Part shown: positions 1 to 64,000 of the stretch, in pieces
Layout of the letters: each line of letters begins with the position of its first letter
How positions within the stretch are numbered: position 1 is the stretch's first letter
Assembly: GCF_056712565.1 (NCBI RefSeq)
Contig: NZ_CM160072.1
Reading direction: 5' to 3' (one strand)
DNA length: 64,000 nucleotides
The notes under the pieces: model-generated
What the model was told of the DNA's origin: nothing
The model's database searches: none
The model's input: only the letters and a program-made list of their open reading frames with translations
Program-made: the position numbers and the translations under genes

Positions 1-546
1 CTGTTCGAAACCAAAATCGAACAGTTGGCAGATGAAATTGAAAATATCTACAGCGACCTGGAGCAGTTGAGCCGGGTAATTATGGAAGGGCATCAGGGCG
101 ATGAGTACGACGAGGCGCTCTCCACGCTGGCGGAACTGGAAGATATCGGCTGGAAAGTTCGCCTGTGTCTGATGGATACCCAGCGCGCGCTCAACTTCCT
201 GGTACGTAAAGCACGCTTACCGGGTGGGCAACTGGAGCAGGCGCGTGAAATCCTGCGAGATATCGAATCCCTGCTGCCGCATAACGAATCCCTGTTCCAG
301 AAGGTGAACTTCCTGATGCAGGCGGCGATGGGCTTTATCAATATCGAGCAGAACCGCATCATCAAAATCTTCTCGGTGGTATCCGTGGTGTTCCTGCCAC
401 CGACGCTGGTCGCTTCCAGCTACGGGATGAACTTTGAGTTTATGCCGGAACTGAAGTGGAGCTTCGGCTACCCAGGCGCGATTATCTTTATGATCCTCGC
501 GGGCCTGGCACCGTATCTGTACTTTAAGCGGAAGAACTGGTTGTAA
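1..546 (+). CDS. corA: Magnesium/cobalt transporter CorA, C-terminal part (5' end lies outside the window)
   Basis: ORF translation ends ...[41 protein letters not shown], carrying the GMN signature and C-terminal TM helices typical of CorA; gene order matches K-12. Confidence 0.93.
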
Positions 547-581
547 TATAAATGCCGGGTAAAGATTGTTCTTTATCCGGC

Positions 582-1079
582 TTATTGCTGAAAATTGTCT
601 TTTTCAAAGTCATGCGGGTTGAACACTCGCTCTATCTTATTTTCCTGGGTTAGTTGATACTCATTGTTATCAGCAATAAAAAAATGAGTATTACGGTAAG
701 GATATTCATTAATAACCATTAAATAGTTTTTTACGATGCAATTATCATTGCTCTTAATCGTCGGGAAACAGTAGAGATCTTCATACGGCCCTTCGATATA
801 TTTTTTATAGTCAGTGAAGCCATTACCGATATCAATAACATACCAGGTATGCCAACTATCTTCTGGTAGGGGATTTTGACTTTTAATTTCATCCTGATGC
901 TTCAGATACCAATTTATTTTATCGCTATCAGTCCATGGCAGATGATCAACGACCAGAAAGACTGAATTGCCAGCATCAGAGTATGTATACAAAATCTGTA
1001 CAGGACGCAATATCCATAAATTATAGATGCAGCATAGAAGAAATAAATATAATATAATTTTCTGGAGTTTTCTTTTCAT
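582..1079 (-). CDS. Hypothetical 165-aa protein with N-terminal hydrophobic signal/anchor (candidate immunity or accessory partner)
   Basis: ORF in an AT-rich stretch; N-terminus MKRKLQKIILYLFLLCCIYNLWIL is hydrophobic; start overlaps the upstream ORF stop by 4 bp (ATGA coupling). No recognisable family. Confidence 0.55.
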   Translation of the reverse strand: MKRKLQKIILYLFLLCCIYNLWILRPVQILYTYSDAGNSVFLVVDHLPWTDSDKINWYLKHQDEIKSQNPLPEDSWHTWYVIDIGNGFTDYKKYIEGPYEDLYCFPTIKSNDNCIVKNYLMVINEYPYRNTHFFIADNNEYQLTQENKIERVFNPHDFEKDNFQQ

Positions 1080-1924
1080 AGATAATTTTCGATTCTTTCG
1101 ATAGTGTTAAAATTGGTGAAAAAAGGTTTGAAAGCAAAGTCTTTATGCCGTTGTAAAAAGAACCATATGCGAAAAAATCTATACTTGTTGTAAATCTTGT
1201 TTTTTATATCAGTCACATCCAAACCAAAGTGGTCTTGTGCTATGAAATGAATGGTAGCGCTCCAGCCCATAGGATATTTTTGAAAATTTAAAAGAGATAT
1301 TTTTTGAGCTGAGATATCATGAATGCTGATTCCCAGGCCATTAAAATTATCTTTAAAATCATTGAATTTATTTAGTCTTGATGAAAGTAATTCGGTCTTA
1401 ATCTTTTGTAGGAGAAGAGGCCGGTATCCTATCGTAGGTGTTGAAGAAATATCATTTTCGATACATTCTTTGATTACACGTATTGGGCTATTATAATCAT
1501 ATTTGTTTATTCGTTCATGAAAAGATAAGTTCAATTCCTGGCTATGGAAACTGTTGCCATTTTCATATCTAAAATGATCAATCAGATCCTGGATGAGTGT
1601 TTTGTATTGTCCAAAAAAGGAAAACATTTTTGCCAGATCTTTCATTTCTGCAAATAAAATATCAATACATTCACTTTGTGATATTTTTGTTCCAGAAGTT
1701 GGAACACTAAAAGCACCATAAGTAGAATTCGGCCCAGGAAAATGGTATTTAATGAGGCGGTAAGGATCAACTTTTGCAGAGATGTCGCTTAAGCCGAGAG
1801 AGAGAAAATCTTGTTCTTCCATATCCCCATACTGCATATCATCAGCAGAAAAATCATCGAATAAAGTAATAGTTTCGAAAAGTGTACAGGGCATATTAAT
1901 TGATGAGCCTAATATGTTGTTCAT
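1076..1924 (-). CDS. Hypothetical 282-aa protein (candidate effector/toxin or defence component)
   Basis: Long ORF in AT-rich DNA, translationally coupled to the downstream 165-aa ORF; no recognisable motif by eye. Confidence 0.55.
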   Translation of the reverse strand: MNNILGSSINMPCTLFETITLFDDFSADDMQYGDMEEQDFLSLGLSDISAKVDPYRLIKYHFPGPNSTYGAFSVPTSGTKISQSECIDILFAEMKDLAKMFSFFGQYKTLIQDLIDHFRYENGNSFHSQELNLSFHERINKYDYNSPIRVIKECIENDISSTPTIGYRPLLLQKIKTELLSSRLNKFNDFKDNFNGLGISIHDISAQKISLLNFQKYPMGWSATIHFIAQDHFGLDVTDIKNKIYNKYRFFRIWFFLQRHKDFAFKPFFTNFNTIERIENYL

Positions 1925-2234
1925 TTATATTCTCCTTTCTTATAATTAAGGGCAATGTTAATTTGATAAGAAATAATAGGGTAAAAAAATTTTAAAAAAG
2001 AAATGCACTTCACATTTTTTATTACATTCTGAAGATAACTTGGTTAATGATTGGTCTTGCTCATCGCTAATAACATAATGATGAATTTACCAAAAATGAA
2101 ATTTATTAAAGCAAATGAAAATATACAACGACGTCTGGAAATTCTGCCTTTCCTTATGTGAGTCTCCTGTCAGCATGGCAATATGCCCACTCTCATGCAA
2201 GAGTCGGCATATTTTTTCAGAATATATTTATTTT

Positions 2235-3125
2235 TTATTTGGACGTTCTACGCTGCGTATAAATCGCATCCATCACAAAAATTGCCAGCGCCACCCAAAT
2301 AAAGGTGAAAGTTACCATCTTATCGGCACCCGGTTTTTCACCATAAAACGTCACAGCCAGCAGGAACATCAGCGTCGGACCAATGTACTGGAAAAAGCCT
2401 AACGTTGAGAGACGCAGGCGTGTCGCCGCTGCAGTAAAACACAACAGTGGCACGGTGGTGACAATACCGGCGGCGATCAGCAGTAAATTCAGCGACATCG
2501 GGTTTTGCCCCATATGACTGGTTGAGCTGTCGGCAATAGCAAACAGGTAAATCGCCGCCACGGGCAGCAACCACATAGTTTCGATTAACATGCCGGTTTG
2601 CGCTTCAACAGCAATCTTCTTGCGCACCAGGCCGTAGAAAGCAAAACTAAACGCCAGCCCCAGCGCGATGATCGGCAGTGAACCAAAAGTCCACAACTGA
2701 ACCAGCACTCCACATATCGCCAGAATCACCGCCAGCCATTGCATCCGGCGGAATCGCTCGCCGAGGAAAATCATCCCCAGCACAATGTTCACCAGCGGGT
2801 TAATAAAGTAACCAAGGCTCGCTTCCAGCATATGGTGATTGTTCACCGCCCAGATAAACAGTAGCCAGTTGCCGCCAATCAGCACGGCAGAGACTGCCAG
2901 CATAAAAATTTTCTGTGGCGTCTGAATCAGCGTTTTTAAATAGGACCACTGGCGGCAAATGCTCATCAGCACCACCATAAAGAAAAACGACCAGATCACG
3001 CGATGCGTCAGGATCTCATCGGCGGGCACGTAGTAAATCAGTTTGAAGTACGCTGGCGCAATACCCCAAATAAAATAAGCGGCAAGAGCGAGTAATACGC
3101 CCTGCCGCGTTTGTTTTGCATCCAT
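2235..3125 (-). CDS. rarD: RarD, EamA/DMT-family transporter
   Basis: 296-aa polytopic membrane protein; sequence and position (between corA and yigI) match K-12 RarD. Confidence 0.93.
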   Translation of the reverse strand: MDAKQTRQGVLLALAAYFIWGIAPAYFKLIYYVPADEILTHRVIWSFFFMVVLMSICRQWSYLKTLIQTPQKIFMLAVSAVLIGGNWLLFIWAVNNHHMLEASLGYFINPLVNIVLGMIFLGERFRRMQWLAVILAICGVLVQLWTFGSLPIIALGLAFSFAFYGLVRKKIAVEAQTGMLIETMWLLPVAAIYLFAIADSSTSHMGQNPMSLNLLLIAAGIVTTVPLLCFTAAATRLRLSTLGFFQYIGPTLMFLLAVTFYGEKPGADKMVTFTFIWVALAIFVMDAIYTQRRTSK

Positions 3126-3176
3126 CGGGAATACTCATTTTTAATTGGTAACAGCAGTTTACCTGCTTTTATGTCT

Positions 3177-3644
3177 TCAACCTACCATATAGGTGGCGGT
3201 GGCACTGGCAATATAAAGCTGTTCTTCATTGTGTAATTCAACGCGGGCGACGGCGACTTTATTGCCTGCACGTAACAGGCTACTGGTAGCAGTAAAACGC
3301 TCGCCTCTGCCTGGGCGCAGATAATCGACGCGAAGATCAATGGTCCCCATCCGCGATAGCCGCTGGCGTAGTTCATCTTCACTGATGGTTTCGTGGCGGG
3401 TTAAGGTACTTCCCACGCACACCAGACCTGCGGCGACATCCAGCGCCGACGCAATGACCCCGCCGTGTAAAATGCTTTGCGCCCAGTTGCCCACCATCAT
3501 CGGCTGATTTTTAAAGGCCAGCTGTGCGAACTCTTTTTCGTAACGCTCCAGTTCCATCCCCAATGCGCGGTTAAATGGTATGTGATAAACAAACATCTCA
3601 CCCACTAATTTGAGGGCTTGTTCAGCGGTCAGTACGGCAGACAT
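3177..3644 (-). CDS. yigI: Hotdog-fold acyl-CoA thioesterase YigI
   Basis: ORF translation from internal Met [18 protein letters not shown]... (155 aa) matches recalled K-12 YigI; ORF-track start is 6 codons upstream. Confidence 0.88.
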
Positions 3645-3808
3645 AACATCCTTACACTTCATTGGTTAATGAAATGTTGATTTTATGCTTCTTTGTTGTT
3701 GGTTTCTACTTTAGGAAGGGATAACTAACGGCTATGGAGTTAAGTATGTAAAATAGCCCGCAGAAAAATATTCACCTTATCAATAATTCGTTACGGAGAA
3801 CACGAGCG

Positions 3809-4678
3809 ATGCGGACTCTGCAGGGCTGGTTGTTGCCGGTGTTTATGTTGCCTATGGCAGTATATGCACAAGAGGCAACGGTGAAAGAGGTGCATGACGC
3901 GCCAGCGGTGCGTGGCAGTATTATCGCCAATATGCTGCAGGAGCATGACAATCCGTTCACCCTTTATCCTTATGACACCAACTACATCATCTACACCCAA
4001 ACCAGCGATCTGAATAAAGAAGCGATTGCCAGTTACGACTGGGCGGAAAACGCGCGTAAGGATGAAGTAAAGTTCCAGTTGAGCCTGGCGTTTCCGCTGT
4101 GGCGTGGGATTTTGGGGCCAAACTCTGTACTGGGCGCCTCCTACACACAGAAATCCTGGTGGCAGCTTTCTAATAGCGATGAGTCATCACCGTTTCGTGA
4201 AACTAACTACGAACCGCAATTGTTCCTCGGTTTTGCCACGGATTACAACTTTGCTGGCTGGACGCTGCGCGATGTGGAAATGGGCTACAACCACGACTCA
4301 AACGGGCGTTCAGACCCGACTTCCCGCAGCTGGAACCGCCTTTATACCCGCCTGATGGCAGAAAACGGTAACTGGCTGGTAGAGGTGAAGCCGTGGTATG
4401 TGGTGGGGAATACGGACGATAACCCGGACATCACCAAATATATGGGTTACTACCAGCTTAAAATCGGCTATCACCTCGGTGATGCGGTACTGAGCGCGAA
4501 AGGGCAGTACAACTGGAACACCGGTTACGGCGGCGCGGAGTTAGGCTTAAGCTACCCGATCACCAAACATGTGCGCCTTTATACTCAGGTTTACAGCGGT
4601 TACGGCGAATCGCTCATCGACTATAACTTCAACCAGACCCGCGTTGGTGTGGGAGTTATGCTAAACGACCTGTTTTGA
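3809..4678 (+). CDS. pldA: Outer-membrane phospholipase A
   Basis: 289 aa with signal peptide MRTLQGWLLPVFMLPMAVYAQEA and a C-terminal beta-barrel ending ...VGVGVMLNDLF; matches recalled PldA. Confidence 0.95.
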   Translation: MRTLQGWLLPVFMLPMAVYAQEATVKEVHDAPAVRGSIIANMLQEHDNPFTLYPYDTNYIIYTQTSDLNKEAIASYDWAENARKDEVKFQLSLAFPLWRGILGPNSVLGASYTQKSWWQLSNSDESSPFRETNYEPQLFLGFATDYNFAGWTLRDVEMGYNHDSNGRSDPTSRSWNRLYTRLMAENGNWLVEVKPWYVVGNTDDNPDITKYMGYYQLKIGYHLGDAVLSAKGQYNWNTGYGGAELGLSYPITKHVRLYTQVYSGYGESLIDYNFNQTRVGVGVMLNDLF

Positions 4679-4753
4679 TGAATGGTTGGCAAATCTGGAA
4701 TCCAGCATCCAGGATTACCCTCTCAGAGACTAAAAGCATTGCAGTTTCTCGCG

Positions 4754-4783
4754 CAGGCGCTGAAAATAGCGCCTGTTTTTATT
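4754..4783 (+). terminator. Rho-independent terminator downstream of pldA
   Basis: Inverted repeat caggcgc...gcgcctg followed by a TTTTT run at 4776-4780. Confidence 0.6.
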
Positions 4784-4802
4784 TCAGGCAATCGGGGTGA
4801 AT

Positions 4803-6632
4803 GTGGCGCAGGCGGAAGTGTTGAATCTGGAGTCCGGAGCTAAACAGGTTTTACAAGAAACCTTTGGCTACCAACAGTTTCGCCCCGGCCAGGAAGAGAT
4901 TATCGACACCGTACTTTCCGGTCGCGATTGCCTGGTCGTCATGCCCACTGGTGGCGGAAAATCCCTTTGCTATCAAATCCCTGCCTTATTGCTAAACGGC
5001 CTTACCGTGGTTGTTTCACCGCTGATTTCCTTGATGAAAGATCAGGTGGATCAACTGCAAGCCAACGGCGTGGCGGCGGCGTGCCTTAACTCGACGCAAA
5101 CCCGCGAGCAGCAACTTGAAGTTATGACAGGCTGTCGCACCGGGCAAATCCGCCTGCTTTATATCGCGCCGGAACGCCTGATGCTGGATAACTTTCTTGA
5201 GCATCTGGCGCACTGGAATCCGGTGTTATTAGCCGTTGATGAAGCGCACTGTATCTCCCAATGGGGCCACGATTTCCGCCCGGAATACGCTGCCCTCGGT
5301 CAGCTGCGTCAGCGTTTTCCGACGCTGCCGTTTATGGCGCTGACTGCCACCGCCGACGACACCACGCGCCAGGATATCGTGCGCCTGCTGGGGCTGAACG
5401 ATCCGCTAATTCAAATCAGCAGTTTTGACCGTCCGAATATTCGCTACATGCTGATGGAGAAATTCAAACCGCTCGATCAGTTGATGCGTTATGTACAGGA
5501 ACAACGCGGTAAGTCGGGGATTATTTACTGTAATAGTCGTGCGAAAGTAGAAGACACCGCTGCGCGCCTGCAAAGCAAGGGAATTAGCGCGGCGGCCTAT
5601 CATGCCGGGCTGGAAAATAATGTTCGCGCTGATGTGCAGGAAAAATTCCAGCGCGATGACCTGCAAATTGTGGTGGCGACGGTGGCGTTCGGCATGGGCA
5701 TCAACAAGCCTAACGTTCGCTTCGTGGTGCATTTTGATATTCCGCGCAATATCGAATCCTATTATCAGGAAACTGGACGCGCCGGGCGTGATGGCCTGCC
5801 CGCGGAAGCGATGCTGTTTTACGATCCGGCTGATATGGCGTGGCTGCGCCGTTGTCTGGAAGAGAAGCCGCAGGGGCAGTTGCAGGATATCGAACGTCAT
5901 AAACTCAATGCGATGGGCGCGTTTGCCGAAGCGCAAACTTGTCGTCGTTTGGTATTGCTGAACTATTTTGGCGAAGGGCGTCAGGAGCCGTGCGGGAACT
6001 GCGATATCTGCCTCGATCCGCCGAAACAGTACGACGGTTCAACCGATGCTCAGATTGCCCTTTCCACCATTGGTCGTGTGAATCAGCGGTTTGGGATGGG
6101 TTATGTGGTGGAAGTGATTCGCGGTGCTAATAACCAGCGTATCCGCGACTATGGTCATGACAAACTGAAAGTCTATGGCATGGGCCGTGATAAAAGCCAT
6201 GAACATTGGGTGAGCGTGATCCGCCAGCTGATTCACCTCGGCCTGGTGACGCAAAATATTGCCCAGCATTCTGCCCTACAACTGACAGAGGCTGCGCGTC
6301 CGGTGCTGCGCGGCGAATCCTCTTTGCAACTTGCCGTGCCGCGTATCGTGGCGCTCAAACCGAAAGCGATGCAGAAATCGTTCGGCGGCAACTATGATCG
6401 CAAACTGTTCGCCAAATTACGCAAACTGCGTAAATCGATTGCCGATGAAAGCAATGTCCCGCCGTACGTGGTGTTTAACGACGCAACCTTGATTGAGATG
6501 GCGGAGCAGATGCCGATCACCGCCAGCGAAATGCTCAGCGTTAACGGCGTTGGTATGCGCAAGCTGGAACGCTTTGGCAAACCGTTTATGGCGCTGATTC
6601 GTGCGCATGTCGATGGTGACGACGAAGAGTAG
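4803..6632 (+). CDS. recQ: ATP-dependent DNA helicase RecQ
   Basis: Helicase motifs (PTGGGKS Walker A, DEAH, HRQ-Zn cysteine cluster) and C-terminal HRDC region; likely GTG start giving 609 aa. Confidence 0.95.
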
Positions 6633-6695
6633 TCAGCAGCATAAAAAAGTGCCAGGATGAAGACTCCGTAAACGTTTCCCCCGCGAGTCTAATGT

Positions 6696-7316
6696 ATGTT
6701 GATGTTATTCCTCACCGTCGCCATGGTGCACATTGTGGCGCTTATGAGCCCCGGTCCCGATTTCTTTTTTGTCTCTCAGACCGCTGTTAGTCGTTCCCGT
6801 AAAGAAGCGATGATGGGCGTGCTGGGCATTACCTGCGGCGTAATGGTTTGGGCTGGGATTGCGTTGCTTGGCCTACATTTGATTATCGAAAAAATGGCCT
6901 GGCTGCATACGCTGATTATGGTGGGCGGTGGCCTGTATCTCTGCTGGATGGGTTACCAGATGCTACGTGGTGCACTGAAAAAAGAGGTTGTTTCTGCCCC
7001 TGCGCCACAAGTCGAACTGGCGAAAAGCGGGCGCAGTTTTCTTAAGGGCTTACTGACCAATCTCGCGAACCCTAAAGCGATTATCTACTTTGGTTCGGTG
7101 TTCTCGCTGTTTGTCGGTGATAATGTCGGCACCACCGAACGCTGGGGCATTTTCGCGTTGATTATTGTCGAAACACTGGCGTGGTTTACCGTCGTTGCCA
7201 GCCTGTTTGCTCTGCCGCAAATGCGCCGTGGTTATCAACGTCTGGCGAAGTGGATTGATGGTTTTGCCGGGGCGTTATTTGCCGGATTTGGCATTCATTT
7301 GATTATTTCGCGTTAA
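6696..7316 (+). CDS. rhtC: Threonine efflux protein RhtC (LysE family)
   Basis: 206 aa; matches recalled RhtC sequence. Confidence 0.93.
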   Translation: MLMLFLTVAMVHIVALMSPGPDFFFVSQTAVSRSRKEAMMGVLGITCGVMVWAGIALLGLHLIIEKMAWLHTLIMVGGGLYLCWMGYQMLRGALKKEVVSAPAPQVELAKSGRSFLKGLLTNLANPKAIIYFGSVFSLFVGDNVGTTERWGIFALIIVETLAWFTVVASLFALPQMRRGYQRLAKWIDGFAGALFAGFGIHLIISR

Positions 7317-7319
7317 TGC

Positions 7320-7375
7320 CAGATGCGTCATCAGAGTAAGTCGGATAAGGCGTTTACGCCGCATCCGACATTATT
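7320..7375. repeat. REP (repetitive extragenic palindrome) element between convergent rhtC and rhtB
   Basis: Motif ggataaggcgtttacgccgcatccgac, characteristic of E. coli REP/BIME sequences. Confidence 0.7.
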
Positions 7376-7376
7376 T

Positions 7377-7997
7377 TCACGCATGCCTCGCCGATGCTAA
7401 CAGCGCTCCCACCAGCATAAATAACGAGCCGAAAATCTTATTCAGCGCCTTCATCTGCTTTGGTCCTTTAATCCATAGAGCAATCCGTTGAGCAAGGGTG
7501 GCGTAACCGATCATCACAATAATATCGACCACAATAGTGGTGACGCCGAGCACGATATACTGCATCAGTTGTGGCTGCTGCGGCATGATGAATTGCGGAA
7601 ATAGCGCCGCCAGAAACACAATACTTTTGGGATTGGTGAGATTCACAAAAACTGCGCGCTGGAACAAATGTCGACGCGATTGAGTGGAGGCCAGCGATTT
7701 AAGATCAATTGCGCCAGCGGCGCGCCATTGCTGTATTCCCAGCCAAATCAAGTAAGCTGCGCCTGCCCACTTCAACACTTCAAACGCAATCACTGAGCGG
7801 GAAAATAGCGTCCCCAACCCCACGCCAACCAGCACAATATGAATCGCCAGTCCGGTCTGAAGCCCAGCAATAGACGCCACCGCGCCGCGATAACCGTGGT
7901 TGAGCGAGGTGGTCATGGTGTTGATTGCGCCAGAGCCTGGCGACAGGCTTAAAATGATCGATGTCAGCAGGTAGGCAAACCACCATTCTAAGGTCAT
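7377..7997 (-). CDS. rhtB: Homoserine/homoserine-lactone efflux protein RhtB (LysE family)
   Basis: 206 aa, paralogous to rhtC; matches K-12 order. Confidence 0.93.
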
Positions 7998-8107
7998 GAT
8001 GAACTCCCGGTGTGTCTATTTTTGTGCCACAATACGCTACTGTCGCAGCGTTGTGTCAGGCACGCTTAAAAAAACGATTTTACGTGGTTTAAGAGGCAGA
8101 TTACCCG

Positions 8108-9130
8108 ATGTTTCAGCAGCAAAAAGACTGGGAAACAAGAGAAAACGCGTTTGCTGCTTTTACCATGGGACCGCTGACTGATTTCTGGCGTCAGCGTGAT
8201 GAAGCAGAGTTTACTGGTGTGGATGACATTCCGGTTCGCTTTGTCCGTTTTCGCGCACAGCACCATGACCGGGTGGTAGTCATCTGTCCGGGGCGTATTG
8301 AGAGCTACGTAAAATATGCGGAACTGGCCTACGACCTGTTCCATTTGGGGTTTGATGTTTTAATCATCGACCATCGCGGGCAGGGACGTTCCGGTCGCCT
8401 GTTAGGCGATCCACATCTCGGGCATGTTAATCGCTTTAATGATTATGTTGATGATCTGGCGGCATTCTGGCAACAGGAGGTTCAGCCCGGTCCGTGGCGT
8501 AAACGCTATATACTGGCACATTCGATGGGCGGTGCGATCTCCACATTATTTCTGCAACGCCATCCAGGTGTATGTGACGCCATTGCGCTAACTGCGCCAA
8601 TGTTTGGGATTGTGATTCGTATGCCGTCATTTATGGCACGGCAGATCCTCAATTGGGCCGAAGCGCATCCACGTTTCCGTGATGGCTATGCGATAGGCAC
8701 CGGGCGCTGGCGCGCGTTGCCGTTTGCTATCAACGTACTGACCCACAGCAGACAGCGATATCGACGTAACTTACGTTTCTATGCTGATGACCCAACGATT
8801 CGCGTCGGTGGGCCGACCTACCATTGGGTACGCGAAAGTATTCTGGCTGGCGAACAGGTGTTAGCCGGTGCGGGTGATGACGCCACGCCAACGCTTCTCT
8901 TACAAGCTGAAGAGGAACGCGTGGTGGATAACCGCATGCACGACCGTTTTTGTGAACTACGCACCGCTGCGGGCCATCCTGTCGAAGGAGGACGGCCGTT
9001 GGTAATTAAAGGTGCGTACCATGAGATCCTTTTTGAAAAGGACGCAATGCGCTCAGTCGCGCTCCACGCTATCGTTGATTTTTTCAACAGGCATAACTCA
9101 CCCAGCGGAAACCGCTCTACAGAGGTTTAA
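8108..9130 (+). CDS. pldB: Lysophospholipase L2
   Basis: 340 aa alpha/beta hydrolase with GHSMGG nucleophile elbow; matches K-12 position. Confidence 0.93.
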   Translation: MFQQQKDWETRENAFAAFTMGPLTDFWRQRDEAEFTGVDDIPVRFVRFRAQHHDRVVVICPGRIESYVKYAELAYDLFHLGFDVLIIDHRGQGRSGRLLGDPHLGHVNRFNDYVDDLAAFWQQEVQPGPWRKRYILAHSMGGAISTLFLQRHPGVCDAIALTAPMFGIVIRMPSFMARQILNWAEAHPRFRDGYAIGTGRWRALPFAINVLTHSRQRYRRNLRFYADDPTIRVGGPTYHWVRESILAGEQVLAGAGDDATPTLLLQAEEERVVDNRMHDRFCELRTAAGHPVEGGRPLVIKGAYHEILFEKDAMRSVALHAIVDFFNRHNSPSGNRSTEV

Positions 9131-9137
9131 ATTTCTT

Positions 9138-9938
9138 ATGTACCAGGTTGTTGCGTCTGATTTAGATGGCACGTTACTTTCTCCCGACCATACGTTATCC
9201 CCTTACGCCAAAGAAACTCTGAAGCTGCTCACCGCGCGCGGCATCAACTTTGTGTTTGCGACCGGTCGTCACCACGTTGATGTGGGGCAAATTCGCGATA
9301 ATCTGGAGATTAAGTCTTACATGATTACCTCCAATGGCGCGCGCGTTCACGACCTCGATGGCAACCTGATTTTTGCTCATAACCTGGATCGCGACATTGC
9401 CAGTGACCTGTTTGGCGTAGTCAACGACAATCCGGACATCATTACTAACGTTTATCGCGACGACGAATGGTTTATGAATCGCCATCGCCCGGAAGAGATG
9501 CGCTTTTTTAAAGAAGCGGTGTTCAAATATGCGCTGTATGAGCCGGGATTGCTGGAGCCGGAAGGCGTCAGCAAAGTGTTCTTCACCTGCGATTCCCATG
9601 AAAAACTTCTGCCACTGGAGCAAGCGATTAACGCTCGCTGGGGCGATCGCGTCAATGTCAGTTTCTCTACCTTAACCTGCCTGGAAGTCATGGCTGGCGG
9701 CGTTTCAAAAGGCCATGCGCTGGAAGCGGTGGCTAAGAAACTGGGCTACAGTCTGAAGGATTGTATTGCGTTTGGTGATGGGATGAACGACGCCGAAATG
9801 CTGTCGATGGCGGGGAAAGGCTGCATTATGGGCAGTGCGCACCAGCGTCTGAAAGATCTGCATCCAGAGCTGGAAGTGATTGGTACTAACGCCGAAGACG
9901 CAGTGCCGCATTATCTGCGTAAGCTCTATTTATCGTAA
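9138..9938 (+). CDS. yigL: Cof-type HAD sugar phosphatase YigL
   Basis: Translation from MYQVVASDLDGTLL (HAD motif I DxDGT), 266 aa; the ORF-track start is a spurious upstream extension overlapping pldB. Confidence 0.92.
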   Translation: MYQVVASDLDGTLLSPDHTLSPYAKETLKLLTARGINFVFATGRHHVDVGQIRDNLEIKSYMITSNGARVHDLDGNLIFAHNLDRDIASDLFGVVNDNPDIITNVYRDDEWFMNRHRPEEMRFFKEAVFKYALYEPGLLEPEGVSKVFFTCDSHEKLLPLEQAINARWGDRVNVSFSTLTCLEVMAGGVSKGHALEAVAKKLGYSLKDCIAFGDGMNDAEMLSMAGKGCIMGSAHQRLKDLHPELEVIGTNAEDAVPHYLRKLYLS

Positions 9939-10013
9939 TCGTTCTTTATTTGGTCAGTTGTCAACCTGATACTTCGCTACAATGGCTACTCGTTAATCAA
10001 AGAGTTTTCCATT

Positions 10014-10913
10014 GTGGCGCTACTTATCATCACCACGATTCTGTGGGCCTTCTCCTTTAGCTTTTATGGCGAGTACCTTGCGGGGCACGTCGATAGCTAT
10101 TTTGCGGTGCTGGTGCGCGTTGGCCTGGCGGCACTCGTTTTTCTGCCGTTTCTGCGTACCCGTGGCAATAGCCTGAAAACGGTCGGCCTGTATATGCTGG
10201 TGGGCGCGATGCAGCTCGGTGTGATGTATATGCTGAGTTTCCGCGCCTATCTCTACCTGACGGTCTCCGAACTGTTGCTGTTCACCGTACTGACGCCGCT
10301 CTACATCACGCTGATTTATGACATCATGAGTAAGCGCCGTCTGCGCTGGGGCTATGCCTTTAGCGCCTTGCTGGCGGTGATTGGTGCCGGGATTATTCGC
10401 TATGATCAGGTCACCGACCATTTCTGGACTGGCTTATTGCTGGTGCAACTCTCCAATATCACTTTTGCCATCGGCATGGTGGGTTACAAACGTCTGATGG
10501 AAACTCGCCCGATGCCGCAGCATAACGCCTTTGCGTGGTTCTATCTTGGCGCGTTCCTGGTGGCAGTGATTGCATGGTTCTTGCTGGGAAATGCGCAGAA
10601 AATGCCGCAAACCACGTTGCAATGGGGCATTCTGGTGTTTCTTGGTGTGGTGGCTTCCGGGATTGGCTACTTTATGTGGAACTACGGCGCGACGCAGGTG
10701 GACGCCGGAACGCTGGGCATTATGAATAATATGCACGTTCCGGCAGGGCTGCTGGTAAACCTGGCTATCTGGCACCAACAGCCGCACTGGCCAACGTTTA
10801 TTACAGGCGCGCTGGTGATCCTGGCCTCACTGTGGGTGCATCGTAAGTGGGTCGCTCCGCGCTCTTCACAAACGGCAGATGATCGCAGGCGTGATTGCGC
10901 GCTGAACGAATAA
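10014..10913 (+). CDS. yigM: EamA-family transporter YigM (biotin transporter BioP)
   Basis: 299-aa 10-TM protein; 3' end overlaps convergent metR as in K-12. Confidence 0.9.
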
Positions 10914-11754
10914 ACGCTTCCGTAATCGGCTGACGCTGCTCGCCATCGCGCACGGCGGCGTACAGTCGGCTCCACAAGCCTTCGCCCAGGGTTTTGGTGA
11001 CCACCAGACCCTGGCGTTCAAAACTCTCCACCACCCAATGCGGTAGTGCGGCAATACCCATCCGTGCGGCAACCATCTGAATCAACAATAAGGTGTTATC
11101 GACGCTTTTCAGTGACGGGCTGACGCCTGCTGGCTGAAGAAAATGCCGCCAGACATCCAGTCGGCTACGCTGCACCGGATAAATCAACAGCGTTTCGCTG
11201 GCGAGGTCTTCCGGCGTGATTCGCGTTTTCGCCGCCAGTGGATGGTCAGGTGCTAACACCAGACGCACTTCATAGTCGAACATCGGCGAATAATGCAGGC
11301 CACTGCGCGGCAGAATATCGGAGGTCATCACCAGATCCAGCTCACCCTGCTGCAACGCGGGCTGCGGGTCAAACGTCACGCCCGATTTAAAATCCATCTC
11401 CACCTGCGGCCAGTTCTTATGGAAATTTTCTAACGCGGGCGTCAGCCACTGAATACAGCTATGGCACTCAATGGCAATGCGCAGGCGCGTCTGCTGCGGT
11501 TCATTGCAGGCTTGCAGTGCCTGGCTGATTTGCGGCAGCACCTGATTCGCCAGTTGCAACAGGATTTCTCCCTGCGGTGTAAACCGAAGCGGCTGGCTTT
11601 TACGCACAAATAGCCGGAAGCCAAGGCGTTGTTCCAGATCGCTAAACTGGTGAGACAGGGCGGATTGCGTTTGATGCAACGTCGCCGCAGCGGCTGCGAG
11701 TGAGCCGCAGTTCCGCAACGCTTGTAGCGTTTTCAGGTGTTTTACTTCGATCAT
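10801..11754 (-). CDS. metR: LysR-type regulator MetR
   Basis: 317 aa with N-terminal HTH; divergent from metE. Confidence 0.95.
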
Positions 11755-11871
11755 GAAAGTCCTTCACTTCGGCATGAATAATTTGCGCTTGAGGAATATA
11801 CAGTAACCGCCAATTATGGATGTGTAAACATCTGGACGGCTAAATACTAAAAATTCCATAAGGGGCATATA
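11755..11871. promoter_or_regulatory. metR-metE divergent control region (expected MetR and MetJ sites; not mapped here)
   Basis: 117-bp intergenic region between divergent metR and metE; assignment by synteny with K-12, individual boxes not resolved by eye. Confidence 0.5.
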
Positions 11872-14133
11872 ATGACAATTCTTAATCACACCCTCGGTTT
11901 CCCTCGCGTTGGCCTGCGTCGCGAGCTGAAAAAAGCGCAAGAGAGTTATTGGGCGGGGAACTCCACGCGTGAAGAACTGCTGGCGGTAGGGCGTGAATTG
12001 CGTGCTCGTCACTGGGATCAACAAAAGCAAGCGGGTATCGACCTGCTGCCGGTGGGCGATTTTGCCTGGTACGATCATGTACTGACCACCAGTCTGCTGC
12101 TGGGTAATGTTCCGCAACGTCATCAGAACAACGATGGTTCGGTAGATATCGACACCCTGTTCCGTATTGGTCGTGGACGTGCACCGACTGGCGAACCTGC
12201 GGCGGCAGCGGAAATGACCAAATGGTTTAACACCAACTATCACTACATGGTGCCGGAGTTCGTTAAAGGCCAACAGTTCAAACTGACCTGGACGCAGCTG
12301 CTGGAGGAAGTGGACGAGGCGCTGGCGCTGGGCCACAAGGTGAAACCTGTGCTGCTGGGGCCGATTACCTACCTGTGGCTGGGTAAAGTGAAAGGTGAAC
12401 AGTTTGATCGCCTGAGCCTGCTGAACGACATTCTGCCGGTTTATCAGCAAGTGCTGGCAGAACTGGCGAAACGCGGCATCGAGTGGGTACAGATTGATGA
12501 ACCCGCGTTGGTACTGGAACTGCCGCAGGCGTGGCTGAACGCATACAAACCCGCTTACGACGCGCTCCAGGGACAGGTGAAACTGCTGCTGACCACCTAT
12601 TTTGAAGGCGTAACGCCAAATCTCGACACGATTACTGCGCTGCCTGTTCAGGGTCTGCATGTCGATCTTGTACATGGTAAAGATGACGTTGCTGAACTGC
12701 ACAAGCGTCTGCCTTCTGACTGGCTGCTGTCTGCGGGTCTTATCAATGGTCGTAACGTCTGGCGCGCCGATCTTACCGAGAAATATGCGCAAATTAAGGA
12801 CATTGTCGGCAAACGCGATTTGTGGGTGGCATCTTCCTGCTCGTTGCTGCACAGCCCCATCGACCTGAGCGTGGAAACGCGTCTTGATGCAGAAGTGAAA
12901 AGCTGGTTTGCCTTCGCCCTGCAAAAATGTCATGAACTGGCATTGCTGCGCGATGCGCTAAACAGTGGTGATACGGCAGCTCTGGCAGAGTGGAGCGCTC
13001 CGATTCAGGCGCGTCGTCACTCTACTCGTGTACATAATCCGGCAGTAGAAAAGCGTCTGGCGGCGATCACCGCCCAGGACAGTCAGCGTGCGAATGTCTA
13101 TGAAGTGCGTGCTGAAGCCCAGCGTGCGCGTTTTAAACTGCCCGCATGGCCGACCACCACGATTGGTTCCTTCCCGCAAACCACGGAGATTCGTACCCTG
13201 CGTCTGGATTTTAAAAAGGGTAATCTCGACGCCAATAACTACCGCACGGGCATTGCGGAACATATCAAGCAGGCCATTGTTGAGCAGGAACGTTTGGGAC
13301 TGGATGTGCTGGTACATGGCGAGGCCGAGCGTAATGACATGGTGGAATACTTTGGCGAGCACCTCGACGGGTTTGTCTTTACGCAAAACGGTTGGGTACA
13401 GAGCTACGGTTCCCGCTGCGTGAAGCCACCGATTGTTATTGGTGACGTTAGTCGTCCGGCGCCGATTACCGTGGAGTGGGCAAAATATGCGCAATCCCTG
13501 ACTGATAAACCGGTGAAAGGGATGTTGACCGGCCCGGTGACTATTCTCTGCTGGTCGTTCCCGCGTGAAGATGTCAGCCGTGAAACCATCGCCAAACAAA
13601 TTGCGCTGGCGCTGCGTGATGAAGTCGCGGACCTGGAAGCCGCTGGAATTGGCATCATTCAGATTGACGAACCGGCATTGCGCGAAGGTTTACCACTGCG
13701 TCGCAGCGACTGGGATGCCTATCTCCAGTGGGGCGTGGAGGCTTTCCGTATCAACGCCGCCGTGGCGAAAGATGACACACAAATCCACACTCACATGTGT
13801 TACTGCGAGTTCAACGACATCATGGATTCGATTGCGGCGCTGGACGCAGACGTCATCACCATCGAAACCTCGCGTTCCGACATGGAGTTGCTGGAGTCGT
13901 TTGAAGAGTTTGATTATCCAAATGAAATCGGTCCTGGCGTCTATGACATTCACTCGCCAAACGTACCGAGCGTGGAATGGATTGAAGCCTTGCTGAAGAA
14001 AGCGGCAAAACGCATTCCGGCAGAGCGTCTGTGGGTCAACCCGGACTGTGGCCTGAAAACGCGCGGCTGGCCAGAAACCCGCGCGGCACTGGCGAACATG
14101 GTGCAGGCGGCGCAGAATTTGCGTCGGGGATGA
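11872..14133 (+). CDS. metE: Cobalamin-independent methionine synthase
   Basis: 753 aa; [22 protein letters not shown]... matches MetE. Confidence 0.97.
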
Positions 14134-14170
14134 TGAGTATTAACGAGTCATTGTAAATTGCAGTACGATA

Positions 14171-14197
14171 ATGGCTTCCAGTACTGGAAGCCATTTT
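14171..14197. terminator. Perfect 24-bp palindrome (atggcttccagtactggaagccat) plus T-run; likely metE terminator
   Basis: Inverted repeat read directly in the sequence, 38 bp after the metE stop. Confidence 0.55.
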
Positions 14198-14301
14198 GCA
14201 TGAGTGCCAGATTGAAGCAGATCTTCAGGAGTAGAAATAACCGAATCGTTTTTTTCGCAAAACACAGTTTTGAGTGATTCCGTTCAGTAATCAACGCTAC
14301 G

Positions 14302-14562
14302 TTATTTATTCTCACGTTGCACGAGATTGTATCCCTTTTCACTAACGTGGTAGTGAGGCATAGACTTATGCCCGCTATCCTCAATAATAACCAAACCTTC
14401 GTTAGCTAATTTGTTAACAATATTAACAACATTACCGAATCCTGGTATTTGCCTTATGGATAGTGTGCGATCGAGATTCATCCAGTTCCAGTTTATATCT
14501 TTCTCAGTCATAACGTTCAGCACGTTAAGTTCATTTTTAGTGATCACGATATTCTGTACCAA
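14302..14562 (-). CDS. Putative immunity protein, copy 2 (86 aa)
   Basis: Paralogue of the adjacent 85-aa ORF (shared blocks NVL.VM.EKDI.W.WM.LDRTL.IR.IP.FGNV.NIV.KL...GLV); sits downstream of the toxin domain in AT-rich DNA. Confidence 0.6.
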   Translation of the reverse strand: MVQNIVITKNELNVLNVMTEKDINWNWMNLDRTLSIRQIPGFGNVVNIVNKLANEGLVIIEDSGHKSMPHYHVSEKGYNLVQRENK

Positions 14563-14621
14563 AATTGATGAGTATCTTATTGAAAGATCACAATGTAAAT
14601 CATGCTCCTGTAATGGCTGGA

Positions 14622-14879
14622 TCAGAAGAGGTTGTCTTGTTGTTCTTTGATAAGATTCAATCCATATTGAGAAACTCTGTAGCGTGGTTTAGAGTTGCCC
14701 TCACCATTTACGATATCAACCAACCCATGATTAACCAGCTTTGTTACGATATTCGCTACGTTGCCAAATTCTGGAATATTTCGTATAGCTAAAGTACGAT
14801 CCAGCACCATCCAGCTCCAGTCAATATCTTTCTCAGCCATAACTTTCAGCACGTTAAATTCAACTATCGTAATCGTCAT
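14622..14879 (-). CDS. Putative cognate immunity protein, copy 1 (85 aa)
   Basis: Start overlaps the stop of the upstream toxin-domain ORF by 4 bp (ATGA), the classic toxin-immunity arrangement. Confidence 0.65.
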   Translation of the reverse strand: MTITIVEFNVLKVMAEKDIDWSWMVLDRTLAIRNIPEFGNVANIVTKLVNHGLVDIVNGEGNSKPRYRVSQYGLNLIKEQQDNLF

Positions 14880-16009
14880 TTTTTTGCATCCGGATGAAAT
14901 AAGTCAGTATCTTTAATTTTAAAGTCTTCTAGAGTTGCAGTATGTGCATTATTCCATAATTCATATCCATCTAAACCATTCGGTTCACCTGTTTCCCATC
15001 CTAAATTACAATAACGCTGATACTCGCGGCATTCATGAGTATAGTAGTTCAGATCGTATTTTTCAGGAAGCAATTCTTTATTTGCTATTTTTTTTAGCCT
15101 TGAAATCATTACATCATTAGCTGGATCATGATCAAATCTGGAGATATGCTTTTCAACAATAGCGATACCTTCCCTATTGATTGTTACGCCATCTATCGTC
15201 AGGTTTTCTATTGGACCACCGGCAAGGTCGGGATTAAATGGTCTTCCTGATACTGCTCCTCTGGCTCCGAAATGCTCAAATGATTCCAAATCAGGGAATC
15301 TCATTCTTCCCAGAACAACTCCAGCAACTATTGAAGCACCAGCGATGAGTAACCCTTTGTTATCCATAACTTGATCGTAACCAGCAGGTGCATCTCCTCC
15401 CAACTTGTTTGCTGTTTCCCTGAATCCTTCGATATTCCCATTGTATATGCCGCCAGCAGCAAGCAGTCTGCCAACCGCTTTACTATTGAGTGTTTTGAGG
15501 CCATTATTATCTTTAGTTTTTTGCCGTGGTATAAACAGACGGTTGTAGTTATCGGGAAATGCCAAATGACTAAATTCAGTATTAGCAATCAGATGCCTGG
15601 AGAGTATATATTCATAACTGACAGTGATGGTTTCTGTATCCAGATTGTTCTCAGTAAACAGGTGATTGATTGCTGATAAGAGCGCGCCGCGGAGTTGAAT
15701 GTTGTAATATTTCTCCTATCGACCAAATCTATTGATCCGATAGAAGTCAAACTCCATGAACAACTGCTCGTTATTGTTAATAGCGTTAATAAGTAACGGG
15801 GAGCTTTTGTCAATCAACTTACAGAAACTAAGGCCATGTAATTGTGACCCTTTGCCTGTATTCGTAATACTATTAGATAGCGAGAACGCGAAGATTTCAT
15901 CTTCATGGCCAATCTGCCAGCGATTACCTATTGATGCGCTCGTTCCGCAACGAGAGGAAATACATCCTTGTTGTTCTCCGGTTATGGTCAGGTAAATTTC
16001 ATCACTCAT
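14876..16009 (-). pseudogene. Hcp-toxin fusion (Hcp-ET-like T6SS tube protein with C-terminal extension) interrupted by an in-frame TAG
   Basis: N-terminal 97 aa (MSDEIYLTITGEQQG...GHEDEIF...KLIDKSSPLL...FYRIN) are Hcp-like; an in-frame TAG at 15716-15718 is followed without further stops by an approx. 280-aa extension (frame checked codon by codon). The 229-aa C-terminal ORF 14876-15565 is the toxin-domain portion. Confidence 0.7.
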
Positions 16010-16493
16010 CTTTGATGAACTCTCTTTATTGCTTGATGTTTTAAAAATAAACAATATTGCTATTTGTTTATAATTATTTACTCCTCAAGTTAATGGATTT
16101 AAATATGGGAAATAAAATGTTTCACTTTAGACCAGTTTTCATGAGGAAAATCTGTAATCATTAATAATAAACATGAATATTTTGCAGTGATTAATATTTG
16201 TTATGAATATAATCTATAACAATGAAGAGTTATCAGTTGTTCGGTGTATAGCCAGAGACGAGTTCAGTTTGTGATTTTTACAGGGCAGTTACAGCCGCAA
16301 AATTTTATGGCTGATTTCACCTTCCCCTCAAGCTTATCTTTCTTAAAAAGAGAAATAATTCTTAAATTCAAATAGTTATATACAATCTACTCTCTTTCTT
16401 GTGACTAGCTTCACATTTCATACTGATGCATTGGAATGAAATAAAATTTCATGAGATTTTGTGTTTGAGAAAAATTATTTCATTAGGTGTGAA

Positions 16494-17051
16494 ATGGACG
16501 CAAAGCTGTACATCACTGAGATCATCAATGAATTAACCTTCGTTAAGGACTCTATCCGTGAGGATGACTGCACCAAATTGATCGACGCTATTCAGCAAAG
16601 CCAGCGCGTTTTCTGCTATGGCCTGGGGCGTGCCGGCTTTTCCATGAAAGCCTTCACCATGCGCCTGATGCATATGGGCAAAGAGGTTTACTTCCTGACG
16701 GAAACCATTACGCCGAACTTTGGGCCTGGCGATCTGTTTATCGTTTCTTCCGCTTCCGGTGAGACAGCACAACTGGTGGCACTGGCGAAAAAAGCACGTC
16801 AGTTTGGCGGCGCTGTGGCGGTGTTAACCACGAATCGACACGCCACTATCACCGAGTTTGTCGACGTCATCGTGCAAATCAATGCCCCTTCCAAAAATCA
16901 AAAAGATTCTGTTTTCCGCTCGGCACAGCCGATGGCGTCGTTGTATGAGCAAGCTTTGCTGGTGATTGCCGATGCATTAGTGATGAAGATGGCTGCTGAA
17001 AGCGGTGCGCCGGAAAGTGAACTGTTTAAGCGCCACGCCAATCTGGAATAG
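16494..17051 (+). CDS. SIS-domain sugar-phosphate isomerase (6-phospho-3-hexuloisomerase-like)
   Basis: About 185 aa from MDAKLYITEI; SIS signatures GLGRAG and SSASGET; first gene of the PTS operon. ORF track starts 11 codons upstream. Confidence 0.7.
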   Translation: MDAKLYITEIINELTFVKDSIREDDCTKLIDAIQQSQRVFCYGLGRAGFSMKAFTMRLMHMGKEVYFLTETITPNFGPGDLFIVSSASGETAQLVALAKKARQFGGAVAVLTTNRHATITEFVDVIVQINAPSKNQKDSVFRSAQPMASLYEQALLVIADALVMKMAAESGAPESELFKRHANLE

Positions 17052-17092
17052 TCGTCGCCGTTATTTGCTCGATACCCTACAGGAGAATAAAA

Positions 17093-18601
17093 ATGAGCAA
17101 AAAAATAACATCCTTGTTTAACTTCAAGAAGTTGCAGAAATTTTCTTCTGCTCTGATGTTACCAATCGCCATTCTTCCGGCGGCGGGTTTGATTTTAGCC
17201 ATCGGGATTTCATTTAACATTGAGCTGCTGGCGAATTGCGGCGGCCTGATTTTCGCCAACCTTCCTTTGCTGTTTTGTGTCGGTATTGTGATTGGCCTGA
17301 CAGGTGATGGTTCTTCATCACTTTCAGCGATTATCAGCTACATGATCATGAATGCCACGATGGGAACGCAACTTGGCATTACCGCGGAGTCCGTTGCAGC
17401 CAGTAACGGTGACTATGCGATGATCCTCGGGGTACCGACGTTACAAACGGGAGTGTTTGGCGGTTTGATTGTCGCCATCTTTGTTTATCTGCTCTATACC
17501 CGCTTCCACAATATTGAATTGCCTCAGTTTCTTGGTTTCTTCGGTGGAAAACGCTTTGTACCGATTATTACGGCGGTGGCGGCAATTATTGTCGGCTATT
17601 TATTGCCGTGGCTGTGGATACCGGTACAAAAAGGTCTGGCGTCGCTTTCAACGCTGGTGACCAGTGGGCATAACGCGAACTTCGCGGCCTTTATTTACGC
17701 CGTTGGCGAACGTTCGCTGATTCCTTTTGGCCTGCATCATATCTGGAACGTGCCGTTTTATTACAACTTTGGCGACTACATGACCAAATCCGGGCAACTG
17801 GTGACGGGCGATATTCCGGTGTTCTTTGCCCAATTGCGCGACGGTGTTCCGTTGACGGCGGGGTTGTTTATGACAGGTCGTTTCCCAATCATGATGTTTG
17901 CGTTACCTGCCGCCGCGTTGGCGATGTATCAGGAAGCAAAACCGGAACGTAAGGCGCTGATTAAAGGCCTTTTACTCTCCGGTGCGCTGACCACATTTGT
18001 TACCGGGATTACGGAGCCGCTGGAATATGCATTTTTGTTTGCAGCTCCGGTTCTCTACATCATTCACATCTTCTTATATGCCACTTCATTTGTGCTGATG
18101 AACATCCTGAATGTGCACATTGGTCATCCTTTTGCTGGCGGTCTTATTGATTTCGTACTGAATGGCGTTATGCCAAACCGCACGCCGTGGTATCTGGTGT
18201 TCCTGGCAGGCGCGGGCTATGCAGCGATTTACTACACCGTATTTCGGGTACTGATCCGCAAGTTGAATCTGAAAACACCGGGACGTGAGGATGAAGAGAT
18301 TGCCGTTGCAACCACATTAACGCGCGAAGAACGTCCATACCAAATCATCGAGGCAGTAGGTGGTTTCGACAATATCGAAGATGTGGATGCCTGCGCAACA
18401 CGCCTGAGGCTGGCGCTGGTAGACGATAAGAAAGTGAATGAAAAACGGCTGAAGGAGTTGGGGGCTGCGGGTTTAGTGAAACTGGGTGATGGCGGTGTAC
18501 AGGTGATATTTGGCGGCAAATCGCAAATCCTGCGCGACGAAATCAAAACCGTAATGAGCAGACCGCGCCCGACAGAAATGACAGTGGCCTGTGCTAACTA
18601 A
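17093..18601 (+). CDS. PTS glucose-family EIICB component
   Basis: 502 aa; EIIC motif GITEPLEYAFLF and C-terminal EIIB domain with phosphorylatable Cys in ACATRLRL. Confidence 0.8.
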   Translation: MSKKITSLFNFKKLQKFSSALMLPIAILPAAGLILAIGISFNIELLANCGGLIFANLPLLFCVGIVIGLTGDGSSSLSAIISYMIMNATMGTQLGITAESVAASNGDYAMILGVPTLQTGVFGGLIVAIFVYLLYTRFHNIELPQFLGFFGGKRFVPIITAVAAIIVGYLLPWLWIPVQKGLASLSTLVTSGHNANFAAFIYAVGERSLIPFGLHHIWNVPFYYNFGDYMTKSGQLVTGDIPVFFAQLRDGVPLTAGLFMTGRFPIMMFALPAAALAMYQEAKPERKALIKGLLLSGALTTFVTGITEPLEYAFLFAAPVLYIIHIFLYATSFVLMNILNVHIGHPFAGGLIDFVLNGVMPNRTPWYLVFLAGAGYAAIYYTVFRVLIRKLNLKTPGREDEEIAVATTLTREERPYQIIEAVGGFDNIEDVDACATRLRLALVDDKKVNEKRLKELGAAGLVKLGDGGVQVIFGGKSQILRDEIKTVMSRPRPTEMTVACAN

Positions 18602-18651
18602 TTCGAGATTAGCGGGCTGGTTTCAGCCCGCCAGACAGAGAGAGCTGAAGT

Positions 18652-20649
18652 ATGAATTCACAATTACTGGCTAACGCCATCCGAATGTTAAGTGTTGATG
18701 CGATCCAGAAAGCGAACTCCGGTCATCCGGGCGCGCCGATGGGGATGGCGGATATTGCCGAAGTGGTCTGGCGTCGTCACCTGCGTCATAACCCAAAAAA
18801 TCCGCAGTGGTTTAACCGCGACCGCTATATTCAGTCGAACGGGCACGGTTCCATGTTGATTTACGCTTTGCTGCATCTTACAGGCTACGACCTGTCGATG
18901 GATGATATTCGCGACTTTCGTCAGCTCCACTCCCGCACGCCAGGTCATCCAGAATATGGTTATACGCCGGGTGTTGAAACCACCACCGGCCCGTTGGGGC
19001 AGGGCGTAGCTAATGCGGTGGGGATGGCGATTGCGGAGAAGGCGCTGGCGGCAGAATTTAACAAACCGGGCTTTAATATTGTTGATCATCACACATGGCT
19101 ATTTTTGGGTGATGGCTGCCTGATGGAAGGGATCTCCCACGAGGCCTGTGGTCTTGCAGGAACGCTGAAGCTCGGCAATCTGATTGCTATCTGGGACGAT
19201 AACGGTATTTCGATCGATGGTCACGTAGAAGGCTGGTTTGCTGAAGATACGGCTGCCCGTTTTCGTGCCTACGGCTGGCATGTCATTGAAGGCGTTGATG
19301 GTCACGATCCAGAAGAGGTAGATGCTGCGGTGCGTGAAGCGAAAAGCGTCACGGATAAGCCCAGTCTGCTGTGCTGCAAAACGATTATCGGTTTTGGTTC
19401 GCCAAATAAAGCCAACAGCCACGATTGCCACGGCTCGGCGCTGGGTGCAGATGAAGTGGCGCTGGTGCGTGAACGTCTGCAATGGCCGTATGCCCCTTTC
19501 GAAATTCCTGGTGAAATTTATGCCGCATGGGATGCGACCGAGAAAGGCGCGCAGGTTCAACAGGAATGGGATGCACTGTTTGCTGACTACGCGAAGCAGT
19601 GGCCGGAACTGGCGGCGGAGTTTACTCGTCGCATGAAGGGTGATTTGCCTGCTGGCTGGGCCGAGAATATGCAGAAATATGTGCACGATCTGCAATCCCA
19701 TCCGGCGGCGCTGGCAACCCGTCAGGTCAGCCAGAAATGCCTCAATCACTTCGCGGATATGCTGCCGGAACTGATGGGCGGCTCGGCGGACTTGTCGCCC
19801 TCTAACCTGACTCGCCATCAGAAATCGGTTGATTTCACCGGGGAAAATCCGGCGGGGAATTACATCTCCTATGGCGTGCGTGAATTTGGTATGTCGGCCA
19901 TCATGAACGGTCTTGCGCTGCATGGTGGGTTTATCCCTTACGGCGGTACTTTCCTGATGTTTATGGAATATGCGCGTAATGCACTGCGCATGGCGGCGCT
20001 GATGAAGATCCGCTCGGTGTTTGTTTATACCCACGATACCATCGGCCTGGGCGAAGACGGCCCGACACATCAGCCCGTTGAGCAACTGGCGTCGCTGCGT
20101 CTGACGCCGAATATGGAAACCTGGCGCGGTTGCGATCAGGTGGAAGTGGCGGTAGCCTGGCAACAGGCGATTGAGCGCAAAGATGGCCCAACGTCGTTGG
20201 TATTAACGCGCCAACCTCTGGCGCAACAGCCGCGCACCGCTGCACAGTTGGCAGAGATTGCGCGTGGTGGTTATGTACTGAGTGATTGTGACGGTCAGCC
20301 TGAGATGATCCTCATTTCTGCGGGTTCAGAGATTGAGTTAGTGGTCAGCGCCGCAAAAGCGTTAACGGAAGAAGGGCGTAAAGTTCGCGTGGTTTCCATG
20401 CCGTGTACCGAGCGTTTCGATAATCAGGATGCGGCGTACAAAGAGTCGGTATTGCCAAAAGCTGTACGCAAACGTCTGGCGGTAGAAGCCAGCATCGCCG
20501 GATTCTGGGAACGCTACGTCGGCCTGGACGGTAAAGTGATCGGCATGACGAGCTTTGGTGAGTCTGCTCCGGCGAATGTGTTGTTCAAACACTTTGGTTT
20601 TACGCCGGAAAATGTCCTGGCGCAGGCGCGTGAGCTACTGAACAGCTAA
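18652..20649 (+). CDS. Transketolase (additional paralogue, TktA/TktB-like)
   Basis: 665 aa; N-terminus ...[18 protein letters not shown] and ThDP-binding GDGCLMEG motif; clearly homologous to TktA but in an accessory context. Confidence 0.85.
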
Positions 20650-20678
20650 ACCTGCACAAGGGGTGAAAGGATGACCTT

Positions 20679-21524
20679 TTACCCCTTGAAACGGGAGCCA
20701 AGAAACTCTTCACGGGTGCGGTATTTCTCGTAATGCGCCTTGTTTTTATACATAAACAACAGCACCAGCATATCAATAACGCCCATTGCCGGAACGCGAG
20801 TGGAGTCGAAGGCTTCAAAGAAGATTTTATCGCTGACCGCGGTATTGAGTTGATGGGTGGAGAGTTTTGATAACGGAGATTTAATATAGTTAGTGATACA
20901 AACGGATTTGGCACCGCGCTCTTTCACCACTTTAAAGATATCGACCATTAAGTTGGTGCTGCCAGAGTTAGAAATACCAATCGCCAGGTCACGTTTCCCC
21001 ATAGAATATGCCGCATTAATTTGCATTTCCGGGCTGACGTGAACAACGGTTTTTAATCCGAGTTGGCTGAATTTATAAGCACCATAAACGGCCAGAGGGT
21101 TTGAATTTCCGGCAGCAAAAAAGAAAATAGTGTCGCAATTAGCAAGTAGTTTGAGAATGGACTCAAGCACTTCGGCATTAAAAAATTGCGTTGATTGTAT
21201 TAAATCTTCGGCCTGTTTTTTTAATAAAAATGTGGCCAGCGACGTTATATCGGTAAAATCGGTATTATCAGGATAGCTATTGTCAGGATTAATGACTTCT
21301 TTTGCTAATGCAATTTTTAAATGGTAATAACCCTGATAACCTAATTTCTTACAGGTGCGTACGATAGTCGCTTCACTGGCATGGCTTTTTTCTGATAGTT
21401 CAGTGACACTATAGTTCACGACTTCATGTGCGTGGCTAAGAATATAGTCAGCGACCTTTTTTTCCGCCTGATGCAGTGTAGGGTAATTGCTTTGAATCAG
21501 ACTTTTTACGGTTATGTTATTCAT
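20679..21524 (-). CDS. RpiR/MurR-family regulator (HTH + SIS)
   Basis: 281 aa; N-terminal HTH (LSEKSHASEATIVRTCKKLGYQGY) and C-terminal SIS domain; convergent with the PTS-transketolase operon. Confidence 0.8.
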   Translation of the reverse strand: MNNITVKSLIQSNYPTLHQAEKKVADYILSHAHEVVNYSVTELSEKSHASEATIVRTCKKLGYQGYYHLKIALAKEVINPDNSYPDNTDFTDITSLATFLLKKQAEDLIQSTQFFNAEVLESILKLLANCDTIFFFAAGNSNPLAVYGAYKFSQLGLKTVVHVSPEMQINAAYSMGKRDLAIGISNSGSTNLMVDIFKVVKERGAKSVCITNYIKSPLSKLSTHQLNTAVSDKIFFEAFDSTRVPAMGVIDMLVLLFMYKNKAHYEKYRTREEFLGSRFKG

Positions 21525-21724
21525 AATTAGTAAATTTCATTCTGACAGAAAGTGCTGATTATAACATAGTTTTCAGGCGTGGATAGGTGTGAAAAAAATG
21601 AAGGTGTGCAGTGAACGTAATGATTAACAGACCGGTTAATTTTCATGAATTACGTCAACTGCACAAAAATAATTTAAACGGGTGCTCTAATTAAAGCAAA
21701 ACTTATATTTTTATCATTGTATTG

Positions 21725-22630
21725 TCAATTAAATACAAATTGTGTCATTAATTGTGGGTTTCTTAAATATTCTATGCACCACTGACAGGCTTTGCCCATA
21801 CCATCGGAACGAGCGGCAAGAAATAACTTGGTGGCGTGTTTATGTTCGCGCATTGGCTTTTTAAGCAATTTACCGCTGTTCAATAACGGCAATGCCAGAT
21901 GATGTGGAATATAACCAATACCGACGTTTTGTTCTATTAAGGCGATTGCCGTAGCGAAGTCAGGAACAAAAATGGGTTTTTGTCCTTCCAACAACCAGGC
22001 TTGCATCGGGGGGAAGTTAACGGAGGTATCGCGGATACAAATCGCTGGATAGTGACGCAATTCACTGTTTTCTAATGGATGCCGCTTCGCTGCCAGTGGG
22101 TGGAGTGGGCTGACGACAAAATCCCATTCCATTTGTCCGACCGGTTCGCTAATGATGCCTTCACTGCTTGGTACTGCATGAGGAGCACCGTAGACCAGAT
22201 CAGCACGCTTACTGTACAGCGCATCCCAGCAGCCGTTGTATACCTCAAGATCTACCGTCAGTGTTGTTGATGTGAATTGCCGTTCAAAATCTCGAATAAA
22301 TGCCACCAGCAAATCACCAGGAATAATATTGTTCACCGCAATTGTCAGTTCACGCTCAATACCATCGTGAATCAGCACTGTGTTGCGCTTTAATGCTTCC
22401 AGGTCGCCAAGAATAGTTTTGCTATGTTCGATGAAGTAACTTCCCGCTGGCGATAATTCAATATAGCGTCCCTTACGAATGAACAGTTCAACGCCCAGGC
22501 TCTCTTCCGCTTTCTTGATGGTGTAACTGATGGCGGAAGGGACTTTATTTAACTGCTCGGCTGCGGTGGTAATGCTCTGGTGTCTGGCGACCAGATGAAT
22601 AACACGAAGCGTTTCGTCTGAGATGAACAT
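21725..22630 (-). CDS. LysR-family transcriptional regulator
   Basis: 301 aa; N-terminal HTH (ITTAAEQLNKVPSAISYTIKKAEESLGVELF); immediately downstream of the catabolic operon. Confidence 0.8.
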   Translation of the reverse strand: MFISDETLRVIHLVARHQSITTAAEQLNKVPSAISYTIKKAEESLGVELFIRKGRYIELSPAGSYFIEHSKTILGDLEALKRNTVLIHDGIERELTIAVNNIIPGDLLVAFIRDFERQFTSTTLTVDLEVYNGCWDALYSKRADLVYGAPHAVPSSEGIISEPVGQMEWDFVVSPLHPLAAKRHPLENSELRHYPAICIRDTSVNFPPMQAWLLEGQKPIFVPDFATAIALIEQNVGIGYIPHHLALPLLNSGKLLKKPMREHKHATKLFLAARSDGMGKACQWCIEYLRNPQLMTQFVFN

Positions 22631-22707
22631 AAGGCTCCCTGGTCAGTGGTAAAGTGGCTGAATCTCTCCAGATTCAGCCGTAATCATTGCCTGAGTATAC
22701 CCAGGAA

Positions 22708-23931
22708 TTAGCGGTGTTGACTTGCCCGACTGAGAATCGCATACGCGATACATGCCACCAGAATCGAGTCTACCGAAGGGATCGTCGTCAGGGTGAATAA
22801 GCCTTTTACGGTCATAAAGCCAACCGCTGCGCCTATGATCCATGCTGCGAATGTCAGCACTTTAATCTGTGACTCCTGGGCTAACACTGACTCTTGATAG
22901 CCATTACGGCGATAAAGGAAAAAGTCAGCGATATAAATTCCGGCAACGGGTGGCGTGGCGATACCCAGGAACAGCAGAAACGGAATAAACCACGCCATAA
23001 TATCCATACTGCCTACGATGGCGGAAAGGATACCCAGCGCCACGGTAATCTGCCATTTGGGAAAGCGGGTAAGCAGTGTGGAAACCACCAGCGTGCCCTG
23101 GAACATATTGCCCGCGTTACCGGTGACGCAGGCGAAAATCAACAACAGCGCCGCAGGCAGAACCGCACCGAATACCGCCATCGCACCCAGTAAAGATCCC
23201 TGACCACTAATGGCGCTCGGCGTTGCACCCGCCCAGTAGAGCAGAGGGTAGGCAACCAGAAACGTCACGCCTGCGGCAATCAGCGCATGTTTGCGGTTAT
23301 GCACAAAACTACCGAAATCAGGCAGTGTGGCAACCAGCACAATAATGGTGCCAACAACGGTGGAAACGGCGACACCTGTATTCATCTCCACAATCGCCGC
23401 TGGTACTGCCACTTCGGTATGGGTTGCCACATAGAGGATGTAACACAGCACCAGCGCGATAACCGGCACGGCAACCTGGGCAATTTTTCCCAGAACGGCA
23501 AAGCCAAATGCCGTAGAGGCGACAAAAATGACACAGCCAGCCGCCACTAACAGTGCCAGTGGAACTTCCAGTCCATGTTGAGCCAGTAAGTCATGTACCG
23601 AATGACCAAACATATTGGCGGTAACGGCAATCCAGCCGAACAGACTTATCGCCATCAAAATGTTAATGGCGATGGCCCCTTTTTCGCCAAACGAATATTT
23701 CACAATGCCATACGTTGGCAGGCGGGCTTTTTCTCCCACGCTAATGGTGATGGCTGAAAGTAAGGTCAGAATGACGCCGCCTAACAATACGACGCTAATT
23801 AAACTGCCGCTGGAAAGTTGATTGCCGAGGCTTGAGGATGACAACAGCACAGGTGTGACGGCAATACCCAGCAAAATCATGGCAATACGCAATCCTGATG
23901 CCGTATTCAGATTCTCTTCTTTTTTACGCAT
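22708..23931 (-). CDS. NCS1-family (CodB-like) permease
   Basis: 407-aa polytopic membrane protein with CodB-like architecture; assignment by pattern only. Confidence 0.6.
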   Translation of the reverse strand: MRKKEENLNTASGLRIAMILLGIAVTPVLLSSSSLGNQLSSGSLISVVLLGGVILTLLSAITISVGEKARLPTYGIVKYSFGEKGAIAINILMAISLFGWIAVTANMFGHSVHDLLAQHGLEVPLALLVAAGCVIFVASTAFGFAVLGKIAQVAVPVIALVLCYILYVATHTEVAVPAAIVEMNTGVAVSTVVGTIIVLVATLPDFGSFVHNRKHALIAAGVTFLVAYPLLYWAGATPSAISGQGSLLGAMAVFGAVLPAALLLIFACVTGNAGNMFQGTLVVSTLLTRFPKWQITVALGILSAIVGSMDIMAWFIPFLLFLGIATPPVAGIYIADFFLYRRNGYQESVLAQESQIKVLTFAAWIIGAAVGFMTVKGLFTLTTIPSVDSILVACIAYAILSRASQHR

Positions 23932-23956
23932 AGTATGTTCCCTTTATAAATGCGCG

Positions 23957-24346
23957 TTACACAGTATGAAAATGCCCGGTGTATTTGCGCCAGCTACCCA
24001 GTTCTGTAATTTCCCGTTGGCCTTCGGTCAGCCAGTTTTCTGCCAGTACGCCCAGCACTTCGCTACCATCGGCAAGTTTGATTTTGCCAATTGCCAGCCC
24101 AGCGGGTTCGCTCATTAACAGAGCGGCAAAACTGGCCAGCGGTAATTGCCAAATTTCTACGTCGACGTGTGTTCCTCCTTCATTCACGCGAATCATTCCC
24201 GGATGGCGATCATTAATACTCCACAACCGGTAATGGGCGTCAGTTCGGTCTTCACGGACAAAAATACCGCCCGCTTTTTGCATATTTGGGTTGAGTTCCA
24301 GGCCGCGCATCAGCGTTCCGTTAACGGCTAAAAGCGTTGTAGTCAT
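23957..24346 (-). CDS. AIG2/gamma-glutamyl-cyclotransferase-like protein
   Basis: 129 aa; N-terminus LLAVNGTLMRG resembles the GGCT/AIG2 fold start; assignment tentative. Confidence 0.5.
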   Translation of the reverse strand: MTTTLLAVNGTLMRGLELNPNMQKAGGIFVREDRTDAHYRLWSINDRHPGMIRVNEGGTHVDVEIWQLPLASFAALLMSEPAGLAIGKIKLADGSEVLGVLAENWLTEGQREITELGSWRKYTGHFHTV

Positions 24347-24362
24347 TGTGTTCTCCAGAGAA

Positions 24363-25319
24363 TTAAAGGGTTATCCATGTACCGCTCTGATGCGCCAGGG
24401 CTGCTTTTATGGTTTGCGGTGAAGTAATCAGGCCGCTGGCCTGTTTGCCTTGTTGCTGGCTGGCATTGATGAAATCAACAATGGCTTCCACTTTGGGTTG
24501 CATACTGCCGACACCAAACTGACCTTCCCGCAACAGCGTTTGCGCTTCGGCAACGCTGATAGCGTCGAGCCACTGTTGTTGTGGTGTACCAAAGTTAATC
24601 GCTACTTTTTCTACACCGGTGGGGATCACCAGCAGATCTGCGCCTAACTGACTGGCGAGCAGCGCGGAGGCCAGATCTTTATCGATCACGGCTTCTACAC
24701 CTTTCAGTTGTTGCCCGTCTCGCACCACCGGAATACCGCCGCCGCCGCAGGCAATAACCAGATATCCCTGGCGCACCAGGTGAGCGATGGTGTCGTGCTC
24801 AATAATTTCCAGTGGTGCAGGAGAGGGAACTGTACGCCGCCAACCACGCCCGGCGTCCTCCATCAGCGTCCAGCCGAGTTGTTGTTGGCGTTGTTGGGCC
24901 GTTGCTTCATCGAGAAACGCGCCAATTGGTTTACTGGGGCTGGCGAAAGCATCGTCATGTGGGCTGACTCGCGTTTGTGTCACCAGGGCAATTACCGGTT
25001 TGTTTATGCCACGGCGAGCCAATTCGTTATGCAGCGCTTTCTGGAACATGTAGCCAATTGCACCTTGTGTATCACCCACGGCGTAATCAAGTGGAACCGG
25101 AGAAACTTCGTTACTGGCGAGTTCAGAGCGGCGCAGAATAAAGCCCACCTGCGGGCCATTACCGTGGGTTAGTACCAGGTCCCATCCGGCTTCAACCATA
25201 TCAACGATATGTTGCACGCTTTCCATCACTGCAACATATTGATCGGGAATACTATTGCGTTGCTCGTCCTGAATGAGCGCATTGCCGCCAACCGCGACGA
25301 CAGCCAGTGGCTTAACCAT
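24363..25319 (-). CDS. Carbamate kinase-like protein
   Basis: From MVKPLAVVAVGGNAL...; amino-acid kinase fold with ACGGGGIPVV motif; ORF-track start is a spurious upstream extension. Confidence 0.8.
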   Translation of the reverse strand: MVKPLAVVAVGGNALIQDEQRNSIPDQYVAVMESVQHIVDMVEAGWDLVLTHGNGPQVGFILRRSELASNEVSPVPLDYAVGDTQGAIGYMFQKALHNELARRGINKPVIALVTQTRVSPHDDAFASPSKPIGAFLDEATAQQRQQQLGWTLMEDAGRGWRRTVPSPAPLEIIEHDTIAHLVRQGYLVIACGGGGIPVVRDGQQLKGVEAVIDKDLASALLASQLGADLLVIPTGVEKVAINFGTPQQQWLDAISVAEAQTLLREGQFGVGSMQPKVEAIVDFINASQQQGKQASGLITSPQTIKAALAHQSGTWITL

Positions 25320-26736
25320 GATGGTTCTCCTTTGCGACGATCTCCGCCAGTGCACGTACAGCGGCGACAAAACAGGCCATCGGCGCAGTGGTGATCCCGG
25401 CACCAATTTGCCCGACCCCCGCTTGTTTGTGGGCGATACCCGTATTGATGACCGGTAAAATGCCGCGATCGGTCACTTTACGCGCATCAATTCCTGCTGC
25501 GGTGGGGGCAAAATTGAGGGCTGGAAGTGTAAATGCGGGGTTACCGCCGAGGGTGATGGCTTGCATCCGACGGCTGTTATTGGTGGCATCGGCAGGGGTG
25601 CCTCCCACAAATTTGACGATCGCCGGAGACGACGCCATCGCGAAGCCACCCATACCTGCGGTTTCAGTAATTGCGCTATCACCCAGGTCAGCAGCAGCGT
25701 CGTCAACGCCAAATCCGGGGAAGAACAGACCTTCAACGGCATTGGCAGGAGCCTGGAACCAGCGATCGCTAGTACCGGAAAGCCGAATACCAAAACTCAC
25801 CCCGTTACGCGCCATCACCGTAACCATTGAACTGAACGGTACATTGGCGGCGGCATCCATCATTGCTTTACAGGCGGCCATCGACAGATTGAGGAAGAAG
25901 TGATCGTTACCGGTGATAAATGCCACGACGCGCTGGATATGTTCCTGTGGAAGAGAGCAGGCCAGCAATGCCGGGAGCAGGCGCTTAATCAGCAAACCGG
26001 TAGCGGCAGCATTGCGGTTATGAACTTCATCCCCCATATGCAGCGCCTGCGCCATTAATGGCTTGAGTTCCAGCTCGCCGTGTTGTGCGATTGCTGCTTT
26101 CATTGCCGGCGCCAGTTCATCGCGCATCCAGGCCAGACGATTGAGAACTTCATCGTTATTGGCGCCAAAACGGAGAACCTTACCCAGACCTTCATTGAAA
26201 TTGCTAAAAGTACGATGGCCGTTGGTTTTGTTTTCTACCACCCATAACGGCATCGACGGGCTGATGATGCCTGCCATTGGGCCAACCGCGTGATAATGAT
26301 GACAAGGGGCAAGGTCGATTTCGCCTGCGTTTATTTGGTTTTCAGCGTCTTGCTGGCTGGTGGCCCAACCTTCGTACAGCATGGCACCAATAATCGCCCC
26401 TTTTACCGGACCACACATCTCTTCCCAGGCAATCGGCGGGCCAGAGTGCAAAATACGTTTTTGTTCAGCCATTGCTGGAATGGCCTCTTTAGCGAGCATG
26501 ACATCCACCAGCATGGGCTGTGCTTCGAGATAACGTGTCATGGCGATTTGGTTGGCATTTTCTACCAGGGGATGACGTAGCAACGATGCCAGATCCAATC
26601 CAGCGTCAATATCGCCTTGTGCTGGTGGCTGCCAGTTGAGTGCAATTGCGCTTCCCCCGGCATGTTGAATATTGTCAGCAAAACTGTGTAGTCCCGCGTT
26701 CACAACCTTCAAAGGCTGATTAAATAAGGTATTCAT
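25312..26736 (-). CDS. YlbE-like (DUF1116) protein
   Basis: About 474 aa from MNTLFNQPL; start overlaps the fdrA-like stop by 4 bp; paralogous to the K-12 allantoin-region ylbE. Confidence 0.7.
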   Translation of the reverse strand: MNTLFNQPLKVVNAGLHSFADNIQHAGGSAIALNWQPPAQGDIDAGLDLASLLRHPLVENANQIAMTRYLEAQPMLVDVMLAKEAIPAMAEQKRILHSGPPIAWEEMCGPVKGAIIGAMLYEGWATSQQDAENQINAGEIDLAPCHHYHAVGPMAGIISPSMPLWVVENKTNGHRTFSNFNEGLGKVLRFGANNDEVLNRLAWMRDELAPAMKAAIAQHGELELKPLMAQALHMGDEVHNRNAAATGLLIKRLLPALLACSLPQEHIQRVVAFITGNDHFFLNLSMAACKAMMDAAANVPFSSMVTVMARNGVSFGIRLSGTSDRWFQAPANAVEGLFFPGFGVDDAAADLGDSAITETAGMGGFAMASSPAIVKFVGGTPADATNNSRRMQAITLGGNPAFTLPALNFAPTAAGIDARKVTDRGILPVINTGIAHKQAGVGQIGAGITTAPMACFVAAVRALAEIVAKENHHG

Positions 26737-28292
26737 GCGTTTAGCCCCTTTTTCTGCAACTGAGTCTGTGCAACGGTGCTGGCCCATAGCGCCGCCTGTG
26801 CATTGCTGCTGGCGATGATGACCCCTGCATTTTGTAGTGCTCTTATCTGCTGACTGCGTATTTGCGGATCAGCTTCCGTTCCGCAAACGTGCGCAATCAG
26901 CAACGGTGCGTTATTCATGTCGATGTGTGAAAGTTGGTCCAGTAATTCGCTGGCAGGCGCCGTGGAAGCGCCATAACCAAGTACCAGGTCGAATAACACG
27001 ACGGCAGTGTGTGAGTCGTTGAGTTCGTTGAGCAGACGTTGATTGCGCAGAGTCGGGTCGATCATTGGATGCGGTTTGCCACGGGTGAAATCATCGTCGC
27101 CCATATCGATCAACGTGTGATCTTCGCTTTGCCAGATATTTGCCAGAGCACGATTACCCGCAACTGGCGTATTGGAAGCTGCGCTGAATCCCTTTTGTTG
27201 GCAGATAAGTTGCGCTTCGTAGCAGAAGGTTCCTCCGGCGAAAACACCGCGTATCGCCTGGCGATGGGCTGGCAGGCGCTGACAGGCGTTTTGTAACATT
27301 GTGAGATCGGCGCAGGAAATCTCGGTCTCGACAGCCGGAAGTGGCTGAGCATTCAGTAACGCTACGGCGATATTTGCGGCGCTGGCAAGTGTGGTGGCCG
27401 CGGTGATATTGGGACGTGCCAGATCATGCGGATTCGCACCGAGGAAATTCACCACCACGGGTTTTCCACAAGCCTCGGCGCGCTCCAGAATAGTCTGGGC
27501 AACGATCGGTGAAGGCGGTTTTGAAATCAGCACAATCACGCGAGTTTCATCGTCTTGCGCCAGCGCATCTAAAGCGAAGAGCATCGATATTCCACCAATC
27601 TCTTCACTGAGATCATGCCCACCGGTTCCCAACGCCTGAGAAATACCCGCTCCGAGCTGGTCGATTCGGCAAGTCACTTCCTGTAGCCCGGTGCCTGACG
27701 CGCCAATAACACCAATTGCTCCGCGTTTCACCACATTAGCGAAGCCTAACGGAATGCCGTTAACAATGGCGGTTCCACAGTCAGGTCCCATTACGATGCG
27801 CTGACGTTCTCGGGCAAGCGTTTTGATAGATTTTTCCTGCCCGATACTGACGTTATCGCTGAACATCATCACGTTCATTCCGAGGTTTAACGCTTTAATT
27901 GCTTCGGCGGCGGCGTAGTCTCCCGGTACAGAAATGAGTGCCAGGTTGGCTTCGGGTTCGGCTTCCAGTGCCATTTCCAGGCTGACCTTTTCCGGTGTTT
28001 TAATGCCACTATCCGTTTCATCATCGGGTTTGCTGGTCAGACGTTGCTGGGCCAGTACCAGTGCTTCATTGCAAATATCTTCTTCACCCATGACTGCAAT
28101 CACTAAATCATTGGGACTGGCGTTGATTTCGTTACCCAGACCCGCATCGCGCAATTGTTCGAGATTATTGGGCGTTCCCATGACGACCGAGGCCTGTTGA
28201 ATACCGGGCAACTTGCTGATTTGCGCGGAAATCTGCATCAGAGAAACTGAGTCCTGATAAAGATTACTGAAAACTTTATATTTAACTTTCAT
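26733..28292 (-). CDS. FdrA-like protein (CoA-binding, succinyl-CoA-synthetase-alpha-like)
   Basis: 519 aa; resembles FdrA of the K-12 allantoin region. Confidence 0.75.
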   Translation of the reverse strand: MKVKYKVFSNLYQDSVSLMQISAQISKLPGIQQASVVMGTPNNLEQLRDAGLGNEINASPNDLVIAVMGEEDICNEALVLAQQRLTSKPDDETDSGIKTPEKVSLEMALEAEPEANLALISVPGDYAAAEAIKALNLGMNVMMFSDNVSIGQEKSIKTLARERQRIVMGPDCGTAIVNGIPLGFANVVKRGAIGVIGASGTGLQEVTCRIDQLGAGISQALGTGGHDLSEEIGGISMLFALDALAQDDETRVIVLISKPPSPIVAQTILERAEACGKPVVVNFLGANPHDLARPNITAATTLASAANIAVALLNAQPLPAVETEISCADLTMLQNACQRLPAHRQAIRGVFAGGTFCYEAQLICQQKGFSAASNTPVAGNRALANIWQSEDHTLIDMGDDDFTRGKPHPMIDPTLRNQRLLNELNDSHTAVVLFDLVLGYGASTAPASELLDQLSHIDMNNAPLLIAHVCGTEADPQIRSQQIRALQNAGVIIASSNAQAALWASTVAQTQLQKKGLNA

Positions 28293-28386
28293 GCTGTTAC
28301 GCCTGTTTCATTCCGCCCGATAGCAAAATTCGGGCAAAGCATCCCCGTGTAGCCCCATAAACGGGCTACGGGAGAAAAGGTTGAAA

Positions 28387-29247
28387 TCAATTCATGGTGT
28401 TCAGGGTTCGAAAGCCATGCAGCATTCCTGCAAGGCAATCTACTCCTGACGTTGCGCCAAATTGCATGACCTGTTCTGCACAGGATGCGATTGTCATTGC
28501 CGATGCGCTCCCAACCAGTTGTGCGAGTAACTGGCAAATCGGTTCTGAAAAATGTCCCTGAAGCGCACGCTCCAGATAATGACGACTGATATCCGTGGTG
28601 TTGTGCGCATGTTGATCAATTGCCTGCTGCAACCGGTATTGATGATCGGCAAGTGGTGCAGGGAGTTGCCATAACCAGAGCGCTGCCAGATAGCCCAACA
28701 AATAGTCATCTCCATCGGGCGTTAAGCCTTTACCAAAGCCGATCAGTTGTGGCACCTGGCGTTCCAGCGCATCTGGATGCTCCATAATTGCTAATCCCTG
28801 GTGCGTGAGACTATCCGGCAGGTGCAATGTGCTTTGAACGTTATGTTCCAGACAAAATAAAAGCCGTTGCGATGCCATCGTTGGGTAGTGCTGGAAAACC
28901 AAAGGGAATGCCTCAAGTGTCAGCATTCTCCCCACAAATGGCGACTGCCAGAGCGTTGCGTTTTCGAGCGCCACACAAAATCGAGGTGTCCGCAGTAAGC
29001 CTTGGGTTAACTGAATGGGATCTGAATGGGCAATCTCTCTTCGCCAGTCCCAACATTCAGGTAGCCAGACTCTGGCAGCATCAGGGAGATTCAGATACGT
29101 TTGCGCACACAACAGAGTGATGAATGTTCCCGCGTCTGAATACAGATTTACCGCATGTTTAAAAGCGCTATGTAGACGTAAATCTTGCGTTTCATTCTGC
29201 GGGAAAAGATATCCCAACGACGATGCGCAAAGCGTAACCTGTACCAT
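28387..29247 (-). CDS. YlbF-like (DUF2877) protein
   Basis: 286 aa; position and size consistent with the third member of the FdrA/YlbE/YlbF triad; family call by context. Confidence 0.55.
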   Translation of the reverse strand: MVQVTLCASSLGYLFPQNETQDLRLHSAFKHAVNLYSDAGTFITLLCAQTYLNLPDAARVWLPECWDWRREIAHSDPIQLTQGLLRTPRFCVALENATLWQSPFVGRMLTLEAFPLVFQHYPTMASQRLLFCLEHNVQSTLHLPDSLTHQGLAIMEHPDALERQVPQLIGFGKGLTPDGDDYLLGYLAALWLWQLPAPLADHQYRLQQAIDQHAHNTTDISRHYLERALQGHFSEPICQLLAQLVGSASAMTIASCAEQVMQFGATSGVDCLAGMLHGFRTLNTMN

Positions 29248-29252
29248 CGGCG

Positions 29253-29921
29253 TTAGCCTTCCAGACCTGCAATAATGGCTTTGGAATCAGTAACCCAACC
29301 GAAAATGGCACCTTGTGCTTTGATCATCTCGAGGGCGTATTTCTGGAATTCCGGGAAATAGGAGCCGACACAATCTTCCGGGATAATGCATTCATAGCCA
29401 CGATCATTTGCTTCGCGCACGGTGGTGGTTACGCAAACTTCGGTTGTTACACCACAAACTATCAGCGTCTTGATACCGTGGTTTTGCAAAATCAGATGTA
29501 AGTCGGTTTGATAAAACGCGCCTTTGCCAGGCTTATCAATCACCGGTTCGCCTGCCACCGGGTACAGTTCAGGAATGATGTCATGACCTGCTTCACCTCT
29601 GACCAGAATGCGTCCCATCGGTCCTGGTTCACCAATAAAGGTTTTTCCGCCGCGCGTCAGTTTGGCTGGCGGGCAGTCGCTTAAGTCTGCACGATGGCCT
29701 TCACGAGTATGAATAACCATAATTCCTTTTTGACGTGCGGCTGCCAGCACCTCTGTACATGGTGCGATAGCCGTGCGTACCAGTGAAACATCATTGCCCA
29801 GAGCCTCACCGAAGCCCCCTGCTTCGACAAAGTCACGCTGCATGTCGATCATGACCAGTGCAGTTGTGCGCGGATCAAAAGGTAATTCAAAGGGTTGAGC
29901 CTGAAAAATGGATTGCGTCAT
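29253..29921 (-). CDS. Isochorismatase-family cysteine hydrolase (RutB-like amidohydrolase)
   Basis: 222 aa; motifs ALVMIDMQ, LIVCGVTTEVCVTTT and AIFGWVTD parallel the RutB catalytic triad regions; first gene of the operon. Confidence 0.8.
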   Translation of the reverse strand: MTQSIFQAQPFELPFDPRTTALVMIDMQRDFVEAGGFGEALGNDVSLVRTAIAPCTEVLAAARQKGIMVIHTREGHRADLSDCPPAKLTRGGKTFIGEPGPMGRILVRGEAGHDIIPELYPVAGEPVIDKPGKGAFYQTDLHLILQNHGIKTLIVCGVTTEVCVTTTVREANDRGYECIIPEDCVGSYFPEFQKYALEMIKAQGAIFGWVTDSKAIIAGLEG

Positions 29922-30177
29922 GGTAAATCTCCTGTCTGATGTTTAAACGATCCAGTTGTTCTGAGAACGAGTATTCAGGAGAAAAGCGACACAAAACAGG
30001 AAAAAAGTTTGCCGCACAGCAACGAAATTTTTGCATTCAGCAGGTGGTGTGATGACGAATGTGAAGGGAGTCAAAGAGTGGCATACAGCAACAAATTTTT
30101 TGATGCTGTATGGTTTTGAGATTAAAAAAATCGTTGAAATTGTGTGAGCTTAATCATCAGATTTAGCGACTATGGCG

Positions 30178-30987
30178 TTACTTTTTAACACCATACTGTG
30201 TAAACCATTCCAACATTCGCTGCCAGCCGTCTTTCGCAGATTCGGCATGATAGCTCGGACGATAATCGGCGTTGAACGCATGCCCTGCATCCGGGTACAC
30301 GATAATCTCTGCTTTCGCGTTTGCTGCCCGCAGCGCCTGGCGCATCGTTTCCACGCTCTCTTGCGGAATGCTGTTATCCTGGCCGCCATATAAGCCGAGA
30401 ACCGGAGCGTTAAGATCGGTTGCGATATCAACAGGTTGTTTCGGTGAATTCAGCGACTTATCGCCCGTCAGTTTGCCGTACCACGCCACTGCGGCTTTTA
30501 GCTGTGGATTATGCGCGGCATACAGCCAGGTGATACGTCCACCCCAGCAGAATCCGGTGATCATTAAACGATGAACATCGCCGCCGTTGCGGGAAGCCCA
30601 ACTGGCGACATGATCGAGATCGGCCAGCACCTGCGAGTCAGGCACTTTTGCTACCAGACCGCTAAGCAACGTGGGGATATCGGCAAAATCATTCGGATCG
30701 CCTTCGCGGAAGTAAAGTTCAGGTGCGATAGCCAGATACCCCTCCAGCGCCAGACGGCGACAAATGTCGCGGATATGTTCATGCACGCCAAAAATTTCCT
30801 GCACTACAATGACCACTGGCAGTGGGCCATCGCTTTGCTTTGGTCTGGCATGGTAAGCAGGCATGTTATCCCCTTGTGAAGGGATAGAGGTGAAGCCCGC
30901 CACAATCGCGTCGTCCGGAGTCTGAACGATGGTCGAAGCGAGAGGCGATGCAGCAGGTGCAAATCCAGATTGTTGTGTTGTTGCCAT
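30178..30987 (-). CDS. ysgA: Dienelactone hydrolase family protein YsgA
   Basis: From MATTQQSGFAPAA... (269 aa); alpha/beta hydrolase with GFCWGG nucleophile elbow. Confidence 0.88.
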   Translation of the reverse strand: MATTQQSGFAPAASPLASTIVQTPDDAIVAGFTSIPSQGDNMPAYHARPKQSDGPLPVVIVVQEIFGVHEHIRDICRRLALEGYLAIAPELYFREGDPNDFADIPTLLSGLVAKVPDSQVLADLDHVASWASRNGGDVHRLMITGFCWGGRITWLYAAHNPQLKAAVAWYGKLTGDKSLNSPKQPVDIATDLNAPVLGLYGGQDNSIPQESVETMRQALRAANAKAEIIVYPDAGHAFNADYRPSYHAESAKDGWQRMLEWFTQYGVKK

Positions 30988-31248
30988 GGTATTCTCCGTA
31001 CCCTTATAAAAATGTTGCGCAATGTTAACTATAGTCAGCATGCAACAAATCACATTGCCTGAATCGGCTCATCTTTTATGCAGTCCTGCAGAATGAAGAG
31101 TGATTTATGTGATTTGCATCACTTTTGATGGGTAAATTTATGCAACACATTTTCGTCATGGTGATGAGTATCACGAAAAAATGTTAAACCCTTCGGTAAA
31201 GTGTCTTTTTGCTTCTTCTGACTAAACCGATTCACAGAGGAGTTGTAT

Positions 31249-32013
31249 ATGTCCAAGTCTGATGTTTTTCATCTCGGCCTCACTAAAAACGATTTACAAG
31301 GGGCTACGCTTGCCATCGTCCCTGGCGACCCGGATCGTGTGGAAAAGATCGCCGCGCTGATGGATAAGCCGGTTAAGCTGGCATCTCACCGCGAATTCAC
31401 CACCTGGCGTGCAGAGCTGGATGGTAAACCTGTTATCGTCTGCTCTACCGGTATCGGCGGCCCGTCTACCTCTATTGCTGTTGAAGAGCTGGCACAGCTG
31501 GGCATTCGCACCTTCCTGCGTATCGGTACAACGGGCGCTATTCAGCCGCATATTAATGTGGGTGATGTCCTGGTTACCACGGCGTCTGTTCGTCTGGATG
31601 GCGCGAGCCTGCACTTCGCACCGCTGGAATTCCCGGCTGTCGCTGATTTCGAATGTACGACTGCGCTGGTTGAAGCTGCGAAATCCATTGGCGCGACGAC
31701 TCACGTTGGCGTGACAGCTTCTTCTGATACCTTCTACCCAGGTCAGGAACGTTACGATACTTACTCTGGTCGCGTAGTTCGTCACTTTAAAGGTTCTATG
31801 GAAGAGTGGCAGGCGATGGGCGTAATGAACTATGAAATGGAATCTGCAACCCTGCTGACCATGTGTGCAAGTCAGGGCCTGCGTGCCGGTATGGTAGCGG
31901 GGGTTATCGTTAACCGCACCCAGCAAGAGATCCCGAATGCTGAGACGATGAAACAAACCGAAAGCCATGCGGTGAAAATCGTGGTGGAAGCGGCGCGTCG
32001 TCTGCTGAAATAA
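31249..32013 (+). CDS. udp: Uridine phosphorylase
   Basis: [31 protein letters not shown]... matches Udp. Confidence 0.96.
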
Positions 32014-32018
32014 AAAAA

Positions 32019-32040
32019 CGCTCCCCAACTTCGGGGAGCG
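32019..32040. terminator. GC-rich hairpin (cgctccccaacttcggggagcg) between convergent udp and tctA-like genes; A-tract on its 5' side
   Basis: Inverted repeat read in the sequence immediately after the udp stop; likely a bidirectional terminator. Confidence 0.55.
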
Positions 32041-32047
32041 ATACCAG

Positions 32048-33538
32048 TTATTGACGCCGTAAACGCATTATTTTGCGGATTATTGGCGTCAGTAGCGTAA
32101 AGGCGGCCAGAGTCAGCAATGCCAGAGTGATCGGTCGGGTATACAGAAAGTCGAGTGAACCCCCTGAAAGCGACAGCGCACGGCGAAAATTACTTTCCGC
32201 CATTGGCCCCATAATCAATGCCAGGACCACTGGCGACGCCGGATATCCCCCTTTCTGCATGAAATAGCCCACTACGCCCGCAATCAACATAATGCCGACA
32301 TCAAACAGGCTGTTGTTCAGTGCATAAGTCCCGACCACACAAAGTGCGAGGATCATCGGTGTGAGAATATTGCCGGGAATTTTCACCACATTACCGATGA
32401 CTTTCAAAGAGAGCAGTCCAAGAACTAGTAGCATGAAGTAACAGAAGATCATGCCGACAAACAGCGTATAAACCATATCACCGTGGTCGGTAAACATCAG
32501 CGGGCCTGGTTGCATTCCCTGTAACGTTAACGCGCCCAGCATGATGGCGGTTACCGCATCGCCAGGGATCCCCAGCGTCAGCATAGGTAACAATGCGCCA
32601 CCGGTGCAGCCATTCGCGCCTGCCTCACAGGAGGCCACAGCTTTAATTTCACCCTTACCAAAGTTTTCTGGTGTCTTACTGAAACGACGAGTTTCGTTAT
32701 AGGCAACAAAAGCTGCAATATCCGCCCCCGCACCGGGGATCATGCCGATAAAAACCCCTAATCCTGATGAGCGCAAAATGGTTAATGCGATGCGGCGTAG
32801 TGTTTGCCAGGGCAGTAACAGACTGCCGATAGCCACCTTCGCGCCCCGACGAATTTGCTGGTTTTGCTCCATAGAGCGGAATGCTTCTGAAGCAGCAAAT
32901 AAACCAATCATCACCGGGATAAATGGCACATTCATCAGCTCCACAAATCCACCTGTAAACCGTGGAAAACCGCCCATTGGATCAAGGCCTATCGTTGCGA
33001 TCAGCAATCCGCCAACCCCGGCAATCAGCCCCTTAATCAGCGACTCACCGGAAATACTGGCAATAATGCTCAGTCCGAAGGTTGCCAGGGCGAAGGACTC
33101 CGAGGCACTAAATTTCAGCGCCCAACTGGCAAGTACCGGAGAGAGAAACATCAGCACGATAATGCTGAGCGTTCCGCCACTAAAGGAAGAGAACGTGGCG
33201 GCACTCAATGCCAGCCCTGCTTTTCCCTGTTTCGTCAGCTCATAACCATCAATAGCGGTGGCTGCGGCGGCAGGTGTTCCGGGAATTTTGAGCAAAATTG
33301 CGGTGATAGAACCACCGTAGACGCCACCAAAAAAGACGCCGCAAATCATCAACAATCCAGAAACAGGCTCCATGCCGTAGGTGAAAGGCAGCAAAATCGC
33401 CACACCCATGGTCGCTGTCAGACCAGGCAAAGCGCCAATCACAATACCCAGCATCACCCCAAAAGTGGCAAACAGCAGCGCCTGAGGATTATTGAGTAAT
33501 GTCGAAAAACCCTGAGTTAAAAGTTCACTTTCAAACAT
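32048..33538 (-). CDS. Tripartite tricarboxylate transporter, large permease TctA-like
   Basis: 496-aa polytopic membrane protein, last gene of the tctCBA-like set. Confidence 0.8.
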   Translation of the reverse strand: MFESELLTQGFSTLLNNPQALLFATFGVMLGIVIGALPGLTATMGVAILLPFTYGMEPVSGLLMICGVFFGGVYGGSITAILLKIPGTPAAAATAIDGYELTKQGKAGLALSAATFSSFSGGTLSIIVLMFLSPVLASWALKFSASESFALATFGLSIIASISGESLIKGLIAGVGGLLIATIGLDPMGGFPRFTGGFVELMNVPFIPVMIGLFAASEAFRSMEQNQQIRRGAKVAIGSLLLPWQTLRRIALTILRSSGLGVFIGMIPGAGADIAAFVAYNETRRFSKTPENFGKGEIKAVASCEAGANGCTGGALLPMLTLGIPGDAVTAIMLGALTLQGMQPGPLMFTDHGDMVYTLFVGMIFCYFMLLVLGLLSLKVIGNVVKIPGNILTPMILALCVVGTYALNNSLFDVGIMLIAGVVGYFMQKGGYPASPVVLALIMGPMAESNFRRALSLSGGSLDFLYTRPITLALLTLAAFTLLTPIIRKIMRLRRQ

Positions 33539-33550
33539 TGCTGGCCCCTG

Positions 33551-34060
33551 TTATTCGAAAAATGTGCCGACAGGCAATGGCACCTGTAACGCTTCGACAA
33601 ACAGCAACCAGAGGATTGCCGTTAACAGCAGCGCAATACCCGGTGTGAGTACCCATCGCCTGTAGCCCATCAACGTCATAATGACGATGAGGAAAACAGG
33701 AGTAGTAATGAGATAACCGCAGTAGCTCATCGCCACAATATAAAACGCGGTTGCCGCAATTCCTGTTGCTGTTTTCCTGAATGCCGGTTTTTCCTGTGCG
33801 TTGGCGCAAGAGGCTGGTTTTGCCTGCAAAAGATCGCGTATCACCAGCAAGACAGCGAGCACAATCAGGGCACAGGCATAGAAGGTAGGGAAGGCACTTG
33901 CACCGGGATCCGTTTCAATGGCAGTTGCTGGAAAATCAGCGGCATTAATCATCACCGCGCCAGCAACCACACAAAGTAACAGCGCCACCACCATCGTTGA
34001 TGAAAGGCGCTTGCGGTGCGGTACGGCGAGTTGAGCAACAGACTGTTTTGTGTTCATCAA
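33551..34060 (-). CDS. Tripartite tricarboxylate transporter, small permease TctB-like
   Basis: 169-aa, 4-TM protein between tctC-like and tctA-like genes. Confidence 0.7.
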   Translation of the reverse strand: MMNTKQSVAQLAVPHRKRLSSTMVVALLLCVVAGAVMINAADFPATAIETDPGASAFPTFYACALIVLAVLLVIRDLLQAKPASCANAQEKPAFRKTATGIAATAFYIVAMSYCGYLITTPVFLIVIMTLMGYRRWVLTPGIALLLTAILWLLFVEALQVPLPVGTFFE

Positions 34061-34073
34061 CCGTACCTCAGGT

Positions 34074-35048
34074 TTATTTTTTCAGGCCCAGGCGAGTCAG
34101 CAACTCGTCAAAGTACTTTTCCTGTTCGCTGATTTGGGTCTGGAAGCTGGCAGCGTCAAGCCATGCATAGTTGAGATTCAACTTTTGCAGTGCATCCTGG
34201 AATGCAGGCTCTTCAGCCGTCTCTTTTGCTGCCTTTGCCAGAACATCCACCACATCCTGCTGCGTTTTTTGCGACACAATCAGGCCGCGCCAGGTGCCGA
34301 TGGAGAGATCAACGCCTTTCTCTTTTAACGTCGGGACGTCAGGCATGGTTTTCATTCGCTCATCCGCCATCACTACCAGTGTCTTCAGCTTGCCGCCATT
34401 CACATGGTTGATAACTTCTCCTGGGCTTACGGAAACCGCTTCAATGTGCCCACCTAACAGGCCTGTAATGGCAGGGGCTGCGCCGTCATACGGGACATGA
34501 GAAAACTTTGCGCCCGTTTTGTCTTCCAGTGCAGCTGCCGCCAGATGCCAGATAGCTCCGGTGCCTGAGTTACCAATGCGTACTTTTCCGGGATTCGCTT
34601 TGGCGTAAGTCATAAATTCTTCATAGCTATTCCACGGCGCATCGGCACGGACTGTGATAGCAGCCGGATCCGCATTCAGACGGGCAATGGGTTTAAAGTC
34701 GCTGGTTTTAAAACGCACCATTCCGAGGCTGGGAAGGGTGGTTAGTTCAACCGTGCCTAAACCAATTTTGTAACCGTTAGGGCGGGCAGCGGCGATTTCA
34801 CTCAGGCCGATAGCACCGCCTCCGCCAGGTTTATTGATAACCCCGATGCTGACGGGTAAATGGTTTTTGGCGGCATCAGCAAAGGCACGGGCAACCAGAT
34901 CCGTACCGCCTCCGGCAGCGTAGGGAACGACTAACTCGATCTGTTTGGTTGGGTAGGAGGCTGCCTGTACAGGCGCAATGCTGAGGGCAGCGCCTGCAAG
35001 AAGTACCATTGCAGCCATTTTTTTCGGTAAGGTAAGATGTTTTATCAT
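34074..35048 (-). CDS. Tripartite tricarboxylate transporter, periplasmic binding protein TctC-like (Bug family)
   Basis: 324 aa with signal peptide (MIKHLTLPKKMAAMVLLAGAALSIAPVQA) and Bug/TctC-like body. Confidence 0.8.
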   Translation of the reverse strand: MIKHLTLPKKMAAMVLLAGAALSIAPVQAASYPTKQIELVVPYAAGGGTDLVARAFADAAKNHLPVSIGVINKPGGGGAIGLSEIAAARPNGYKIGLGTVELTTLPSLGMVRFKTSDFKPIARLNADPAAITVRADAPWNSYEEFMTYAKANPGKVRIGNSGTGAIWHLAAAALEDKTGAKFSHVPYDGAAPAITGLLGGHIEAVSVSPGEVINHVNGGKLKTLVVMADERMKTMPDVPTLKEKGVDLSIGTWRGLIVSQKTQQDVVDVLAKAAKETAEEPAFQDALQKLNLNYAWLDAASFQTQISEQEKYFDELLTRLGLKK

Positions 35049-35072
35049 TGCTTTTATATCCTTATTTATCAG

Positions 35073-35702
35073 TTAGTTGCTATTTAAATTGTTCCATGCG
35101 TTCATAAACAGTACTGCATTTTCATAGACTTGCTCTGGCGTCATGCCGGGGCGATATAGCGCAGAACCGAGGCCAAAGCCGTTTGCGCCGTGGCTCAGAT
35201 AATGCGCCATGGTTTCCGGTGTGATACCGCCAACCGGTAACATCGGAACGGATTGTGGAATAACCGCACGCCAGGCTTTGGTAACTTCTGGCGTAATTTG
35301 TTCAGCCGGGAACAGCTTGATGGCATTAGCACCATGTTCAATGGCAGCAAAGGCTTCGGTGGGCGTGGCGACGCCAGGCGCACAATACATACCCAGCGCA
35401 CGGGCGCGACGGATCACCGCAGTATCGCAATGCGGCATCACGATAATCTGGCCCCCAGCCTCTTTAACCGCAACCACCTGCTCTACCGAAAGCACAGTTC
35501 CGGCTCCGACCAGGCAGTCCTTAGGCAGGGCGTCGCGCAGTAAACTGATACTTTGCAACGCCTCCGGCGAGTTCATAGGAATCTCAATCAGGCGGAATCC
35601 GGCGGCGTACAGTTTTTCACCGATGGCGACAATCTCATCCGGTTTCACACCGCGTAAAATGGCGACTAACCCGGTTTTTTGCAAAAGCGTATTAAATGGC
35701 AT
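35073..35702 (-). CDS. 2-dehydro-3-deoxy-6-phosphogalactonate (KDPGal) aldolase-like, DgoA family
   Basis: From MPFNTLLQKTGLVAILRG...; blocks LVAILRG, EIPMNSP, GAGTVL and VGGITPE parallel E. coli DgoA; ORF-track start extends into the upstream kinase. Confidence 0.8.
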   Translation of the reverse strand: MPFNTLLQKTGLVAILRGVKPDEIVAIGEKLYAAGFRLIEIPMNSPEALQSISLLRDALPKDCLVGAGTVLSVEQVVAVKEAGGQIIVMPHCDTAVIRRARALGMYCAPGVATPTEAFAAIEHGANAIKLFPAEQITPEVTKAWRAVIPQSVPMLPVGGITPETMAHYLSHGANGFGLGSALYRPGMTPEQVYENAVLFMNAWNNLNSN

Positions 35703-36696
35703 GGGTACATTCCCTGGCGTTGGTGGACAGTAACCCGGCAGCGTGGGCGATTCGCCATAATCCCTGTTCAGTGGCATTGGGAATGGCGTGTATCTGTCTG
35801 TCGGGAAAAACGTGGCTGAATGCTTGTGAATAGCGGCTGTTCAGATTTGCGCTACCGATTAAGGCGATCGGTGTTGTGGCGGGTAAATCACGTAGCAAAC
35901 TGGATGCCAGACCACATAATTCATGGCCTATCAGTAATCCGGAAAGGTAATCCCCCTGCGAGGACGACGTAAGATTACTGGTCAGCAGGCGCGAACGGGT
36001 CGAAAACAGCGTCGATAATAATCCGGTCTGATGATGCTCTTGTGCTGCTGTCAGCCCGTGGGTGAAGGCATCCCAGTGCGGTTCATCTCCAGGATGCATG
36101 GTGGCACCGAGAATCGAATGGCGGGATAAAACATCAAATAACTCGCCCGTCATAAAGGTTCGGAAATCGGTAATGGTGTTGTTTTCAACTACTGCCCATT
36201 TCGCATGTGTGCCGGGTAAGCCTATCAGCACTGGCATACCCTGATGGATTGCGTTTTGCAGGGCCGGTTCCATCGAGATAGCACCGAAGATTTGTGTCTC
36301 TTCGCCACGCATCACTTCGGGCATTTCACCTTCTTTAATCACGCCAGGAATGATGTGCAGCATTGTCTGCTGCTGGTGGATAACAGGCGTCAACTGCTTC
36401 GCCAGACCCTCGAGAGTGACCGGGCAAGGTAAATAAGCTGCTGGTTGCCACCCTTGCGCACTGCCGAGCATGCCGCAAGCCAGTACCGGGCATGGGGTTT
36501 GTGCCAGCCAGTCGCTGCAGACACGTAAAAACGTATCGTGGAAAGTGTCCTCACGTGTTGCTGCCTGGGAGGGTAATTTCATGATCCCCCAGGGGAATTC
36601 ACGTTTTTCTTGTGGATTTGGTGATTCGCCAAAACGCCATGCCCGAAGCGATGACGTTCCCCAGTCCAGGGCAATAAATGAGGGTGCTCCCGGCAT
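35692..36696 (-). CDS. 2-dehydro-3-deoxygalactonokinase-like, DgoK family
   Basis: 334 aa; blocks IALDWGTSSLRAW, VMRGEETQ, PGTHAKW, DFRTFMTGEL and LSGLLIG parallel DgoK. Confidence 0.8.
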   Translation of the reverse strand: MPGAPSFIALDWGTSSLRAWRFGESPNPQEKREFPWGIMKLPSQAATREDTFHDTFLRVCSDWLAQTPCPVLACGMLGSAQGWQPAAYLPCPVTLEGLAKQLTPVIHQQQTMLHIIPGVIKEGEMPEVMRGEETQIFGAISMEPALQNAIHQGMPVLIGLPGTHAKWAVVENNTITDFRTFMTGELFDVLSRHSILGATMHPGDEPHWDAFTHGLTAAQEHHQTGLLSTLFSTRSRLLTSNLTSSSQGDYLSGLLIGHELCGLASSLLRDLPATTPIALIGSANLNSRYSQAFSHVFPDRQIHAIPNATEQGLWRIAHAAGLLSTNARECTHAI

Positions 36697-36719
36697 TAGT
36701 CGTTTCCTTTAATCATGGT

Positions 36720-37487
36720 TTATTTATCTTTGCGGACGTGCTTACCCCAGCCCAGTTCAGCGGATATCTCTTCTGCACAGGATTTGACGTAAGGTGCCAG
36801 TTCTTCCAGACGCGCCAGCGACATATACGTGGTGGTACTGGCGACAGAAATAGCCGCCACAATTTCATCCCGGGCGTTGTAAACCGGCGCTGCAACGCAA
36901 CGGATAGTCGGCTCGTTCTCTTCCAGATCAAAAGCAAAACCACTGGCGGCATAACGACGCATGTTCTGAATAAATGCGCCCAGTTTTGTTTCATCACCAC
37001 AGGTCTTAAACAGCGTGCGCCACTCTTCTTCTGTTCGGTTGAGGATCAATGCCTTGCCGATGCCGGTGATTGCCAGTGGCATGCGATGGCCTGGGCGTGA
37101 GCGCATTTCCAGCCCGCGCTGACTGTTGATCTTCTCCAGATACAGCACTTCGTCGCCTTCAACGATCCCCAGATGCACGGTGTCCAGGGTGTAACGGGCA
37201 AGGCGTTGCAAAACGGGCTGGGCAATTTCGTACAGCGAGGTGCTTTCCAGTGCTCTGGCACCGAATTCGATCAGTTTGGCACCCAGTTGGTAGCCCTGCG
37301 TTGGGACATGGCGCAGGTAGCGTTGTTCCACCAGAACGGTGACTAAACGATGGGTTGTGCTCCGGGTCGTGCCGGTGAACTCGCCGATACTTTTTAGGTC
37401 ATGGCAGCCGTTATAAACAGCATTAAGAACCGCCAGTCCACGTAATAACGTTTGTGCGCCTGCGGTGGTTGAAGAGGTTTCTGCCAT
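36720..37487 (-). CDS. IclR-family transcriptional regulator (KdgR-like)
   Basis: From MAETSSTTAGAQTLLRGLAVL... (255 aa); N-terminal wHTH and C-terminal effector domain typical of IclR. Confidence 0.8.
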   Translation of the reverse strand: MAETSSTTAGAQTLLRGLAVLNAVYNGCHDLKSIGEFTGTTRSTTHRLVTVLVEQRYLRHVPTQGYQLGAKLIEFGARALESTSLYEIAQPVLQRLARYTLDTVHLGIVEGDEVLYLEKINSQRGLEMRSRPGHRMPLAITGIGKALILNRTEEEWRTLFKTCGDETKLGAFIQNMRRYAASGFAFDLEENEPTIRCVAAPVYNARDEIVAAISVASTTTYMSLARLEELAPYVKSCAEEISAELGWGKHVRKDK

Positions 37488-37703
37488 ACGTTTCTCCTGA
37501 TGATATTGCTGAAGTGTTCCACATAATGACGTGGGGAAAAGGTGATATATCCCACAATATAAACTCCATCTCATATTGTGGGATAAAATAATGAAAATTA
37601 ACGATCGTTTTGCGTAGCGCCTCGCAGGAAACTTCTTTCAAACTGGACGTTTGTACAGCACAATTCTATTTTGTGCGGGTAAGTTGTTGCGTCAGGAGGC
37701 GTT

Positions 37704-39131
37704 GTGGATTTCTCAATCATGGTTTACGCAGTTATTGCATTGGTGGGTGTGGCAATTGGCTGGCTGTTTGCCAGTTATCAACATGCGCAGCAAAAAGCCG
37801 AGCAATTAGCTGAACGTGAAGAGATGGTCGCGGAGTTAAGCGCGGCAAAACAACAAATTACCCAAAGCGAGCACTGGCGCGCAGAGTGTGAATTGCTCAA
37901 TAACGAAGTGCGCAGCCTGCAAAGTATTAACACCTCGCTGGAGGCCGATCTGCGTGAAGTGACCACGCGGATGGAAGCCGCACAGCAACACGCTGACGAT
38001 AAAATTCGCCAGATGATCAACAGCGAACAGCGCCTCAGTGAGCAATTTGAAAACCTTGCCAACCGTATTTTTGAACACAGTAATCGTCGGGTTGATGAGC
38101 AAAATCGCCAGAGTCTGAACAGTCTTTTGTCGCCGTTGCGTGAACAACTGGATGGTTTCCGCCGTCAGGTCCAGGACAGCTTTGGTAAAGAAGCCCAAGA
38201 ACGTCATACCCTGACTCACGAAATCCGCAACCTCCAGCAACTCAACGCCCAGATGGCCCAGGAAGCGATCAACCTGACGCGTGCGCTGAAAGGCGACAAT
38301 AAAACCCAGGGCAACTGGGGCGAGGTAGTATTGACGCGGGTGCTGGAGGCTTCCGGTCTGCGTGAAGGGTATGAATATGAAACCCAGGTCAGCATCGAAA
38401 ATGACGCCCGCTCGCGGATGCAGCCGGATGTCATCGTGCGGTTGCCGCAGGGAAAAGATGTGGTGATCGACGCCAAAATGACGCTGGTCGCCTATGAACG
38501 CTATTTCAACGCCGAAGATGACTACACCCGCGAAAGCGCGCTACAGGAACATATCGCGTCGGTACGTAACCATATCCGTTTGCTGGGACGCAAAGATTAT
38601 CAACAGCTGCCGGGGCTGCGAACTCTGGATTACGTGCTGATGTTTATTCCCGTTGAACCCGCTTTTTTACTGGCGCTTGACCGTCAGCCGGAGCTGATCA
38701 CCGAAGCGTTGAAAAACAATATCATGCTGGTTAGCCCGACTACGCTGCTGGTGGCGCTGCGCACTATCGCCAACCTGTGGCGTTATGAGCATCAAAGTCG
38801 TAACGCCCAGAAAATCGCCGATCGCGCCAGCAAGCTGTACGACAAAATGCGCTTGTTTGTCGATGACATGTCCGCGATCGGTCAAAGTCTCGACAAAGCG
38901 CAGGATAACTATCGCCAGGCAATGAAAAAACTCTCTTCAGGTCGCGGAAATGTGCTGGCGCAGGCAGAAGCGTTTCGCGGTTTAGGGGTAGAAATTAAAC
39001 GCGAGATTAATCCGGATTTGGCTGAACAGGCGGTGAGCCAGGATGAAGAGTATCGACTTCGGTCGGTTCCGGAGCAGCCGAATGATGAAGCTTATCAACG
39101 CGATGATGAATATAATCAGCAGTCGCGCTAG
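37704..39131 (+). CDS. rmuC: DNA recombination protein RmuC
   Basis: 475 aa; N-terminal TM helix, long coiled coil and C-terminal RmuC domain; K-12 synteny. Confidence 0.93.
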   Translation: MDFSIMVYAVIALVGVAIGWLFASYQHAQQKAEQLAEREEMVAELSAAKQQITQSEHWRAECELLNNEVRSLQSINTSLEADLREVTTRMEAAQQHADDKIRQMINSEQRLSEQFENLANRIFEHSNRRVDEQNRQSLNSLLSPLREQLDGFRRQVQDSFGKEAQERHTLTHEIRNLQQLNAQMAQEAINLTRALKGDNKTQGNWGEVVLTRVLEASGLREGYEYETQVSIENDARSRMQPDVIVRLPQGKDVVIDAKMTLVAYERYFNAEDDYTRESALQEHIASVRNHIRLLGRKDYQQLPGLRTLDYVLMFIPVEPAFLLALDRQPELITEALKNNIMLVSPTTLLVALRTIANLWRYEHQSRNAQKIADRASKLYDKMRLFVDDMSAIGQSLDKAQDNYRQAMKKLSSGRGNVLAQAEAFRGLGVEIKREINPDLAEQAVSQDEEYRLRSVPEQPNDEAYQRDDEYNQQSR

Positions 39132-39225
39132 CCCATTGGGGGTAGTTAAGCCGGGTAGAAATCTAGGGCATCGACGCCCAATCTGTTACACTTCTGGAAC
39201 AATTTTTTGATGAGCAGGCATTGAG

Positions 39226-39981
39226 ATGGTGGATAAGTCACAAGAAACGACGCACTTTGGTTTTCAGACCGTCGCGAAGGAACAAAAAGCGGATATGGTC
39301 GCCCACGTTTTCCATTCCGTGGCATCAAAATACGATGTCATGAATGATTTGATGTCATTCGGTATTCATCGTTTGTGGAAGCGATTCACGATTGATTGCA
39401 GCGGCGTACGCCGTGGGCAGACCGTGCTGGATCTGGCTGGTGGCACCGGCGACCTGACAGCGAAATTCTCTCGCCTGGTCGGAGAAACTGGCAAAGTGGT
39501 CCTTGCTGATATCAATGAATCCATGCTCAAAATGGGCCGCGAGAAGCTGCGTAATATCGGTGTGATTGGCAACGTTGAGTATGTTCAGGCGAACGCTGAG
39601 GCGCTGCCGTTCCCGGATAACACCTTTGATTGCATCACCATTTCGTTTGGTCTGCGTAACGTCACCGACAAAGATAAAGCACTGCGTTCAATGTATCGCG
39701 TGCTGAAACCCGGCGGCCGCCTGCTGGTACTTGAGTTCTCGAAGCCAATTATCGAGCCGCTGAGCAAAGCCTATGATGCATACTCCTTCCATGTGCTGCC
39801 GCGTATTGGCTCACTGGTCGCGAACGACGCCGACAGCTACCGTTATCTGGCAGAATCCATCCGTATGCATCCCGATCAGGATACCCTGAAAACCATGATG
39901 CAGGATGCCGGATTCGAAAGTGTCGACTACTACAATCTGACGGCAGGGGTTGTGGCGCTGCATCGTGGTTATAAGTTCTGA
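39226..39981 (+). CDS. ubiE: Ubiquinone/menaquinone C-methyltransferase
   Basis: 251 aa; SAM-binding LDLAGGTGD motif. Confidence 0.96.
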
Positions 39982-39994
39982 CAGGAGACCGGAA

Positions 39995-42237
<2,243 letters not shown>

Positions 42238-42315
42238 TTTTTTCATCGCTCAAGGCGGGCCGTGTAACGTATAATGCGGCTTTGTTTAATCATCATCTAC
42301 CACAGAGGAACATGT

Positions 42316-42585
42316 ATGGGTGGTATCAGTATTTGGCAGTTATTGATTATTGCCGTCATCGTTGTACTGCTTTTTGGCACCAAAAAGCTCGGCTCCATCG
42401 GTTCCGATCTTGGTGCGTCGATCAAAGGCTTTAAAAAAGCAATGAGCGATGATGAACCAAAGCAGGATAAAACCAGCCAGGATGCTGATTTTACTGCGAA
42501 AACTATCGCCGATAAGCAGGCGGATACGAATCAGGAACAGGCTAAAACAGAAGACGCGAAGCGCCACGATAAAGAGCAGGTGTAA
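42316..42585 (+). CDS. tatA: Twin-arginine translocase TatA
   Basis: From [27 protein letters not shown] (89 aa). Confidence 0.95.
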
Positions 42586-42588
42586 TCT

Positions 42589-43104
42589 GTGTTTGATATC
42601 GGTTTTAGCGAACTGCTATTGGTGTTCATCATCGGCCTCGTCGTTCTGGGGCCGCAACGACTGCCTGTGGCGGTAAAAACGGTAGCGGGCTGGATTCGCG
42701 CGTTGCGTTCACTGGCGACAACGGTGCAGAACGAACTGACCCAGGAGTTAAAACTCCAGGAGTTTCAGGACAGTCTGAAAAAGGTTGAAAAGGCGAGCCT
42801 CACTAGCCTGACGCCCGAACTGAAAGCGTCGATGGATGAATTACGCCAGGCTGCGGAGTCGATGAAGCGTTCCTACGTTGCAAACGATCCTGAAAAGGCG
42901 AGCGATGAAGCGCACACCATCCATAACCCGGTGGTGAAAGACAATGAAACTGCGCATGAAGGCGTAACGCCTGCTGCTGCACAAACGCAGGCCAGTTCGC
43001 CGGAACAGAAGCCAGAAACCACGCCAGAGCCGGTGGTAAAACCTGCTGCGGACGCTGAACCGAAAACCGCTGCACCTTCCCCTTCGTCGAGTGATAAACC
43101 GTAA
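42589..43104 (+). CDS. tatB: Twin-arginine translocase TatB
   Basis: 171 aa; [26 protein letters not shown]. Confidence 0.95.
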
Positions 43105-43106
43105 AC

Positions 43107-43883
43107 ATGTCTGTAGAAGATACTCAACCGCTTATCACGCATCTGATTGAGCTGCGTAAGCGTCTGCTGAACTGCATTATCTCGGTGATCGTGATATTCC
43201 TGTGTCTGGTCTATTTCGCCAATGACATCTATCACCTGGTATCCGCGCCACTGATCAAGCAGTTGCCGCAAGGTTCAACGATGATCGCCACCGACGTGGC
43301 CTCGCCGTTCTTTACGCCGATCAAGCTGACCTTTATGGTGTCGCTGATTCTGTCAGCGCCGGTGATTCTCTATCAGGTGTGGGCGTTTATCGCCCCAGCG
43401 CTGTATAAGCATGAACGTCGCCTGGTGGTGCCGCTGCTGGTTTCCAGCTCTCTGCTGTTTTATATCGGCATGGCGTTCGCCTACTTTGTGGTCTTTCCGC
43501 TGGCATTTGGCTTCCTTGCCAATACCGCGCCGGAAGGGGTACAGGTATCCACCGACATCGCGAGCTATTTAAGCTTCGTTATGGCGCTGTTTATGGCGTT
43601 TGGTGTCTCCTTTGAAGTGCCGGTGGCAATTGTGCTGCTGTGCTGGATGGGGATTACCTCGCCAGAAGACTTACGCAAAAAACGCCCGTATGTGCTGGTT
43701 GGTGCATTCGTTGTCGGGATGTTGCTGACGCCGCCGGATGTCTTCTCGCAAACGCTGTTGGCGATCCCTATGTACTGCCTGTTTGAAATCGGTGTCTTCT
43801 TCTCACGCTTTTACGTTGGTAAAGGGCGAAACCGGGAAGAGGAAAACGACGCTGAAGCAGAAAGCGAAAAAACTGAAGAATAA
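43107..43883 (+). CDS. tatC: Twin-arginine translocase TatC
   Basis: 258 aa, 6-TM protein. Confidence 0.95.
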
Positions 43884-43924
43884 ATTCAACCGCCCGTCAG
43901 GGCGGTTGTCATATGGAGTACAGG

Positions 43925-45237
<1,313 letters not shown>

Positions 45238-45358
45238 TTACGCTAAGTTAATTATATTCCCCGGTTTGCGTTATACCGTCAGAGTTCACGCTAATTTAAC
45301 AAATTTACAGCATCGCAAAGATGAACGCCGTATAATGGGCGCAGATTAAGAGGCTACA

Positions 45359-46852
45359 ATGGACGCCATGAAATATAACGATTTACGCGACTTCTTGACG
45401 CTGCTTGAACAGCAGGGTGAGCTAAAACGTATCACGCTCCCGGTGGATCCGCACCTGGAAATCACTGAAATTGCTGACCGCACTTTGCGTGCCGGTGGGC
45501 CTGCGCTGTTGTTCGAAAACCCTAAAGGCTACTCAATGCCGGTGCTGTGCAACCTGTTCGGTACGCCAAAGCGCGTGGCGATGGGCATGGGGCAGGAAGA
45601 TGTTTCGGCGCTGCGTGAAGTTGGTAAATTATTGGCGTTTCTGAAAGAGCCGGAGCCGCCAAAAGGTTTCCGCGACCTGTTTGATAAACTGCCGCAGTTT
45701 AAGCAAGTATTGAACATGCCGACAAAGCGACTGCGTGGTGCACCCTGCCAACAAAAAATCGTCTCTGGCGATGACGTCGATCTCAATCGCATTCCCATTA
45801 TGACCTGCTGGCCGGAAGATGCCGCGCCGCTGATTACCTGGGGGCTCACCGTAACGCGCGGCCCGCATAAAGAGCGGCAGAATCTGGGCATTTATCGCCA
45901 GCAGCTAATTGGTAAAAACAAACTGATTATGCGCTGGCTGTCGCATCGCGGCGGCGCGTTGGATTATCAGGAGTGGTGTGCGGCGCATCCGGGCGAACGT
46001 TTCCCGGTTTCTGTGGCGCTGGGTGCCGATCCTGCCACGATTCTCGGTGCAGTCACCCCCGTTCCGGATACGCTTTCAGAGTATGCGTTTGCCGGATTGC
46101 TGCGCGGTACCAAGACCGAAGTGGTGAAGTGTATCTCCAATGACCTTGAAGTGCCCGCCAGTGCGGAGATTGTGCTGGAAGGGTATATCGAACAAGGCGA
46201 AACTGCGCCGGAAGGGCCGTATGGCGACCACACCGGTTACTATAACGAAGTCGATAGTTTTCCGGTATTTACCGTGACGCATATTACCCAGCGTGAAGAT
46301 GCGATTTATCATTCCACCTATACCGGGCGTCCGCCAGATGAACCTGCGGTACTGGGTGTAGCACTGAACGAAGTGTTCGTGCCGATTCTGCAAAAACAGT
46401 TCCCGGAAATTGTCGATTTTTATCTGCCGCCGGAAGGCTGTTCTTATCGTCTGGCGGTAGTGACGATCAAAAAACAGTACGCCGGACACGCGAAGCGCGT
46501 CATGATGGGCGTCTGGTCGTTCTTACGCCAGTTTATGTACACTAAATTTGTGATCGTTTGCGATGATGACGTCAACGCCCGCGACTGGAACGATGTGATT
46601 TGGGCGATTACCACCCGTATGGACCCGGCGCGGGATACTGTTCTGGTAGAAAATACGCCTATTGATTATCTGGATTTTGCCTCGCCTGTCTCCGGGCTGG
46701 GTTCAAAAATGGGGCTGGATGCCACGAATAAATGGCCGGGTGAAACCCAGCGTGAATGGGGACGTCCCATCAAAAAAGATCCAGATGTTGTCGCGCATAT
46801 TGACGCCATTTGGGATGAACTGGCTATTTTTAACAACGGTAAAAGCGCCTGA
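45359..46852 (+). CDS. ubiD: 3-octaprenyl-4-hydroxybenzoate decarboxylase UbiD
   Basis: 497 aa; matches UbiD. Confidence 0.95.
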
Positions 46853-46897
46853 TGCGCGTTTGTTTTGCCCTATTTATCGATCCGACAGAGAAAGCGC

Positions 46898-47599
46898 ATG
46901 ACAACCTTAAGCTGTAAAGTGACCTCGGTAGAAGCTATCACGGATACCGTATATCGTGTCCGCATCGTGCCAGACGCGGCCTTTTCTTTTCGTGCTGGTC
47001 AGTATTTGATGGTAGTGATGGATGAGCGCGACAAACGTCCGTTCTCAATGGCTTCGACGCCAGATGAAAAAGGGTTTATCGAGCTGCATATTGGCGCTTC
47101 TGAAATCAACCTTTACGCGAAAGCAGTCATGGACCGCATCCTCAAAGATCATCAAATCGTGGTCGATATTCCCCACGGAGAAGCGTGGCTGCGCGATGAT
47201 GAAGAGCGTCCGATGATTTTGATTGCGGGCGGCACCGGGTTCTCTTATGCCCGCTCGATTTTGCTGACAGCGTTGGCGCGTAACCCAAACCGTGATATCA
47301 CCATTTACTGGGGCGGGCGTGAAGAGCAGCATCTGTATGATCTCTGCGAGCTTGAGGCGCTTTCGTTGAAGCATCCTGGTCTACAAGTGGTGCCGGTGGT
47401 TGAACAACCGGAAGCGGGCTGGCGTGGGCGTACTGGCACCGTGTTAACGGCGGTATTGCAGGATCATGGTACGCTGGCAGAGCATGATATCTATATTGCC
47501 GGACGTTTTGAGATGGCGAAAATTGCCCGTGACCTGTTTTGCAGTGAGCGTAATGCGCGGGAAGATCGCCTGTTTGGCGATGCGTTTGCATTTATCTGA
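46898..47599 (+). CDS. fre: NAD(P)H-flavin reductase Fre
   Basis: From [21 protein letters not shown] (233 aa); FNR-like fold. Confidence 0.93.
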
Positions 47600-47611
47600 G
47601 ATATAAAAAAA

Positions 47612-47630
47612 CCCGCCCCTGACAGGCGGG
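47612..47630. terminator. GC hairpin (cccgcccctgacaggcggg) flanked 5' by an A-tract; orientation ambiguous
   Basis: Inverted repeat directly after the fre stop; the A-run precedes it on the + strand, so it may terminate the convergent fadBA transcript instead. Confidence 0.45.
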
Positions 47631-47639
47631 AAGAACGGC

Positions 47640-47880
47640 AACTAAAACTTTATTCAGTGGCATTTAGATCTATGTCGCATCCGGCAATTGGTGCACGATG
47701 CCTGATGCGACGCTGGCGCGTCTTATCAGGCCTACATTGGTGCCGGATCGGTAGACCGGATAAGGCGTTCACGCCGTATCCGGCATACAGTGCCCGATGC
47801 GACGCTGCCGCGTCTTATCGGGCCTACAAAAGTTCTGAACCGTAGGCCGGATAAGGCGTTCACGCCGCATCCGGCAAGTG
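47640..47880. repeat. Cluster of REP/BIME elements between fre and fadA
   Basis: Several copies of gatgcgacgctg(g/c)cgcgtcttatc(a/g)ggcctac and ccggataaggcgttcacgcc(g/a)(t/c)atccggca motifs in alternating orientation. Confidence 0.8.
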
Positions 47881-47881
47881 G

Positions 47882-49054
<1,173 letters not shown>

Positions 49055-51244
49055 TTAAGCCGTTTTCAGGTCGCCAACCGGACGGGCTGGCTCAACCGGG
49101 GGATAGTACGGTTCGTTATGACGTGCTTTATTACGCAGACCTTCCGGTACTTCATACAGCGGGCCGAGGTGCTGATATTGCTGTGCCATATCGAGGTATT
49201 TTGCGCTGCCGAGGGTGTCCAGCCAGCGGAACGCGCCGCCGTGGAACGGAGGGAAGCCCAGGCCGTAGACCAGCGCCATATCCGCTTCTGCCGGAGTGGC
49301 GATAATGCCCTCTTCCAGACAGCGGACCACTTCGTTGACCATCGGGATCATCATGCGGGCGATAATCTCTTCCTCGCTGAAATCGCGCTTCGGCTGGCTC
49401 ACTTTTGCCAGCAGGTCGTCAACGACGACATCTTCTTCTTTCTTCGGCTTACCTTTGCTGTCTTCTTTATAACGCCAGAAACCGAGGCCGTTCTTCTGAC
49501 CAAAGCGGTTGGCATCAAACAGCGCGTCGATGGCATCGCGATAATCTTTCTGCATCCGCTGCGGGAAGCCTGCTGCCATGACAGCCTGAGCGTGATGCGC
49601 GGTGTCAATGCCCACAACATCCAGCAGATATGCCGGACCCATCGGCCAGCCAAACTGTTTTTCCATCACTTTGTCGATCTTGCGGAAACCCGCGCCGTCG
49701 CGCAGCAACTGGCTGAAACCGGCGAAATAGGGGAACAGCACACGGTTGACGAAGAAGCCGGGGCAGTCGTTGACCACAATCGGCGTCTTGCCCATCTTGC
49801 TCGCCCAGGCGACGACTTTCGCGATGGTTTCGTCGGAGCTTTTCTCGCCGCGAATAATTTCCACCAACGGCATCCGGTGCACCGGGTTAAAGAAGTGCAT
49901 CCCGCAGAAGTTTTCCGGACGTTCCAGCGCGTTGGCCAGTTCGCTGATAGGAATGGTTGAAGTGTTAGACGCCAGCACGGTATCCGGGCGTACTTTCTGC
50001 TCGGTTTCTGCCAGCACGGCTTTTTTCACTTTCGGGTTTTCAACAACCGCTTCTACCACAACATCCACGCGGTCAAACCCGGCGTAGTCGAGCGTTGGGT
50101 GAATTGTGGAGATCACGCCAGCCAGTTTCAGACCATCGATCTTGCCGCGCTCAAGCTGCTTGTTCAGCAGTTTCGCGGCTTCGGTCATGCCGAGGGTTAA
50201 CGACTTGTCGTTGATATCTTTCATGACAACCGGCACGCCTTTCCACGCAGACTGGTAGGCGATGCCGCCGCCCATAATGCCTGCGCCCAGCACAGCGGCC
50301 TGTTTCGGGGTTTCAACATCTTTGGTGAGTTTCTTCGCTTTACCTTTTACATATTGATCGTTAAGGAAAATGCCGACCAGTGCGCGGGCTTCGTTGGTAT
50401 GCGCCAGCGGGACAAAACTTTTGTTTTCCAGGTTTAAGGCTTCTTCACGACCAAAACGGGCCGCAGCTTCAATGGTTTTTACTGCGGTGATGGGGGCCGG
50501 ATAATGTTTCCCCGCCGTTTGCGCGACCATCCCTTTAGCGATGGTGAAGCTCATGGCGGCTTCAATCTTGCTCAGTTTTAGCGGTTCCAGCTTCGGCTGA
50601 CGTTTTGCTTTCCAGTCGAGGTCGCCGTTAATGGCCTGGCGTAAAATCGCTATCGCCCCTTCAACCAGTTTTTCTGCTTTGACTACGCCATCCACCAGAC
50701 CGATTTTCAGCGCCTGATCCGCGCCGACATCTTTACCGGCGGCAATGATTTCCAGCGCACTGTCAGCGCCCAGCATACGTGGCATACGTACAGAACCGCC
50801 AAAGCCCGGCATGATGCCCAATTTGGTTTCCGGCAGACCGATGCGCAGATCCGGCGTCGCCAGACGATAATCGGTCGCCAGCACGCATTCGCAGCCACCG
50901 CCCAGCGCATAGCCGTTGACGGCAGCAATGGTCGGCACCGGCAGATCTTCCAGGCGATTAAACACGCTATTGGCAAAGTGCAGCCACTGACTTAACTGTT
51001 CTTCAGGAACGAGGAACAGGGACAAAAATTCGGTGATATCAGCACCGACGATAAAGGCTGCTTTGTTCGAACGTAGCAGCAGTCCTTTTAGATCTGATTG
51101 CTGTTCCAGCACGCCGATGGCCTCGCCGAGGCTGGCGACGGTCGCAGTGTCGAGTTTATTAACTGAACCTGGGGTATCAAATACCAGTTCGGCAATGCCA
51201 TCTTCCAGCCAGTCAAGGTAAAGGGTGTCGCCTTTGTAAAGCAT
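49055..51244 (-). CDS. fadB: Fatty-acid oxidation complex alpha subunit FadB
   Basis: From [22 protein letters not shown] (729 aa); ORF-track start is a 42-codon upstream extension. Confidence 0.95.
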
Positions 51245-51433
51245 GTCAGTCTCCTGAATCCGCAAGGTGATCTGGTCGTACCAGATGCATCGAAGTGTGT
51301 ATTTTGTGTTAAAAATATGCAAATAAAATATTAAGGAAATGCCGATCTGATCACGCTCGGCAGAAATCACGCTCTGGATGAACGATGTGCTAAGATGCGG
51401 AGACTTAAGGTCAAAAAAACAGAAGGGTAAAAA

Positions 51434-52765
51434 ATGGAATCACTGGCCTCGCTCTATAAAAATCATATAGCTACCTTACAGGAACGGACTCGCGATGCGC
51501 TGGCGCGCTTCAAGCTGGATGCGTTACTTATTCACTCCGGCGAACTGTTCAACGTTTTTCTCGACGATCATCCCTATCCGTTTAAAGTGAACCCGCAATT
51601 CAAAGCGTGGGTGCCGGTAACTCAGGTGCCAAACTGCTGGCTGCTGGTGGATGGCGTGAATAAGCCGAAACTGTGGTTTTATCTGCCGGTTGATTACTGG
51701 CACAACGTCGAACCGCTGCCGAACTCCTTCTGGACTGAAGATGTAGAAGTGATCGCGCTGCCAAAAGCCGATGGCATTGGTAGTCTGTTGCCTGCTGCGC
51801 GCGGCAATATCGGTTATATCGGTCCGGTGCCAGAACGTGCGCTGCAACTGGGTATTGAGGCCAGCAATATCAACCCGAAAGGGGTGATCGACTACCTGCA
51901 TTACTATCGCTCCTTCAAAACCGAGTACGAACTGGCCTGTATGCGTGAAGCGCAGAAAATGGCGGTCAACGGTCATCGCGCGGCAGAAGAAGCGTTCCGT
52001 TCTGGCATGAGCGAGTTCGATATCAACATTGCCTATCTGACCGCGACCGGTCATCGTGATACCGACGTACCTTATAGCAACATTGTGGCGCTTAACGAAC
52101 ACGCTGCGGTGTTGCATTACACCAAACTGGACCACCAGGCACCGGAAGAGATGCGCAGCTTCCTGCTGGATGCCGGGGCCGAATATAACGGCTATGCGGC
52201 TGATCTAACCCGTACCTGGTCGGCAAAAAGCGACAACGACTACGCACAGCTGGTGAAAGACGTAAATGATGAGCAACTGGCGCTGATCGCCACCATGAAA
52301 GCAGGCGTCAGCTATGTGGATTACCATATCCAGTTCCATCAGCGCATCGCCAAACTGCTGCGTAAACATCAAATCATCACCGATATGAGTGAAGAAGCGA
52401 TGGTCGAAAACGATCTCACCGGACCGTTTATGCCGCACGGTATCGGCCATCCGCTGGGCCTGCAGGTGCATGACGTAGCCGGTTTTATGCAGGATGATAG
52501 CGGTACGCACCTCGCGGCACCGGCAAAATATCCGTACCTGCGCTGCACTCGTATTCTCCAGCCGGGCATGGTGTTAACCATCGAACCGGGTATCTACTTC
52601 ATCGAATCGCTTCTGGCACCGTGGCGTGAAGGGCAGTTCAGCAAACACTTCAACTGGCAGAAAATTGAAGCACTGAAACCGTTCGGCGGCATTCGTATCG
52701 AAGACAACGTGGTGATTCACGAAAACAACGTGGAAAACATGACCCGGGATCTGAAACTGGCGTGA
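51434..52765 (+). CDS. pepQ: Xaa-Pro dipeptidase (prolidase) PepQ
   Basis: 443 aa, M24 metallopeptidase. Confidence 0.95.
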
Positions 52766-53379
52766 TGGAAAGCTGGTTAATTCCTGCGGCACCGGTCACG
52801 GTCGTTGAAGAGATCAAAAAGAGCCGCTTCATTACGCTGTTGGCGCATACCGATGGCGTTGAGGCGGCAAAAGCGTTTGTTGAATCGGTGCGGGCAGAAC
52901 ACCCCGATGCCCGGCACCATTGCGTGGCGTGGGTGGCGGGTGCGCCGGATGATTCTCAACAGCTGGGTTTCTCTGACGACGGGGAGCCGGCGGGAACGGC
53001 AGGTAAACCGATGCTCGCCCAACTAATGGGCAGCGGCGTCGGGGAAATTACCGCTGTGGTGGTGCGCTACTACGGCGGCATATTGCTTGGCACCGGTGGG
53101 TTAGTGAAAGCGTATGGCGGCGGCGTGAATCAGGCGCTGCGCCAGCTAACGACCCAACGCAAGACACCATTAACCGAATATACTTTGCAATGTGAATATA
53201 GTCAGTTAACCGGCATTGAAGCGTTGCTGGGGCAGTGTGACGGCAAAATTATTAACAGTGATTATCAGGCATTCGTTCTGCTGCGGGTGGCGCTTCCGGC
53301 GGCGAAAGTGGCTGAATTTTCCGCAAAGCTGGCGGATTTTAGCCGTGGTTCATTGCAATTGTTAGCGATTGAAGAATAA
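52765..53379 (+). CDS. yigZ: IMPACT-family protein YigZ
   Basis: From [22 protein letters not shown] (204 aa); start overlaps the pepQ stop. Confidence 0.9.
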   Translation: MESWLIPAAPVTVVEEIKKSRFITLLAHTDGVEAAKAFVESVRAEHPDARHHCVAWVAGAPDDSQQLGFSDDGEPAGTAGKPMLAQLMGSGVGEITAVVVRYYGGILLGTGGLVKAYGGGVNQALRQLTTQRKTPLTEYTLQCEYSQLTGIEALLGQCDGKIINSDYQAFVLLRVALPAAKVAEFSAKLADFSRGSLQLLAIEE

Positions 53380-53417
53380 TCCCCACTTCGTTTTGCAGAA
53401 CTAAGGAAGCGGCAGAG

Positions 53418-54869
53418 ATGCATTTTCGCGCCATTACCCGAATCGTTGGACTACTGGTCATCTTATTTTCAGGGACCATGATTATCCCTGGGCTGGTAGC
53501 ACTCATCTACCGGGATGGAGCGGGCCGCGCTTTTACCCAGACCTTTTTTGTCGCCCTCGCCATTGGCTCTATGCTTTGGTGGCCGAACCGCAAAGAGAAG
53601 GGCGAACTGAAATCCCGTGAGGGGTTTCTGATAGTGGTGCTGTTCTGGACCGTGCTGGGTAGCGTCGGTGCGCTCCCTTTTATCTTCTCGGAAAGCCCGA
53701 ACCTCACGATTACCGATGCGTTTTTTGAATCTTTCTCTGGCCTGACCACCACGGGGGCCACTACGCTGGTGGGGCTGGATTCGCTCCCTCATGCCATCCT
53801 CTTTTATCGCCAGATGCTGCAATGGTTTGGCGGTATGGGGATCATCGTGCTGGCGGTTGCGATACTGCCTATCCTCGGCGTGGGTGGGATGCAGCTCTAT
53901 CGCGCAGAAATGCCCGGCCCGCTGAAAGATAACAAAATGCGCCCGCGAATTGCGGAAACGGCGAAAACCCTGTGGTTGATTTATGTCTTGCTGACCGTCG
54001 CCTGTGCGCTGGCGTTGTGGTTTGCTGGAATGGATGCCTTTGATGCCATCGGCCATAGCTTTGCGACCATCGCTATTGGCGGCTTCTCGACACATGATGC
54101 CAGTATCGGTTATTTCGACAGCCCGACTATTAACACTATCATTGCTATCTTCCTGCTGATCTCTGGCTGTAACTACGGTCTGCACTTTTCACTGTTAAGT
54201 GGGCGTAGTCTGAAGGTTTATTGGCGCGATCCGGAATTTCGCATGTTTATCGGCGTACAGTTTTCACTGGTGGTTATTTGTACACTCGTACTGTGGTTTC
54301 ATAATGTCTACAGTTCGGCGCTGATGACAATTAACCAGGCGTTTTTCCAGGTGGTGTCGATGGCGACAACCGCCGGGTTTACAACTGACAGCATTGCCCG
54401 CTGGCCGCTCTTTTTGCCGGTACTGCTTTTATGTTCAGCTTTTATCGGCGGTTGCGCCGGGTCAACGGGCGGTGGCCTGAAAGTGATCCGCATCCTGCTG
54501 CTGTTTAAGCAGGGGAACCGTGAGCTGAAACGACTGGTGCATCCGAACGCCGTCTATAGCATTAAGCTGGGGAATCGCGCACTGCCGGAACGTATCCTCG
54601 AAGCCGTTTGGGGATTTTTCTCCGCCTATGCATTGGTGTTTATTGTCAGTATGCTGGCGATTATCGCCACGGGCGTGGATGACTTTTCTGCCTTTGCCTC
54701 GGTTGTTGCAACATTGAATAACCTGGGGCCAGGGCTTGGCGTGGTTGCTGATAACTTTACCAGTATGAACCCGGTGGCTAAATGGATCCTGATTGCCAAC
54801 ATGCTGTTTGGTCGTCTCGAGGTCTTTACATTGCTGGTGCTCTTTACCCCGACTTTCTGGCGTGAATGA
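53418..54869 (+). CDS. trkH: Potassium uptake protein TrkH
   Basis: 483-aa polytopic membrane protein; matches TrkH. Confidence 0.95.
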   Translation: MHFRAITRIVGLLVILFSGTMIIPGLVALIYRDGAGRAFTQTFFVALAIGSMLWWPNRKEKGELKSREGFLIVVLFWTVLGSVGALPFIFSESPNLTITDAFFESFSGLTTTGATTLVGLDSLPHAILFYRQMLQWFGGMGIIVLAVAILPILGVGGMQLYRAEMPGPLKDNKMRPRIAETAKTLWLIYVLLTVACALALWFAGMDAFDAIGHSFATIAIGGFSTHDASIGYFDSPTINTIIAIFLLISGCNYGLHFSLLSGRSLKVYWRDPEFRMFIGVQFSLVVICTLVLWFHNVYSSALMTINQAFFQVVSMATTAGFTTDSIARWPLFLPVLLLCSAFIGGCAGSTGGGLKVIRILLLFKQGNRELKRLVHPNAVYSIKLGNRALPERILEAVWGFFSAYALVFIVSMLAIIATGVDDFSAFASVVATLNNLGPGLGVVADNFTSMNPVAKWILIANMLFGRLEVFTLLVLFTPTFWRE

Positions 54870-54880
54870 TGGAGTAATAC

Positions 54881-55426
54881 GTGAAAACATTAATTCTTTT
54901 CTCAACAAGGGACGGACAAACGCGCGAGATTGCCTCCTACCTGGCTTCGGAACTGAAAGAACTGGGGATCCAGGCGGATGTCGCCAATGTGCACCGCATT
55001 GAAGAACCACAATGGGAAAACTATGACCGTGTGGTTATTGGCGCTTCTATTCGCTATGGTCACTACCATTCTGCGTTCCAGGAATTTGTCAAAAAGCATG
55101 CGACGCGGTTGAATTCGATGCCGAGTGCCTTTTACTCCGTAAATCTGGTGGCGCGTAAACCGGAGAAGCGTACTCCACAGACCAACAGCTACGCGCGGAA
55201 GTTTCTGATGAACTCGCAATGGCGTCCCGATCGCTGTGCCGTCATTGCCGGGGCGCTGCGTTACCCACGTTATCGCTGGTACGACCGTTTTATGATCAAG
55301 CTGATTATGAAGATGTCAGGCGGTGAAACGGATACGCGCAAAGAAGTTGTCTATACCGATTGGGAGCAGGTGGCGAATTTCGCCCGAGAAATCGCCCATT
55401 TAACCGACAAACCGACGCTGAAATAA
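54881..55426 (+). CDS. hemG: Protoporphyrinogen oxidase HemG (flavodoxin-like)
   Basis: 181 aa; [22 protein letters not shown] flavodoxin start; likely GTG start. Confidence 0.93.
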
Positions 55427-55475
55427 GCATAAAGAATAAAAAATGCGCGGTCAGAAAATTATTTTAAATTTCCTC

Positions 55476-55503
55476 TTGTCAGGCCGGAATAACTCCCTAT
55501 AAT
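55476..55503 (+). promoter_or_regulatory. rrnA P1 promoter (-35 ttgtca, 16-bp spacer, -10 tataat) with upstream A/T-rich UP-like element
   Basis: Hexamers read at 55476-55481 and 55498-55503; A/T-rich tract aaaattattttaaatttcct immediately upstream. Confidence 0.8.
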
Positions 55504-55594
55504 GCGCCACCACTGACACGGAACAACGGCAAACACGCCGCCGGGTCAGCGGGATTCTCCTGAGAATTCCGGCAGAGAAAGCAAAAATAAATGC

Positions 55595-55622
55595 TTGACT
55601 CTGTAGCGGGAAAGCGTATTAT
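55595..55622 (+). promoter_or_regulatory. rrnA P2 promoter (-35 ttgact, -10 tattat)
   Basis: Hexamers read at 55595-55600 and 55617-55622. Confidence 0.75.
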
Positions 55623-55659
55623 GCACACCCCGCGCCGCTGAGAAAAAGCGAAGCGGCAC

Positions 55660-55672
55660 TGCTCTTTAACAA
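55660..55672 (+). promoter_or_regulatory. boxA antitermination element of the rrn leader
   Basis: Exact tgctctttaacaa consensus in the leader upstream of the 16S gene. Confidence 0.8.
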
Positions 55673-55801
55673 TTTATCAGACAATCTGTGTGGGCACTCG
55701 AAGATACGGATTCTTGATGTCGCAAGACGAAAAATGAATACCAAGTCTCTGAGTGAACACGTAATTCATTACGAAGTTTAATTCACGAGCATCAAACTTT
55801 T

Positions 55802-57343
<1,542 letters not shown>

Positions 57344-57411
57344 CCTTAAAGAAGCGTTCTTTGTAGTGCTCACACAGATTGTCTGATGAAAATGAGCAGT
57401 AAAACCTCTAC

Positions 57412-57488
<77 letters not shown>

Positions 57489-57530
57489 AATTTGCATCGC
57501 AAATTTGAAGAGGTTTTAACTACATGTTAT

Positions 57531-57606
57531 GGGGCTATAGCTCAGCTGGGAGAGCGCCTGCTTTGCACGCAGGAGGTCTGCGGTTCGATCCCGCATAGCT
57601 CCACCA
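57531..57606 (+). tRNA. alaT: tRNA-Ala (UGC) in the 16S-23S spacer
   Basis: ggggctatagctcagctgggagagcgcctgctttgcacgcaggaggtctgcggttcgatcccgcatagctccacca. Confidence 0.97.
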
Positions 57607-57790
57607 TCTCTGTAGTGATTAAATAAAAAATACTTCAGAGTGTACCTGCAAAGGTTCACTGCGAAGTTTTGCTCTTTAAAAATCTGGATCAAGCTGAAAA
57701 TTGAAACACTGAACAACGAAAGTTGTTCGTGAGTCTCTCAAATTTTCGCAACACGATGATGGATCGCAAGAAACATCTTCGGGTTGTGAG

Positions 57791-60693
<2,903 letters not shown>

Positions 60694-60786
60694 ACAACGC
60701 CGAAGATGTTTTGGCGGATGAGAGAAGATTTTCAGCCTGATACAGATTAGATTAACCGGCGACAAGCGGGTTAATGAAACAGAATT

Positions 60787-60906
60787 TGCCTGGCGGCCTT
60801 AGCGCGGTGGTCCCACCTGACCCCATGCCGAACTCAGAAGTGAAACGCCGTAGCGCCGATGGTAGTGTGGGGTCTCCCCATGCGAGAGTAGGGAACTGCC
60901 AGGCAT
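60787..60906 (+). rRNA. rrfA: 5S ribosomal RNA
   Basis: tgcctggcggccttagcgcggtgg...gggaactgccaggcat; 120 nt. Confidence 0.97.
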
Positions 60907-60917
60907 CAAATTAAGCG

Positions 60918-60945
60918 AAAGGCCATCCGTCAGGATGGCCTTTTT
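60918..60945 (+). terminator. rrnA operon terminator
   Basis: Hairpin ggccatcc-gtca-ggatggcc followed by ttttt. Confidence 0.8.
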
Positions 60946-60962
60946 GCATTGGAGCAGAATAA

Positions 60963-61000
60963 ATGCCGGATGCGACGCTGGCGCGTTTGCTCCAGCCTAC
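60963..61000. repeat. REP-like element downstream of rrnA
   Basis: gccggatgcgacgctggcgcgtttgctccagcctac resembles the REP consensus. Confidence 0.5.
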
Positions 61001-61006
61001 TCTTGC

Positions 61007-61534
61007 CTATCCGTCCTGCTTTTGCATCCACTCCACCACAAAATCAGCCAGCCCCTCAACATCATTAATATCCAGTAACGCGACATCAAGATTAAGCGGC
61101 ACATCACTGGCTACAGCAATAACATGCCTGTCTATCACTAATTCTTCCGGTCGATGTCCGGCTCCATCGCGAAACAGCACAATCTTTGCGATCTCTTCAT
61201 GCTTAAACCCTTCGACCAGAATCAAATCCAGCTTTGAGGTATCCATTCGACTTGCGAGAAAATGTAGATCCAGCTCTTCTTCGTCTGGTGTTTCCGTCAT
61301 CAAGGCCCATCGCTGTTGGCTGGCAACGATGGTTTGCGCCGCGCCAGCCTTGCGCAGCTCATAGCTATCTTTGCCCGGTTTATCAACATCCATATCATGG
61401 TGCGTATGCTTAATCAGCCCCGGACGGATCCCTCTGGCGCATAATGCCGGGATCAATTTTTTCAGCAGCGTTGTTTTTCCGGTGCCACTCCATGCAGCAA
61501 AGGCGAGTAACGGTATCATCGTTTTTCCTGCCAT
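61007..61534 (-). CDS. mobB: Molybdopterin-guanine dinucleotide biosynthesis adaptor MobB
   Basis: 175 aa; Walker [10 protein letters not shown]. Confidence 0.92.
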
Positions 61535-62100
61535 CGGGCAAGCTCCTCTGGCGTATTCACGTTTATAAATGCCTCTTTACGATCGCTGAAATCAACCGCA
61601 TGACCGCCAGCCAGACGCATAAATGCCATAACCCGGCGTTCTCCTGCTTGCAGATATTCCAGTAATAAAGGCTCAATTGCGCGGTTTACCAGAGCAATAG
61701 TCGGGTGATCGCGTTCACCGTCGTGGACCCACACGACAGGCGCATCTTTGCGCTGATGAGTAAGCCGGGCGGCTAAATCATGGGGAATGTAAGGCGTATC
61801 GCACGGGCAAAACAAAAACCACTCACCCGCTTCCTGCTGCATTACTGAAAGCATTCCTGCCAGAGGACCAGGGTAATCCGCCAGTGAATCTTCAATCACT
61901 TTCAGACCGCTTACCTGATAGATTTCCTGATGACGATTAGCATTAATCACGACGTGAGAAAGCTGCGTCATAAGCGCGTCAGCGACATACTGCCATAATG
62001 GTTTGCCGTTTAATTCAAGCAATCCTTTATCTACGCCGCCCATTCGTCTGGCTTTACCGCCCGCCAGCACAACGCCTGTTATCATCGTCATCAGATTCAC
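61516..62100 (-). CDS. mobA: Molybdenum cofactor guanylyltransferase MobA
   Basis: 194 aa; [18 protein letters not shown] motif; 3' end overlaps mobB start. Confidence 0.95.
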
Positions 62101-62169
62101 CGATATCGCCTCTTTTATTGTGGGATTGACCCTGCTAACGTGTCTGTCTCAAGAGTAAGGAGCATTACT

Positions 62170-62439
62170 ATGAAATGTAAACGTCTGAATGAAGTTATTG
62201 AACTCCTCCAGCCAGCCTGGCAAAAAGAGCCAGACCTTAACCTGCTGCAATTTTTGCAGAAACTGGCGAAAGAGTCAGGTTTTGACAGCGAACTGGCGGA
62301 TTTGACGGATGACATTCTGATCTATCACCTGAAAATGCGTGATTCCGCGAAAGATGCGGTGATCCCGGGTTTGCAGAAAGATTATGAAGAAGATTTCAAA
62401 ACGGCGCTATTACGCGCACGTGGCGTAATTAAAGAGTAA
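62170..62439 (+). CDS. yihD: DUF1040 protein YihD
   Basis: From [19 protein letters not shown] (89 aa). Confidence 0.88.
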
Positions 62440-62515
62440 AAGCTTGTAAGCGGCGCAACCAAAATCATCGTGAAATGATATCCTTCATCATTCGTAATGT
62501 TTTCCGGATGATGGG

Positions 62516-63502
62516 ATGAACAACAGCGCTTTTACTTTCCAGACACTACACCCGGATACCATCATGGACGCTCTGTTTGAGCATGGGATTCGGGTGGATT
62601 CCGGTCTTACCCCGCTTAACAGCTATGAAAACCGTGTCTATCAATTTCAGGACGAAGATCGTCGACGTTTTGTCGTCAAATTTTATCGCCCTGAACGTTG
62701 GACAGCCGATCAAATCCTCGAAGAACATCAATTTGCGTTGCAGCTGGTTAACGATGAAGTTCCGGTCGCAGCACCTGTGGCCTTTAATGGTCAGACTTTA
62801 TTGAACCATCAGGGATTTTATTTCGCTGTTTTTCCAAGCGTCGGTGGTCGCCAGTTCGAAGCTGATAATATCGATCAGATGGAAGCGGTTGGGCGTTATT
62901 TAGGGCGTATGCACCAGACGGGGCGCAAACAGCTTTTTATCCATCGCCCGACCATCGGTTTGAATGAATATCTCATTGAGCCACGCAAGCTGTTTGAGGA
63001 CGCTACACTGATACCTTCCGGGTTGAAAGCGGCATTCCTGAAAGCGACAGATGAGCTGATTGCCGCCGTTACAGCACACTGGCGGGAAGATTTCACCGTT
63101 CTGCGGCTACATGGAGACTGCCACGCCGGGAATATTCTCTGGCGCGATGGTCCAATGTTTGTTGATCTGGATGATGCACGTAATGGTCCAGCCGTTCAGG
63201 ATTTGTGGATGTTGCTCAATGGTGATAAAGCCGAGCAGCGGATGCAACTGGAAACTATTATTGAGGCTTATGAAGAATTTAGCGAGTTCGACACCGCTGA
63301 AATCGGACTGATTGAACCTTTACGCGCCATGCGTTTGGTTTATTATCTTGCCTGGCTAATGCGGCGTTGGGCTGATCCCGCGTTCCCGAAAAATTTCCCG
63401 TGGTTAACCGGGGAAGATTACTGGCTACGACAGACGGTGACTTTTATAGAACAGGCAAAAGTTCTACAAGAACCCCCTTTGCAATTAACACCTATGTATT
63501 AA
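62516..63502 (+). CDS. srkA: Stress-response Ser/Thr kinase SrkA (RdoA/YihE)
   Basis: 328 aa; aminoglycoside-phosphotransferase-like kinase fold (HGDCHAGNILW). Confidence 0.93.
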   Translation: MNNSAFTFQTLHPDTIMDALFEHGIRVDSGLTPLNSYENRVYQFQDEDRRRFVVKFYRPERWTADQILEEHQFALQLVNDEVPVAAPVAFNGQTLLNHQGFYFAVFPSVGGRQFEADNIDQMEAVGRYLGRMHQTGRKQLFIHRPTIGLNEYLIEPRKLFEDATLIPSGLKAAFLKATDELIAAVTAHWREDFTVLRLHGDCHAGNILWRDGPMFVDLDDARNGPAVQDLWMLLNGDKAEQRMQLETIIEAYEEFSEFDTAEIGLIEPLRAMRLVYYLAWLMRRWADPAFPKNFPWLTGEDYWLRQTVTFIEQAKVLQEPPLQLTPMY

Positions 63503-63518
63503 TCGGAGAGAGTAGATC

Positions 63519-64000
63519 ATGAAAAAGATTTGGCTGGCGCTGGCTGGTTTAGTTTTAGCGTTTAGCGCATCGGCGGCGCAGTATGAAGATGGTAAACAGT
63601 ACACTACCCTGGAAAAACCAGTTGCTGGCGCGCCGCAAGTGCTGGAGTTTTTCTCTTTCTTCTGCCCGCACTGCTATCAGTTTGAAGAAGTTCTGCATAT
63701 TTCTGATAACGTGAAGAAAAAACTGCCGGAAGGCGTGAAGATGACTAAATACCACGTCAACTTCATGGGGGGTGACCTGGGCAAAGAGCTGACTCAGGCA
63801 TGGGCTGTGGCGATGGCGCTGGGCGTGGAAGACAAAGTCACAGTTCCGCTGTTTGAAGGCGTACAAAAAACCCAGACCATTCGTTCAGCATCTGATATCC
63901 GCGATGTATTTATCAACGCAGGTATTAAAGGTGAAGAGTACGACGCGGCGTGGAACAGCTTCGTGGTGAAATCTCTGGTCGCTCAGCAGGAAAAAGCTGC
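63519..64000 (+). CDS. dsbA: Thiol:disulfide interchange protein DsbA (3' end outside the window)
   Basis: [19 protein letters not shown] signal peptide and active site [12 protein letters not shown] (CPHC). Confidence 0.95.

What the first reader, a model, noticed from the sequence alone, without database searches (positions are those of the whole stretch)
582..1924. AT-rich, translationally coupled two-gene module between corA and rarD
A 282-aa ORF is followed, with a 4-bp ATGA overlap, by a 165-aa ORF with an N-terminal hydrophobic signal/anchor. Both lie in DNA far more AT-rich than the flanking core genes and occupy roughly twice the space of the two small genes (yigF, yigG) I recall at this K-12 position. 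The architecture is compatible with an effector plus periplasmic immunity pair (fitting the T6SS effector elsewhere in the window) or a small phage-defence module, but neither protein has a motif I can recognise.
Basis: inference. Interest (0 to 1): 0.5.

Follow-up and report, generated by a model that had tools for sequence, protein, structure and literature searches.

The report
Orphan T6SS toxin–immunity gene pair
The two overlapping AT-rich genes between corA and rarD belong to the published DUF3289/DUF943 family: a cell-wall-targeting toxin delivered by the type VI secretion system, plus its membrane-anchored periplasmic immunity protein.

Summary
On the minus strand a 282-aa ORF (1924→1076) overlaps a 165-aa ORF (1079→582) by ATGA, in DNA of 33% GC against about 51–53% in the flanks.

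The 282-aa protein is a full-length DUF3289 / TIGR03034 "YPO3983 family" protein. The 165-aa protein is DUF943, with an N-terminal membrane helix. Published work shows that DUF3289 is toxic in the periplasm, that DUF943 neutralises it, and that an orphan DUF3289 protein is secreted by a T6SS.

My tests agree with this:
- Family members are fused to PAAR, Hcp and peptidoglycan-binding or -cleaving domains.
- The host, E. coli ATCC 11775, has an intact T6SS.

PADLOC and PHROGs find nothing, so the phage-defence reading is not supported.

The genes are not yigF/yigG. They are a roughly 1.5-kb insertion present in 2633 of 5426 complete E. coli genomes, and here the insertion was followed by deletion of yigF and most of yigG.

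Verdict: a new member of a known kind, of low interest.

The parts
1076..1924 (-). Effector (toxin) gene, 282 aa, 33 kDa. It is a stand-alone DUF3289 / TIGR03034 'YPO3983 family' protein with no signal peptide. RefSeq WP_001059672.1.
582..1079 (-). Immunity gene, 165 aa. It is a DUF943 protein with an N-terminal membrane anchor (about residues 5-26, N-in) and a periplasmic alpha/beta domain carrying two invariant cysteines (C104, C114). RefSeq WP_000823787.1.
1076..1079 (-). ATGA stop/start overlap that couples translation of the effector and immunity genes.
   Evidence: Sequence read. The same 4-bp overlap occurs in homologous pairs at 41-51% identity from other Enterobacterales.
1932..1937 (-). 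Shine-Dalgarno sequence AAGGAG, 7 nt upstream of the effector ATG.
   Evidence: direct sequence reading.
1925..2091 (-). AT-rich (about 27% GC) upstream region that came in with the module. It presumably holds the promoter, but none was identified above chance.
   Evidence: Composition. Homology to the module-bearing strains ends at about 2091. The promoter scan was not above the shuffled expectation.
554..581 (.). 12-bp-stem hairpin between the convergent corA gene and the module. It is probably a bidirectional terminator, and it replaces the K-12 corA terminator hairpin.
   Evidence: the K-12 sequence diverges immediately after the corA stop codon.
547..2091 (.). Extent of the inserted, non-K-12 DNA that carries the module.
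   Evidence: blastn comparison with K-12 (L004) and with strains that have both the module and yigF/yigG (L002, L003, L014).
2092..2178 (-). Decayed remnant of the yigG 5' end. It reads ...GRISRRRCIFSFALINFIF and has an in-frame stop upstream. It marks the deletion that removed the duplicated corA fragment, yigF and most of yigG.

Best explanation
This is an orphan type VI secretion system (T6SS) effector-immunity cassette of the DUF3289/DUF943 family.

The 282-aa protein has no signal peptide and is made in the cytoplasm. It is loaded onto the strain's T6SS, which is encoded about 1 Mb away at aspV, and injected into neighbouring Gram-negative cells. There it acts in the periplasm on the cell wall or its precursors and causes rounding and lysis.

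The translationally coupled 165-aa protein is anchored in the inner membrane by one N-terminal helix. Its globular domain faces the periplasm, binds the incoming toxin and blocks it. This protects the producer and its kin.

The cassette was acquired horizontally as a roughly 1.5-kb AT-rich insertion at the 3' end of corA. In this lineage a later deletion removed yigF and most of yigG.

Shown here:
- family membership of both proteins;
- fold matches of both proteins to the two chains of a solved T6SS effector-immunity complex;
- membrane topology of the immunity protein;
- T6SS and peptidoglycan-related fusion partners in the family;
- an intact T6SS in the genome;
- the insertion and deletion history of the locus.

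Taken from the literature on relatives: periplasmic toxicity, rescue by DUF943, and T6SS-dependent secretion.

Inferred: that this E. coli pair is expressed and delivered by the aspV T6SS, how it is loaded, and the chemistry. A colicin-M-like attack on lipid II is possible but weakly supported; I put it at about 0.35.
For: Family membership:
- TIGR03034, 394 bits against a cutoff of 156, full length.
- Pfam DUF3289, E 3e-82, and DUF943, E 3.5e-27.

Structure:

Literature:
- PMC11148199: Yersinia PAAR-DUF3289 is toxic only in the periplasm and causes cell rounding. DUF943 rescues it and has the same predicted topology, TM 7-26 with the rest periplasmic.
- PMC12135965: an orphan DUF3289 protein of A. 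jandaei is found in the T6SS-dependent secretome and behaves as a bona fide effector-immunity pair in competition assays.
- PMC12469244: DUF3289-DUF943 pairs are linked to a Klebsiella T6SS.

Fusions among 59 family representatives: PAAR 10, DUF4280 1, Hcp/TssD 1, PG_binding_1 3, Peptidase_M23 3, a glycoside-hydrolase-like domain 1, plus LysM and SH3.

Architecture: homologues at 41-51% identity keep the DUF3289 then DUF943 order with a 4-bp overlap, as orphan cassettes between unrelated housekeeping genes.

Host: ATCC 11775 has all 13 T6SS core genes at aspV, plus PAAR-like and DUF2169 genes, and none is flagged as a pseudogene.

Topology and localisation: the effector has no hydrophobic N-terminus. 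The immunity protein has a positive N-terminus followed by a TM helix, and two invariant cysteines in its periplasmic domain.

Selection: both ORFs are intact and under purifying selection, with effector dN/dS about 0.18 between alleles. The module is present in 2633 of 5426 complete E. coli genomes.
Against: - No experiment on this E. coli pair was found in the searchable literature.
- The gene is not next to any T6SS gene, and no loading domain or adaptor is evident.
- At 33 kDa the protein is larger than typical Hcp-lumen cargo. This rests on my general knowledge, not on a test here.
- BL21-derived Nico21(DE3) keeps an intact module although its aspV site carries no T6SS. Presence of the module is therefore not strictly tied to a T6SS.
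- The A. jandaei DUF3289 effector uses a different immunity protein (95 aa, signal peptide plus 3 TM), so the family is not uniform.
- No promoter was identified above chance.
Confidence: 0.8

Rival explanations
1. It is a relic or immunity-only cassette. The pair is no longer used as a weapon in this strain, either because it is silent (AT-rich DNA, possibly H-NS-repressed) or because it is not loaded on the T6SS. It persists because the immunity protein protects against DUF3289 attacks from neighbours.
For: The module is intact in a BL21 derivative whose aspV site lacks the T6SS. No promoter was found above chance. It is an orphan location with no adaptor, VgrG or PAAR gene nearby. Another T6SS effector in the same window, an Hcp fusion, is a pseudogene. 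In strain L002 the immunity allele and the effector allele have different histories.
Against: The effector ORF is intact with every family-invariant residue. It is under purifying selection, dN/dS about 0.18, and is full length in 2633 genomes. It has a strong Shine-Dalgarno sequence and keeps translational coupling. The type strain has an intact T6SS.
Confidence: 0.12
2. It is a T6SS-independent bacteriocin-like toxin. A colicin M-type enzyme would be released by lysis or another route and imported by target cells, with the DUF943 protein playing the role of the colicin M immunity protein Cmi.
Confidence: 0.04
3. It is an anti-phage defence or abortive-infection toxin-antitoxin module.
For: It is a small, AT-rich, horizontally acquired two-gene cassette with presence/absence polymorphism.
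Against: PADLOC gives 0 hits and PHROGs 0 hits. The neutralising partner is membrane-anchored with a periplasmic domain, and relatives of the toxin are toxic only in the periplasm. That geometry fits an inter-bacterial effector-immunity pair and not a cytoplasmic toxin-antitoxin pair. Both proteins match a solved T6SS effector-immunity complex.
Confidence: 0.02
4. They are divergent orthologues of the K-12 core genes yigF/yigG.
For: They occupy the same position and orientation between corA and rarD.
Against: Other strains carry both the module and yigF/yigG side by side. K-12 YigF is DUF2628, a different family. A decayed yigG 5' remnant lies at window 2092-2178, next to the module.
Confidence: 0.01

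Closest known systems
T6EC1/T6IC1 of Yersinia pseudotuberculosis IP32881, a PAAR-DUF3289 effector with a DUF943 immunity protein (Geller et al. 2024, Mol Syst Biol, PMC11148199)
   Same: Both proteins fall in the same two Pfam families. The gene order is the same, toxin then immunity. The immunity topology is the same: an N-terminal TM helix with the rest in the periplasm. Periplasmic toxicity with cell rounding and rescue by DUF943 were shown for that pair.
   Different: The Yersinia toxin is fused to a PAAR spike domain and encoded inside a T6SS operon. Here the DUF3289 domain stands alone, with no delivery domain, as an orphan cassette between corA and rarD. PAAR-fused representatives are only about 35-37% identical to the window protein. 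T6SS-dependent secretion was not shown in that paper.
BtpeA-CTD / BtpiA of Bacteroides fragilis (PDB 9jdi, 9jg8, 9jg9; Li et al. 2025, Cell Host Microbe 33:1901, not readable here)
   Different: It comes from a different phylum. BtpeA is a 608-aa PAAR-type effector that needs an adaptor, BtapC. Sequence identity is only about 21% for the effector and 11% for the immunity protein. The first ~90 profile positions (the N-terminal third) of the enterobacterial DUF3289 domain lie outside the HMM match.
Orphan DUF3289 effector WP_042032936.1 of Aeromonas jandaei (Fridman et al. 2025, PLoS Biol, PMC12135965)
   Same: It is a stand-alone, orphan DUF3289 effector with an immunity gene immediately downstream. 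T6SS-dependent secretion and effector-immunity behaviour were shown experimentally.
   Different: Its immunity protein is a 95-aa protein with a signal peptide and three TM helices, not DUF943.
Colicin M family of lipid II-cleaving bacteriocins (ColM, PaeM, syringacin M, pectocins M1/M2)

Membership tests
DUF3289 / TIGR03034 'YPO3983 family' T6SS toxin domain | Full-length match to the family HMM above the curated cutoff | tested here: met
   TIGR03034: 394.3 bits against a cutoff of 156.45, profile 1-274 of 274. PF11692: E 3.2e-82, model 2-270 of 272.
DUF3289 / TIGR03034 'YPO3983 family' T6SS toxin domain | Family-invariant residues (D29; D231-H232-F233-G234-L235-D236-x-x-D239; W254, L257, Q258, P267) | tested here: met
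   All are present in the window protein. The columns are invariant or nearly so across 59 representatives at 23-50% identity.
DUF3289 / TIGR03034 'YPO3983 family' T6SS toxin domain | Same fold as a solved family member | tested here: met
DUF3289 / TIGR03034 'YPO3983 family' T6SS toxin domain | Periplasmic toxicity neutralised by the downstream gene product | not testable with these tools
   Shown only for the Yersinia relative (PMC11148199).
DUF3289 / TIGR03034 'YPO3983 family' T6SS toxin domain | T6SS-dependent secretion | not testable with these tools
   Shown for the A. jandaei relative (PMC12135965). What could be tested here was that the host genome carries an intact T6SS, and that condition is met.
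DUF943 immunity protein | Match to PF06092 | tested here: met
   E 3.5e-27, model 2-150 of 151.
DUF943 immunity protein | [quoted passage not shown] | tested here: met
   K2 R3 K4 K7 are followed by a hydrophobic stretch at 8-26 (Kyte-Doolittle 1.87). AF2 models a helix at 2-24 followed by a globular alpha/beta domain. Two invariant cysteines lie in the globular domain. The topology is predicted, not measured.
DUF943 immunity protein | Encoded immediately downstream of, and co-oriented with, a DUF3289 gene | tested here: met
   4-bp overlap. The same arrangement is seen in distant homologues.
DUF943 immunity protein | Fold of a solved cognate immunity protein | tested here: met
Colicin M-like lipid II phosphodiesterases | Catalytic motif D-x-Y-D-x5-H-R | tested here: not met
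   The motif is absent from the window protein and from all 59 DUF3289 representatives. A local look-alike, NKYDYNSPIR at 140-149, is not conserved in the family.
Colicin M-like lipid II phosphodiesterases | Sequence or profile homology to the colicin M catalytic domain | tested here: not met
   hhalign of the DUF3289 profile against ColM gives probability 0.1%, E 0.52. The Pfam scan returns only DUF3289. A profile search of PDB sequences finds no ColM-family member.
Colicin M-like lipid II phosphodiesterases | Shared fold of the catalytic domain | tested here: inconclusive
Colicin M-like lipid II phosphodiesterases | Cleavage of lipid II between undecaprenol and the pyrophosphoryl-MurNAc-peptide-GlcNAc moiety | not testable with these tools
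   No such assay for a DUF3289 protein was found in the papers I could read.
Known anti-phage defence systems (PADLOC) | Match to any defence-system protein model | tested here: not met
   0 families for both proteins at E up to 1. PHROGs also gives 0.

The most novel reading that the evidence does not exclude
DUF3289 may not be a colicin M-type lipid II phosphodiesterase. It could be a distinct periplasm-acting enzyme class, built on its own invariant acidic/histidine site (D29, D231-H232, D236, D239, Q258), with a different cell-envelope substrate. The orphan E. coli cassette may also be kept independently of a T6SS, for example as a defensive immunity island, as in BL21, which lacks the aspV T6SS.
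Probability: 0.25. Interest if true: 0.5.

Novelty: new member of a known kind. Interest (0 to 1): 0.2.

Why it matters
The result gives a functional label to two "unknown function" genes carried by about half of sequenced E. coli, including the type strain, O157:H7 and BL21. It identifies corA–rarD as a variable hotspot for inter-bacterial weaponry.

Two divergent effector alleles, about 84% identical at the protein level, circulate in the species. If immunity turns out to be allele-specific, they could mediate strain-level competition in the gut.

The find does not change the concept of T6SS effector–immunity pairs, because the family, its immunity partner and T6SS delivery of a relative are already published. 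The open scientific point is the chemistry. The "colicin M homologue" label in the literature rests on weak structural similarity, and the catalytic motif does not carry over.

Tried and rejected
- Phage-defence reading: PADLOC and PHROGs gave no hits. Rejected.
- yigF/yigG orthology: rejected. Strains exist that carry both gene sets, and a yigG remnant lies in the window.
- Colicin M membership, three tests:
  - The profile-profile comparison was insignificant.
  - The DxYDx5HR motif is absent from the family.
  - An eye-catching NKYDYNSPIR string at residues 140-149, resembling ColM DKYDFNASTHR, is unconserved and partly gapped across the family, so it is a chance look-alike.
- SOS or colicin-type regulation: there is no LexA box near the module, and the window holds fewer matches than chance would give.
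- Mobile-element signatures: no IS-like terminal inverted repeats or short target duplications at the edges. The only flanking repeat is the 147-bp corA 3' duplication seen in other strains.
- Promoter scan: 8 sites against 8.9 expected, so uninformative.
- Reading the BtpeA paper (pmid 41072405): not held. Papers that cite it gave no biochemical detail.
- Literature searches for YPO3983, TIGR03034 and the Pfam accessions: nothing. ATCC 11775 with T6SS: nothing relevant.
- rarD dN/dS against L003 was mis-framed and is disregarded.

Full report
**1. The observation**

The two ORFs are real and lie on the minus strand. A 282-aa ORF runs from 1924 to 1076 and a 165-aa ORF from 1079 to 582. They overlap by ATGA at 1076-1079, and an AAGGAG ribosome-binding site sits 7 nt before the first ATG.

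GC content is 0.33 in both genes and 0.29 in the 310-bp upstream spacer. It is 0.53 in corA, 0.51 in rarD and 0.51 over the window. GC3 is 0.29/0.35 against 0.62/0.72. At that composition an open frame of 282 codons has a chance probability of about 3e-10, by my arithmetic. Both products also match curated families end to end, so these are genes.

The 165-aa protein starts MKRKLQK and continues with a 19-residue hydrophobic stretch, Kyte-Doolittle 1.87. The window is 100% identical to E. coli ATCC 11775, the type strain, where the genes are annotated "YPO3983 family protein" and "DUF943 family protein".

**2. Identity of the proteins**

The 282-aa protein matches TIGR03034 at 394 bits against a cutoff of 156, over the whole profile. 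It matches Pfam DUF3289 at E 3e-82. The 165-aa protein matches Pfam DUF943 at E 3.5e-27. PADLOC and PHROGs return nothing for either protein.

**3. What the literature says about these families**

- Geller et al. 2024 (PMC11148199) tested a Yersinia pseudotuberculosis PAAR-DUF3289 protein and its DUF943 neighbour in E. coli. The toxin was toxic when sent to the periplasm and caused cell rounding. DUF943, predicted to have a TM helix at 7-26 with the rest periplasmic, rescued the cells. They proposed a colicin M-like activity from a Foldseek match to PaeM, and stated that secretion and mechanism were not shown.
- Fridman et al. 2025 (PMC12135965) found an orphan DUF3289 protein in the T6SS-dependent secretome of Aeromonas jandaei. 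Competition assays showed it to be a bona fide effector-immunity pair, although its immunity protein is not DUF943.
- A Klebsiella survey (PMC12469244) links DUF3289-DUF943 pairs to a T6SS.
- DUF3289 also occurs as the C-terminal toxin domain of PIX-class orphan effectors and next to VgrG in Enterobacter.

**4. Independent tests made here**

*(a) Family survey.* A search of 1.84 billion representative proteins found 440 relatives. An alignment of 59 well-covering ones shows these invariant residues in protein numbering: D29, H232, F233, G234, D239, W254, L257, Q258 and P267. D231, L235, D236 and D34 are nearly invariant. The window protein has all of them.

Scanning the 59 members for Pfam domains gave PAAR in 10, DUF4280 (PAAR-like) in 1 and Hcp/TssD in 1. 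PG_binding_1 occurred in 3, Peptidase_M23 in 3 and a glycoside-hydrolase-like domain in 1, and LysM, SH3 and M14 domains were also found. This is the fusion spectrum expected for a T6SS-delivered toxin aimed at the cell wall.

*(d) Conserved architecture.* Stand-alone homologues at 51% and 41% identity, from Enterobacter species, are each followed by a DUF943 gene with the same 4-bp overlap. They are orphan cassettes between unrelated housekeeping genes: rlmG and a neighbouring transposase-like gene in one case, an acetyltransferase gene and valS in the other.

*(e) Delivery machine.* The type strain carries a complete T6SS cluster at the aspV tRNA, at record positions 3,741,385-3,767,267. It has tssA, B, C, E, F, G, H, J, K, M, icmH/dotU (tssL), two hcp genes, vgrG, and PAAR-like and DUF2169 genes. 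None is flagged as a pseudogene.

**5. The colicin M question**

I used a colicin M sequence from memory only as bait, and it proved identical to PDB 2xmx_A over all 271 residues. A profile-profile comparison of the DUF3289 alignment with it was insignificant, with probability 0.1%.

So this protein should not be filed as a member of the colicin M family. It may still work like one, as a periplasmic attack on cell wall synthesis. I give the specific lipid II cleavage chemistry about 0.35.

**6. History of the locus**

K-12 has corA-yigF-yigG-rarD. Strains such as 201609 and BL21-derived Nico21(DE3) have a longer arrangement: corA, DUF943, DUF3289, a 147-bp duplicate of the corA 3' end annotated as a pseudogene, then yigF, yigG and rarD. 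O157-like strains have a third form, with a hypothetical gene in place of yigF/yigG.

The module is therefore a roughly 1.5-kb insertion at the corA 3' end, bracketed by 147-bp direct repeats that are 92.5% identical. I infer that it arrived together with a donor corA 3' end.

In the window, homology to the insertion ends at about 2091. It resumes inside yigG, leaving a decayed 5' remnant at 2092-2178 that reads GRISRRRCIFSFALINFIF and has an in-frame stop upstream. This lineage has therefore lost the distal corA repeat, yigF and most of yigG. A new hairpin at 554-581 replaces the K-12 corA terminator.

The module alone is present at 80% coverage or more in 2633 of 5426 complete E. coli genomes. 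It comes in two allele classes: 95% DNA identity or more in 929 records, and 80-90% in 1723 records, the latter including O157:H7, O111 and BL21.

Between the classes the effector is 84.4% identical at the protein level, with dN 0.078, dS 0.44 and dN/dS 0.18. That dS is three to four times the value for the adjacent corA (0.11-0.14). The alleles are thus older than, or were imported separately into, the species backbone, and they evolve under purifying selection.

**7. Mechanism, as far as supported**

The effector has no signal peptide and stays cytoplasmic in the producer. The immunity protein is exported so that its domain faces the periplasm. This geometry makes sense only if the toxin arrives in the periplasm from outside, which is what a T6SS does. 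Loading is unknown: there is no PAAR, VgrG or adaptor gene nearby and no recognisable delivery domain.

The caveats are real:
- There is no experiment on this E. coli pair.
- No promoter was identified.
- A BL21 derivative keeps an intact module although its aspV site has no T6SS. Some carriers may therefore keep the module only for immunity, or as a relic.

**8. Verdict**

The thing is a new, untested member of a known and published effector-immunity family. Interest is low. The one open question worth an experiment is the enzymatic activity of DUF3289, because the published colicin M label is not borne out by motif or profile evidence.

Noticed in passing
window 14302-16054 (-): A decayed Hcp-toxin fusion (Hcp-ET type). 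RefSeq annotates one 1134-bp tssD pseudogene with an internal stop. The ORF list shows the Hcp N-terminal part at 15716-16054 and a 229-aa C-terminal part at 14876-15565. Two tandem paralogous 85- and 86-aa ORFs follow (14622-14879 and 14302-14562). The first overlaps the toxin ORF by 4 bp, so they are likely immunity genes. The C-terminal part hits two PHROGs of unknown function at E about 1e-15.
   Followed up: partly
L002 2212-2358; L003 2209-2355; L014 3026-3172 (absent from the window): In strains that keep yigF/yigG, the DUF3289/DUF943 insertion is bracketed by a 147-bp direct duplication of the corA 3' end, 92.5% identical and annotated as a CorA pseudogene fragment. This suggests the cassette arrived with a donor corA end, by homology-assisted recombination. 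The window lineage later deleted the distal copy.
   Followed up: yes
L002 683-2025 compared with window 582-1924: A mosaic pair. In strain 201609 the effector is the O157-type allele (dS 0.44 against the window) but the immunity gene is the window-type allele (dS 0.011, 96.4% aa identity). A recombination breakpoint therefore lies at or near the effector-immunity junction. This raises the question of whether immunity is allele-specific.
   Followed up: partly
L012 (NZ_CP033092.2 3,741,385-3,767,267), outside the window: The type strain has a complete T6SS cluster at aspV, with a VgrG-DUF2169-PAAR-like effector module. The same site in BL21-derived Nico21(DE3) holds only IS1 and ISAs1 elements and remnants, yet that strain retains an intact DUF3289/DUF943 pair and a yigG pseudogene.
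   Followed up: partly
window about 16500-37500 (record 4,746,049-4,767,042): Between rmuC and metE the type strain carries several gene blocks that, by my recollection, are not in K-12. These are an IclR/dgo-like/TctABC tricarboxylate transporter block, an fdrA-DUF1116-arcC-cytosine permease block, and an hxlB-ptsG-like-tkt block next to the Hcp pseudogene. The window is therefore rich in accessory islands.
   Followed up: no
window 1505-1476 (-), effector residues 140-149: The string NKYDYNSPIR resembles the colicin M catalytic motif DKYDFNASTHR. It is not conserved in the DUF3289 family and lies in a variable, partly gapped region of the alignment, so it is a chance look-alike.
   Followed up: yes

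Follow-up and report, generated by a model that had tools for sequence, protein, structure and literature searches.

Results

bioP and metR share their coding 3' ends

The window analysed here, 64,000 nucleotides of contig NZ_CM160072.1, carries the biotin transporter gene bioP (yigM) and the regulator gene metR on opposite strands, with the tail of each gene lying beneath the tail of the other (Table 1). The window is 100% identical to Escherichia coli ATCC 11775, where PGAP calls the same two coding sequences, bioP and metR. In K-12 MG1655 the genes lie at 4011076-4011975 (bioP) and 4011863-4012816 (metR), leaving an overlap at 4011863-4011975 that is likewise 113 bp long. The gene identities, coordinates and length proposed in a first-pass annotation of this DNA thus agree with the open reading frame list, with PGAP and with K-12. 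That annotation had also judged the arrangement to be the same as in K-12 and without novelty, which we can only endorse: the MG1655 overlap was described in Côté 2016 (PMC5120140), so that the 113-bp overlap is already annotated and published and hence known.

Within the overlap, codon position 1 of bioP faces position 1 of metR, position 2 faces position 3 and position 3 faces position 2. Because of this register, the wobble position of BioP is the second position of MetR, and vice versa. No re-choice of start codons could abolish the overlap, because it is formed by the 3' ends. As for reannotated stop positions, which the first-pass annotation had thought might eliminate it, both stops are read straight from sequence that is common to thousands of E. 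coli genomes. At the level of sequence, bioP and metR are therefore confirmed as a genuine convergent overlapping protein-coding pair.

Table 1. Features at the bioP/metR locus, in window coordinates
Feature	Position	Strand	Description
bioP (yigM) CDS	10014..10913	+	299 aa, GTG start; open reading frame list and PGAP
bioP stop TAA	10911..10913	+	on invariant MetR codons F281-I282
metR CDS	10801..11754	-	317 aa; LysR-type regulator, divergent from metE; open reading frame list and annotation
metR stops	10798..10803	-	TAA at 10803-10801; second in-frame stop at 10800-10798; under BioP F262-I263-T264
bioP/metR overlap	10801..10913		113 bp, both stop codons included; BioP residues 263-299 and stop, MetR residues 281-317 and stop
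Zone A of overlap	10801..10839		BioP-dominated; core of the last BioP membrane helix (about residues 263-276)
Zone B of overlap	10840..10875		constrained by both genes; holds block 10848-10860
Zone C of overlap	10876..10913		MetR-dominated; encodes MetR residues 281-293, where the regulatory domain ends
metE	11872-14133	opposite to metR	
C-rich, G-poor tract	10960..11097	+ (bioP-sense RNA)	50-185 nt past the bioP stop; C/G 1.5-2.1 in 78-nt windows
C-rich, G-poor tract	10523..10740	- (metR-sense RNA)	60-280 nt past the metR stop; C/G 1.4-2.1

The two proteins and the limits of their domains

BioP matches the Pfam family EamA (1.9e-22) in two stretches, the match ending at residue 275, and TIGR00950 (309.9 bits), with a match that ends at residue 273. 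Its AlphaFold2 model consists of ten helices (mean pLDDT 92.3), the last of which spans residues 259-298 with a pLDDT of about 90 up to residue 280 and about 70 thereafter. The predicted ten-helix fold, the two EamA repeats and the position at the K-12 b3827 locus identify it as an EamA/DMT protein, and its role in biotin transport comes from the work of Côté 2016 (PMC5120140). A protein search returned more than 4000 BioP homologues. The distant ones (Vibrio, Microbulbifer, Shewanellaceae and Helicobacter) have 282-296 aa and align no further than E. coli residues 275-286. Short forms of 282-291 aa also occur in Serratia species, Gibbsiella, Chania, Regiella, Erwiniaceae and Biostraticola, as well as in some clusters from Salmonella and other Enterobacteriaceae.

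MetR combines an N-terminal HTH_1 domain with a LysR_substrate domain (both Pfam), the latter ending at residue 288; it matches the equivalog model NF011950 from end to end (residues 1-317 of 317; 741 bits, cut-off 382) and is encoded divergently from metE, all as expected of MetR, the LysR-type regulator of metE and metH. Two structures set its domain limits: PDB 5fo5 covers residues 1-92 of E. coli MetR, over which the protein of the window is identical to it, and PDB 4ab5, the regulatory domain of Neisseria MetR, aligns to E. coli residues 87-296. With a MetR orthologue as the query, more than 4000 homologues were found. Residues 303-317 are poorly conserved among 77 species, and the protein is only 307-312 aa long in Mixta, Rahnella, Pectobacterium, Dickeya, Biostraticola and Citrobacter gillenii. 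Judged from these naturally short proteins, the tails of both BioP and MetR would be mostly dispensable.

The overlap is nearly invariant in length among Enterobacteriaceae

Of 5425 complete E. coli genomes that gave a match, 5422 have this region with an identity of at least 95%. E. coli Z135-6, which seemed to lack intact bioP and metR, proved to be an assembly artefact in which simple repeats, namely (GA)n, (GGAAT)n, (GGT)n, (CT)n and poly(A), extend over about 1.2 kb. We then scanned one genome per species across the Enterobacteriaceae (80 loci, all from this family). An overlap of exactly 113 bp is shared by 76 of the 80 species; the other four have overlaps of 116 bp (two species), 98 bp (one Citrobacter) and 68 bp (one uncultured isolate). 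The whole gene pair, 1741 bp, aligns free of gaps in 77 of the 78 sequences compared.

Among the lineages sampled outside this family, overlaps were found in Yersinia (113 bp), Dickeya (98 bp), Rahnella and Pectobacterium (95 bp each) and Biostraticola (71 bp). The representative proteins P0124, P0128, P0130, P0140 and P0164 were frameshifted or riddled with errors and were dropped from the comparison of gene contexts. A further representative, P0123 (57% identity), proved to be BioP from Dickeya, frameshifted in its central part. The bioP stop and the metR start are 841 nt apart in all overlapping lineages examined. Gene lengths and overlap are thus kept among orthologues, the property by which Pallejà and colleagues tell real overlaps from misannotated 3' ends.

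Five lineages keep the two genes apart

Intact bioP and metR genes do not always overlap. In Serratia liquefaciens (MetR 316 aa, BioP 287 aa) they are separated by a 32-bp gap with a hairpin of 10-bp stem followed by GTTTATTT; the hairpin is terminator-like as scored on the metR strand, and a T-rich run on the bioP side was recognised by eye. The spacer amounts to 327 bp with repeated palindromic units in Gibbsiella (MetR 314 aa, BioP 286 aa) and to 476 bp with hairpins and an 82-aa open reading frame in Mixta calida (307 and 282 aa). A DUF1456 gene lies between the two in both Pantoea sp. B65 (313 and 287 aa) and Paramixta (312 and 287 aa). In Vibrio and Microbulbifer the bioP homologue does not adjoin metR at all. 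That five lineages hold the two genes apart argues, on the evidence of gene order, that the overlap is not required.

In Serratia there are signs of how the genes may have come apart. When 48 nt of DNA encoding the MetR tail were compared, in the register of the overlap, with the antisense of the 3' end of the same genome's bioP, 24 of the 48 positions matched. This ties the top score among 9005 windows of the locus, a score that 0.06% of them reach. The matches are distributed over the MetR codon positions as 12, 5 and 7 of 16, with an excess at position 1 (binomial P = 2.8e-4), and position 1 is the sole class constrained in both reading frames. In addition, a 24-nt comparison of the Serratia MetR tail with the tails that overlap in Pectobacterium and Rahnella gave 67-71% identity. 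In the Serratia group, a duplication of about 50 nt together with the gain of a terminator has thus apparently split an ancestral overlap.

The same signature was sought in three Erwiniaceae and not found (8/39, 10/36 and 4/21 matches), and in Gibbsiella the test gave a weak result, with 10, 7 and 3 of 16 matches at the three codon positions. The short BioP tails of Erwiniaceae have the same length as that of Serratia, to which they are weakly similar (14 of 27 nt). Because the duplication test was negative in Erwiniaceae and weak in Gibbsiella, we claim a secondary separation for Serratia only. The separated MetR tail of Serratia has kept both its reading frame and its length (316 aa), with a KPL.SQP-like end, which hints that this tail may be of some value to MetR.

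Three zones of constraint inside the overlap

When nucleotide diversity is taken site by site across 77 species, the 113 bp fall into three zones (Table 1). In zone A, diversity at BioP wobble sites, which are second positions of MetR, is 0.40, compared with 0.41 in bioP-only sequence, and it is about 0.10 at the two remaining classes of position. By this measure zone A evolves like BioP alone, and the last 13 codons of MetR appear to be under no detectable constraint. Zone C is the counterpart: diversity is 0.27 at MetR wobble sites, which are BioP second positions, against a background of 0.31-0.37, and only 0.006 at MetR second positions, and MetR synonymous diversity lies slightly under the metR-only level. 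This zone would thus evolve essentially like MetR, the last 12 codons of BioP seeming to be weakly constrained.

Between the two, zone B has diversities of 0.06, 0.16 and 0.15 at the three classes of position. At its heart, a block of 13 nt (10848-10860) has a diversity of 0.0 save for one site at 0.17; it encodes W279-V-A-P282 of BioP on the plus strand and A299-E-R-P302 of MetR on the minus strand, residues with a conservation of 0.91-1.00 in the respective proteins. All 13 positions are the first or second codon position of a conserved residue in one protein or the other. Since the zones of diversity agree with the independently derived domain limits, the needed C-terminal core of each gene sits beneath the poorly constrained tail of its partner.

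The BioP tail is weakly constrained rather than neutral, to judge from a few of its sites. Residues R291, R293 and E299 are 94-100% conserved, and the MetR wobble sites 10909 and 10912, which lie under the BioP E299 codon and the stop, are invariant, a state found in just 5% of metR wobble sites. This pattern makes it likely that the BioP tail, or else its TAA stop, is under some selection.

These sites could also be read as part of a broader selection for dual coding, in which each protein needs its C-terminal tail (BioP, for instance, a basic cytoplasmic one and MetR a proline-rich one) and the overlap is kept for that reason. MetR synonymous diversity is indeed lower within the overlap than in metR-only sequence, both at two-fold sites (0.16 vs 0.31) and at four-fold sites (0.23 vs 0.45), and the persistence of the 316-aa MetR in Serratia after separation points the same way. 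However, much of the drop in diversity stems from zone B, the site of the partner's core residues, and in zone A the second positions of MetR are fully as variable as wobble sites. Naturally truncated forms of both tails have, moreover, become fixed in entire genera, and distant BioP homologues have no such tail. We therefore regard selection on two functional tails as an unlikely reason for the retention of the overlap.

Stop codons built from the partner's conserved residues

The motif GAATAAA at the bioP stop is invariant in the 77 species, the TAA being the complement of parts of the MetR F281 (TTT) and I282 (ATT) codons. On the other side, the metR stop (10803-10801) falls on BioP I/L263 and T/I264 and is TAA or TGA in 75 of the 77 species. 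It is followed by a backup stop (10800-10798), which is TAA or TGA in 63 of the 77 and is the one used by both 116-bp overlaps. The length of 113 bp is frozen because each stop occupies first and second positions of codons for conserved partner residues, and because an insertion or deletion within the overlap would shift the frame of both genes.

We infer that the overlap began with the deletion of a spacer. Once bioP and metR abutted without spacer or terminator, each reading frame would have run on into the antisense of its partner until it met a stop. The needed part of BioP would then end near W279-V-A-P282, after helix 10, its last 17 or so residues being read from the strand opposite the closing part of the MetR regulatory domain. 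Likewise, the needed part of MetR would end near A299-E-R-P302, its last 15 or so residues coming from the strand opposite BioP helix 10. Both proteins would impose strong constraint on about 13-20 nt only (10840-10860).

Transcription through the overlap and its termination

The first-pass annotation had pointed out that each mRNA must enter the coding tail of the partner gene. This stands: the two mRNAs are complementary over at least 113 nt because each has to reach its own stop codon. By the same token, the transcripts cannot both end before the overlap, an outcome that the annotation had allowed for, as long as both proteins are made full length. The pair is also among the 165 convergent transcript overlaps that ExcludonFinder (NAR 2025, PMC12288877) lists as present in half or more of 58 MG1655 RNA-seq samples.

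Consensus scans of both strands of 10300-11500 for an intrinsic terminator, including a bidirectional one (a G+C-rich hairpin flanked by an A-run and a U-run), found none in or just past the overlap. Their lone yield was a weak 5-bp stem at 11200-11188 within metR, which occurs at chance frequency. RNA folds of both 3' flanks gave no hairpin followed by a U-run, and an Rfam scan of 9000-12500 returned no match at E-values up to 1. Each strand does carry a C-rich, G-poor tract past the stop codon (Table 1), and these tracts are candidate Rho loading regions. Transcription would then probably be ended by Rho after the ribosomes have left at the stop codons.

For the bioP strand, published data bear directly on this. 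Adams 2021 (PMC7815308, supplementary file 2) report a plus-strand Rho termination region with its peak at K-12 4011704, about position 10642 of the window, and a Rho score of 5.07 (p = 1.3e-12; 800-nt windows on either side). Reads upstream and downstream of it number 98 and 21 without bicyclomycin and 300 and 326 with it (PMC7815308), which shows Rho-dependent termination of bioP-strand transcription in the region. The same tables (PMC7815308) hold one relevant row, that of yigM, and no entry for the metR 3' end; on the metR strand, termination by Rho is our suggestion.

The first-pass annotation had further seen in the overlap a potential for antisense interference linking biotin uptake with methionine regulation. 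Taken as a mechanism, this would make bioP and metR a cis-antisense pair, or convergent excludon, in which colliding polymerases or a duplex of at least 113 bp cut by RNase III couples the two functions. The complementarity of the mRNAs and the absence of an intrinsic terminator to separate them are what such a pair would need. Biotin synthesis consumes S-adenosylmethionine at several steps, and through this use a physiological link can be imagined. The pair also stands on the list of convergent overlaps, in at least half of the MG1655 samples (PMC12288877); this list, however, is built on read coverage only, and an overlap of coding sequences makes the call unavoidable. Other literature on RNase III or double-stranded RNA, and further reports on yigM, held nothing specific to the pair besides ExcludonFinder (PMC12288877).

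Several points speak against such coupling. Synonymous sites in zone A are as free as elsewhere (0.40 vs 0.41), leaving no sign of an additional constraint at the RNA level, and protein coding explains most of the conservation in the overlap. Serratia, Gibbsiella and three Erwiniaceae hold the two genes apart, with a hairpin in the Serratia gap, and bioP-strand transcription is already curtailed by Rho in this region, as the bicyclomycin data indicate. We found nothing in favour of the interference that the annotation had suggested, and with conservation accounted for by coding, separation having occurred in nature and read-through limited by Rho, antisense regulation now seems quite improbable. 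We are a shade more sceptical still of its most specific form, a reciprocal cis-antisense switch in which derepression of metR at low methionine or S-adenosylmethionine would alter biotin uptake, or the reverse. If such a switch did exist, the Serratia group and Erwiniaceae would have lost the coupling and would offer a natural comparison of before and after.

Discussion

The possibility that one stop codon is misplaced by an annotation or sequencing error and that the proteins do not truly overlap can be given next to no weight, since the same stops recur in independent E. coli genomes numbering in the thousands, as well as in 76 of the 80 related species, with neither frameshift nor indel, both proteins match full-length family models, and BioP function is lost in the Keio metR deletion, which is what an extension of bioP under metR would predict. 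In our view the overlap is probably a frozen evolutionary accident: an old tail-to-tail overlap that has been locked in place and has no function as an overlap. As such, the locus is a neat case of how a long convergent overlap persists, with a dispensable tail over the core of the partner and only about 13 nt constrained by both genes. The separation in Serratia provides a natural way to gauge the cost of overlapping coding sequences, a modest gain rather than a new kind of system.

For experimental work, the overlap means that any deletion, transposon insertion or CRISPR edit within the last 113 bp of bioP or metR strikes both genes. Keio deletions retain the last six codons and the stop of the deleted gene. 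By this design, the metR deletion should leave BioP truncated within helix 10, at about residue 269-270, and the yigM deletion would remove MetR from about residue 288 onward. A cut inside helix 10 fits the report of Côté 2016 (PMC5120140), who noted the overlap and found that the Keio metR deletion acts also as a yigM (bioP) mutant. Phenotypes of metR or yigM/bioP knock-outs, those of the Keio collection included, can thus stem from the neighbouring gene, as was shown for metR (PMC5120140).

The closest known system is K-12 itself, where bioP (yigM, b3827) and metR (b3828) are the same genes with the same relative coordinates and the same 113-bp overlap; the overlap shows no difference at all. 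The nearby metR-metE intergenic region does differ, in that K-12 carries an insert of about 122 bp which ATCC 11775 lacks.

Convergent genes that share a bidirectional intrinsic terminator have reportedly been described by Ju et al. in 2019. Like such pairs, bioP and metR are convergent and have no room for separate terminators, and the gap in Serratia liquefaciens contains a terminator-like hairpin. Unlike them, the E. coli genes have no such hairpin at or close to the overlap, and termination appears to be Rho-dependent. The pair also resembles convergent excludons in that its transcripts overlap and that it stands on a published E. coli list (PMC12288877). Excludons, however, combine an overlap of transcripts, usually of their untranslated regions, with mutually exclusive expression, whereas in bioP/metR it is the coding sequences that overlap, and the likeness is one of overlapping transcripts.

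The pair belongs to a rare but recognised class, that of long convergent overlaps. Conserved long convergent (tail-to-tail) gene overlaps in prokaryotes are said to have been treated by Rogozin et al. in 2002. In a survey of 338 genomes, Pallejà 2008 (PMC2478687) considered 54 of 968 overlaps longer than 60 bp to be possibly real, and all 54 are convergent; the main text of that paper (PMC2478687) does not name bioP/metR. Like those cases, bioP and metR overlap by more than 60 bp at their 3' ends, are well characterised and have lengths that match those of their orthologues. According to that survey, conservation of most real cases is limited to very close species (PMC2478687); the bioP/metR overlap, by contrast, spans at least three families of Enterobacterales.

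Invariant wobble sites at the bioP stop codon

Window positions 10909 and 10912, the wobble bases of the MetR codons for I282 and F281, showed no variation in 77 species, a set in which only 5% of metR wobble sites overall were invariant. These same nucleotides double as the second positions of the BioP E299 codon and the bioP TAA stop, respectively. In Serratia, where bioP and metR are separated, the isoleucine equivalent to MetR I282 is encoded by ATC.

Sequences between bioP and metR in other genomes

The Erwiniaceae Pantoea sp. B65 and Paramixta carry a DUF1456 gene that separates metR from bioP. The Mixta calida spacer holds an 82-aa ORF with hairpins on either side and no Pfam match; its N-terminus (MKELSVIEIQAVSGAG…) is one that we take to resemble a double-glycine leader, as of a small secreted peptide. 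The Gibbsiella spacer is filled by 3–4 tandem copies of a ~55–60-bp palindromic unit containing …CCCTCTCCCTGTGGGAGAGGGTTAGGGTGAGGGCCGCAACC…, and the final MetR codons come from these repeat units.

Among the matches listed, Z135-6 (NZ_CP159632.1) was the sole E. coli record with poor bioP-metR coverage. Both genes are truncated there and bridged by ~1.2 kb of simple repeats, comprising (GA)n, (GGAAT)n, (GGT)n, (CT)n and poly(A); the PGAP annotation of this stretch is a 211-aa hypothetical protein. We rejected the break as a biological variant, since it reflects either contamination or an artefact of assembly.

Features at and around bioP and metR in the window and other genomes
Feature	Sequence	Coordinates	Strand
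DUF1456 gene, 158–159 aa	L091 (Pantoea sp. B65 locus)	2851-3327	metR strand
DUF1456 gene, 158–159 aa	L092 (Paramixta locus)	2837-3316	metR strand
82-aa ORF in metR-bioP spacer	L090 (Mixta calida locus)	2912-3160	
Palindromic repeat units in bioP-metR spacer	L095 (Gibbsiella locus)	~2680-2990	
Simple repeats bridging truncated bioP and metR	L002 (Z135-6 locus)	2790-3960	
pldB-yigL region	Window	8108-9938	
ORF call	Window	9012-9938	
metR-metE intergenic	Window	11755-11871	
metR-metE intergenic	L093 (K-12 locus)	2818-3053	

Flanking regions

Upstream of bioP, pldB and yigL lie closely spaced on the same strand. One ORF call begins at an upstream GTG within pldB; the PGAP start of yigL (9138) falls 7 bp past the pldB stop at 9130, and the two genes are therefore tightly packed.

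The metR-metE intergenic region measures 117 bp in the window strain versus 236 bp in K-12, whose extra ~122 bp, corresponding to window position ~11848, is absent from ATCC 11775. This K-12 insert contains an imperfect palindrome (…CACCCCGGTCACTTACTTCAGTAAGCTCCCGGGGAT…) and resembles an ERIC/IRU repeat element.

Follow-up and report, generated by a model that had tools for sequence, protein, structure and literature searches.

How did a 16-kb block come to separate two core genes that lie nearly side by side in K-12, and what kind of element is it? We analysed a 64,000-nt stretch of DNA (the window), which is a 100% match to E. coli ATCC 11775 (NZ_CP033092.2), taking gene content from PGAP annotation and NCBIfam. 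The left core flank, metE (11872–14133, plus strand, PGAP annotation), was detected in 5425 of 5426 E. coli genomes; the right core flank is ysgA (30178–30987, minus strand), whose last codons vary by configuration (the protein ends in ...QYGVKK* in the window versus ...QYGGKKSL* in K-12). The gap between them is 16,044 bp (14134–30177), while in K-12 MG1655 these convergent genes have only 39 bp between their stop codons. An earlier sequence-only reading had stated near adjacency in K-12 and an insertion of about 16 kb, and both statements are accurate.

The site, the 16,044-bp length, the 48.6% GC content and the gene list agree with those of a published element, and therefore the block is the tkt1 genomic island of B2/ExPEC E. 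coli, described in APEC O1 (Li et al. 2012, BMC Microbiol 12:51, PMC3349570); it is nothing new in kind. That paper gives a 16-kb island at metE-ysgA with 48.57% GC, carrying PTS IIBC, tkt1, carbamate kinase, permease and regulator genes beside a neighbouring udp-rmuC islet, as in the window, and reports that direct repeats, integrases and transposases are absent. The BEN2908 genome paper lists the tkt1 island as GR 29 (PMC12928451). Whereas these descriptions treat it as one single island, we find three cassettes, M1, M2 and M3.

Our best explanation, to which as a whole we assign a probability of about 80%, is that the tkt1 island consists of three self-contained cassettes stacked together and is not a mobile element. 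Across 5,426 complete E. coli genomes, M1 is present in 848, M2 in 1135 and M3 in 1559, and comparison of the metE-ysgA interval yields five configurations: M1+M2+M3 (460 genomes, 8.5%), M2+M3 (673), M3 only (363), M1 without M2 (about 388) and an empty, K-12-like site (about 3,540, or ~65%, by subtraction). The first two sum to 1133 genomes (673 + 460), and therefore M2 is carried by two configurations only. The cassettes are thus separable, and the three unrelated modules that had been distinguished from the letters alone also exist apart.

Base composition follows the same divisions. GC content is 50.9% in the window and 37.6% in M1 (14238–16206), 49.1% in M2, 51.3% in M3 and 28.1% in the spacer at 16010–16493. 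The toxin module and spacer are as AT-rich as had been proposed, and M2 and M3 are close to the window average; overlooked were the rpiR gene (40.9%), the lysR gene (46.1%) and the M2/M3 spacer (21525–21724, 31%), which together place AT-rich DNA at every module boundary. Searches found no tRNA gene in 9000–36000, no Rfam family in 10000–34000, no mobility protein family among the island's 15 products (NCBIfam), and only chance-level repeats in 13900–30400, none of them flanking, which bears out the reported lack of an integrase, transposase or flanking tRNA.

M1 contains a tssD/Hcp gene with a C-terminal extension toxin (14876–16009, minus strand) and two immunity-like ORFs. The sequence-only reading had taken this module for a toxin module, and the toxin gene is here a pseudogene, its translation broken by an internal stop at codon 98 (15716–15718). 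The gene is also inactivated, independently, in other strains, and IS1 and IS3 insertions interrupt M1 in some strains. Its intact ortholog at locus L005 has 377 aa with an Hcp domain at residues 1–147 (TIGR03344, PF05638), and its toxin domain matched no Pfam family and no PDB sequence. The Hcp part is common to proteins with other C-termini, and the C-terminal part is joined to other N-termini in Pantoea, Lonsdalea and Klebsiella aerogenes. ORF 2 (85 aa, 14622–14879, minus strand) has a 4-nt overlap with the stop of the toxin gene and is 59% identical to ORF 1 (81 aa, 14302–14547, minus strand), which has no NCBIfam match and resembles ORFs downstream of Hcp-toxin genes, with 39–40% identity to the one just downstream in Salmonella and Citrobacter. 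In Salmonella and Citrobacter europaeus, the ggt locus harbours an M1-like pair of toxin and immunity genes. The arrangement of an N-terminal Hcp, a ~230-aa extension and duplicated small immunity-like genes is that of Hcp-ET effectors, which join Hcp to a C-terminal extension toxin with immunity genes downstream (Ma et al. 2017, outlined in PMC6730261). M1 differs from them in its unmatched toxin domain, its inactivated gene and its orphan position, with no T6SS cluster beside the cassette in the window. M1 is most readily understood as an interbacterial toxin with its immunity, the toxin being dead here and the immunity genes kept.

M2 comprises four genes: an hxlB-like SIS-domain 6-phospho-3-hexuloisomerase-like gene (16494–17051, plus strand; TIGR03127, 204.9 bits against a cut-off of 160), a glucose-family PTS IIBC (17093–18601, plus strand; TIGR02002, 608.6 bits against 591.8), the transketolase paralogue tkt1 (18652–20649, plus strand; TIGR00232, 1008 bits) and a MurR/RpiR-family regulator (20679–21524, minus strand; annotation, NCBIfam). 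We predict a cassette for the PTS uptake and isomerisation of a sugar. Tkt1 has been studied experimentally and has almost no transketolase activity, according to Li et al. 2012 (PMC3349570). M2 has almost no relatives in Enterobacterales; the nearest relatives of its PTS IIBC outside E. coli are 84–88% identical and rare, and the next are in Fusobacteriota and Firmicutes at 50–70% identity. The cassette is also known in another gene context, at 72% DNA identity.

M3 is a minus-strand, eight-gene operon, probably of ureide type and serving nitrogen and energy metabolism. From left to right it encodes a PunR/AllS-like LysR-family regulator (21725–22630, NCBIfam), an NCS1-family permease annotated as cytosine permease (22708–23931, NCBIfam), a 129-aa protein resembling the allophanate hydrolase C-terminal domain (23957–24346, matching NF006043 positions 472–595), a carbamate kinase (24363–25319; TIGR00746, 366.2 bits against a cut-off of 358.25), a YlbE/AllG-like DUF1116 protein (25312–26736), an FdrA/AllF-like protein (26733–28292; NF004760, 499 bits against 433), a YlbF/AllH-like DUF2877 protein (28387–29247), which PGAP labels 'AllH family protein' in strain FCI17, and a BiuH/RutB-like isochorismatase-family cysteine hydrolase (29253–29921; 279.8 bits to the biuret amidohydrolase family NF050097, under its cut-off of 370). 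The promoter region, up to the ysgA stop (29922–30177, from sequence reads), is recognisably conserved, as judged by eye and unscored, in Citrobacter sp. On2M and in a plasmid copy. In K-12, AllFGH is the characterised oxamic transcarbamylase, encoded with a catabolic carbamate kinase in the allFGHK operon (Kim and Kim 2024, PMC11326118; PMC9843812). M3 likewise holds contiguous FdrA, DUF1116 and DUF2877 homologues and a carbamate kinase in a single operon, but identities to K-12 are just 33–48% (YlbE 48%, FdrA 40%, YbcF/AllK 39%, YlbF 33% over 110 aa) and the gene order differs. Moreover, M3 is linked to the permease, the BiuH-like hydrolase and the allophanate-hydrolase-like protein, whereas allFGHK is linked to allECD. 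By this analogy, a carbamoyl compound would be taken up and deamidated, an AllFGH-like transcarbamylase would phosphorolyse the product to carbamoyl phosphate, and the carbamate kinase would yield ATP and ammonia.

The junctions record how the stack was put together. A 104-bp post-metE segment, T_B (14134–14237), with a hairpin at 14170–14195 (AATGGCTTCCAGTACTGGAAGCCATT), is common to the full, M3-only and M1-only configurations and to a divergent Escherichia lineage (E69), and is unlike the K-12-type terminator (junction reads and blastn of variant loci). Locus L004 joins window position 14237 straight to 21747 in one unbroken alignment, L005 aligns unbroken to 11800–16206, and L003, of the M2+M3 form, to 16393–31100. 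The divergent spacer (16010–16493) accordingly has three parts: M1 upstream DNA as far as 16206, a 186-bp filler (16207–16392) unique to the full configuration, and, from 16393, the upstream DNA of M2. In the M2+M3 form, 183 bp lie upstream of M2, and they bear no relation to this 186-bp filler. Relative to the M3-only configuration, the M2/M3 junction DNA (21525–21746) ends at a breakpoint, 21746|21747, within the 3′ end of lysR, and LysR C-termini vary between configurations. Every internal junction is common to all its carriers, and therefore each formed once, which in turn supports stepwise assembly. M1 and M2 may have joined in either order, with a T_B-M2-M3 intermediate found in none of the 5,426 genomes. 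In the M2+M3 form, a K-12-type terminator and a 42-bp K-12-type ysgA 3′ end are kept beside metE, and therefore the M2+M3 block entered an empty site. At least one junction is a one-sided illegitimate join.

The same remnant invites another interpretation, which we consider unlikely: that the island, or M2+M3, is a degenerate integrative element, site-specific for the ysgA 3′ end, whose integrase was lost or acted in trans. In 673 genomes (as in L003), the ysgA 3′ end recurs on both sides of M2+M3 as an imperfect direct repeat of 24 bp, the incoming DNA regenerates the end of ysgA as in att-site integration, and a serine recombinase gene occupies the metE-ysgA interval of C. amalonaticus. However, a recombinase gene is absent from all E. 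coli configurations examined, and the junctions T_B|M1, M1|M2, M2|M3 and T_B|M3 have no such repeats. The right-hand repeat copy is part of the ordinary ysgA allele, which is found in M3-only chromosomes too, and therefore one-sided homologous plus illegitimate recombination suffices without a site-specific enzyme.

Slightly less credible still is delivery of the cassettes by plasmids and insertion sequences, as composite transposons that have since shed their IS copies. Conjugative plasmids carrying M3 number 82, and in the one inspected M3 lies among IS elements, with IS3, IS1 and IS66 fragments on both sides. Yet plasmid M3 has about 94.5% identity to the chromosomal copy, a divergence (5.5%) that makes it neither its source nor a recent derivative; the chromosomal junctions lack IS scars, inverted repeats and target-site duplications; and the IS1 and IS3 elements in M1 disrupt the cassette instead of flanking it.

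Within the three-cassette stack, M3 is the oldest layer. In lineage E69 (Escherichia, about 5–6% divergent), M3 lies in the metE-ysgA interval with the same junctions and is 95.4% identical to the window, compared to 94.2% for both flanks, so that its divergence equals theirs. M3 also adjoins metE and/or ysgA in Citrobacter amalonaticus, Citrobacter sp. On2M and a Lelliottia species, and lies in other contexts in Serratia, Rahnella and Caballeronia. Its presence or absence is therefore an old polymorphism, and to call M3 a recent insertion, with K-12 as the reference, is too simple. In the five taxa considered, finding M3 at one site in three genera may stem either from old vertical inheritance followed by many losses or from transfer along with the flanks.

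Least probable is that the ancestor of E. coli already had the entire 16-kb block and that K-12 represents a deletion derivative: M3 does fill the same interval in those lineages, and its linked YsgA end (...QYGVKK*) resembles those of Citrobacter (...QYGSKK*) and Salmonella (...QYSKK*), but the full form is in 8.5% of genomes and about 65% are empty, metE and ysgA are adjacent in the outgroups Salmonella enterica and C. sedlakii, M2 is limited to two configurations and nearly without Enterobacterales relatives, M1 has 37.6% GC and relatives in other genera at a different locus, and the M2+M3 form bears traces of entry into an empty site. An ancestral origin is already contradicted for M1 and M2; M3 alone, at most, may be ancestral.

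The flanks of the cassette stack are themselves of mixed ancestry. Between BL21 and K-12, a ~28-kb tract of different ancestry holding M3 and the udp-rmuC islet is 95–98% identical, compared to 99–100% outside it. M3 identity across phylogroups is 99.2% versus 96.6–98.4% for the metR-metE flank (99.2% and 97.9%, respectively, between the B2 type strain and BL21). M3 diversity is only modestly below that of its flanks. Stepwise acquisition by homologous recombination at a hotspot had been suggested from the sequence: shared junctions support stepwise assembly, and five configurations in E. coli and other cargo in the same interval of other genera support the hotspot. Spread of alleles between strains by homologous recombination is likely, but this process cannot have made the junctions, because ysgA and lysR have substituted 3′ ends there and unrelated AT-rich filler is present. 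The mosaic, stepwise view of a hotspot therefore stands, for an island that was already published and whose M3 layer is old. The three-cassette division, the five configurations with counts, the ysgA remnant and the cross-genus M3 occupancy were not found in the available parts of PMC3349570 and PMC12928451.

Horizontal-transfer hotspots without mobile elements are known (Oliveira et al. 2017, Nat Commun 8:841, PMC5635113), and metE-ysgA resembles them as a core-gene interval with strain-variable accessory genes, no self-mobilising element and flanking core genes of mosaic ancestry. It differs in that its junctions can be read base by base, one being a one-sided illegitimate join, and in its use in at least Escherichia, Citrobacter, Lelliottia and one further enterobacterium. 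In the assembly that we propose, M3 would be the first occupant, M2 would have joined once to the 3′ end of the M3 lysR, and M1, now a decaying T6SS Hcp-toxin/immunity cassette, once to the post-metE segment. Every junction would come from illegitimate end-joining, in which the 3′ ends of genes were overwritten and AT-rich filler stayed behind. At least once, M2+M3 would have entered a K-12-like empty site through homology at the ysgA end and illegitimate joining at the opposite end, leaving the displaced 42-bp ysgA 3′ remnant. Finished alleles would then have moved between strains, or been lost, via homologous recombination in the flanking core genes, and the metE-ysgA interval would be a place where several enterobacterial genera take up foreign DNA.

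The interval between metE (11872–14133, plus strand), the left flank, and ysgA (30178–30987, minus strand), the right flank, spans 16,044 bp in the window, which is 100% identical to the E. coli type strain ATCC 11775 (NZ_CP033092.2), whereas 39 bp separate the two stop codons in K-12 MG1655. The sequence-only reading, an insertion of about 16 kb carrying no integrase, transposase or flanking tRNA, is borne out. PGAP annotates 15 CDS and zero mobility genes in the block (14134–30177), NCBIfam scans of every product concur with no integrase or other recombinase among the 15, and ARAGORN detects no tRNA at positions 9000–36000, the nearest belonging to an rrn operon about 25 kb away. An Rfam scan of positions 10000–34000 returned no match, a repeat search across the island yielded only short chance-level matches with no flanking direct repeats in the window, and promoter and terminator counts equaled the shuffled expectation.

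By aligning variant loci to the window, we obtained breakpoints that split the block into three cassettes, as the proposed three-module mosaic had anticipated. After a 104-bp post-metE segment (T_B, 14134–14237; hairpin at 14170–14195) follow M1 (14238–16206), an Hcp-toxin pseudogene with two immunity-like genes; M2 (16393–21746), the tkt1 cassette, whose conserved core (16432–21520) was delimited with the help of a relative of 72% identity found in different gene surroundings; and M3 (21747–30179), a cluster of genes predicted to act on a carbamoyl compound. The GC content is 50.9% in the whole window and 48.6% in the island. It falls to 37.6% in M1 and 28.1% in the adjoining spacer (16010–16493), compared to 49.1% in M2 and 51.3% in M3, so that the described contrast between an AT-rich toxin module and core-like remaining modules holds. 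Beyond that description, rpiR (40.9%), lysR (46.1%) and the spacer at 21525–21724 (31%) are also AT-rich; therefore, AT-rich DNA marks each inter-module boundary.

The block is the already published tkt1 genomic island. As described by Li et al. (PMC3349570), that island lies between metE and ysgA, is not in K-12, comprises about 16 kb and 15 ORFs including tkt1 at 48.57% GC, and is free of integrases, transposases and direct repeats at its flanks; the site, 16,044 bp, 15 CDS and 48.6% GC of the window all agree. The same source describes a strong link to B2 APEC, UPEC and NMEC strains, a low transketolase activity of Tkt1, a tkt1 mutant that is poorer at using some dipeptides as nitrogen source, and a further islet in the udp-rmuC gap. 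In a 2026 genome paper the region appears as GR 29 with annotated ORFs (PMC12928451), and both descriptions, as far as they concern this region, handle the island as a single unit (PMC3349570, PMC12928451). What is added here is the cassette-level dissection and a junction scar. Strains S88, IHE3034, CFT073, Nissle 1917 and APEC O1:K1:H7, which we take to be B2 strains, give 99–100% matches to island segments.

We counted configurations by comparing junction-spanning queries with 5,426 complete E. coli genomes. The window's form, T_B-M1-M2-M3, occurs in 460 genomes; a form with a K-12-type terminator, a ysgA remnant and M2-M3 occurs in 673; T_B-M3 occurs in 363; M1 without M2 occurs in 388 (848 – 460); and the remainder, about 3,540 genomes (65%) by subtraction, is essentially K-12-like and empty. 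M1 is present in 848 of the 5,426 genomes, in allele classes of at least 99% identity (455), about 95.6% (274) and about 88% (119). M2 is present in 1135 genomes and M3 in 1559 (29%), the latter at 1502 sites on chromosomes and 129 on plasmids. Because the two M2-bearing forms sum to 1133 genomes, M2 is confined to these two configurations and is essentially never found without M3. Every internal junction is identical in all of its carriers, which align without a break, and therefore each junction was formed once. These single-origin junctions and five configurations uphold the earlier proposal of a stepwise build at a hotspot.

The 673-genome form retains a scar. Its metE is followed in order by the K-12-type terminator, a 42-bp remnant of the K-12-type ysgA 3′ end with 3 mismatches, 183 bp of filler and M2, and the complete ysgA at its far end starts with the M3-linked allele. 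Therefore, M2 and M3 are bracketed in these genomes by two imperfect copies, in direct orientation, of a 24-bp stretch from the ysgA 3′ end (CAsCATACTGyGTAAACCATTCCA). We propose that a fragment carrying M2-M3-ysgA would have recombined into an empty-site chromosome, joining through homology on its ysgA/udp side and by an illegitimate join inside the recipient's ysgA 3′ end on the opposite side. Such one-sided illegitimate recombination would also explain the 24-bp repeat.

A site-specific integrase could have made the same scar. However, none of the E. coli configurations examined has a recombinase, and repeats are absent from the remaining junctions, where the final codons of ysgA and lysR were overwritten instead. 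A more elaborate version, which we regard as very improbable, is that the interval serves as a docking site for a recombinase acting in trans on the 24-bp ysgA 3′ end, with a serine recombinase in Citrobacter amalonaticus as a survivor; if true, it would explain the arrival there, in several genera, of unrelated cassettes that have no integrase. We rejected a simple deletion of M2 and M3 from the full island as the origin of the M1-only form: at its right-hand end stand 212 bp of unrelated DNA and a ysgA terminus of a third type, and the commonest M1 allele of this form is about 4.4% divergent.

One-sided entry into an empty site remains our preferred account of the scar. The filler upstream of M2 differs between the two M2-bearing configurations. 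No relatives were found for the 183 bp of the 673-genome form, for window positions 16207–16392 or for the 212 bp of the M1-only locus when these were compared against each other, against the 72%-identical M2 relative and against E. coli by megablast. A T_B-M2-M3 intermediate was found in none of the 5,426 genomes.

The comparison of BL21 with K-12 bears on how finished alleles are spread. BL21 has the M3-only form and the udp-rmuC islet, K-12 has neither, and in this one strain pair the identity is 95–98% inside a tract of about 28 kb and 99–100% outside it. Between the B2 type strain and BL21, M3 is 99.2% identical and metR-metE 97.9%. The tract and the differing M3 and flank identities show a mosaic ancestry. 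Both point to spread between strains by homologous recombination, the route suggested earlier; which way the DNA moved, and how widely such mosaics occur, are inferred. The picture is of three cassettes of different ages, each joined once, whose finished alleles would then have been shuffled among lineages. The initial observation was correct, and its interpretation largely right.

Two nearby loci also vary. The udp-rmuC islet (32048–37487) encodes an IclR regulator, 2-dehydro-3-deoxygalactonokinase and aldolase paralogues and a TctCBA tricarboxylate transporter, and its BL21 copy lies inside the same divergent tract that holds M3. In the corA-rarD gap (582–1924), YPO3983-family and DUF943 genes stand at the position of the K-12 yigF-yigG pair. 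BL21 carries both gene sets there together with a second, incomplete copy of the corA 3′ end (L009, the BL21 locus, 5220–6885), a displaced-3′-end scar of the same type as the ysgA remnant.

We found M3 to be an old occupant of the metE-ysgA interval. It lies between the two genes in C. amalonaticus and Citrobacter sp. On2M, and its lysR adjoins metE in one Lelliottia species; DNA identity of these genera to the window is 74–76% in M3 and 83–85% in the flanks. In strain E69 (CP089930.1), M3 stands behind T_B in one unbroken alignment with the window, at 95.4% identity compared to 94.2% in both flanks, a lineage divergence of about 5–6%. E69 was deposited as 'Escherichia coli', but over metE, M3 and ysgA-udp its identity to the type strain is only about 94–95%; it is probably not a typical E. 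coli and would belong to a cryptic or divergent lineage of Escherichia. The site is empty in Salmonella enterica (metE-ysgA distance of 42 bp) and C. sedlakii (62 bp), so both the occupied and empty states are old. In an enterobacterium about 83% identical to E. coli at metE, the interval is occupied by a gene for an anaerobic sulfatase-maturating radical SAM protein (locus L060, 6881–8176); we rejected this organism as another Escherichia species at 80–84% identity to the window. The ysgA-M3 gap of C. amalonaticus S646 (locus L033, 2900–6350) holds an orphan hcp, further ORFs and a 313-aa serine recombinase (XisF/invertase-like), the sole recombinase at the interval among the genomes examined. 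Across several genera, then, this interval is a hotspot, found with M3, empty, or with maturase or hcp/recombinase cargo.

The M3 genes resemble a characterized pathway. Three of its proteins, resembling FdrA, YlbE and YlbF, share 40, 48 and 33% identity with AllF, AllG and AllH of K-12, which form the characterized oxamic transcarbamylase (PMC11326118). As in that pathway, the FdrA, DUF1116 and DUF2877 subunits are encoded with a carbamate kinase, here scoring above its family cut-off. The AllFGH pathway uses oxalurate and is tied to allantoin genes, whereas M3 has no adjacent all genes and instead neighbors an NCS1 permease and a BiuH/RutB-like cysteine hydrolase that scores below the BiuH cut-off; an allophanate-hydrolase C-domain-like protein is also encoded. 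The likeliest scheme, to which we give somewhat less than even odds, is that these genes direct uptake of a carbamoyl compound, its deamidation, phosphorolysis to carbamoyl phosphate and formation of ATP and ammonia by carbamate kinase.

The eight-gene M3 cluster recurs in various contexts in Serratia, Rahnella, Enterobacter, Caballeronia, Burkholderia and others (DUF1116 identity of 76–88%). A whole M3 copy of about 94.5% identity is carried by 82 conjugative plasmids; Klebsiella is the source of 4 and Escherichia of 78, among them several from APEC strains or poultry. On the one plasmid inspected, pEND_Eco 18055 (locus L006, 8001–16171), M3 sits amid IS fragments and its ends nearly match the chromosomal boundaries. 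The plasmid copy is 94.5% identical to the E. coli M3 and 92.6% to the E69 M3, and is thus a third Escherichia-level allele. As a source of the chromosomal M3 it was rejected, being 5.5% divergent.

M2 likewise exists on its own elsewhere. Close relatives of its PTS IIBC are very few (metagenomic proteins at 85–92% identity and Serratia ficaria at 84%), followed by Fusobacteriota and Firmicutes at 50–70%, and the whole four-gene cassette is also found on a metagenomic contig beside unrelated genes. The SIS-domain isomerase scores above the HxlB family cut-off. Together, the predicted PTS transporter, SIS-domain isomerase, transketolase paralogue and RpiR regulator suggest uptake and conversion of a phosphosugar.

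The M1 toxin is best seen in its intact form, a 377-aa protein encoded at an M1-only locus (L005, 3577–4710). An N-terminal Hcp domain (residues 1–147; TIGR03344, PF05638) is followed by an extension of about 230 aa, the architecture of Hcp-ET effectors. Full-length relatives of 76–78% identity, each followed by an 89-aa ORF, occur in S. enterica and Citrobacter europaeus at a different locus, between a GFO/IDH-family oxidoreductase gene and ggt. The window's two small M1 ORFs, directly downstream of the toxin gene, are 59% identical to each other and 39–40% to that ORF; this homology and the conserved synteny support their role as putative cognate immunity genes. The Hcp part (residues 1–228) recurs with several other C-terminal domains, and the C-terminal part (172–377) behind another N-terminus in Pantoea, Lonsdalea and Klebsiella aerogenes proteins of 348 aa; such modularity is the polymorphic-toxin pattern.

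Several residues of the extension (H, E, C, R and W) are invariant, some of them within a YTHECRE motif. Pfam matched the Hcp domain only, and the extension had no Pfam match, PDB sequence match or family assignment. One database source labels a homologous fragment 'HNH endonuclease', and an AlphaFold2 model from a 16-sequence alignment was too low in confidence to use (pLDDT 52.8). The toxin gene has been inactivated repeatedly among strains: by a stop at codon 98 in ATCC 11775, an annotated internal stop in Nissle 1917, another, different stop in MFDS1019527 and an IS3 insertion in the O145 strain RM9467-C1, while in CFSAN061768 tssD is missing with IS1 in its place. Unlike Hcp-ET cassettes with an intact T6SS-delivered toxin, M1 in the window, with its codon-98 stop, would be an interbacterial toxin cassette whose toxin is dead and whose immunity genes are kept.

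Classical pathogenicity islands and integrative elements have a recombinase gene and a tRNA neighbor; the block has neither. It resembles instead the horizontal-transfer hotspots without mobile elements, where alternative cargo lies between two core genes, and is of this well-known kind. The literature already has the island as a marker of B2 extraintestinal pathogenic E. coli, so its presence is not news. It offers a countable case of the assembly and spread of an island that lacks mobility genes, and one junction still records how a block entered an unoccupied site. M3 is carried much more widely than the four-gene tkt1 cassette, by 29% of genomes and also by conjugative plasmids, some of them from avian pathogenic strains, and may therefore be the part under selection. 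Virulence and fitness phenotypes credited to 'the island' should instead be assigned to individual cassettes.

Follow-up and report, generated by a model that had tools for sequence, protein, structure and literature searches.

A predicted orphan Hcp effector-immunity island in Escherichia coli, with two paralogous immunity genes downstream of a disrupted toxin gene

The locus described here is best explained, with a probability of roughly 75%, as an orphan Hcp-ET effector-immunity island of Escherichia coli, in which the small gene imm1 would act against the allele A toxin encoded next to it, its neighbour imm2 would act against another allele of that toxin (allele B), and the effector itself is dead in the analysed strain. 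The analysis established directly how the sequences are related, how the genes are arranged and how the alleles are built, and we infer that the toxin is bound and neutralised, with what specificity, how it acts and that it depends on a T6SS. The analysed stretch of DNA, 64,000 nucleotides in length, is referred to as the window, and the features of the locus are given in its coordinates:

14170 to 14195, no strand assigned: hairpin of 11 bp lying between metE and imm2, which converge.
14302 to 14547, minus strand: imm2, 81 aa, GTG start at 14547, WP_001298603.1, paralogue of imm1 and putative orphan immunity gene (ORF, homology).
14571 to 14599, minus strand: promoter-like sequence TTTACA-17-GATACT in the imm1-imm2 spacer, a weak lead from a consensus scan.
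14622 to 14879, minus strand: imm1, 85 aa, ATG start, WP_000156431.1, named a hypothetical protein, predicted cognate immunity gene of toxin allele A (ORF, overlap, homologues).
14876 to 16009, minus strand: Hcp-ET gene, a 377-codon fusion of tssD and a C-terminal toxin that is a pseudogene here (single-frame translation with one stop; 'internal stop' according to PGAP).
14879 to 15301, minus strand: C-terminal toxin domain, aa 237-377, four-helix in the AlphaFold2 model.
15302 to 15517, minus strand: conserved linker preceding the toxin domain, aa 165-236, which includes a hydrophobic stretch rich in Gly and Ala and is common to toxins with other C-terminal domains.
15569 to 16009, minus strand: Hcp (T6SS tube protein) domain, aa 1-147 (TIGR03344 and PF05638 on the intact allele).
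15716 to 15718, minus strand: in-frame TAG in place of Trp98, which is TGG in intact alleles (translation and comparison with intact alleles).

The region belongs to the chromosome of a phylogroup-B2-type E. coli and is matched at 100% by strains APEC O1, S88, ATCC 11775 and EV36. The island is placed between metE and ysgA, with a metabolic island on the side far from metE. In RefSeq the locus appears as a pseudogene of tssD (internal stop) followed by the two hypothetical proteins WP_000156431.1 and WP_001298603.1. The island was present in 846 of the 5426 complete E. coli genomes (~15%), and its carriers include major extraintestinal pathogens as well as Nissle 1917. No T6SS core genes were found within the 64,000-nt window. 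The hairpin at 14170-14195 has a fold energy of -19.6 kcal/mol on the plus strand and -17.7 kcal/mol on the minus strand (z -3.9 and -5.3, respectively), with a U-run downstream on the metE strand only, and it is probably a terminator shared by the convergent metE and imm2 transcripts.

The translation of the reading frame 14876-16054 yielded an Hcp domain, a linker and a toxin tail interrupted by one TAG only. The 229-aa ORF at 14876-15565 (TTG start, minus strand), which the initial annotation had taken for the toxin ORF, shares its frame with the Hcp ORF at 15716-16054, the single TAG standing between them; it is therefore not a gene of its own but the tail of a fusion of 377 codons, cut off by the TAG at 15716-15718. 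As the whole lies in one frame with a single TAG, the real gene is the Hcp-toxin fusion (14876-16009). The Hcp part of the intact allele matched TIGR03344 with an E value of 2.8e-36 (aa 1-147), and full-length 377-aa Hcp-ET proteins are encoded in other E. coli strains (WCHEC4533, EcPF40, ChlosBP-23-1 and AREA_492). Strain EcPF40, in which the toxin is intact, is 99.8% identical to the window across the 1781-nt locus, and its two small proteins are identical to those of the window. A search with the exact 61-mer around codon 98 counted 256 complete genomes with the TAG version and 235 with the TGG version, a census that assigned 491 of the ~846 Hcp-carrying genomes, the remainder varying elsewhere in the 61-mer. 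Since the toxin gene is a pseudogene in the window's strain, imm1 and imm2 are functionally orphan there.

The profile scan of the 377-aa protein matched the Hcp part alone, and no Pfam or NCBIfam model covered the toxin domain. The exhaustive HMMER search with the last 141 residues of Hcp-ET (E<=1e-3) retrieved 463 representative clusters. The domain is almost always C-terminal, as 130 of the 136 full-domain matches end within 38 residues of the C-terminus, and it is carried by proteins of 138 to 5214 aa, among them Rhs, PAAR, LysM and S-type-pyocin-like proteins and many proteins with a pyocin-S translocation domain. One distant homologue, a carrier with a PAAR motif, is encoded directly downstream of VgrG and DcrB genes. 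About 31% of the query, in the linker, was also present in proteins bearing Colicin_D, DUF6883 and PF26362 domains; the linker was found likewise in Citrobacter and Kosakonia toxins, and two PHROG families matched its residues 171-236. The tips of the other toxins that share the linker include Colicin D, DUF6883 and an HNH-type domain.

AlphaFold2 modelled the toxin domain confidently as a four-helix structure (pLDDT 93). Neither sequence and profile searches nor structure searches revealed a significant relative among the solved PDB structures, and no likeness in sequence or fold to the known DNase, rRNase and tRNase domains of colicins and pyocins was detected. Eight residues (R256, H288, D319, H325, E326, E329, W352 and H356 in full-length numbering) are invariant across 68 diverse toxin domains, which suggests that the domain may be a metal-dependent enzyme. 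Two other candidate activities were rejected: a papain-like toxin, because the Cys of the 'THECRE' motif is not conserved and the family has HELRE, and an HNH toxin, because no HNH profile match was obtained. As the domain shares proteins with the pyocin-S translocation domain, which is associated with cytoplasm-acting toxins, chiefly nucleases (PMC9040868), its target would be cytoplasmic by analogy.

The alignment of the two small proteins by BLASTP gave 46 identities in 80 positions (58%) without gaps (E 8e-31), a similarity not attributable to chance and in agreement with the earlier estimate by eye that well above half of the positions are identical, and a tblastn search with imm1 revealed no further copies in the window beyond imm1 and imm2. 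The reported ATGA overlap of the first small gene with the toxin ORF was confirmed at 14879-14876, the imm1 ATG occupying 14879-14877 and the upstream TGA 14878-14876. The conservation of the pair is uneven, with 35 of 51 residues identical before the wing and 11 of 30 in the wing and the C-terminal helix. The initial annotation described the genes as duplicated; their paralogy holds, but a recent tandem duplication does not, as the synonymous divergence (dS 1.58) indicates an old split. Purifying selection acts on the genes, dN/dS being 0.21 between imm1 and imm2 and 0.39 between imm2 and immB, the immunity gene of allele B. 

The ORF of imm2 can be extended to a TTG at 14562 (14302-14562, 86 aa); the GTG at 14547 was taken as the start because it is used by PGAP and is aligned with the ATG of the orthologue. 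No clear Shine-Dalgarno sequence was present at either the GTG or the TTG. With such a start, no clear Shine-Dalgarno sequence and no coupling to the toxin gene, the expression of imm2 is uncertain and is the weakest link of the proposed picture. The promoter-like sequence in the spacer, the sole candidate promoter for imm2, belongs to a set of sites whose count in the region, in the consensus scan, was not above that expected from shuffled sequence.

The comparison with a second form of the locus bears directly on the roles of the two genes. In allele B, represented for example by SCU-102, a single immB gene of 81 aa overlaps the toxin stop by 11 nt; the allele B toxin is WP_001280045, and WP_001521777 and WP_001540226 are intact allele A proteins. 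The Hcp-ET genes of alleles A and B are identical up to approximately nt 800 and diverge in their final ~300 nt, with a dS of 0.006 for codons 1-267 and of 0.78 for codons 268-377. The toxins differ in just the last ~95 residues, the differences being located after residue ~54 of the tail, and the dN/dS of the tails is 0.26. Compared with allele B, the A locus contains an extra ~320 nt, comprising imm1 and the spacer, after which imm2 and immB align at ~95% DNA identity. The Imm2 protein shares 71 of 81 residues with ImmB of SCU-102 (~88%), while Imm1 is ~59% identical to ImmB. About 730 genomes are of the A type and about 100-120 of the B type, as estimated from identity bands and not counted gene by gene. 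In E. coli CFSAN061768, an IS1 element took out the toxin together with the 5' part of imm1 and left imm2 intact. A fossil of the allele B toxin tail was sought in the imm1-imm2 spacer; the outcome was a weak local alignment (score 29), which is not evidence for a simple insertion.

Judged by these sequence comparisons, imm1 is most likely the cognate immunity gene of the allele A toxin and imm2 a retained immunity gene against allele B, given that its orthologue is the one immunity gene that allele B has. The earlier suggestion that the second gene serves against a related toxin of competitors is specifically supported by this orthologue, which stands alone in allele B and overlaps the toxin gene there. 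The pair is allelic in origin and not the product of a fresh duplication.

The toxin-immunity partnership extends to other bacteria. In Lonsdalea, Enterobacter sp. Bisph1 and Pantoea agglomerans, a toxin domain 77-82% identical is joined to a non-Hcp N-terminus, and a homologue of the imm genes overlaps its stop by 4 nt. Behind three distant toxin homologues (~45-50% identical), namely a PAAR protein, an Rhs protein and a 473-aa protein, the next gene encodes an imm-type protein of 79-91 aa, matched by the imm HMM with E values of 6.5e-12, 5.3e-6 and 3.9e-5, and the HMM matched none of the other ORFs neighbouring these three toxins. The 4-nt overlap occurs in the PAAR locus as well. Members of the family are also found behind other toxins: at two loci in Citrobacter they end strings of immunity genes behind Hcp-ET genes with other tips, including an HNH-type tip, and at one locus in Kosakonia a member follows a toxin of the colicin D type. 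Members without any toxin occur at four loci, in Brenneria, Kosakonia sp. S29, Cronobacter and Pseudescherichia, and in the latter two genera they form toxin-less tandem pairs that are ~38% identical. The identities of toxins and immunity proteins over ten pairs were strongly correlated (Mantel r 0.97, p 2e-4), a value inflated by shared ancestry and by the three distant outliers. The AlphaFold2 model in which the toxin tail was fused through a flexible linker to Imm1 reached a pTM of 0.75 despite 41 disordered residues out of 256, as would be expected if the two modelled domains pack together. The proposal that the small genes confer immunity at a polymorphic toxin locus is well supported computationally: their conserved overlap or adjacency over unrelated carriers, the joint replacement of tail and imm gene, and the orphan copies all speak for it.

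In the same fused model, the Imm1 part is predicted to form a helix-strand-helix-helix-strand-strand-helix arrangement, i.e., a winged helix. A Foldseek search with the Imm1 model gave PadR/MarR winged-helix chains as the best PDB matches (E 0.01-0.09, TM ~0.55-0.6 on the target), weak but consistent. The imm profile matched one MarR chain in the PDB weakly (E 0.014), which is not a real relative, and weak matches to Lrs14/Sta1 profiles were also obtained. Known immunity-protein families, against which the initial annotation had proposed a search, gave no match: for both proteins, nothing rose above noise in Pfam, NCBIfam, PADLOC and PHROGs. In the Pfam scan, Imm1 had no match even at E<=10 and Imm2 only one to MipZ (E 0.046); in the NCBIfam scan, the best score was 14.5 bits against a cut-off of 90, and the regulator models stayed below threshold. 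No Colicin_Pyocin profile match, indicative of Im-type immunity, was present in Imm1 or Imm2, and the predicted fold is a winged helix and not the four-helix fold of Im proteins. 

The single-sequence search retrieved 163 homologues of the immunity proteins and the profile search 287. Among the matches listed with a source name, all originate from Enterobacterales and measure 79-105 aa, and the 120 listed of the 287 family members bear no precomputed Pfam domain. The homologues are named by NCBI either 'MarR family transcriptional regulator' or 'hypothetical protein', the former name reflecting the fold, as the predicted fold is a winged helix. The family has a near-neutral pI (median 6.3). 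Going by the model, the proteins would constitute an unrecognised winged-helix family without a Pfam model. A more general reading, which we hold to be rather unlikely, places the emphasis on this family: winged-helix immunity proteins of 81-90 aa, misnamed MarR, would be paired with a toxin domain of new enzymatic activity, lacking any recognisable relative in fold, on Hcp, PAAR, Rhs and pyocin carriers, and might be DNA-binding autoregulators resembling those of toxin-antitoxin systems.

Several other explanations of the two genes were weighed. That imm2 is a duplicate serving redundancy or dosage, with Imm1 and Imm2 both neutralising the allele A toxin, is unlikely: a precedent is offered by the three immunity copies behind Hcp-ET3-4 of UTI89, all of which contribute to neutralisation according to a review (PMC6730261), and Imm1 and Imm2 are fairly conserved over their N-terminal two-thirds (35/51), but the divergence is old and focused on the wing and the C-terminal helix (11/30 identical), and the orthologue of imm2 is the only immunity gene of an allele whose toxin differs in its last ~95 residues. 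An old divergence together with such an orthologue is the signature of separate specificities for Imm1 and Imm2, although the two may cross-protect to some extent. It is even less probable that the small proteins are winged-helix transcription factors which regulate the Hcp-ET operon or other genes and neutralise nothing. Their predicted H-b-H-H-b-b-H topology, the PadR/MarR chains at the top of the Foldseek results, the weak MarR-chain and Lrs14/Sta1 profile matches and the NCBI naming all point in that direction, and the proteins may bind DNA; however, no Pfam or NCBIfam regulator model was matched at threshold, the pI is near neutral, and at 81-85 aa the proteins, with one helix after the wing, are too short to include the additional helices through which MarR proteins of 140-150 aa dimerise, while the PadR matches are of ~100-110 aa. 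Furthermore, the imm gene tracks one toxin domain over Hcp, PAAR, Rhs and other carriers, overlaps the toxin stop and has been exchanged between alleles along with the toxin tail, and orphan copies behind unrelated toxins are not expected of a pure regulator.

Two further explanations concern the state of the locus after the loss of the effector. The genes could be decaying leftovers, unexpressed and unselected, that are intact only since the nonsense mutation is recent. The internal stop of the toxin gene and the weak start signals of imm2 agree with this, as does the identity of both proteins with those of the B2 strain with an intact toxin, which means that too little time has elapsed for selection to become visible. 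We nevertheless consider it highly improbable, for the family has repeatedly been kept without a toxin in Cronobacter, Pseudescherichia, Brenneria and Kosakonia, CFSAN061768 keeps imm2 whole after the IS1-mediated loss of the toxin, and dN/dS is below 1 among the alleles. Least credible, and hardly to be expected, is an addiction-like retention in which reinitiation past the TAG yields a non-secreted 229-aa toxin fragment and makes imm1 an essential antitoxin. There is a 229-codon open frame with a TTG start after the TAG, and UniProt holds models of the 229-aa fragment from UTI89 and APEC O1, but a ribosome-binding site is not evident at this TTG, and CFSAN061768 does without the toxin region and the 5' part of imm1, which it lost through IS1.

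The preferred reading, an orphan effector-immunity island with allele-specific immunity genes, can be compared with several known systems. Hcp-ET effectors with ETI immunity proteins were described by Ma et al. (2017, Virulence 8:1189), as cited in the reviews PMC6730261 and PMC6099711; PMC6730261 attributes to that work the contribution of all three duplicated immunity genes to neutralisation in UTI89. In that strain, a close relative of the window's strain, Hcp-ET3-4 is situated at aroP-pdhR with three genes named 'bacteriocin immunity protein' in RefSeq. The present locus resembles the Hcp-ET/ETI loci in having Hcp fused to a C-terminal toxin, in its position away from T6SS clusters and in the small immunity gene or genes that follow immediately, and its Hcp part is 67% identical to that of UTI89 Hcp-ET3-4. 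However, BLASTP aligns the two proteins only over aa 1-171, the toxin region being without similarity, the imm proteins are predicted winged helices and not annotated bacteriocin immunity proteins, and the second gene matches another allele instead of being a near-identical duplicate. By profile search (Pfam: only T6SS_HCP), the toxin tip was placed in none of the published Hcp-ET clans ET1-ET5.

Orphan immunity genes for non-resident toxins are described for Rhs of Serratia (PMC10539506) and for Tdi of Bacteroidales (PMC10470768). As in the orphan immunity of Rhs, CDI and T6SS systems, a toxin-less immunity gene predicted to act against non-self toxins follows a resident pair, and members of the imm family also occur in arrays behind unrelated toxins; unlike at other orphan immunity loci, no trace of a displaced toxin tail was detected between imm1 and imm2, and the resident toxin is inactivated as well. 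The pairs of nuclease colicins or S-type pyocins with Im proteins likewise have a small immunity gene directly downstream, and the toxin domain of the window is the C-terminal part of many proteins with a pyocin-S or inner-membrane-translocation domain, whereas the immunity fold is a predicted winged helix and delivery would be by Hcp and the T6SS instead of receptor-mediated uptake. With the MarR/PadR regulators, the imm proteins share the predicted fold and the NCBI name, but they are about half as long as MarR, match no family HMM, have a near-neutral pI and show an immunity-like genomic behaviour.

On the preferred reading, the toxin of strains with an intact gene would enter the T6SS tube by means of the Hcp domain to which it is fused, and would be fired from there into neighbouring bacteria. 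The delivered C-terminal domain, probably a metal-dependent enzyme, would then damage a cytoplasmic target, while Imm1, presumably translated by coupling at the ATGA, would bind and block this domain and so shield the producing cell and its kin. Recombination would have brought the toxin tail of allele A to the site together with imm1, with imm2 being kept from allele B, so that Imm2 would protect against attackers carrying allele B. The change of TGG to TAG at codon 98 has disabled the effector in the B2 lineage, which would leave imm1 and imm2 there, if they are expressed, as purely defensive orphan immunity genes.

The gene layout is a textbook one for polymorphic toxin loci, and it is the toxin and immunity families that form the uncharacterised part. 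The locus points to a widespread uncharacterised toxin domain with eight invariant residues, and it flags a systematic mis-annotation, in that hundreds of genes whose products are named 'MarR family regulators' show the behaviour of immunity genes. With two toxin alleles and one or two immunity genes, it offers a natural system for antagonism at the strain level, in which a common E. coli lineage would have lost the weapon and kept both shields.

The conserved pre-toxin linker of Hcp-ET (tssD fused to a C-terminal toxin) and the surroundings of its gene and of the two predicted immunity genes, imm1 and its paralogue imm2, comprise the following features of the window:

14170–14195, hairpin of 11 bp, formed by a perfect 26-nt palindrome that lies where metE and imm2 converge
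15302–15517 (minus strand), pre-toxin linker of Hcp-ET (aa 165–236), containing a Gly/Ala-rich hydrophobic stretch
16494–29921, ~13.4-kb metabolic-gene block whose contents include hxlB, a ptsG-like PTS gene, tkt, RpiR and LysR regulators, cytosine permease, arcC, fdrA and cysteine hydrolase

The linker is common to toxins with very unlike C-terminal domains (Colicin D, DUF6883 and HNH-type), and it gave matches to two PHROG families, both without function annotation. It may serve as a module for membrane entry or for tip exchange. Linker and toxin together are also joined to another N-terminal domain, of the PF26362 type, in Lonsdalea, Pantoea, Enterobacter and Kosakonia. The PF26362 assignment is taken from precomputed Pfam annotation, as the model was absent from the Pfam copy scanned here. 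A 380-aa toxin homologue from Citrobacter is labelled 'DUF8093 domain-containing' in AFDB, and this DUF8093 may be the same domain as the PF26362-type N-terminus. The features of the comparison loci, in the coordinates of each locus, are as follows:

Lonsdalea (L011) 3958–4392, alternative N-terminal domain of ~145 aa, PF26362, present also in relatives
Cronobacter (L006) 5001–5511, tandem immunity paralogues without a toxin
Pseudescherichia vulneris (L019) 3935–4601, tandem immunity paralogues without a toxin
E. coli CFSAN061768 (L005) 2748–4000, IS1 in place of Hcp-ET and of the 5' portion of imm1
Citrobacter sp. FP75 (L014) 2144–3397, equivalent locus with Hcp-ET in two ORFs (81 aa and 335 aa)

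The paralogues of the Cronobacter and P. vulneris pairs are ~38% identical to one another. As both pairs stand without a toxin, the two-gene layout recurs in other genera with no effector. Within the window, the spacer between imm1 and imm2 (14571–14640) carries a promoter-like TTTACA-17-GATACT as well as an AGGAG that is followed one base further on by an 8-codon mini-ORF (ATGATTTACATTGTGATCTTTCAATAA). The hairpin downstream of imm2, which is followed by a U-run on the metE strand only, is likely a terminator shared by metE and imm2.

In the window lineage, the metabolic block separates the Hcp-ET gene from ysgA; in strains WCHEC4533, SCU-102 and others, the gene is flanked directly by ysgA. 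Beside the IS1 replacement in CFSAN061768, imm2 is still intact, and the imm1 remnant is called a truncated 'MarR family transcriptional regulator' by PGAP. Hcp-ET is a pseudogene in the window strain and, because the Citrobacter sp. FP75 gene is likewise split, the comparison suggests that the inactivation of Hcp-ET-type effectors is recurrent.

Follow-up and report, generated by a model that had tools for sequence, protein, structure and literature searches.

An Hcp fusion to a predicted bacteriocin-type toxin, interrupted by an amber codon and followed by two putative immunity genes, in extraintestinal Escherichia coli

At polymorphic toxin loci it is a general pattern that T6SS effectors are inactivated by nonsense mutations or by IS elements, with their immunity genes retained or left as orphans. 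Among the effectors in which the toxin is fused to Hcp, the Hcp-ET family (Ma et al. 2017, Virulence 8:1189), as it is summarised in PMC6730261 and PMC6099711, comprises five classes: HNH DNase, DUF2235/Tle1, Pyocin_S, colicin DNase, with papain-like peptidase as the fifth. T6SS orthologues number 15–18 in UTI89, CFT073, APEC O1 and S88 (PMC6730261). A second group of relatives is found among the bacteriocins. The domain shared by SX2, pyocin G and carocin D resembles no bacteriocin domain of known structure, and the accounts of what this class does are contradictory, DNase activity being described for carocin D and S3, and SX2 showing no DNase activity and 50% inhibition of in-vitro transcription-translation (PMC10422930); carocin D has also been classed among the His-Me finger/HNH nucleases (PMC9990079). 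Finally, the PT1 DNase (Nachmias et al., bioRxiv 10.1101/2021.10.19.465003) occurs in Proteobacteria, Cronobacter among them, and a small immunity protein neutralises it. Here we compare with these systems a locus found in a stretch of 64,000 nucleotides of E. coli DNA (the window).

The gene at the centre of this locus lies on the minus strand, where positions 14876–16054 are read in a single frame of 393 codons with one internal stop. The ATG at 16009 (MSDEIY...) is the start used in RefSeq and in all intact homologues, and the TTG at 16054, from which an earlier note on this DNA had begun the gene, was dropped in its favour. Counted from this ATG the gene has 377 codons; codon 98 is a TAG with G as the +4 base, and past this codon come 279 further codons without a stop (the earlier note had given about 280), up to the TGA at 14876–14878. 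That the gene is a pseudogene is not new: the public RefSeq/PGAP annotation already carries it as "tssD, pseudogene, internal stop". Table 1 gives its parts and its neighbours.

Table 1. Positions in the window of the islet, the disrupted gene with its domains, and the two small genes downstream.
Feature	Coordinates	Strand	Evidence
AT-rich islet: three genes plus 480 nt of upstream intergenic sequence	14200..16490		Composition profile; gene in 846/5,426 genomes
hcp-ET pseudogene: Hcp domain, helical linker and predicted toxin domain	14876..16009	-	Translation; RefSeq label; intact 377-aa alleles elsewhere
Hcp (TssD) tube-protein domain, residues 1-147	15569..16009	-	PF05638; TIGR03344; PDB Hcp chains
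TAG codon 98, TGG (Trp98) in intact alleles	15716..15718	-	DNA alignment; codon-by-codon comparison
Helical linker, about residues 170-245, including a hydrophobic helix rich in Gly/Ala (LLIAGASIVAGVVLG)	15275..15502	-	Homologue sequences; AF2 helices
Predicted toxin core, residues 246-377 (HFGARG...YHPDA)	14879..15274	-	547 cluster representatives; invariant columns; AF2
Putative cognate immunity gene, 85 aa, predicted winged-helix-like	14622..14879	-	Synteny after distant toxin homologues; AF2
Second, putative orphan immunity paralogue, 81 aa (86 aa from TTG 14562)	14302..14547	-	Identity to both immunity genes

The N-terminus of the product is, on profile and structure matches, a genuine Hcp domain. 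When a residue is put in place of the stop, PF05638 matches residues 6–135 (E 4.4e-15), a significant hit that bears out the earlier note, which had recognised Hcp from the motifs GHEDEIF, KLIDKSSPLL and FYRIN, all present in the translation. On an intact allele TIGR03344 scores 124.9 bits over residues 1–147 (cut-off 58.9 bits), and the PDB Hcp chains 6a2v, 3he1 and 5mxn are matched with E values down to 8.5e-15. The reading as an Hcp with a C-terminal extension is equally upheld, with 230 residues past the Hcp domain. The single in-frame amber falls, as had been proposed, inside that domain, within the PF05638 match; the complete Hcp frame of about 150–160 residues is thus broken in the window at residue 98, and it is intact in 562 other genomes.

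The surroundings are those of an islet in the core genome. Its G+C content is 33–41%, compared with 52–56% in metE and beyond hxlB, a composition that points to a foreign origin. In APEC O1 the matching 64 kb, running from corA to dsbA, otherwise consists of core genome, and no T6SS core gene is annotated in it, in agreement with the description of an orphan locus beside metE. A promoter and terminator scan returned 12 sites against 9.3 expected in shuffled sequence and was uninformative.

How the stop arose can be read from the intact alleles. When four alleles are aligned, TGG to TAG is the sole difference in a stretch of 81 nt that is otherwise nearly invariant, and Trp98 is invariant across all four. 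Compared with the intact allele of DETEC-S792, in which the flanks and the immunity proteins are identical to those of the window, only 4 of the 1,134 bases differ. Among 5,426 complete E. coli genomes the gene was found in 846, with TGG in 562 and TAG in 281, the latter counted with a 43-nt TAG-centred sequence (256 of the 281 genomes without a mismatch); carriers of the TAG include ATCC 11775, APEC O1, S88, CFT073 and Nissle 1917. Judged from these alignments, a G-to-A transition that converted Trp98 into an amber codon has left a large group of extraintestinal E. coli with a pseudogene here. The earlier note had considered a strain-specific nonsense mutation; nonsense it is, but lineage-wide rather than confined to a strain. 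It had also considered a sequencing error. For the view that the gene is intact and the TAG an error of sequencing or assembly one can invoke nothing beyond the general possibility that attaches to any one base, and with the TAG in 281 independently sequenced complete genomes, and the entire 2.4-kb region 100% identical in dozens of strains from different groups and platforms, we regard its probability as negligible. The best reading is instead that loss of the effector was recent and lineage-specific, with immunity retained.

In other records the same gene shows further damage, including a 1-base length difference and matches that are split between two places. Shigella records contain fragments of the gene, one of them labelled IS1 orfB.

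A stop codon need not silence everything that follows it, and two ways around it have to be weighed against simple loss. The TAG might be read through, by a suppressor tRNA or in a leaky context, in which case a little full-length Hcp-toxin would be made and the stop would be a throttle on expression and not a knockout. The amber is single and in frame, the rest of the gene is undamaged, and the allele persists in 281 genomes that include successful lineages, all of which would suit this proposal; persistence, however, is equally expected of a neutral, recent pseudogene. The +4 base is G, and an amber codon with G at +4 is not a leaky context; amber suppressors are not known from natural isolates; and the Gln or Tyr that would be inserted in place of an invariant Trp98 may not be tolerated. 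We consider read-through very unlikely.

The other way around the stop, also raised in the earlier note, is that the toxin is made alone from an internal start, either the TTG at codon 149 (229 aa) or the ATG at codon 236 (142 aa, approximately the toxin core), and serves as a cargo effector in another Hcp or as one half of a toxin-antitoxin-like addiction pair. The frame is fully open past the stop, but this is accounted for by the recency of the mutation, the intact allele being four differences away. A purine-rich GGGAAGA precedes ATG236, yet it touches the ATG directly, with no spacer, and TTG149 (at 15565) has no Shine-Dalgarno-like sequence upstream; nor did the scan mentioned above find promoter signal in excess of shuffled expectation. 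Public gene calls of 229-, 163- and 142-aa products exist, including Q1R4A0 and A0A0H2Z4D2, but these calls are mechanical and are no evidence of expression. Although short stand-alone proteins of the toxin domain occur in some genomes, a toxin without Hcp, PAAR or another delivery domain has no evident export route. Taking both sides, we judge an internal start unlikely. A related version, in which the toxin core is still made in TAG-carrying ExPEC (ST95/ST73-type, including CFT073, UTI89 and Nissle 1917) via ATG236 or rare read-through, to act in an addiction module with the immunity genes or as cargo on another Hcp, would mean that one point mutation had turned a fused effector into a separate one; we judge it, too, to be unlikely. 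Loss of the effector by nonsense mutation remains the reading that we follow here.

Between Hcp and the C-terminus lies a linker that, in Enterobacterales, is found together with the toxin domain behind three kinds of N-terminal domain (in proteins of the Hcp, PF26362 and 348-aa types); its helices are modelled by AF2 in model residues 29–86 with pLDDT 56–90, and its function we can only infer. The last ~130 residues have no Pfam family (Hcp being the one family found in the protein, even at E 10) and no NCBIfam match, PDB searches with the core matched no solved structure, and a PADLOC scan of the core and both small ORFs gave no significant family. The AF2 model of the core is confident (pLDDT 88–99), the domain was recovered in 547 cluster representatives, and H288, F292, D319, H325, E329 and W352 are invariant alignment columns. 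The same domain is carried by PAAR proteins, Rhs/YD proteins, proteins of more than 5,000 aa, Pyocin_S bacteriocins and pre-toxin TG proteins; it is found in a VgrG-DcrB-PAAR-toxin-small ORF cluster and in a ColE1-type plasmid operon consisting of a colicin, a 90-aa gene and a lysis gene; and in some genomes it is a short protein standing on its own. Distributed in this way, the C-terminus is a widespread mobile polymorphic-toxin domain, its toxicity being a prediction.

Some public records label these proteins 'HNH endonuclease' or 'colicin', names that neither fold nor motif supports. A His-Me finger/HNH nuclease is defined by a beta-beta-alpha-metal fold with an HNH-type motif, which the toxin core does not show, and this family was rejected. 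So was the PT1 DNase, when it was set against the empty PDB searches of the core.

An informative relative is the C-terminus of an S-type pyocin of P. aeruginosa (L013), with 48% identity to the toxin core (E 2e-32). The 85-aa 'immunity protein' of this pyocin ends in EKKYGIV, and the same C-terminus is encoded by the primer with which ImSX2 was cloned (PMC10422930). The empty PDB searches obtained here fit the published statement on the SX2/G/carocin D domain, the fold of the core being, like that of this class, unlike the bacteriocin cytotoxic domains of known structure. By way of the L013 pyocin and the heptapeptide taken from that primer, an indirect link, the toxin most likely belongs to the cytotoxic class of pyocin G (ETV05907.1), SX2 (EHF11209.1) and carocin D (ADH95192.1); none of these three names was among the homologues returned. 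The earlier note had called the toxin type unknown; this stands as far as Pfam and NCBIfam families go, but the results above confine it to a cytotoxic domain of bacteriocin type, most likely one of this class.

Downstream, the small ORFs that the earlier note had pointed out are real, and they are likely, if putative, immunity genes. The ATG of the 85-aa gene overlaps the toxin TGA by 4 nt, and in all the contexts that we examined the toxin has an ORF of 79–90 aa behind it, whose start overlaps the toxin stop by 4 nt in most of them and by 1 nt in L013; by the single argument of gene position, the 85-aa protein is a putative cognate immunity protein. The second ORF shares 58% identity with the first and 88% with the cognate immunity gene that accompanies an alternative, 382-aa toxin allele, identities that suggest a putative orphan immunity protein directed at another allele of this toxin.

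Both small genes might instead encode winged-helix transcription regulators of the locus. NCBI names many of their homologues 'MarR family transcriptional regulator', the AF2 model of the 85-aa protein (pLDDT 87, in the order H-H-H-strand-strand-H) has winged-helix topology, and structures of MarR, PadR and HxlR, like winged-helix families in Pfam, are matched weakly, below threshold. None of these profile matches reaches significance (E 0.1 at best in the PDB and 1.2e-3 in Pfam, never <=0.001), and scans of both ORFs with Pfam, NCBIfam and PADLOC gave no significant family. Against regulation, furthermore, a gene of the same size overlaps the toxin stop whether the delivery domain is that of an Hcp, a PAAR protein, a pyocin or a colicin, and this includes a canonical colicin-immunity-lysis operon; duplication with allele-matched divergence is typical of immunity genes; and the pyocin-linked small proteins, a separate family in which homology to those of the window was not seen, are the counterparts of proteins that co-purified with pyocins G and SX2. 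We therefore hold a regulatory role to be improbable. If the two genes do encode immunity proteins, such proteins are widely mislabelled as MarR-family regulators.

The explanation that we find best, and very probably right, is that of an islet which in its working form encoded an Hcp-toxin with immunity, and which lost the effector by nonsense mutation of Trp98 and kept both immunity genes. What the analysis establishes is the Hcp domain, the nonsense change and how far it has spread, where the toxin family occurs, and its synteny with small genes downstream; that the domain is toxic, that the small genes confer immunity, that a T6SS delivers the toxin, what its biochemical target is and that function has been lost are all things that we infer. 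The islet, between metE and ysgA, would have been acquired horizontally as a small effector-immunity unit. In its working form the product would be an "evolved" Hcp, whose tube domain becomes part of the tube that a T6SS from another locus (the host lineage has T6SS clusters according to PMC6730261) fires into a neighbouring cell, and whose C-terminal toxin would act in the cytoplasm of the target, most likely on nucleic acids or translation, with a His/Asp/Glu cluster formed by H288, D319, H325 and E329. With the amber in the middle of the Hcp fold, translation would stop after 97 residues, leaving a useless fragment and a toxin cut off from its delivery domain. The weapon would be lost, and the two retained immunity genes would protect against relatives with intact alleles.

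As a pseudogene, already flagged in RefSeq, the locus is ordinary and of little weight. What it offers is a clean natural example of a weapon lost and a shield kept: CFT073, UTI89, APEC O1, S88 and Nissle 1917 all have the disabled effector together with one cognate and one non-cognate putative immunity gene, and are predicted to resist this attack and to be unable to mount it. The toxin, moreover, is one that S-type pyocins and colicin-like plasmids also carry; its structure has not been solved and its activity is disputed; the intact E. coli alleles would be an easy genetic system for settling how the pyocin G/SX2/carocin D domain acts.

Set beside the systems with which we began, the locus shows both likenesses and differences: (i) It follows the pattern of inactivated effectors, with the effector disabled and the putative cognate and non-cognate immunity genes intact; nothing in it is distinctive, the cause here being a single, very recent point mutation common to many strains. 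(ii) With the PT1 DNase it shares a short, T6SS-associated polymorphic toxin domain, a novel fold and catalytic histidines, the latter predicted here. (iii) With pyocin G, SX2, carocin D and carocin S3 it shares a C-terminal domain of about 130–155 residues, unlike known bacteriocin structures, and the order of a toxin domain followed by an immunity gene, putative here, of about 85–87 aa (PMC7322526, PMC10422930). In the bacteriocins, however, the domain follows receptor-binding and Pyocin_S inner-membrane translocation domains, whereas in the window gene it follows Hcp and a different helical linker; PF06958 (Pyocin_S) is absent from the Hcp fusion in Pfam searches and present in its pyocin and colicin relatives. 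Between the immunity proteins of the enterobacterial group and those linked to pyocins, hhalign detects no homology (E 0.16, probability 0.4%). (iv) With the Hcp-ET effectors, as the sources cited above describe them, it shares an Hcp tube domain at the N-terminus and, fused behind it, a toxin, here predicted, on an extension of 230 residues where more than 60 with a toxin domain define the family; an orphan chromosomal locus apart from the T6SS cluster; and at least one immunity gene, putative here, directly downstream, duplicated ones being described for Hcp-ET3-4. It differs from them in that a stop codon has put the window's copy out of action, and in that its toxin, in a protein in which Pfam finds the Hcp domain only, falls in none of the five classes ET1–ET5 as published. 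To the Hcp-fused effectors of E. coli, the locus would thus add a sixth kind of predicted toxin.

The Hcp-toxin fusion (hcp-ET) and the two small genes downstream of it form an islet of 33–41% G+C, sited between metE (52–56%) and hxlB (Table). Translation of the minus-strand frame at 14876-16054 gave 393 codons and, as the earlier note had claimed, a single in-frame amber codon, past which 279 codons remain open until the TGA. The 5' end that the note had proposed, a TTG at 16054, lies upstream of the true start, an ATG (MSDEIYLTITGEQQG...) shared by RefSeq and every intact homologue. The Hcp identity of the N-terminal part held in the profile searches: once a residue was put in place of the stop, residues 6-135 were hit by Pfam model PF05638 (T6SS_HCP; E 4.4e-15), TIGR03344 gave 124.9 bits for an intact allele (curated cut-off 58.9), and solved Hcp structures matched as well (best E 8.5e-15). 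Given the span of PF05638, the stop interrupts the Hcp fold midway, and the size of the domain implies that the 97-residue product could not serve as a tube subunit. The window also lacks T6SS core genes, as had been noted.

Coordinates and organisation of the Hcp-toxin islet, of two related bacteriocin loci and of the contexts in which a small gene follows the toxin
Feature	Location	Strand	Details
Hcp-toxin gene	14876-16009	minus	377 codons, ATG 16009 to TGA 14876-14878
Internal stop	15716-15718	minus	TAG, codon 98; next base G
First ORF	14622-14879	minus	85 aa; ATG overlaps toxin TGA by four bases
Second ORF	14302-14547	minus	81 aa; downstream of first ORF
L013, pyocin locus	P. aeruginosa NZ_CP131792.1, 1312-5330		adjoins toxA; 711-aa pyocin ORF; small-gene context
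L014, bacteriocin module	E. coli plasmid pS19_141-d, NZ_CP075644.1, 1611-4359		747-aa bacteriocin, then 90-aa gene, lysis gene; small-gene context (colicin plasmid)
VgrG-DcrB-PAAR-toxin			small-gene context
Pantoea 348-aa type			small-gene context
Two Pseudomonas pyocins			small-gene contexts

Several observations establish that the stop is genuine. (i) The 2.4-kb region is 100% identical in E. coli ATCC 11775, APEC O1, S88 and many further extraintestinal chromosomes, and the gene alone is so in CFT073, NC101 and PMV-1 too; RefSeq already annotates it as a pseudogene in APEC O1 and ATCC 11775. (ii) Intact alleles are found in strain 746 (377 aa, 98.2% DNA identity), in 19KM1776 and O145:H28 RM12761 (382 aa, about 92%) and in DETEC-S792 (99.6%), and all of them have TGG (Trp) at the position of the TAG, within 81 nt of nearly invariant surroundings. 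The DETEC-S792 allele differs from that of the window at 4 of 1,134 bases, the stop among the four, and it shares with the window both its neighbours and the sequences of its immunity proteins. (iii) Alleles were counted by megablast with two 43-nt queries centred on codon 98, each specific to its own allele, since a mismatch at the centre rules out any 28-nt seed. Of 5,426 complete genomes, 281 (Nissle 1917 included) were hit by the TAG query and 562 by the TGG query; together these are nearly all of the 846 gene-bearing genomes. The TAG is therefore a real, recent and lineage-wide nonsense mutation, which disposes of the sequencing error entertained in the earlier note; the alternative of a strain-specific nonsense mutation was right about the nonsense change and wrong about its being confined to a strain. 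The long open frame after the TAG is the appearance of a young pseudogene.

All rival readings of the TAG locus are very improbable. One, also raised previously, is that the toxin is made detached from Hcp via an internal start; the candidate starts have no properly spaced Shine-Dalgarno sequence, promoter-like sites show no excess over shuffled sequence, and no export route is evident for such a toxin. The pseudogene is not the only damaged copy: the same gene shows a 1-base length difference in E. coli MS 110-3, its matches are split over two places in O145 RM9872 and MFDS1022581, and Shigella AFDB entries are fragments of it, one labelled IS1 orfB. This suggests that decay of the effector has been repeated and independent across strains.

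The surroundings hold further accessory DNA. A block of about 13.5 kb (16494-29921) separates the islet from ysgA, starting with hxlB, a ptsG-like PTS IIBC gene, tkt and RpiR and LysR regulators, and continuing with a cytosine permease, carbamate kinase, DUF1116, fdrA, DUF2877 and, at its end, a cysteine hydrolase. Because ysgA immediately adjoins the Hcp gene in strains 746, 19KM1776 and RM12761, the block is a second accessory island at this site. Another block, of 5.5 kb (32048-37487), encodes a TctABC-type tricarboxylate transporter, 2-dehydro-3-deoxygalactonokinase, an aldolase and an IclR regulator, and separates udp from rmuC, which are adjacent in strain 746 and the other compared strains. 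Beside corA, at 582-1924 (minus), are YPO3983-family and DUF943 genes (APEC O1 annotation).

In every context examined, a gene of 79–90 aa directly follows the toxin, its start overlapping the toxin stop by four bases in most cases; in the P. aeruginosa locus the overlap is a single base. In the window, the first and second ORFs are 56–58% identical, depending on the start chosen for the second. The enterobacterial small proteins form a separate family of 163 clusters, and neither the first ORF nor its homologues have a significant Pfam or NCBIfam model. NCBI records widely name the 83–90-aa Enterobacterales proteins "MarR family transcriptional regulator"; AlphaFold2 predicted a winged-helix-like topology (pLDDT 87), all matches to winged-helix regulators were sub-threshold, and the name appears to over-annotate a putative immunity protein with a winged-helix-like fold. 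Since the enterobacterial and pyocin-linked immunity proteins have no detectable homology (hhalign E 0.16), we infer the immunity role from gene position and allele-matched variation. The gene directly after the alternative, 382-aa toxin allele shares 88% identity with the second ORF but just 59% with the first, and the two toxin alleles diverge mainly over their last ~90 residues. Thus the strain would keep its cognate immunity gene alongside an orphan directed against the other allele.

The C-terminal domain has no match in Pfam, NCBIfam or PADLOC. Among 1.84 billion cluster representatives it has 547 relatives, 401 of them at E 1e-10 or better, most of the 547 aligning just to the final ~130 residues (HFGARG to YHPDA). 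This toxin core (residues 246-377) is C-terminal in Rhs/YD-repeat, PAAR and pre-toxin-TG proteins, in proteins of >5,000 residues and in S-type pyocins, a diversity of carriers that marks it as a polymorphic-toxin domain. In an alignment of 79 sequences, six columns are invariant (in full-length numbering, H288, F292, D319, H325, E329 and W352) and R291, R304, Y323, E326 and H356 nearly so; this His/Asp/Glu set suggests a metal-dependent hydrolase. The AlphaFold2 model is almost all-helical (pLDDT 88–99). Its best Foldseek match in the PDB had only E 1.9, and a profile search of PDB sequences returned nothing at E 10, so that the fold lends no support to those public records that are labelled "HNH endonuclease" or "colicin". 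The PT1 DNase (Nachmias et al.) was likewise rejected as its identity: a PT1 crystal structure has been reported, yet the PDB searches show no relative.

The known toxins that it resembles are bacteriocins. With Foldseek against AFDB50, the domain was found at the end of numerous proteins whose names read S-type pyocin, pyosin/cloacin translocation domain protein, colicin D or klebicin D, and tblastn placed it on small 5.8-kb Klebsiella bacteriocin plasmids, a 7-kb ColE1-type E. coli plasmid and a P. aeruginosa replicon. L014 lies on the 7-kb plasmid, which is mobilisable, and has the gene order of a classical nuclease-colicin operon; its bacteriocin, named only 'S-type pyocin domain-containing protein', has a toxin domain 48% identical to that of the window. 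The toxin of the Klebsiella plasmids is similar to that of L014. In L013, the last ~125 residues of the pyocin are 48% identical to the window domain (E 2e-32), and the 85-aa "immunity protein" gene that overlaps its stop ends ...PKFVTEKKYGIV. The pyocin ORF is missing from the gene table of PLSDB, which is incomplete. Beyond the immunity gene are an orphan colicin-type immunity gene, two pyocin S6-type cytotoxin fragments and a pyocin S6 immunity gene, and the locus looks like a stack of present and former bacteriocin modules. The reverse cloning primer for ImSX2 (87 aa), the immunity protein of pyocin SX2, encodes, in reverse complement, ...EKKYGIV (PMC10422930). SX2, pyocin G, carocin D and carocin S3 have a common cytotoxic domain, whose predicted fold is unlike any bacteriocin domain of known structure; carocins D and S3 have in vitro DNase activity, whereas SX2 has none and halved in-vitro transcription-translation (PMC10422930, PMC7322526). 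Because the L013 homology, the ImSX2 primer and these descriptions all fit, the window toxin domain very likely belongs to this class, an indirect assignment made via the L013 pyocin and the heptapeptide encoded by the ImSX2 primer.

About 100 residues, predicted helical and including a Gly/Ala-rich hydrophobic helix (LLIAGASIVAGVVLG), separate Hcp from the toxin core. In Enterobacterales this linker accompanies the core beneath three distinct N-terminal domains: Hcp, PF26362 (probably DUF8093, the name of an AFDB entry) and an unannotated domain of ~140 residues in the 348-aa proteins of Pantoea and Klebsiella. The Pyocin_S domain, on which passage of pyocin G across the inner membrane depends (PMC9040868), takes the linker's place in pyocins; that the linker may play a similar role is a guess.

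We propose that the intact protein would become part of the tube of a T6SS whose genes lie elsewhere in the genome (15–18 T6SS orthologues are reported in UTI89, CFT073, APEC O1 and S88; PMC6730261) and would be delivered into a neighbouring cell, in whose cytoplasm the toxin would act, the 85-aa protein shielding the producer and its kin. The amber codon would separate toxin from Hcp, so that the effector is lost and the immunity kept.

Hcp-toxin fusions are a known kind, and the pseudogene annotation pre-exists. Among the papers covered, which give the Hcp-ET classes of Ma et al. 2017 in summary (PMC6730261, PMC6099711), both the bacteriocin-type Hcp fusion and the occurrence of a disabled copy with two putative immunity genes in prominent ExPEC and probiotic strains appear to be undescribed. 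In contrast to the five published classes of Hcp-ET, the Hcp of the window carries a bacteriocin-type domain that lies beyond them.

Follow-up and report, generated by a model that had tools for sequence, protein, structure and literature searches.

The stretch of DNA analysed here (the window, 64 kb) is 100% identical to Escherichia coli ATCC 11775 by genome comparison, and in the identical ATCC 11775 record a cluster of four genes lies between metE, which ends at position 14133, and ysgA. Open reading frames and NCBIfam profile matches, which are far above chance level, confirm four intact genes where the first-pass annotation had placed them, encoding a SIS-domain protein, a PTS EIICB permease, a 665-aa transketolase and an RpiR regulator. 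As that annotation described, the first three are co-directional with short gaps (41 bp and 50 bp), and the regulator gene is convergent with them, with 29 bp between the facing stop codons.

The first gene (16494..17051, + strand), here called hxlB-like, encodes a 185-aa single-SIS-domain protein of the 6-phospho-3-hexuloisomerase family. It scored 204.6 bits against the HxlB model TIGR03127 (cut-off, 160). The nearest solved structure is that of Bacillus subtilis YckF/HxlB (1m3s, E 9e-39), with which the protein aligns end to end and shares the SxSGET loop and the C-terminal HANLE motif. The open reading frame was listed at first as 16461..17051 (+), from a GTG at 16461. The gene itself stands, but its start is ATG 16494, as indicated by the RefSeq annotation, the uniform 185-aa length of homologues and a ribosome-binding site kept in Klebsiella and Serratia; GTG 16461 falls within the conserved operator-like region described below.

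The second gene (17093..18601, +) encodes a 502-aa glucose-family PTS EIICB permease without an EIIA domain. Its precomputed Pfam domains are EIIC and EIIB only, with a GITEP motif at residue 305 and the EIIB cysteine, Cys434, within CATRLR. The protein narrowly passes the PTS-II-BC-glcB model TIGR02002 (608.6 bits; cut-off, 591.8) and is named ptsG in RefSeq; against the E. coli PtsG equivalog model NF008301 it reached only 443 bits, below the cut-off of 647. These scores place the permease in the glucose family, a membership that does not by itself imply specificity for glucose. The permease is 44% identical to E. coli PtsG in a published comparison (2026 BEN2908 genome paper) and shares approximately 50-55% identity with clostridial proteins annotated as glucose permeases, and it has orthologues at 62-70% identity in Fusobacteriota and Actinomycetota.

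The third gene, tkt1 (18652..20649, +), encodes a full-length transketolase of 665 aa that scored 1008 bits against TIGR00232 (cut-off, 682). Tkt1 has the same length and domain order as TktA and TktB and is 69% and 65% identical to them, respectively, compared to 75% between TktA and TktB. It is therefore an extra paralogue, as had been proposed; an assembly duplication or near-identical copy of tktA is ruled out by the 69% protein identity. Phylogenetic comparison, which the first-pass annotation had recommended, placed Tkt1 together with the Klebsiella island transketolase and a SIS-linked metagenomic transketolase in a sister clade to TktA/TktB. In an alignment of the three E. coli proteins, all residues that bind thiamin diphosphate (ThDP), metal or phosphate or that act in catalysis are invariant (H25, H65, H99, D154, N184, I186, H260, R357, S384, E411, F434, F437, Y440, H461, D469, H473 and R520), suggesting that Tkt1 is catalytically competent. 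Clade-specific changes (A263S, A383S, S463T, S519T and N522P) lie beside H261, S385, H461 and R520.

The fourth gene (20679..21524, - strand) encodes a 281-aa regulator of the RpiR/MurR family, with HTH_6 and SIS domains. The HexR, MurR and AlsR models each match the protein over its full length (1e-23 to 1e-31), all under their equivalog cut-offs. Orthologues of the regulator carry Pfam HTH_6 at the N terminus and SIS at the C terminus and are found in the same cluster every time, at 78% identity in Klebsiella, 68% in Serratia and 42-48% in Sebaldella and a related contig (L097).

Candidate regulatory elements

A perfect CRP-binding core, TGTGA-N6-TCACA, lies 79-94 bp upstream of the SIS start codon (16400..16415, +). 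It is the single exact match in the window, where 0.10 would be expected by chance, and its TGTGA half-site is invariant in the upstream regions of Klebsiella and Serratia. Based on the consensus, we predict that CRP binds at 16400..16415. Inverted-repeat and pattern searches identified an operator-like palindrome of the form GAAA-N5-TTTC, ATGAAATAAAATTTCAT (16436..16452), which is located 56 bp before the start codon and overlaps a TAAAAT -10-like hexamer. A second operator-like copy of the motif, GAAAAATTATTTCAT (16469..16483, +), is located 25 bp before the start codon. GAAA-N5-TTTC palindromes occur at -56 and -25, at equal distances, in three genera, E. coli, Klebsiella and Serratia, and the GAAAAATTATTTCAT motif was not found in the promoter regions of the GFO (GFO/IDH/MocA oxidoreductase) operons of Klebsiella and Serratia. 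These palindromes are putative operators of the RpiR regulator.

Between the convergent tkt1 and rpiR genes, a hairpin with a 14-bp stem (20657..20688) probably serves as a bidirectional terminator. It is formed by the inverted repeat CAAGGGGTGAAAGG / CCTTTTACCCCTTG, which is 93% complementary with a 4-nt loop. The hairpin was not called by a consensus terminator scan, as it has no T-run on the + strand. Consensus promoter and terminator scans gave no enrichment over shuffled sequences and missed both the CRP site and the hairpin, which were found by direct inspection and repeat search. An Rfam search of 13.5-31.5 kb returned no RNA elements.

The tkt1 genomic island and its distribution

The cluster is the tkt1 genomic island locus of phylogroup-B2 extraintestinal pathogenic E. 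coli, which is already published and not new. The "tkt1 genomic island" between metE and ysgA was described by Li et al. (2012, BMC Microbiol 12:51), and the 2026 BEN2908 genome paper lists the same island as GR 29. The two PCR primers published for tkt1 match exactly within the 665-aa open reading frame, at 19937-19956 (+) and 20420-20439 (-). The open reading frames given by Li et al. (2012) correspond gene for gene, at the same locus and in the same order, to the RefSeq annotation of the identical region; they include a sugar isomerase, PTS IIBC, tkt1, two regulators, a permease, a carbamate kinase, yahG/F/E-like genes and an isochorismatase-like gene. In K-12, ysgA directly follows metE and the cluster is absent, in agreement with the first-pass annotation, which had overlooked both the published island and the negative outcome of the sole experimental test of Tkt1 as a transketolase.

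Whereas Li et al. (2012) treat the 16 kb as a single island, our analysis resolves three independently distributed modules, namely a Hcp-toxin remnant with small open reading frames, hxlB-ptsG-tkt1/rpiR, and a segment extending from a LysR gene to a cysteine hydrolase gene. The nitrogen-catabolism module occurs without tkt1 in BL21(DE3), which marks it as a separate unit. The hxlB-like, ptsG-like and tkt1 genes together with rpiR form a module of approximately 5.3 kb whose insertion point has metE on one side and an older nitrogen-catabolism module on the other. The insertion could not be traced to an integrase or to a flanking tRNA site, and tRNA genes occur in the window only at 57.4 kb. At least 80% of the cluster is covered at 95-100% identity in 1133 of 5426 complete genomes. 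In a comparison of ATCC 11775 with one ST131 strain, dN/dS was 0.03-0.11 for all four genes. All four are under purifying selection within E. coli and are functional rather than decaying.

The cluster matched no characterised sugar operon, and the SIS, PTS and RpiR genes are given as uncharacterised in the 2026 paper. Literature searches on hexuloisomerase with transketolase, PTS or MocA, and on the APEC O1 locus tags, returned no functional study besides that of Li et al. (2012). There is little novelty in the locus itself and a moderate degree in the conserved pathway, uncharacterised so far, that is considered below.

Related gene sets in other phyla

In Klebsiella, Sebaldella and Rhodococcus, a transketolase gene accompanies the PTS and SIS orthologues, and cross-phylum identities of 62-70% for the PTS and 46-51% for the SIS protein indicate orthology. 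The gene order is SIS-PTS-Tkt facing RpiR in Klebsiella, SIS-TktN-TktC-PTS-RpiR in Sebaldella, and SIS-PTS-HPr-EI-GFO-TIM-hydrolase-Tkt in Rhodococcus. Contig L097 has the Sebaldella set with RpiB and EIIA in addition, a metagenomic contig (L008) has Tkt-SIS, and in Olsenella and a Lachnospiraceae genome a SIS relative adjoins a split transketolase. The transketolases in these clusters are of three types, full-length proteobacterial, full-length actinobacterial (44%) and split (approximately 35%), which argues that transketolase activity itself is what the clusters need. The first-pass annotation had suggested that PTS import, isomerisation and a dedicated transketolase are coupled; the recurrence of this gene combination in other phyla and the perfect CRP site upstream lend this suggestion indirect support.

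A wider set adds a GFO/IDH/MocA oxidoreductase, an AP_endonuc_2 TIM-barrel enzyme and an α/β-hydrolase, and often a glycerate kinase. This wider set is carried by Klebsiella, Serratia, Rhodococcus, a Glutamicibacter-like contig, L097 and a Lachnospiraceae genome. In Klebsiella and Serratia, the same module, 78-90% identical at the protein level, is adjoined by genes for SgrR-like, GFO, TIM-barrel, hydrolase and glycerate-kinase proteins. None of these genes accompanies the module in E. coli, whereas the last four kinds are common beside it in most other taxa. E. coli thus has a minimal version of the wider set, which may not suffice for the ancestral substrate.

The SIS clade is also set apart by its lack of a synthase partner. 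A profile search of genome contigs with the SIS alignment provided a background set of distant hxlB homologues (35-49% identity), with no enterobacterial SIS relatives among the matches listed. A hexulose-phosphate synthase gene lies directly upstream of 65 of these 80 homologues, among the matches listed, whereas there is no such gene in the 64-kb window and no synthase homologue at the Klebsiella, Serratia, L008, Sebaldella, L097, Rhodococcus or L098 loci of the SIS clade. Because the partner is missing at these loci, the HxlB assignment holds only at the level of sequence, and the substrate may differ.

Proposed function and its alternatives

The most likely reading, to which we assign a probability of roughly 0.6, is that the hxlB-like, ptsG-like and tkt1 genes with rpiR form a catabolite-controlled accessory sugar operon. 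Expression would be activated by cAMP-CRP and repressed by RpiR, with repression lifted by a sugar phosphate. The EIICB permease would import and phosphorylate a glucose-like sugar, probably other than plain glucose, presumably with EIIA-Glc (Crr), the general EIIA, as the source of phosphate. The orphan hexuloisomerase-type SIS enzyme would then shift the carbonyl group to give a 2-ketose phosphate, which Tkt1 would split into intermediates of the pentose-phosphate pathway.

Parts of this scheme have counterparts in known systems. MurP-MurQ-MurR of E. coli consists of an N-acetylmuramic acid PTS, a SIS-domain etherase and an RpiR-family repressor. The cluster resembles it in having a glucose-family EIIBC without EIIA, a SIS enzyme predicted to act on a 6-phosphosugar and an RpiR/MurR-family HTH+SIS regulator, but its SIS enzyme belongs to the hexuloisomerase family rather than the etherases (MurQ model, 19 bits) and a transketolase is added. 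Accessory transketolases occur in PTS sugar operons of Firmicutes, such as the Listeria pentitol clusters and streptococcal ascorbate-type clusters. In these operons, as in the sulfoquinovose isomerase-transketolase pathway, a sugar phosphate is isomerised to a 2-ketose that is passed on to the operon's own dedicated transketolase, a logic like that proposed here. To our knowledge, these systems use other permease families and isomerases, and none has a hexuloisomerase-type SIS enzyme.

One alternative is that the cluster serves as an additional PTS for ordinary glucose (or glucosamine), coupled to a boost of the pentose-phosphate pathway; the isomerase and Tkt1 would merely increase the flow between fructose-6-phosphate and that pathway, and no new substrate would be involved. 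The TIGR02002 score and the name ptsG, the identity of the canonical hexuloisomerase product as fructose-6-phosphate, and the canonical residues of Tkt1 are all consistent with this. However, the permease belongs to a cross-phylum orthologue group that is closer to its own members than to E. coli PtsG or the annotated clostridial glucose permeases and is consistently tied to the orphan SIS enzyme. In addition, most taxa add oxidoreductase, TIM-barrel and hydrolase genes for which glucose catabolism has no use, and a hexuloisomerase has no role in glucose catabolism unless there is a source of 3-hexulose; we therefore consider a second glucose system unlikely. Passage of the HxlB model, and the place of transketolase in the ribulose monophosphate cycle, could also point to a formaldehyde detoxification or assimilation set. 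Such a set would differ from the cluster in having the synthase partner of HxlA-HxlB, which is absent from the window and from beside every SIS-clade member, and the SIS gene is linked instead to a sugar PTS, a transketolase, an RpiR regulator and a CRP site. We rejected this role for want of a synthase gene and regard it as extremely improbable.

The genes absent from E. coli raise the possibility that the cluster is an evolutionary remnant, a part of a larger Klebsiella-type cluster that has lost catabolism of the original sugar and persists by hitch-hiking or through a secondary role. In the study of Li et al. (2012), a Δtkt1 strain showed no difference on the carbon sources of Biolog PM plates, as a remnant would predict; a redundant Tkt1 would also give no carbon phenotype, because TktA and TktB are still present in Δtkt1, and for the same reason a deletion of tkt1 alone cannot speak to the substrate. 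Purifying selection on all four genes, their intactness in 1133 genomes and the conserved promoter motifs argue against a remnant, as does the report that a signature-tagged tkt1 mutant was out-competed in chickens (Li et al. 2012). Also at odds with a remnant, Sebaldella has an equally minimal SIS-Tkt-PTS-RpiR set, upstream of which no GFO genes lie, though its contig ends 395 bp past RpiR. A remnant thus seems quite unlikely. According to Li et al. (2012), who stress 68% identity of Tkt1 to Vibrio TktA, although it is equally close to the TktA of E. coli itself, Tkt1 does not work as a transketolase, and its gene has a part in dipeptide nitrogen metabolism. They report that Δtkt1 used Pro-Ala and Phe-Ala less well as nitrogen sources, a defect that was reproducible and complementable. 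They also report that a K-12 tktA mutant carrying pBAD-tkt1 still failed to grow on L-arabinose; for this complementation, the sole published transketolase test, the text consulted mentions neither an enzyme assay nor an expression control. That test was negative, and transketolase function is a prediction, favoured by the conserved catalytic, cofactor-binding and phosphate-binding residues. In the same study, loss of tktA abolished growth on arabinose in K-12 but not in APEC O1, a difference that fits the presence of an additional active transketolase. In several phyla the gene sits within a sugar-PTS operon, and the neighbouring nitrogen-catabolism module is a separate unit. We know of no transketolase chemistry that would free nitrogen from dipeptides, and a primary role in dipeptide use appears very unlikely.

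Beyond the reading as an accessory sugar operon, it is possible, though we hold this more tentatively and short of probable, that the tkt1 operon represents the smallest version of a sugar-catabolic pathway, uncharacterised so far but widespread, that occurs in Pseudomonadota, Actinomycetota, Fusobacteriota and Bacillota and whose substrate is a sugar not yet known as a bacterial carbon source by such a route. Its core may consist of a specific glucose-family PTS permease (or an ABC transporter with a ROK kinase), the orphan hexuloisomerase-type SIS enzyme and a transketolase, to which a GFO-type dehydrogenase, a TIM-barrel enzyme, an α/β-hydrolase and a glycerate kinase may often be added. 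The neighbouring genes single out no unique substrate; a 3-keto (3-ulose) sugar, a rare hexose of the allose/psicose series or a heptose entering as sedoheptulose-7-phosphate may fit the gene set, as do glycosyl-glycerate chemistries.

The tkt1 gene is a marker of phylogroup-B2 extraintestinal E. coli. Our analysis moves the question away from an odd transketolase tied to dipeptide nitrogen use and toward one that is directly testable. If the sugar is derived from the host or its microbiota, the operon would contribute, through nutrition, to the fitness of a major pathogen lineage. If the pathway reading is true, identification of the substrate would explain the retention of the island in phylogroup-B2 extraintestinal pathogenic E. 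coli.

Identity of the locus and predicted activity of Tkt1

The cluster described in the first-pass annotation is confirmed, and the ORF list agrees exactly with the arrangement given there. Three co-directional genes on the plus strand encode a SIS-domain protein (16461/16494..17051), a 502-aa glucose-family PTS EIICB (17093..18601) and the 665-aa transketolase Tkt1 (18652..20649), and a gene on the minus strand encodes a 281-aa HTH+SIS regulator of the RpiR type (20679..21524); the gaps are, in order, 41, 50 and 29 bp. Using NCBIfam models, the SIS protein matches the 6-phospho-3-hexuloisomerase (HxlB) family (204.6 bits, cut-off 160), Tkt1 scores 1008 bits as a transketolase, and the regulator matches RpiR/HexR/MurR regulators. 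The permease passes TIGR02002, glucose-family IIBC (608.6, cut-off 591.8), compared to just 443 for the E. coli PtsG model (cut-off 647). The E. coli permease lacks an EIIA domain, which is fused to the permease in actinobacterial orthologues and encoded by a separate gene in L097, a contig related to Sebaldella; the phosphate donor in E. coli is presumably Crr. The better-supported start of the SIS gene is ATG 16494, because this is the RefSeq start, the resulting length of 185 aa is common to all SIS homologues, and the ribosome-binding site ahead of it is kept in Klebsiella and Serratia. A 187-aa database protein, P0042, shares its first ~62 residues exactly with the E. coli SIS protein, then switches to unrelated hexuloisomerase sequence, and is probably a chimeric assembly.

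Over 5.4 kb, the sequence is 100% identical to that of E. coli ATCC 11775, in which metE and ysgA flank it. In K-12, metE is followed directly by ysgA, which bears out the stated absence from K-12 at this site. The cluster is an already published locus, the 16-kb "tkt1 genomic island" at the metE-ysgA site (Li et al. 2012, PMC3349570): the gene list of that paper agrees one-for-one with the region, and both of its tkt1 PCR primers match exactly within the 665-aa ORF. As reported there, the island is strongly linked to phylogroup B2 avian, urinary and meningitis isolates, and a tagged tkt1 mutant was outcompeted in chickens (PMC3349570). The SIS, PTS and RpiR genes were still classed as uncharacterised sugar-metabolism genes in a 2026 genome paper (PMC12928451), and hxlB is among the markers of uropathogenic clades in a metagenomic study. 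Our literature search for a study naming the operon's substrate found none.

With 69% identity to TktA and 65% to TktB, Tkt1 is an extra paralogue, as first proposed, and not an assembly duplicate of tktA. All ThDP-, metal- and substrate-phosphate-binding residues and catalytic residues of TktA are invariant in the alignment with Tkt1. In a small tree, Tkt1 falls in a separate clade, sister to TktA/TktB, together with the Klebsiella island transketolase (87% identity to Tkt1) and a SIS-linked metagenomic transketolase (70%); members of this clade have common conservative substitutions beside H261, S385, H461 and R520. In the published work, a K-12 tktA mutant on arabinose was not rescued by pBAD-tkt1 (PMC3349570). 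We consider this result not decisive, given the invariant residues, the lack of an enzyme assay or expression control in the accessible portion of the paper, and the growth on arabinose of APEC O1 ΔtktA but not of the K-12 tktA mutant (PMC3349570). In Biolog assays, the Δtkt1 mutant did not differ in carbon-source use and made poor use of Pro-Ala and Phe-Ala for nitrogen (PMC3349570). The screen could not reveal the operon's sugar because tkt1 alone was deleted, with TktA and TktB present. Ratios of non-synonymous to synonymous change between ATCC 11775 and ST131, based on small counts, are 0.06 for the SIS gene, 0.03 for PTS, 0.09 for tkt1 and 0.11 for rpiR, and point to purifying selection on all four genes.

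Distribution and modular structure of the island

The published "island" is three modules. The sugar module proper extends from about 16393 to 21746; its four genes are present in 1135 of 5426 complete E. coli genomes at 95-100% identity, and 1135 of the 1136 matches are chromosomal. The right-hand module (21725-30150, minus strand), from a LysR regulator to a cysteine hydrolase, is found in 1559 genomes, with an additional 129 plasmid matches. In BL21(DE3), it adjoins metE directly, without tkt1. Its eight genes encode a PunR/AllS-like LysR regulator, an NCS1 (cytosine-type) permease, a small allophanate-hydrolase C-terminal-like protein, carbamate kinase, a DUF1116 protein, FdrA, a DUF2877 protein and the cysteine hydrolase. 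This module is a paralogue of the yahEFG/fdrA-ylbEF-type sets of K-12 and probably functions in nitrogen-heterocycle catabolism. A 17-nt inverted repeat (TGTGCAGTGAACGTAAT / ATTACGTCAACTGCACA, 27-nt spacer, 21605-21665) lies in the rpiR-lysR intergenic region, close to the sugar module's right-hand junction at about 21747.

The left-hand module, an Hcp remnant with small ORFs, is complete in just 727 genomes. An ST131 strain lacks it and has the hxlB-like gene immediately after metE. The module's Hcp (TssD) gene of type VI secretion (14876-16054, minus strand) has a C-terminal extension and is interrupted by an internal stop. Against the Hcp model, the N-terminal 112 aa score 95 bits, and a family search with the 229-aa C-terminal part gave no match. 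After it, on the same strand, are two paralogous ORFs of ~85 aa (14622-14879 and 14302-14562) that look like immunity genes; the locus looks like an orphan Hcp-toxin/immunity remnant.

Two other features lie outside the island. A tRNA-Ile(GAT) and tRNA-Ala(TGC) pair, 43 bp apart (57412-57606), is the usual spacer pair of rRNA operons and, at 27 kb from the island, has no bearing on its insertion. Tripartite tricarboxylate transporter (TctA/TctB/Bug-type) genes follow udp at about 32050-33700 (27749-29401 in the ATCC 11775 region, L001); in K-12, rmuC comes immediately after udp. These transporter genes appear to correspond to the second small islet that Li et al. 2012 mention (PMC3349570).

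Related clusters in other taxa

Comparative genomics provides the chief new evidence of this analysis. Close orthologues of all four proteins are present in Klebsiella (SIS 80%, PTS 90%, Tkt 87% and RpiR 78% identity), and all except Tkt in Serratia ficaria (SIS 71%, PTS 84%, RpiR 68%). In both, the module lies beside an SgrR-like regulator gene, and a neighbouring operon encodes a GFO/IDH/MocA oxidoreductase, an AP_endonuc_2 TIM-barrel protein, an α/β-hydrolase and a MOFRL-type glycerate 2-kinase. At the Klebsiella locus (L090, 828-4701 and 5458-6696), genes for a Gabija-like defence pair (OLD-family ATPase/nuclease and UvrD-type helicase) and for ankyrin-repeat proteins flank the module, which therefore lies in a variable, probably mobile region.

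Permease orthologues in other phyla share 62-70% identity, well over the similarity to E. coli PtsG, and keep the same company. The gene order is SIS-TktN-TktC-PTS-RpiR in Sebaldella, where TktN/TktC is a split transketolase, and glycerate kinase, DeoR, TIM-GFO-hydrolase-SIS-TktN-TktC-PTS-RpiB-EIIA-RpiR in L097. Among other loci, it is GntR, SIS-PTS-HPr-EI-GFO-TIM-hydrolase-Tkt in Rhodococcus koreensis, GntR, SIS-PTS-GFO-TIM-hydrolase-HPr-EI in a Glutamicibacter-like contig, and PTS-GFO-TIM-hydrolase-glycerate kinase-ROK in the metagenomic contig L096. The same SIS, split transketolase, GFO, TIM-barrel and hydrolase genes recur in a Lachnospiraceae genome, where an ABC transporter and a ROK kinase take the place of the PTS. 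Clusters lacking a PTS of the operon's type also occur in an Olsenella genome, where SIS-TktN-TktC faces an RpiR gene, and in a proteobacterial contig (LysR, Tkt-SIS). Across these loci, the PTS, SIS, GFO and TIM-barrel proteins are orthologues; the transketolases fall into three unrelated types and the glycerate kinases into two unrelated families, MOFRL and PF02595. Such repeated, independent recruitment argues that the pathway would require the transketolase and glycerate-kinase activities themselves. The minimal branch of isomerase and transketolase with the permease is all that E. coli and, apparently, Sebaldella carry, and in L096 the permease is accompanied by only the oxidoreductase/TIM/hydrolase/glycerate-kinase branch; therefore, either branch can stand alone with the permease.

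The hexuloisomerase family of the SIS protein raises the possibility of a ribulose monophosphate (RuMP) system. A hexulose-phosphate synthase partner was found beside the SIS gene at none of these loci, compared to 65 of 80 ordinary hxlB loci among the matches listed, and a RuMP reading is therefore rejected.

Regulation, proposed pathway and candidate substrates

The operon has an AT-rich leader of 440 bp. A perfect match to the CRP consensus core, TGTGACTAGCTTCACA (16400-16415), is the only one in the 64-kb window, compared to 0.1 expected by chance. A GAAA-N5-TTTC motif occurs twice ahead of the start codon, at distances of 56 and 25 bp. Klebsiella and Serratia have the pair at these same two distances, and in both genera the GFO operon next door lacks the motif in its promoter. 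Because RpiR is the sole regulator common to the E. coli, Klebsiella, Serratia, Sebaldella and L097 clusters, we infer that these motifs are candidate RpiR operators. Where tkt1 and rpiR converge, there is a hairpin with a 14-bp stem (20657-20688).

In the most likely scheme, transcription would be activated by CRP and repressed by RpiR. A glucose-like sugar would be imported and phosphorylated in a Crr-dependent manner, after which the hexuloisomerase-type enzyme would shift the carbonyl to yield a 2-ketose phosphate, which Tkt1 would cleave to pentose-phosphate intermediates. By inference, the analysis supports the initial interpretation of PTS import followed by an isomerase and a dedicated transketolase. 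Gene content is compatible with several candidates and does not yield a unique substrate. We speculate that the substrate could be a 3-keto or 3-ulose sugar, a heptose entering as sedoheptulose-7-phosphate, or a glycosyl-glycerate. A sugar of the allose/psicose series is an equally speculative candidate, suggested by a psicose 3-epimerase in the Lachnospiraceae cluster and RpiB in L097. The questions for this operon can now be posed in a sharper, testable form: which substrate it serves, and whether the activity of Tkt1 is canonical or specialised.
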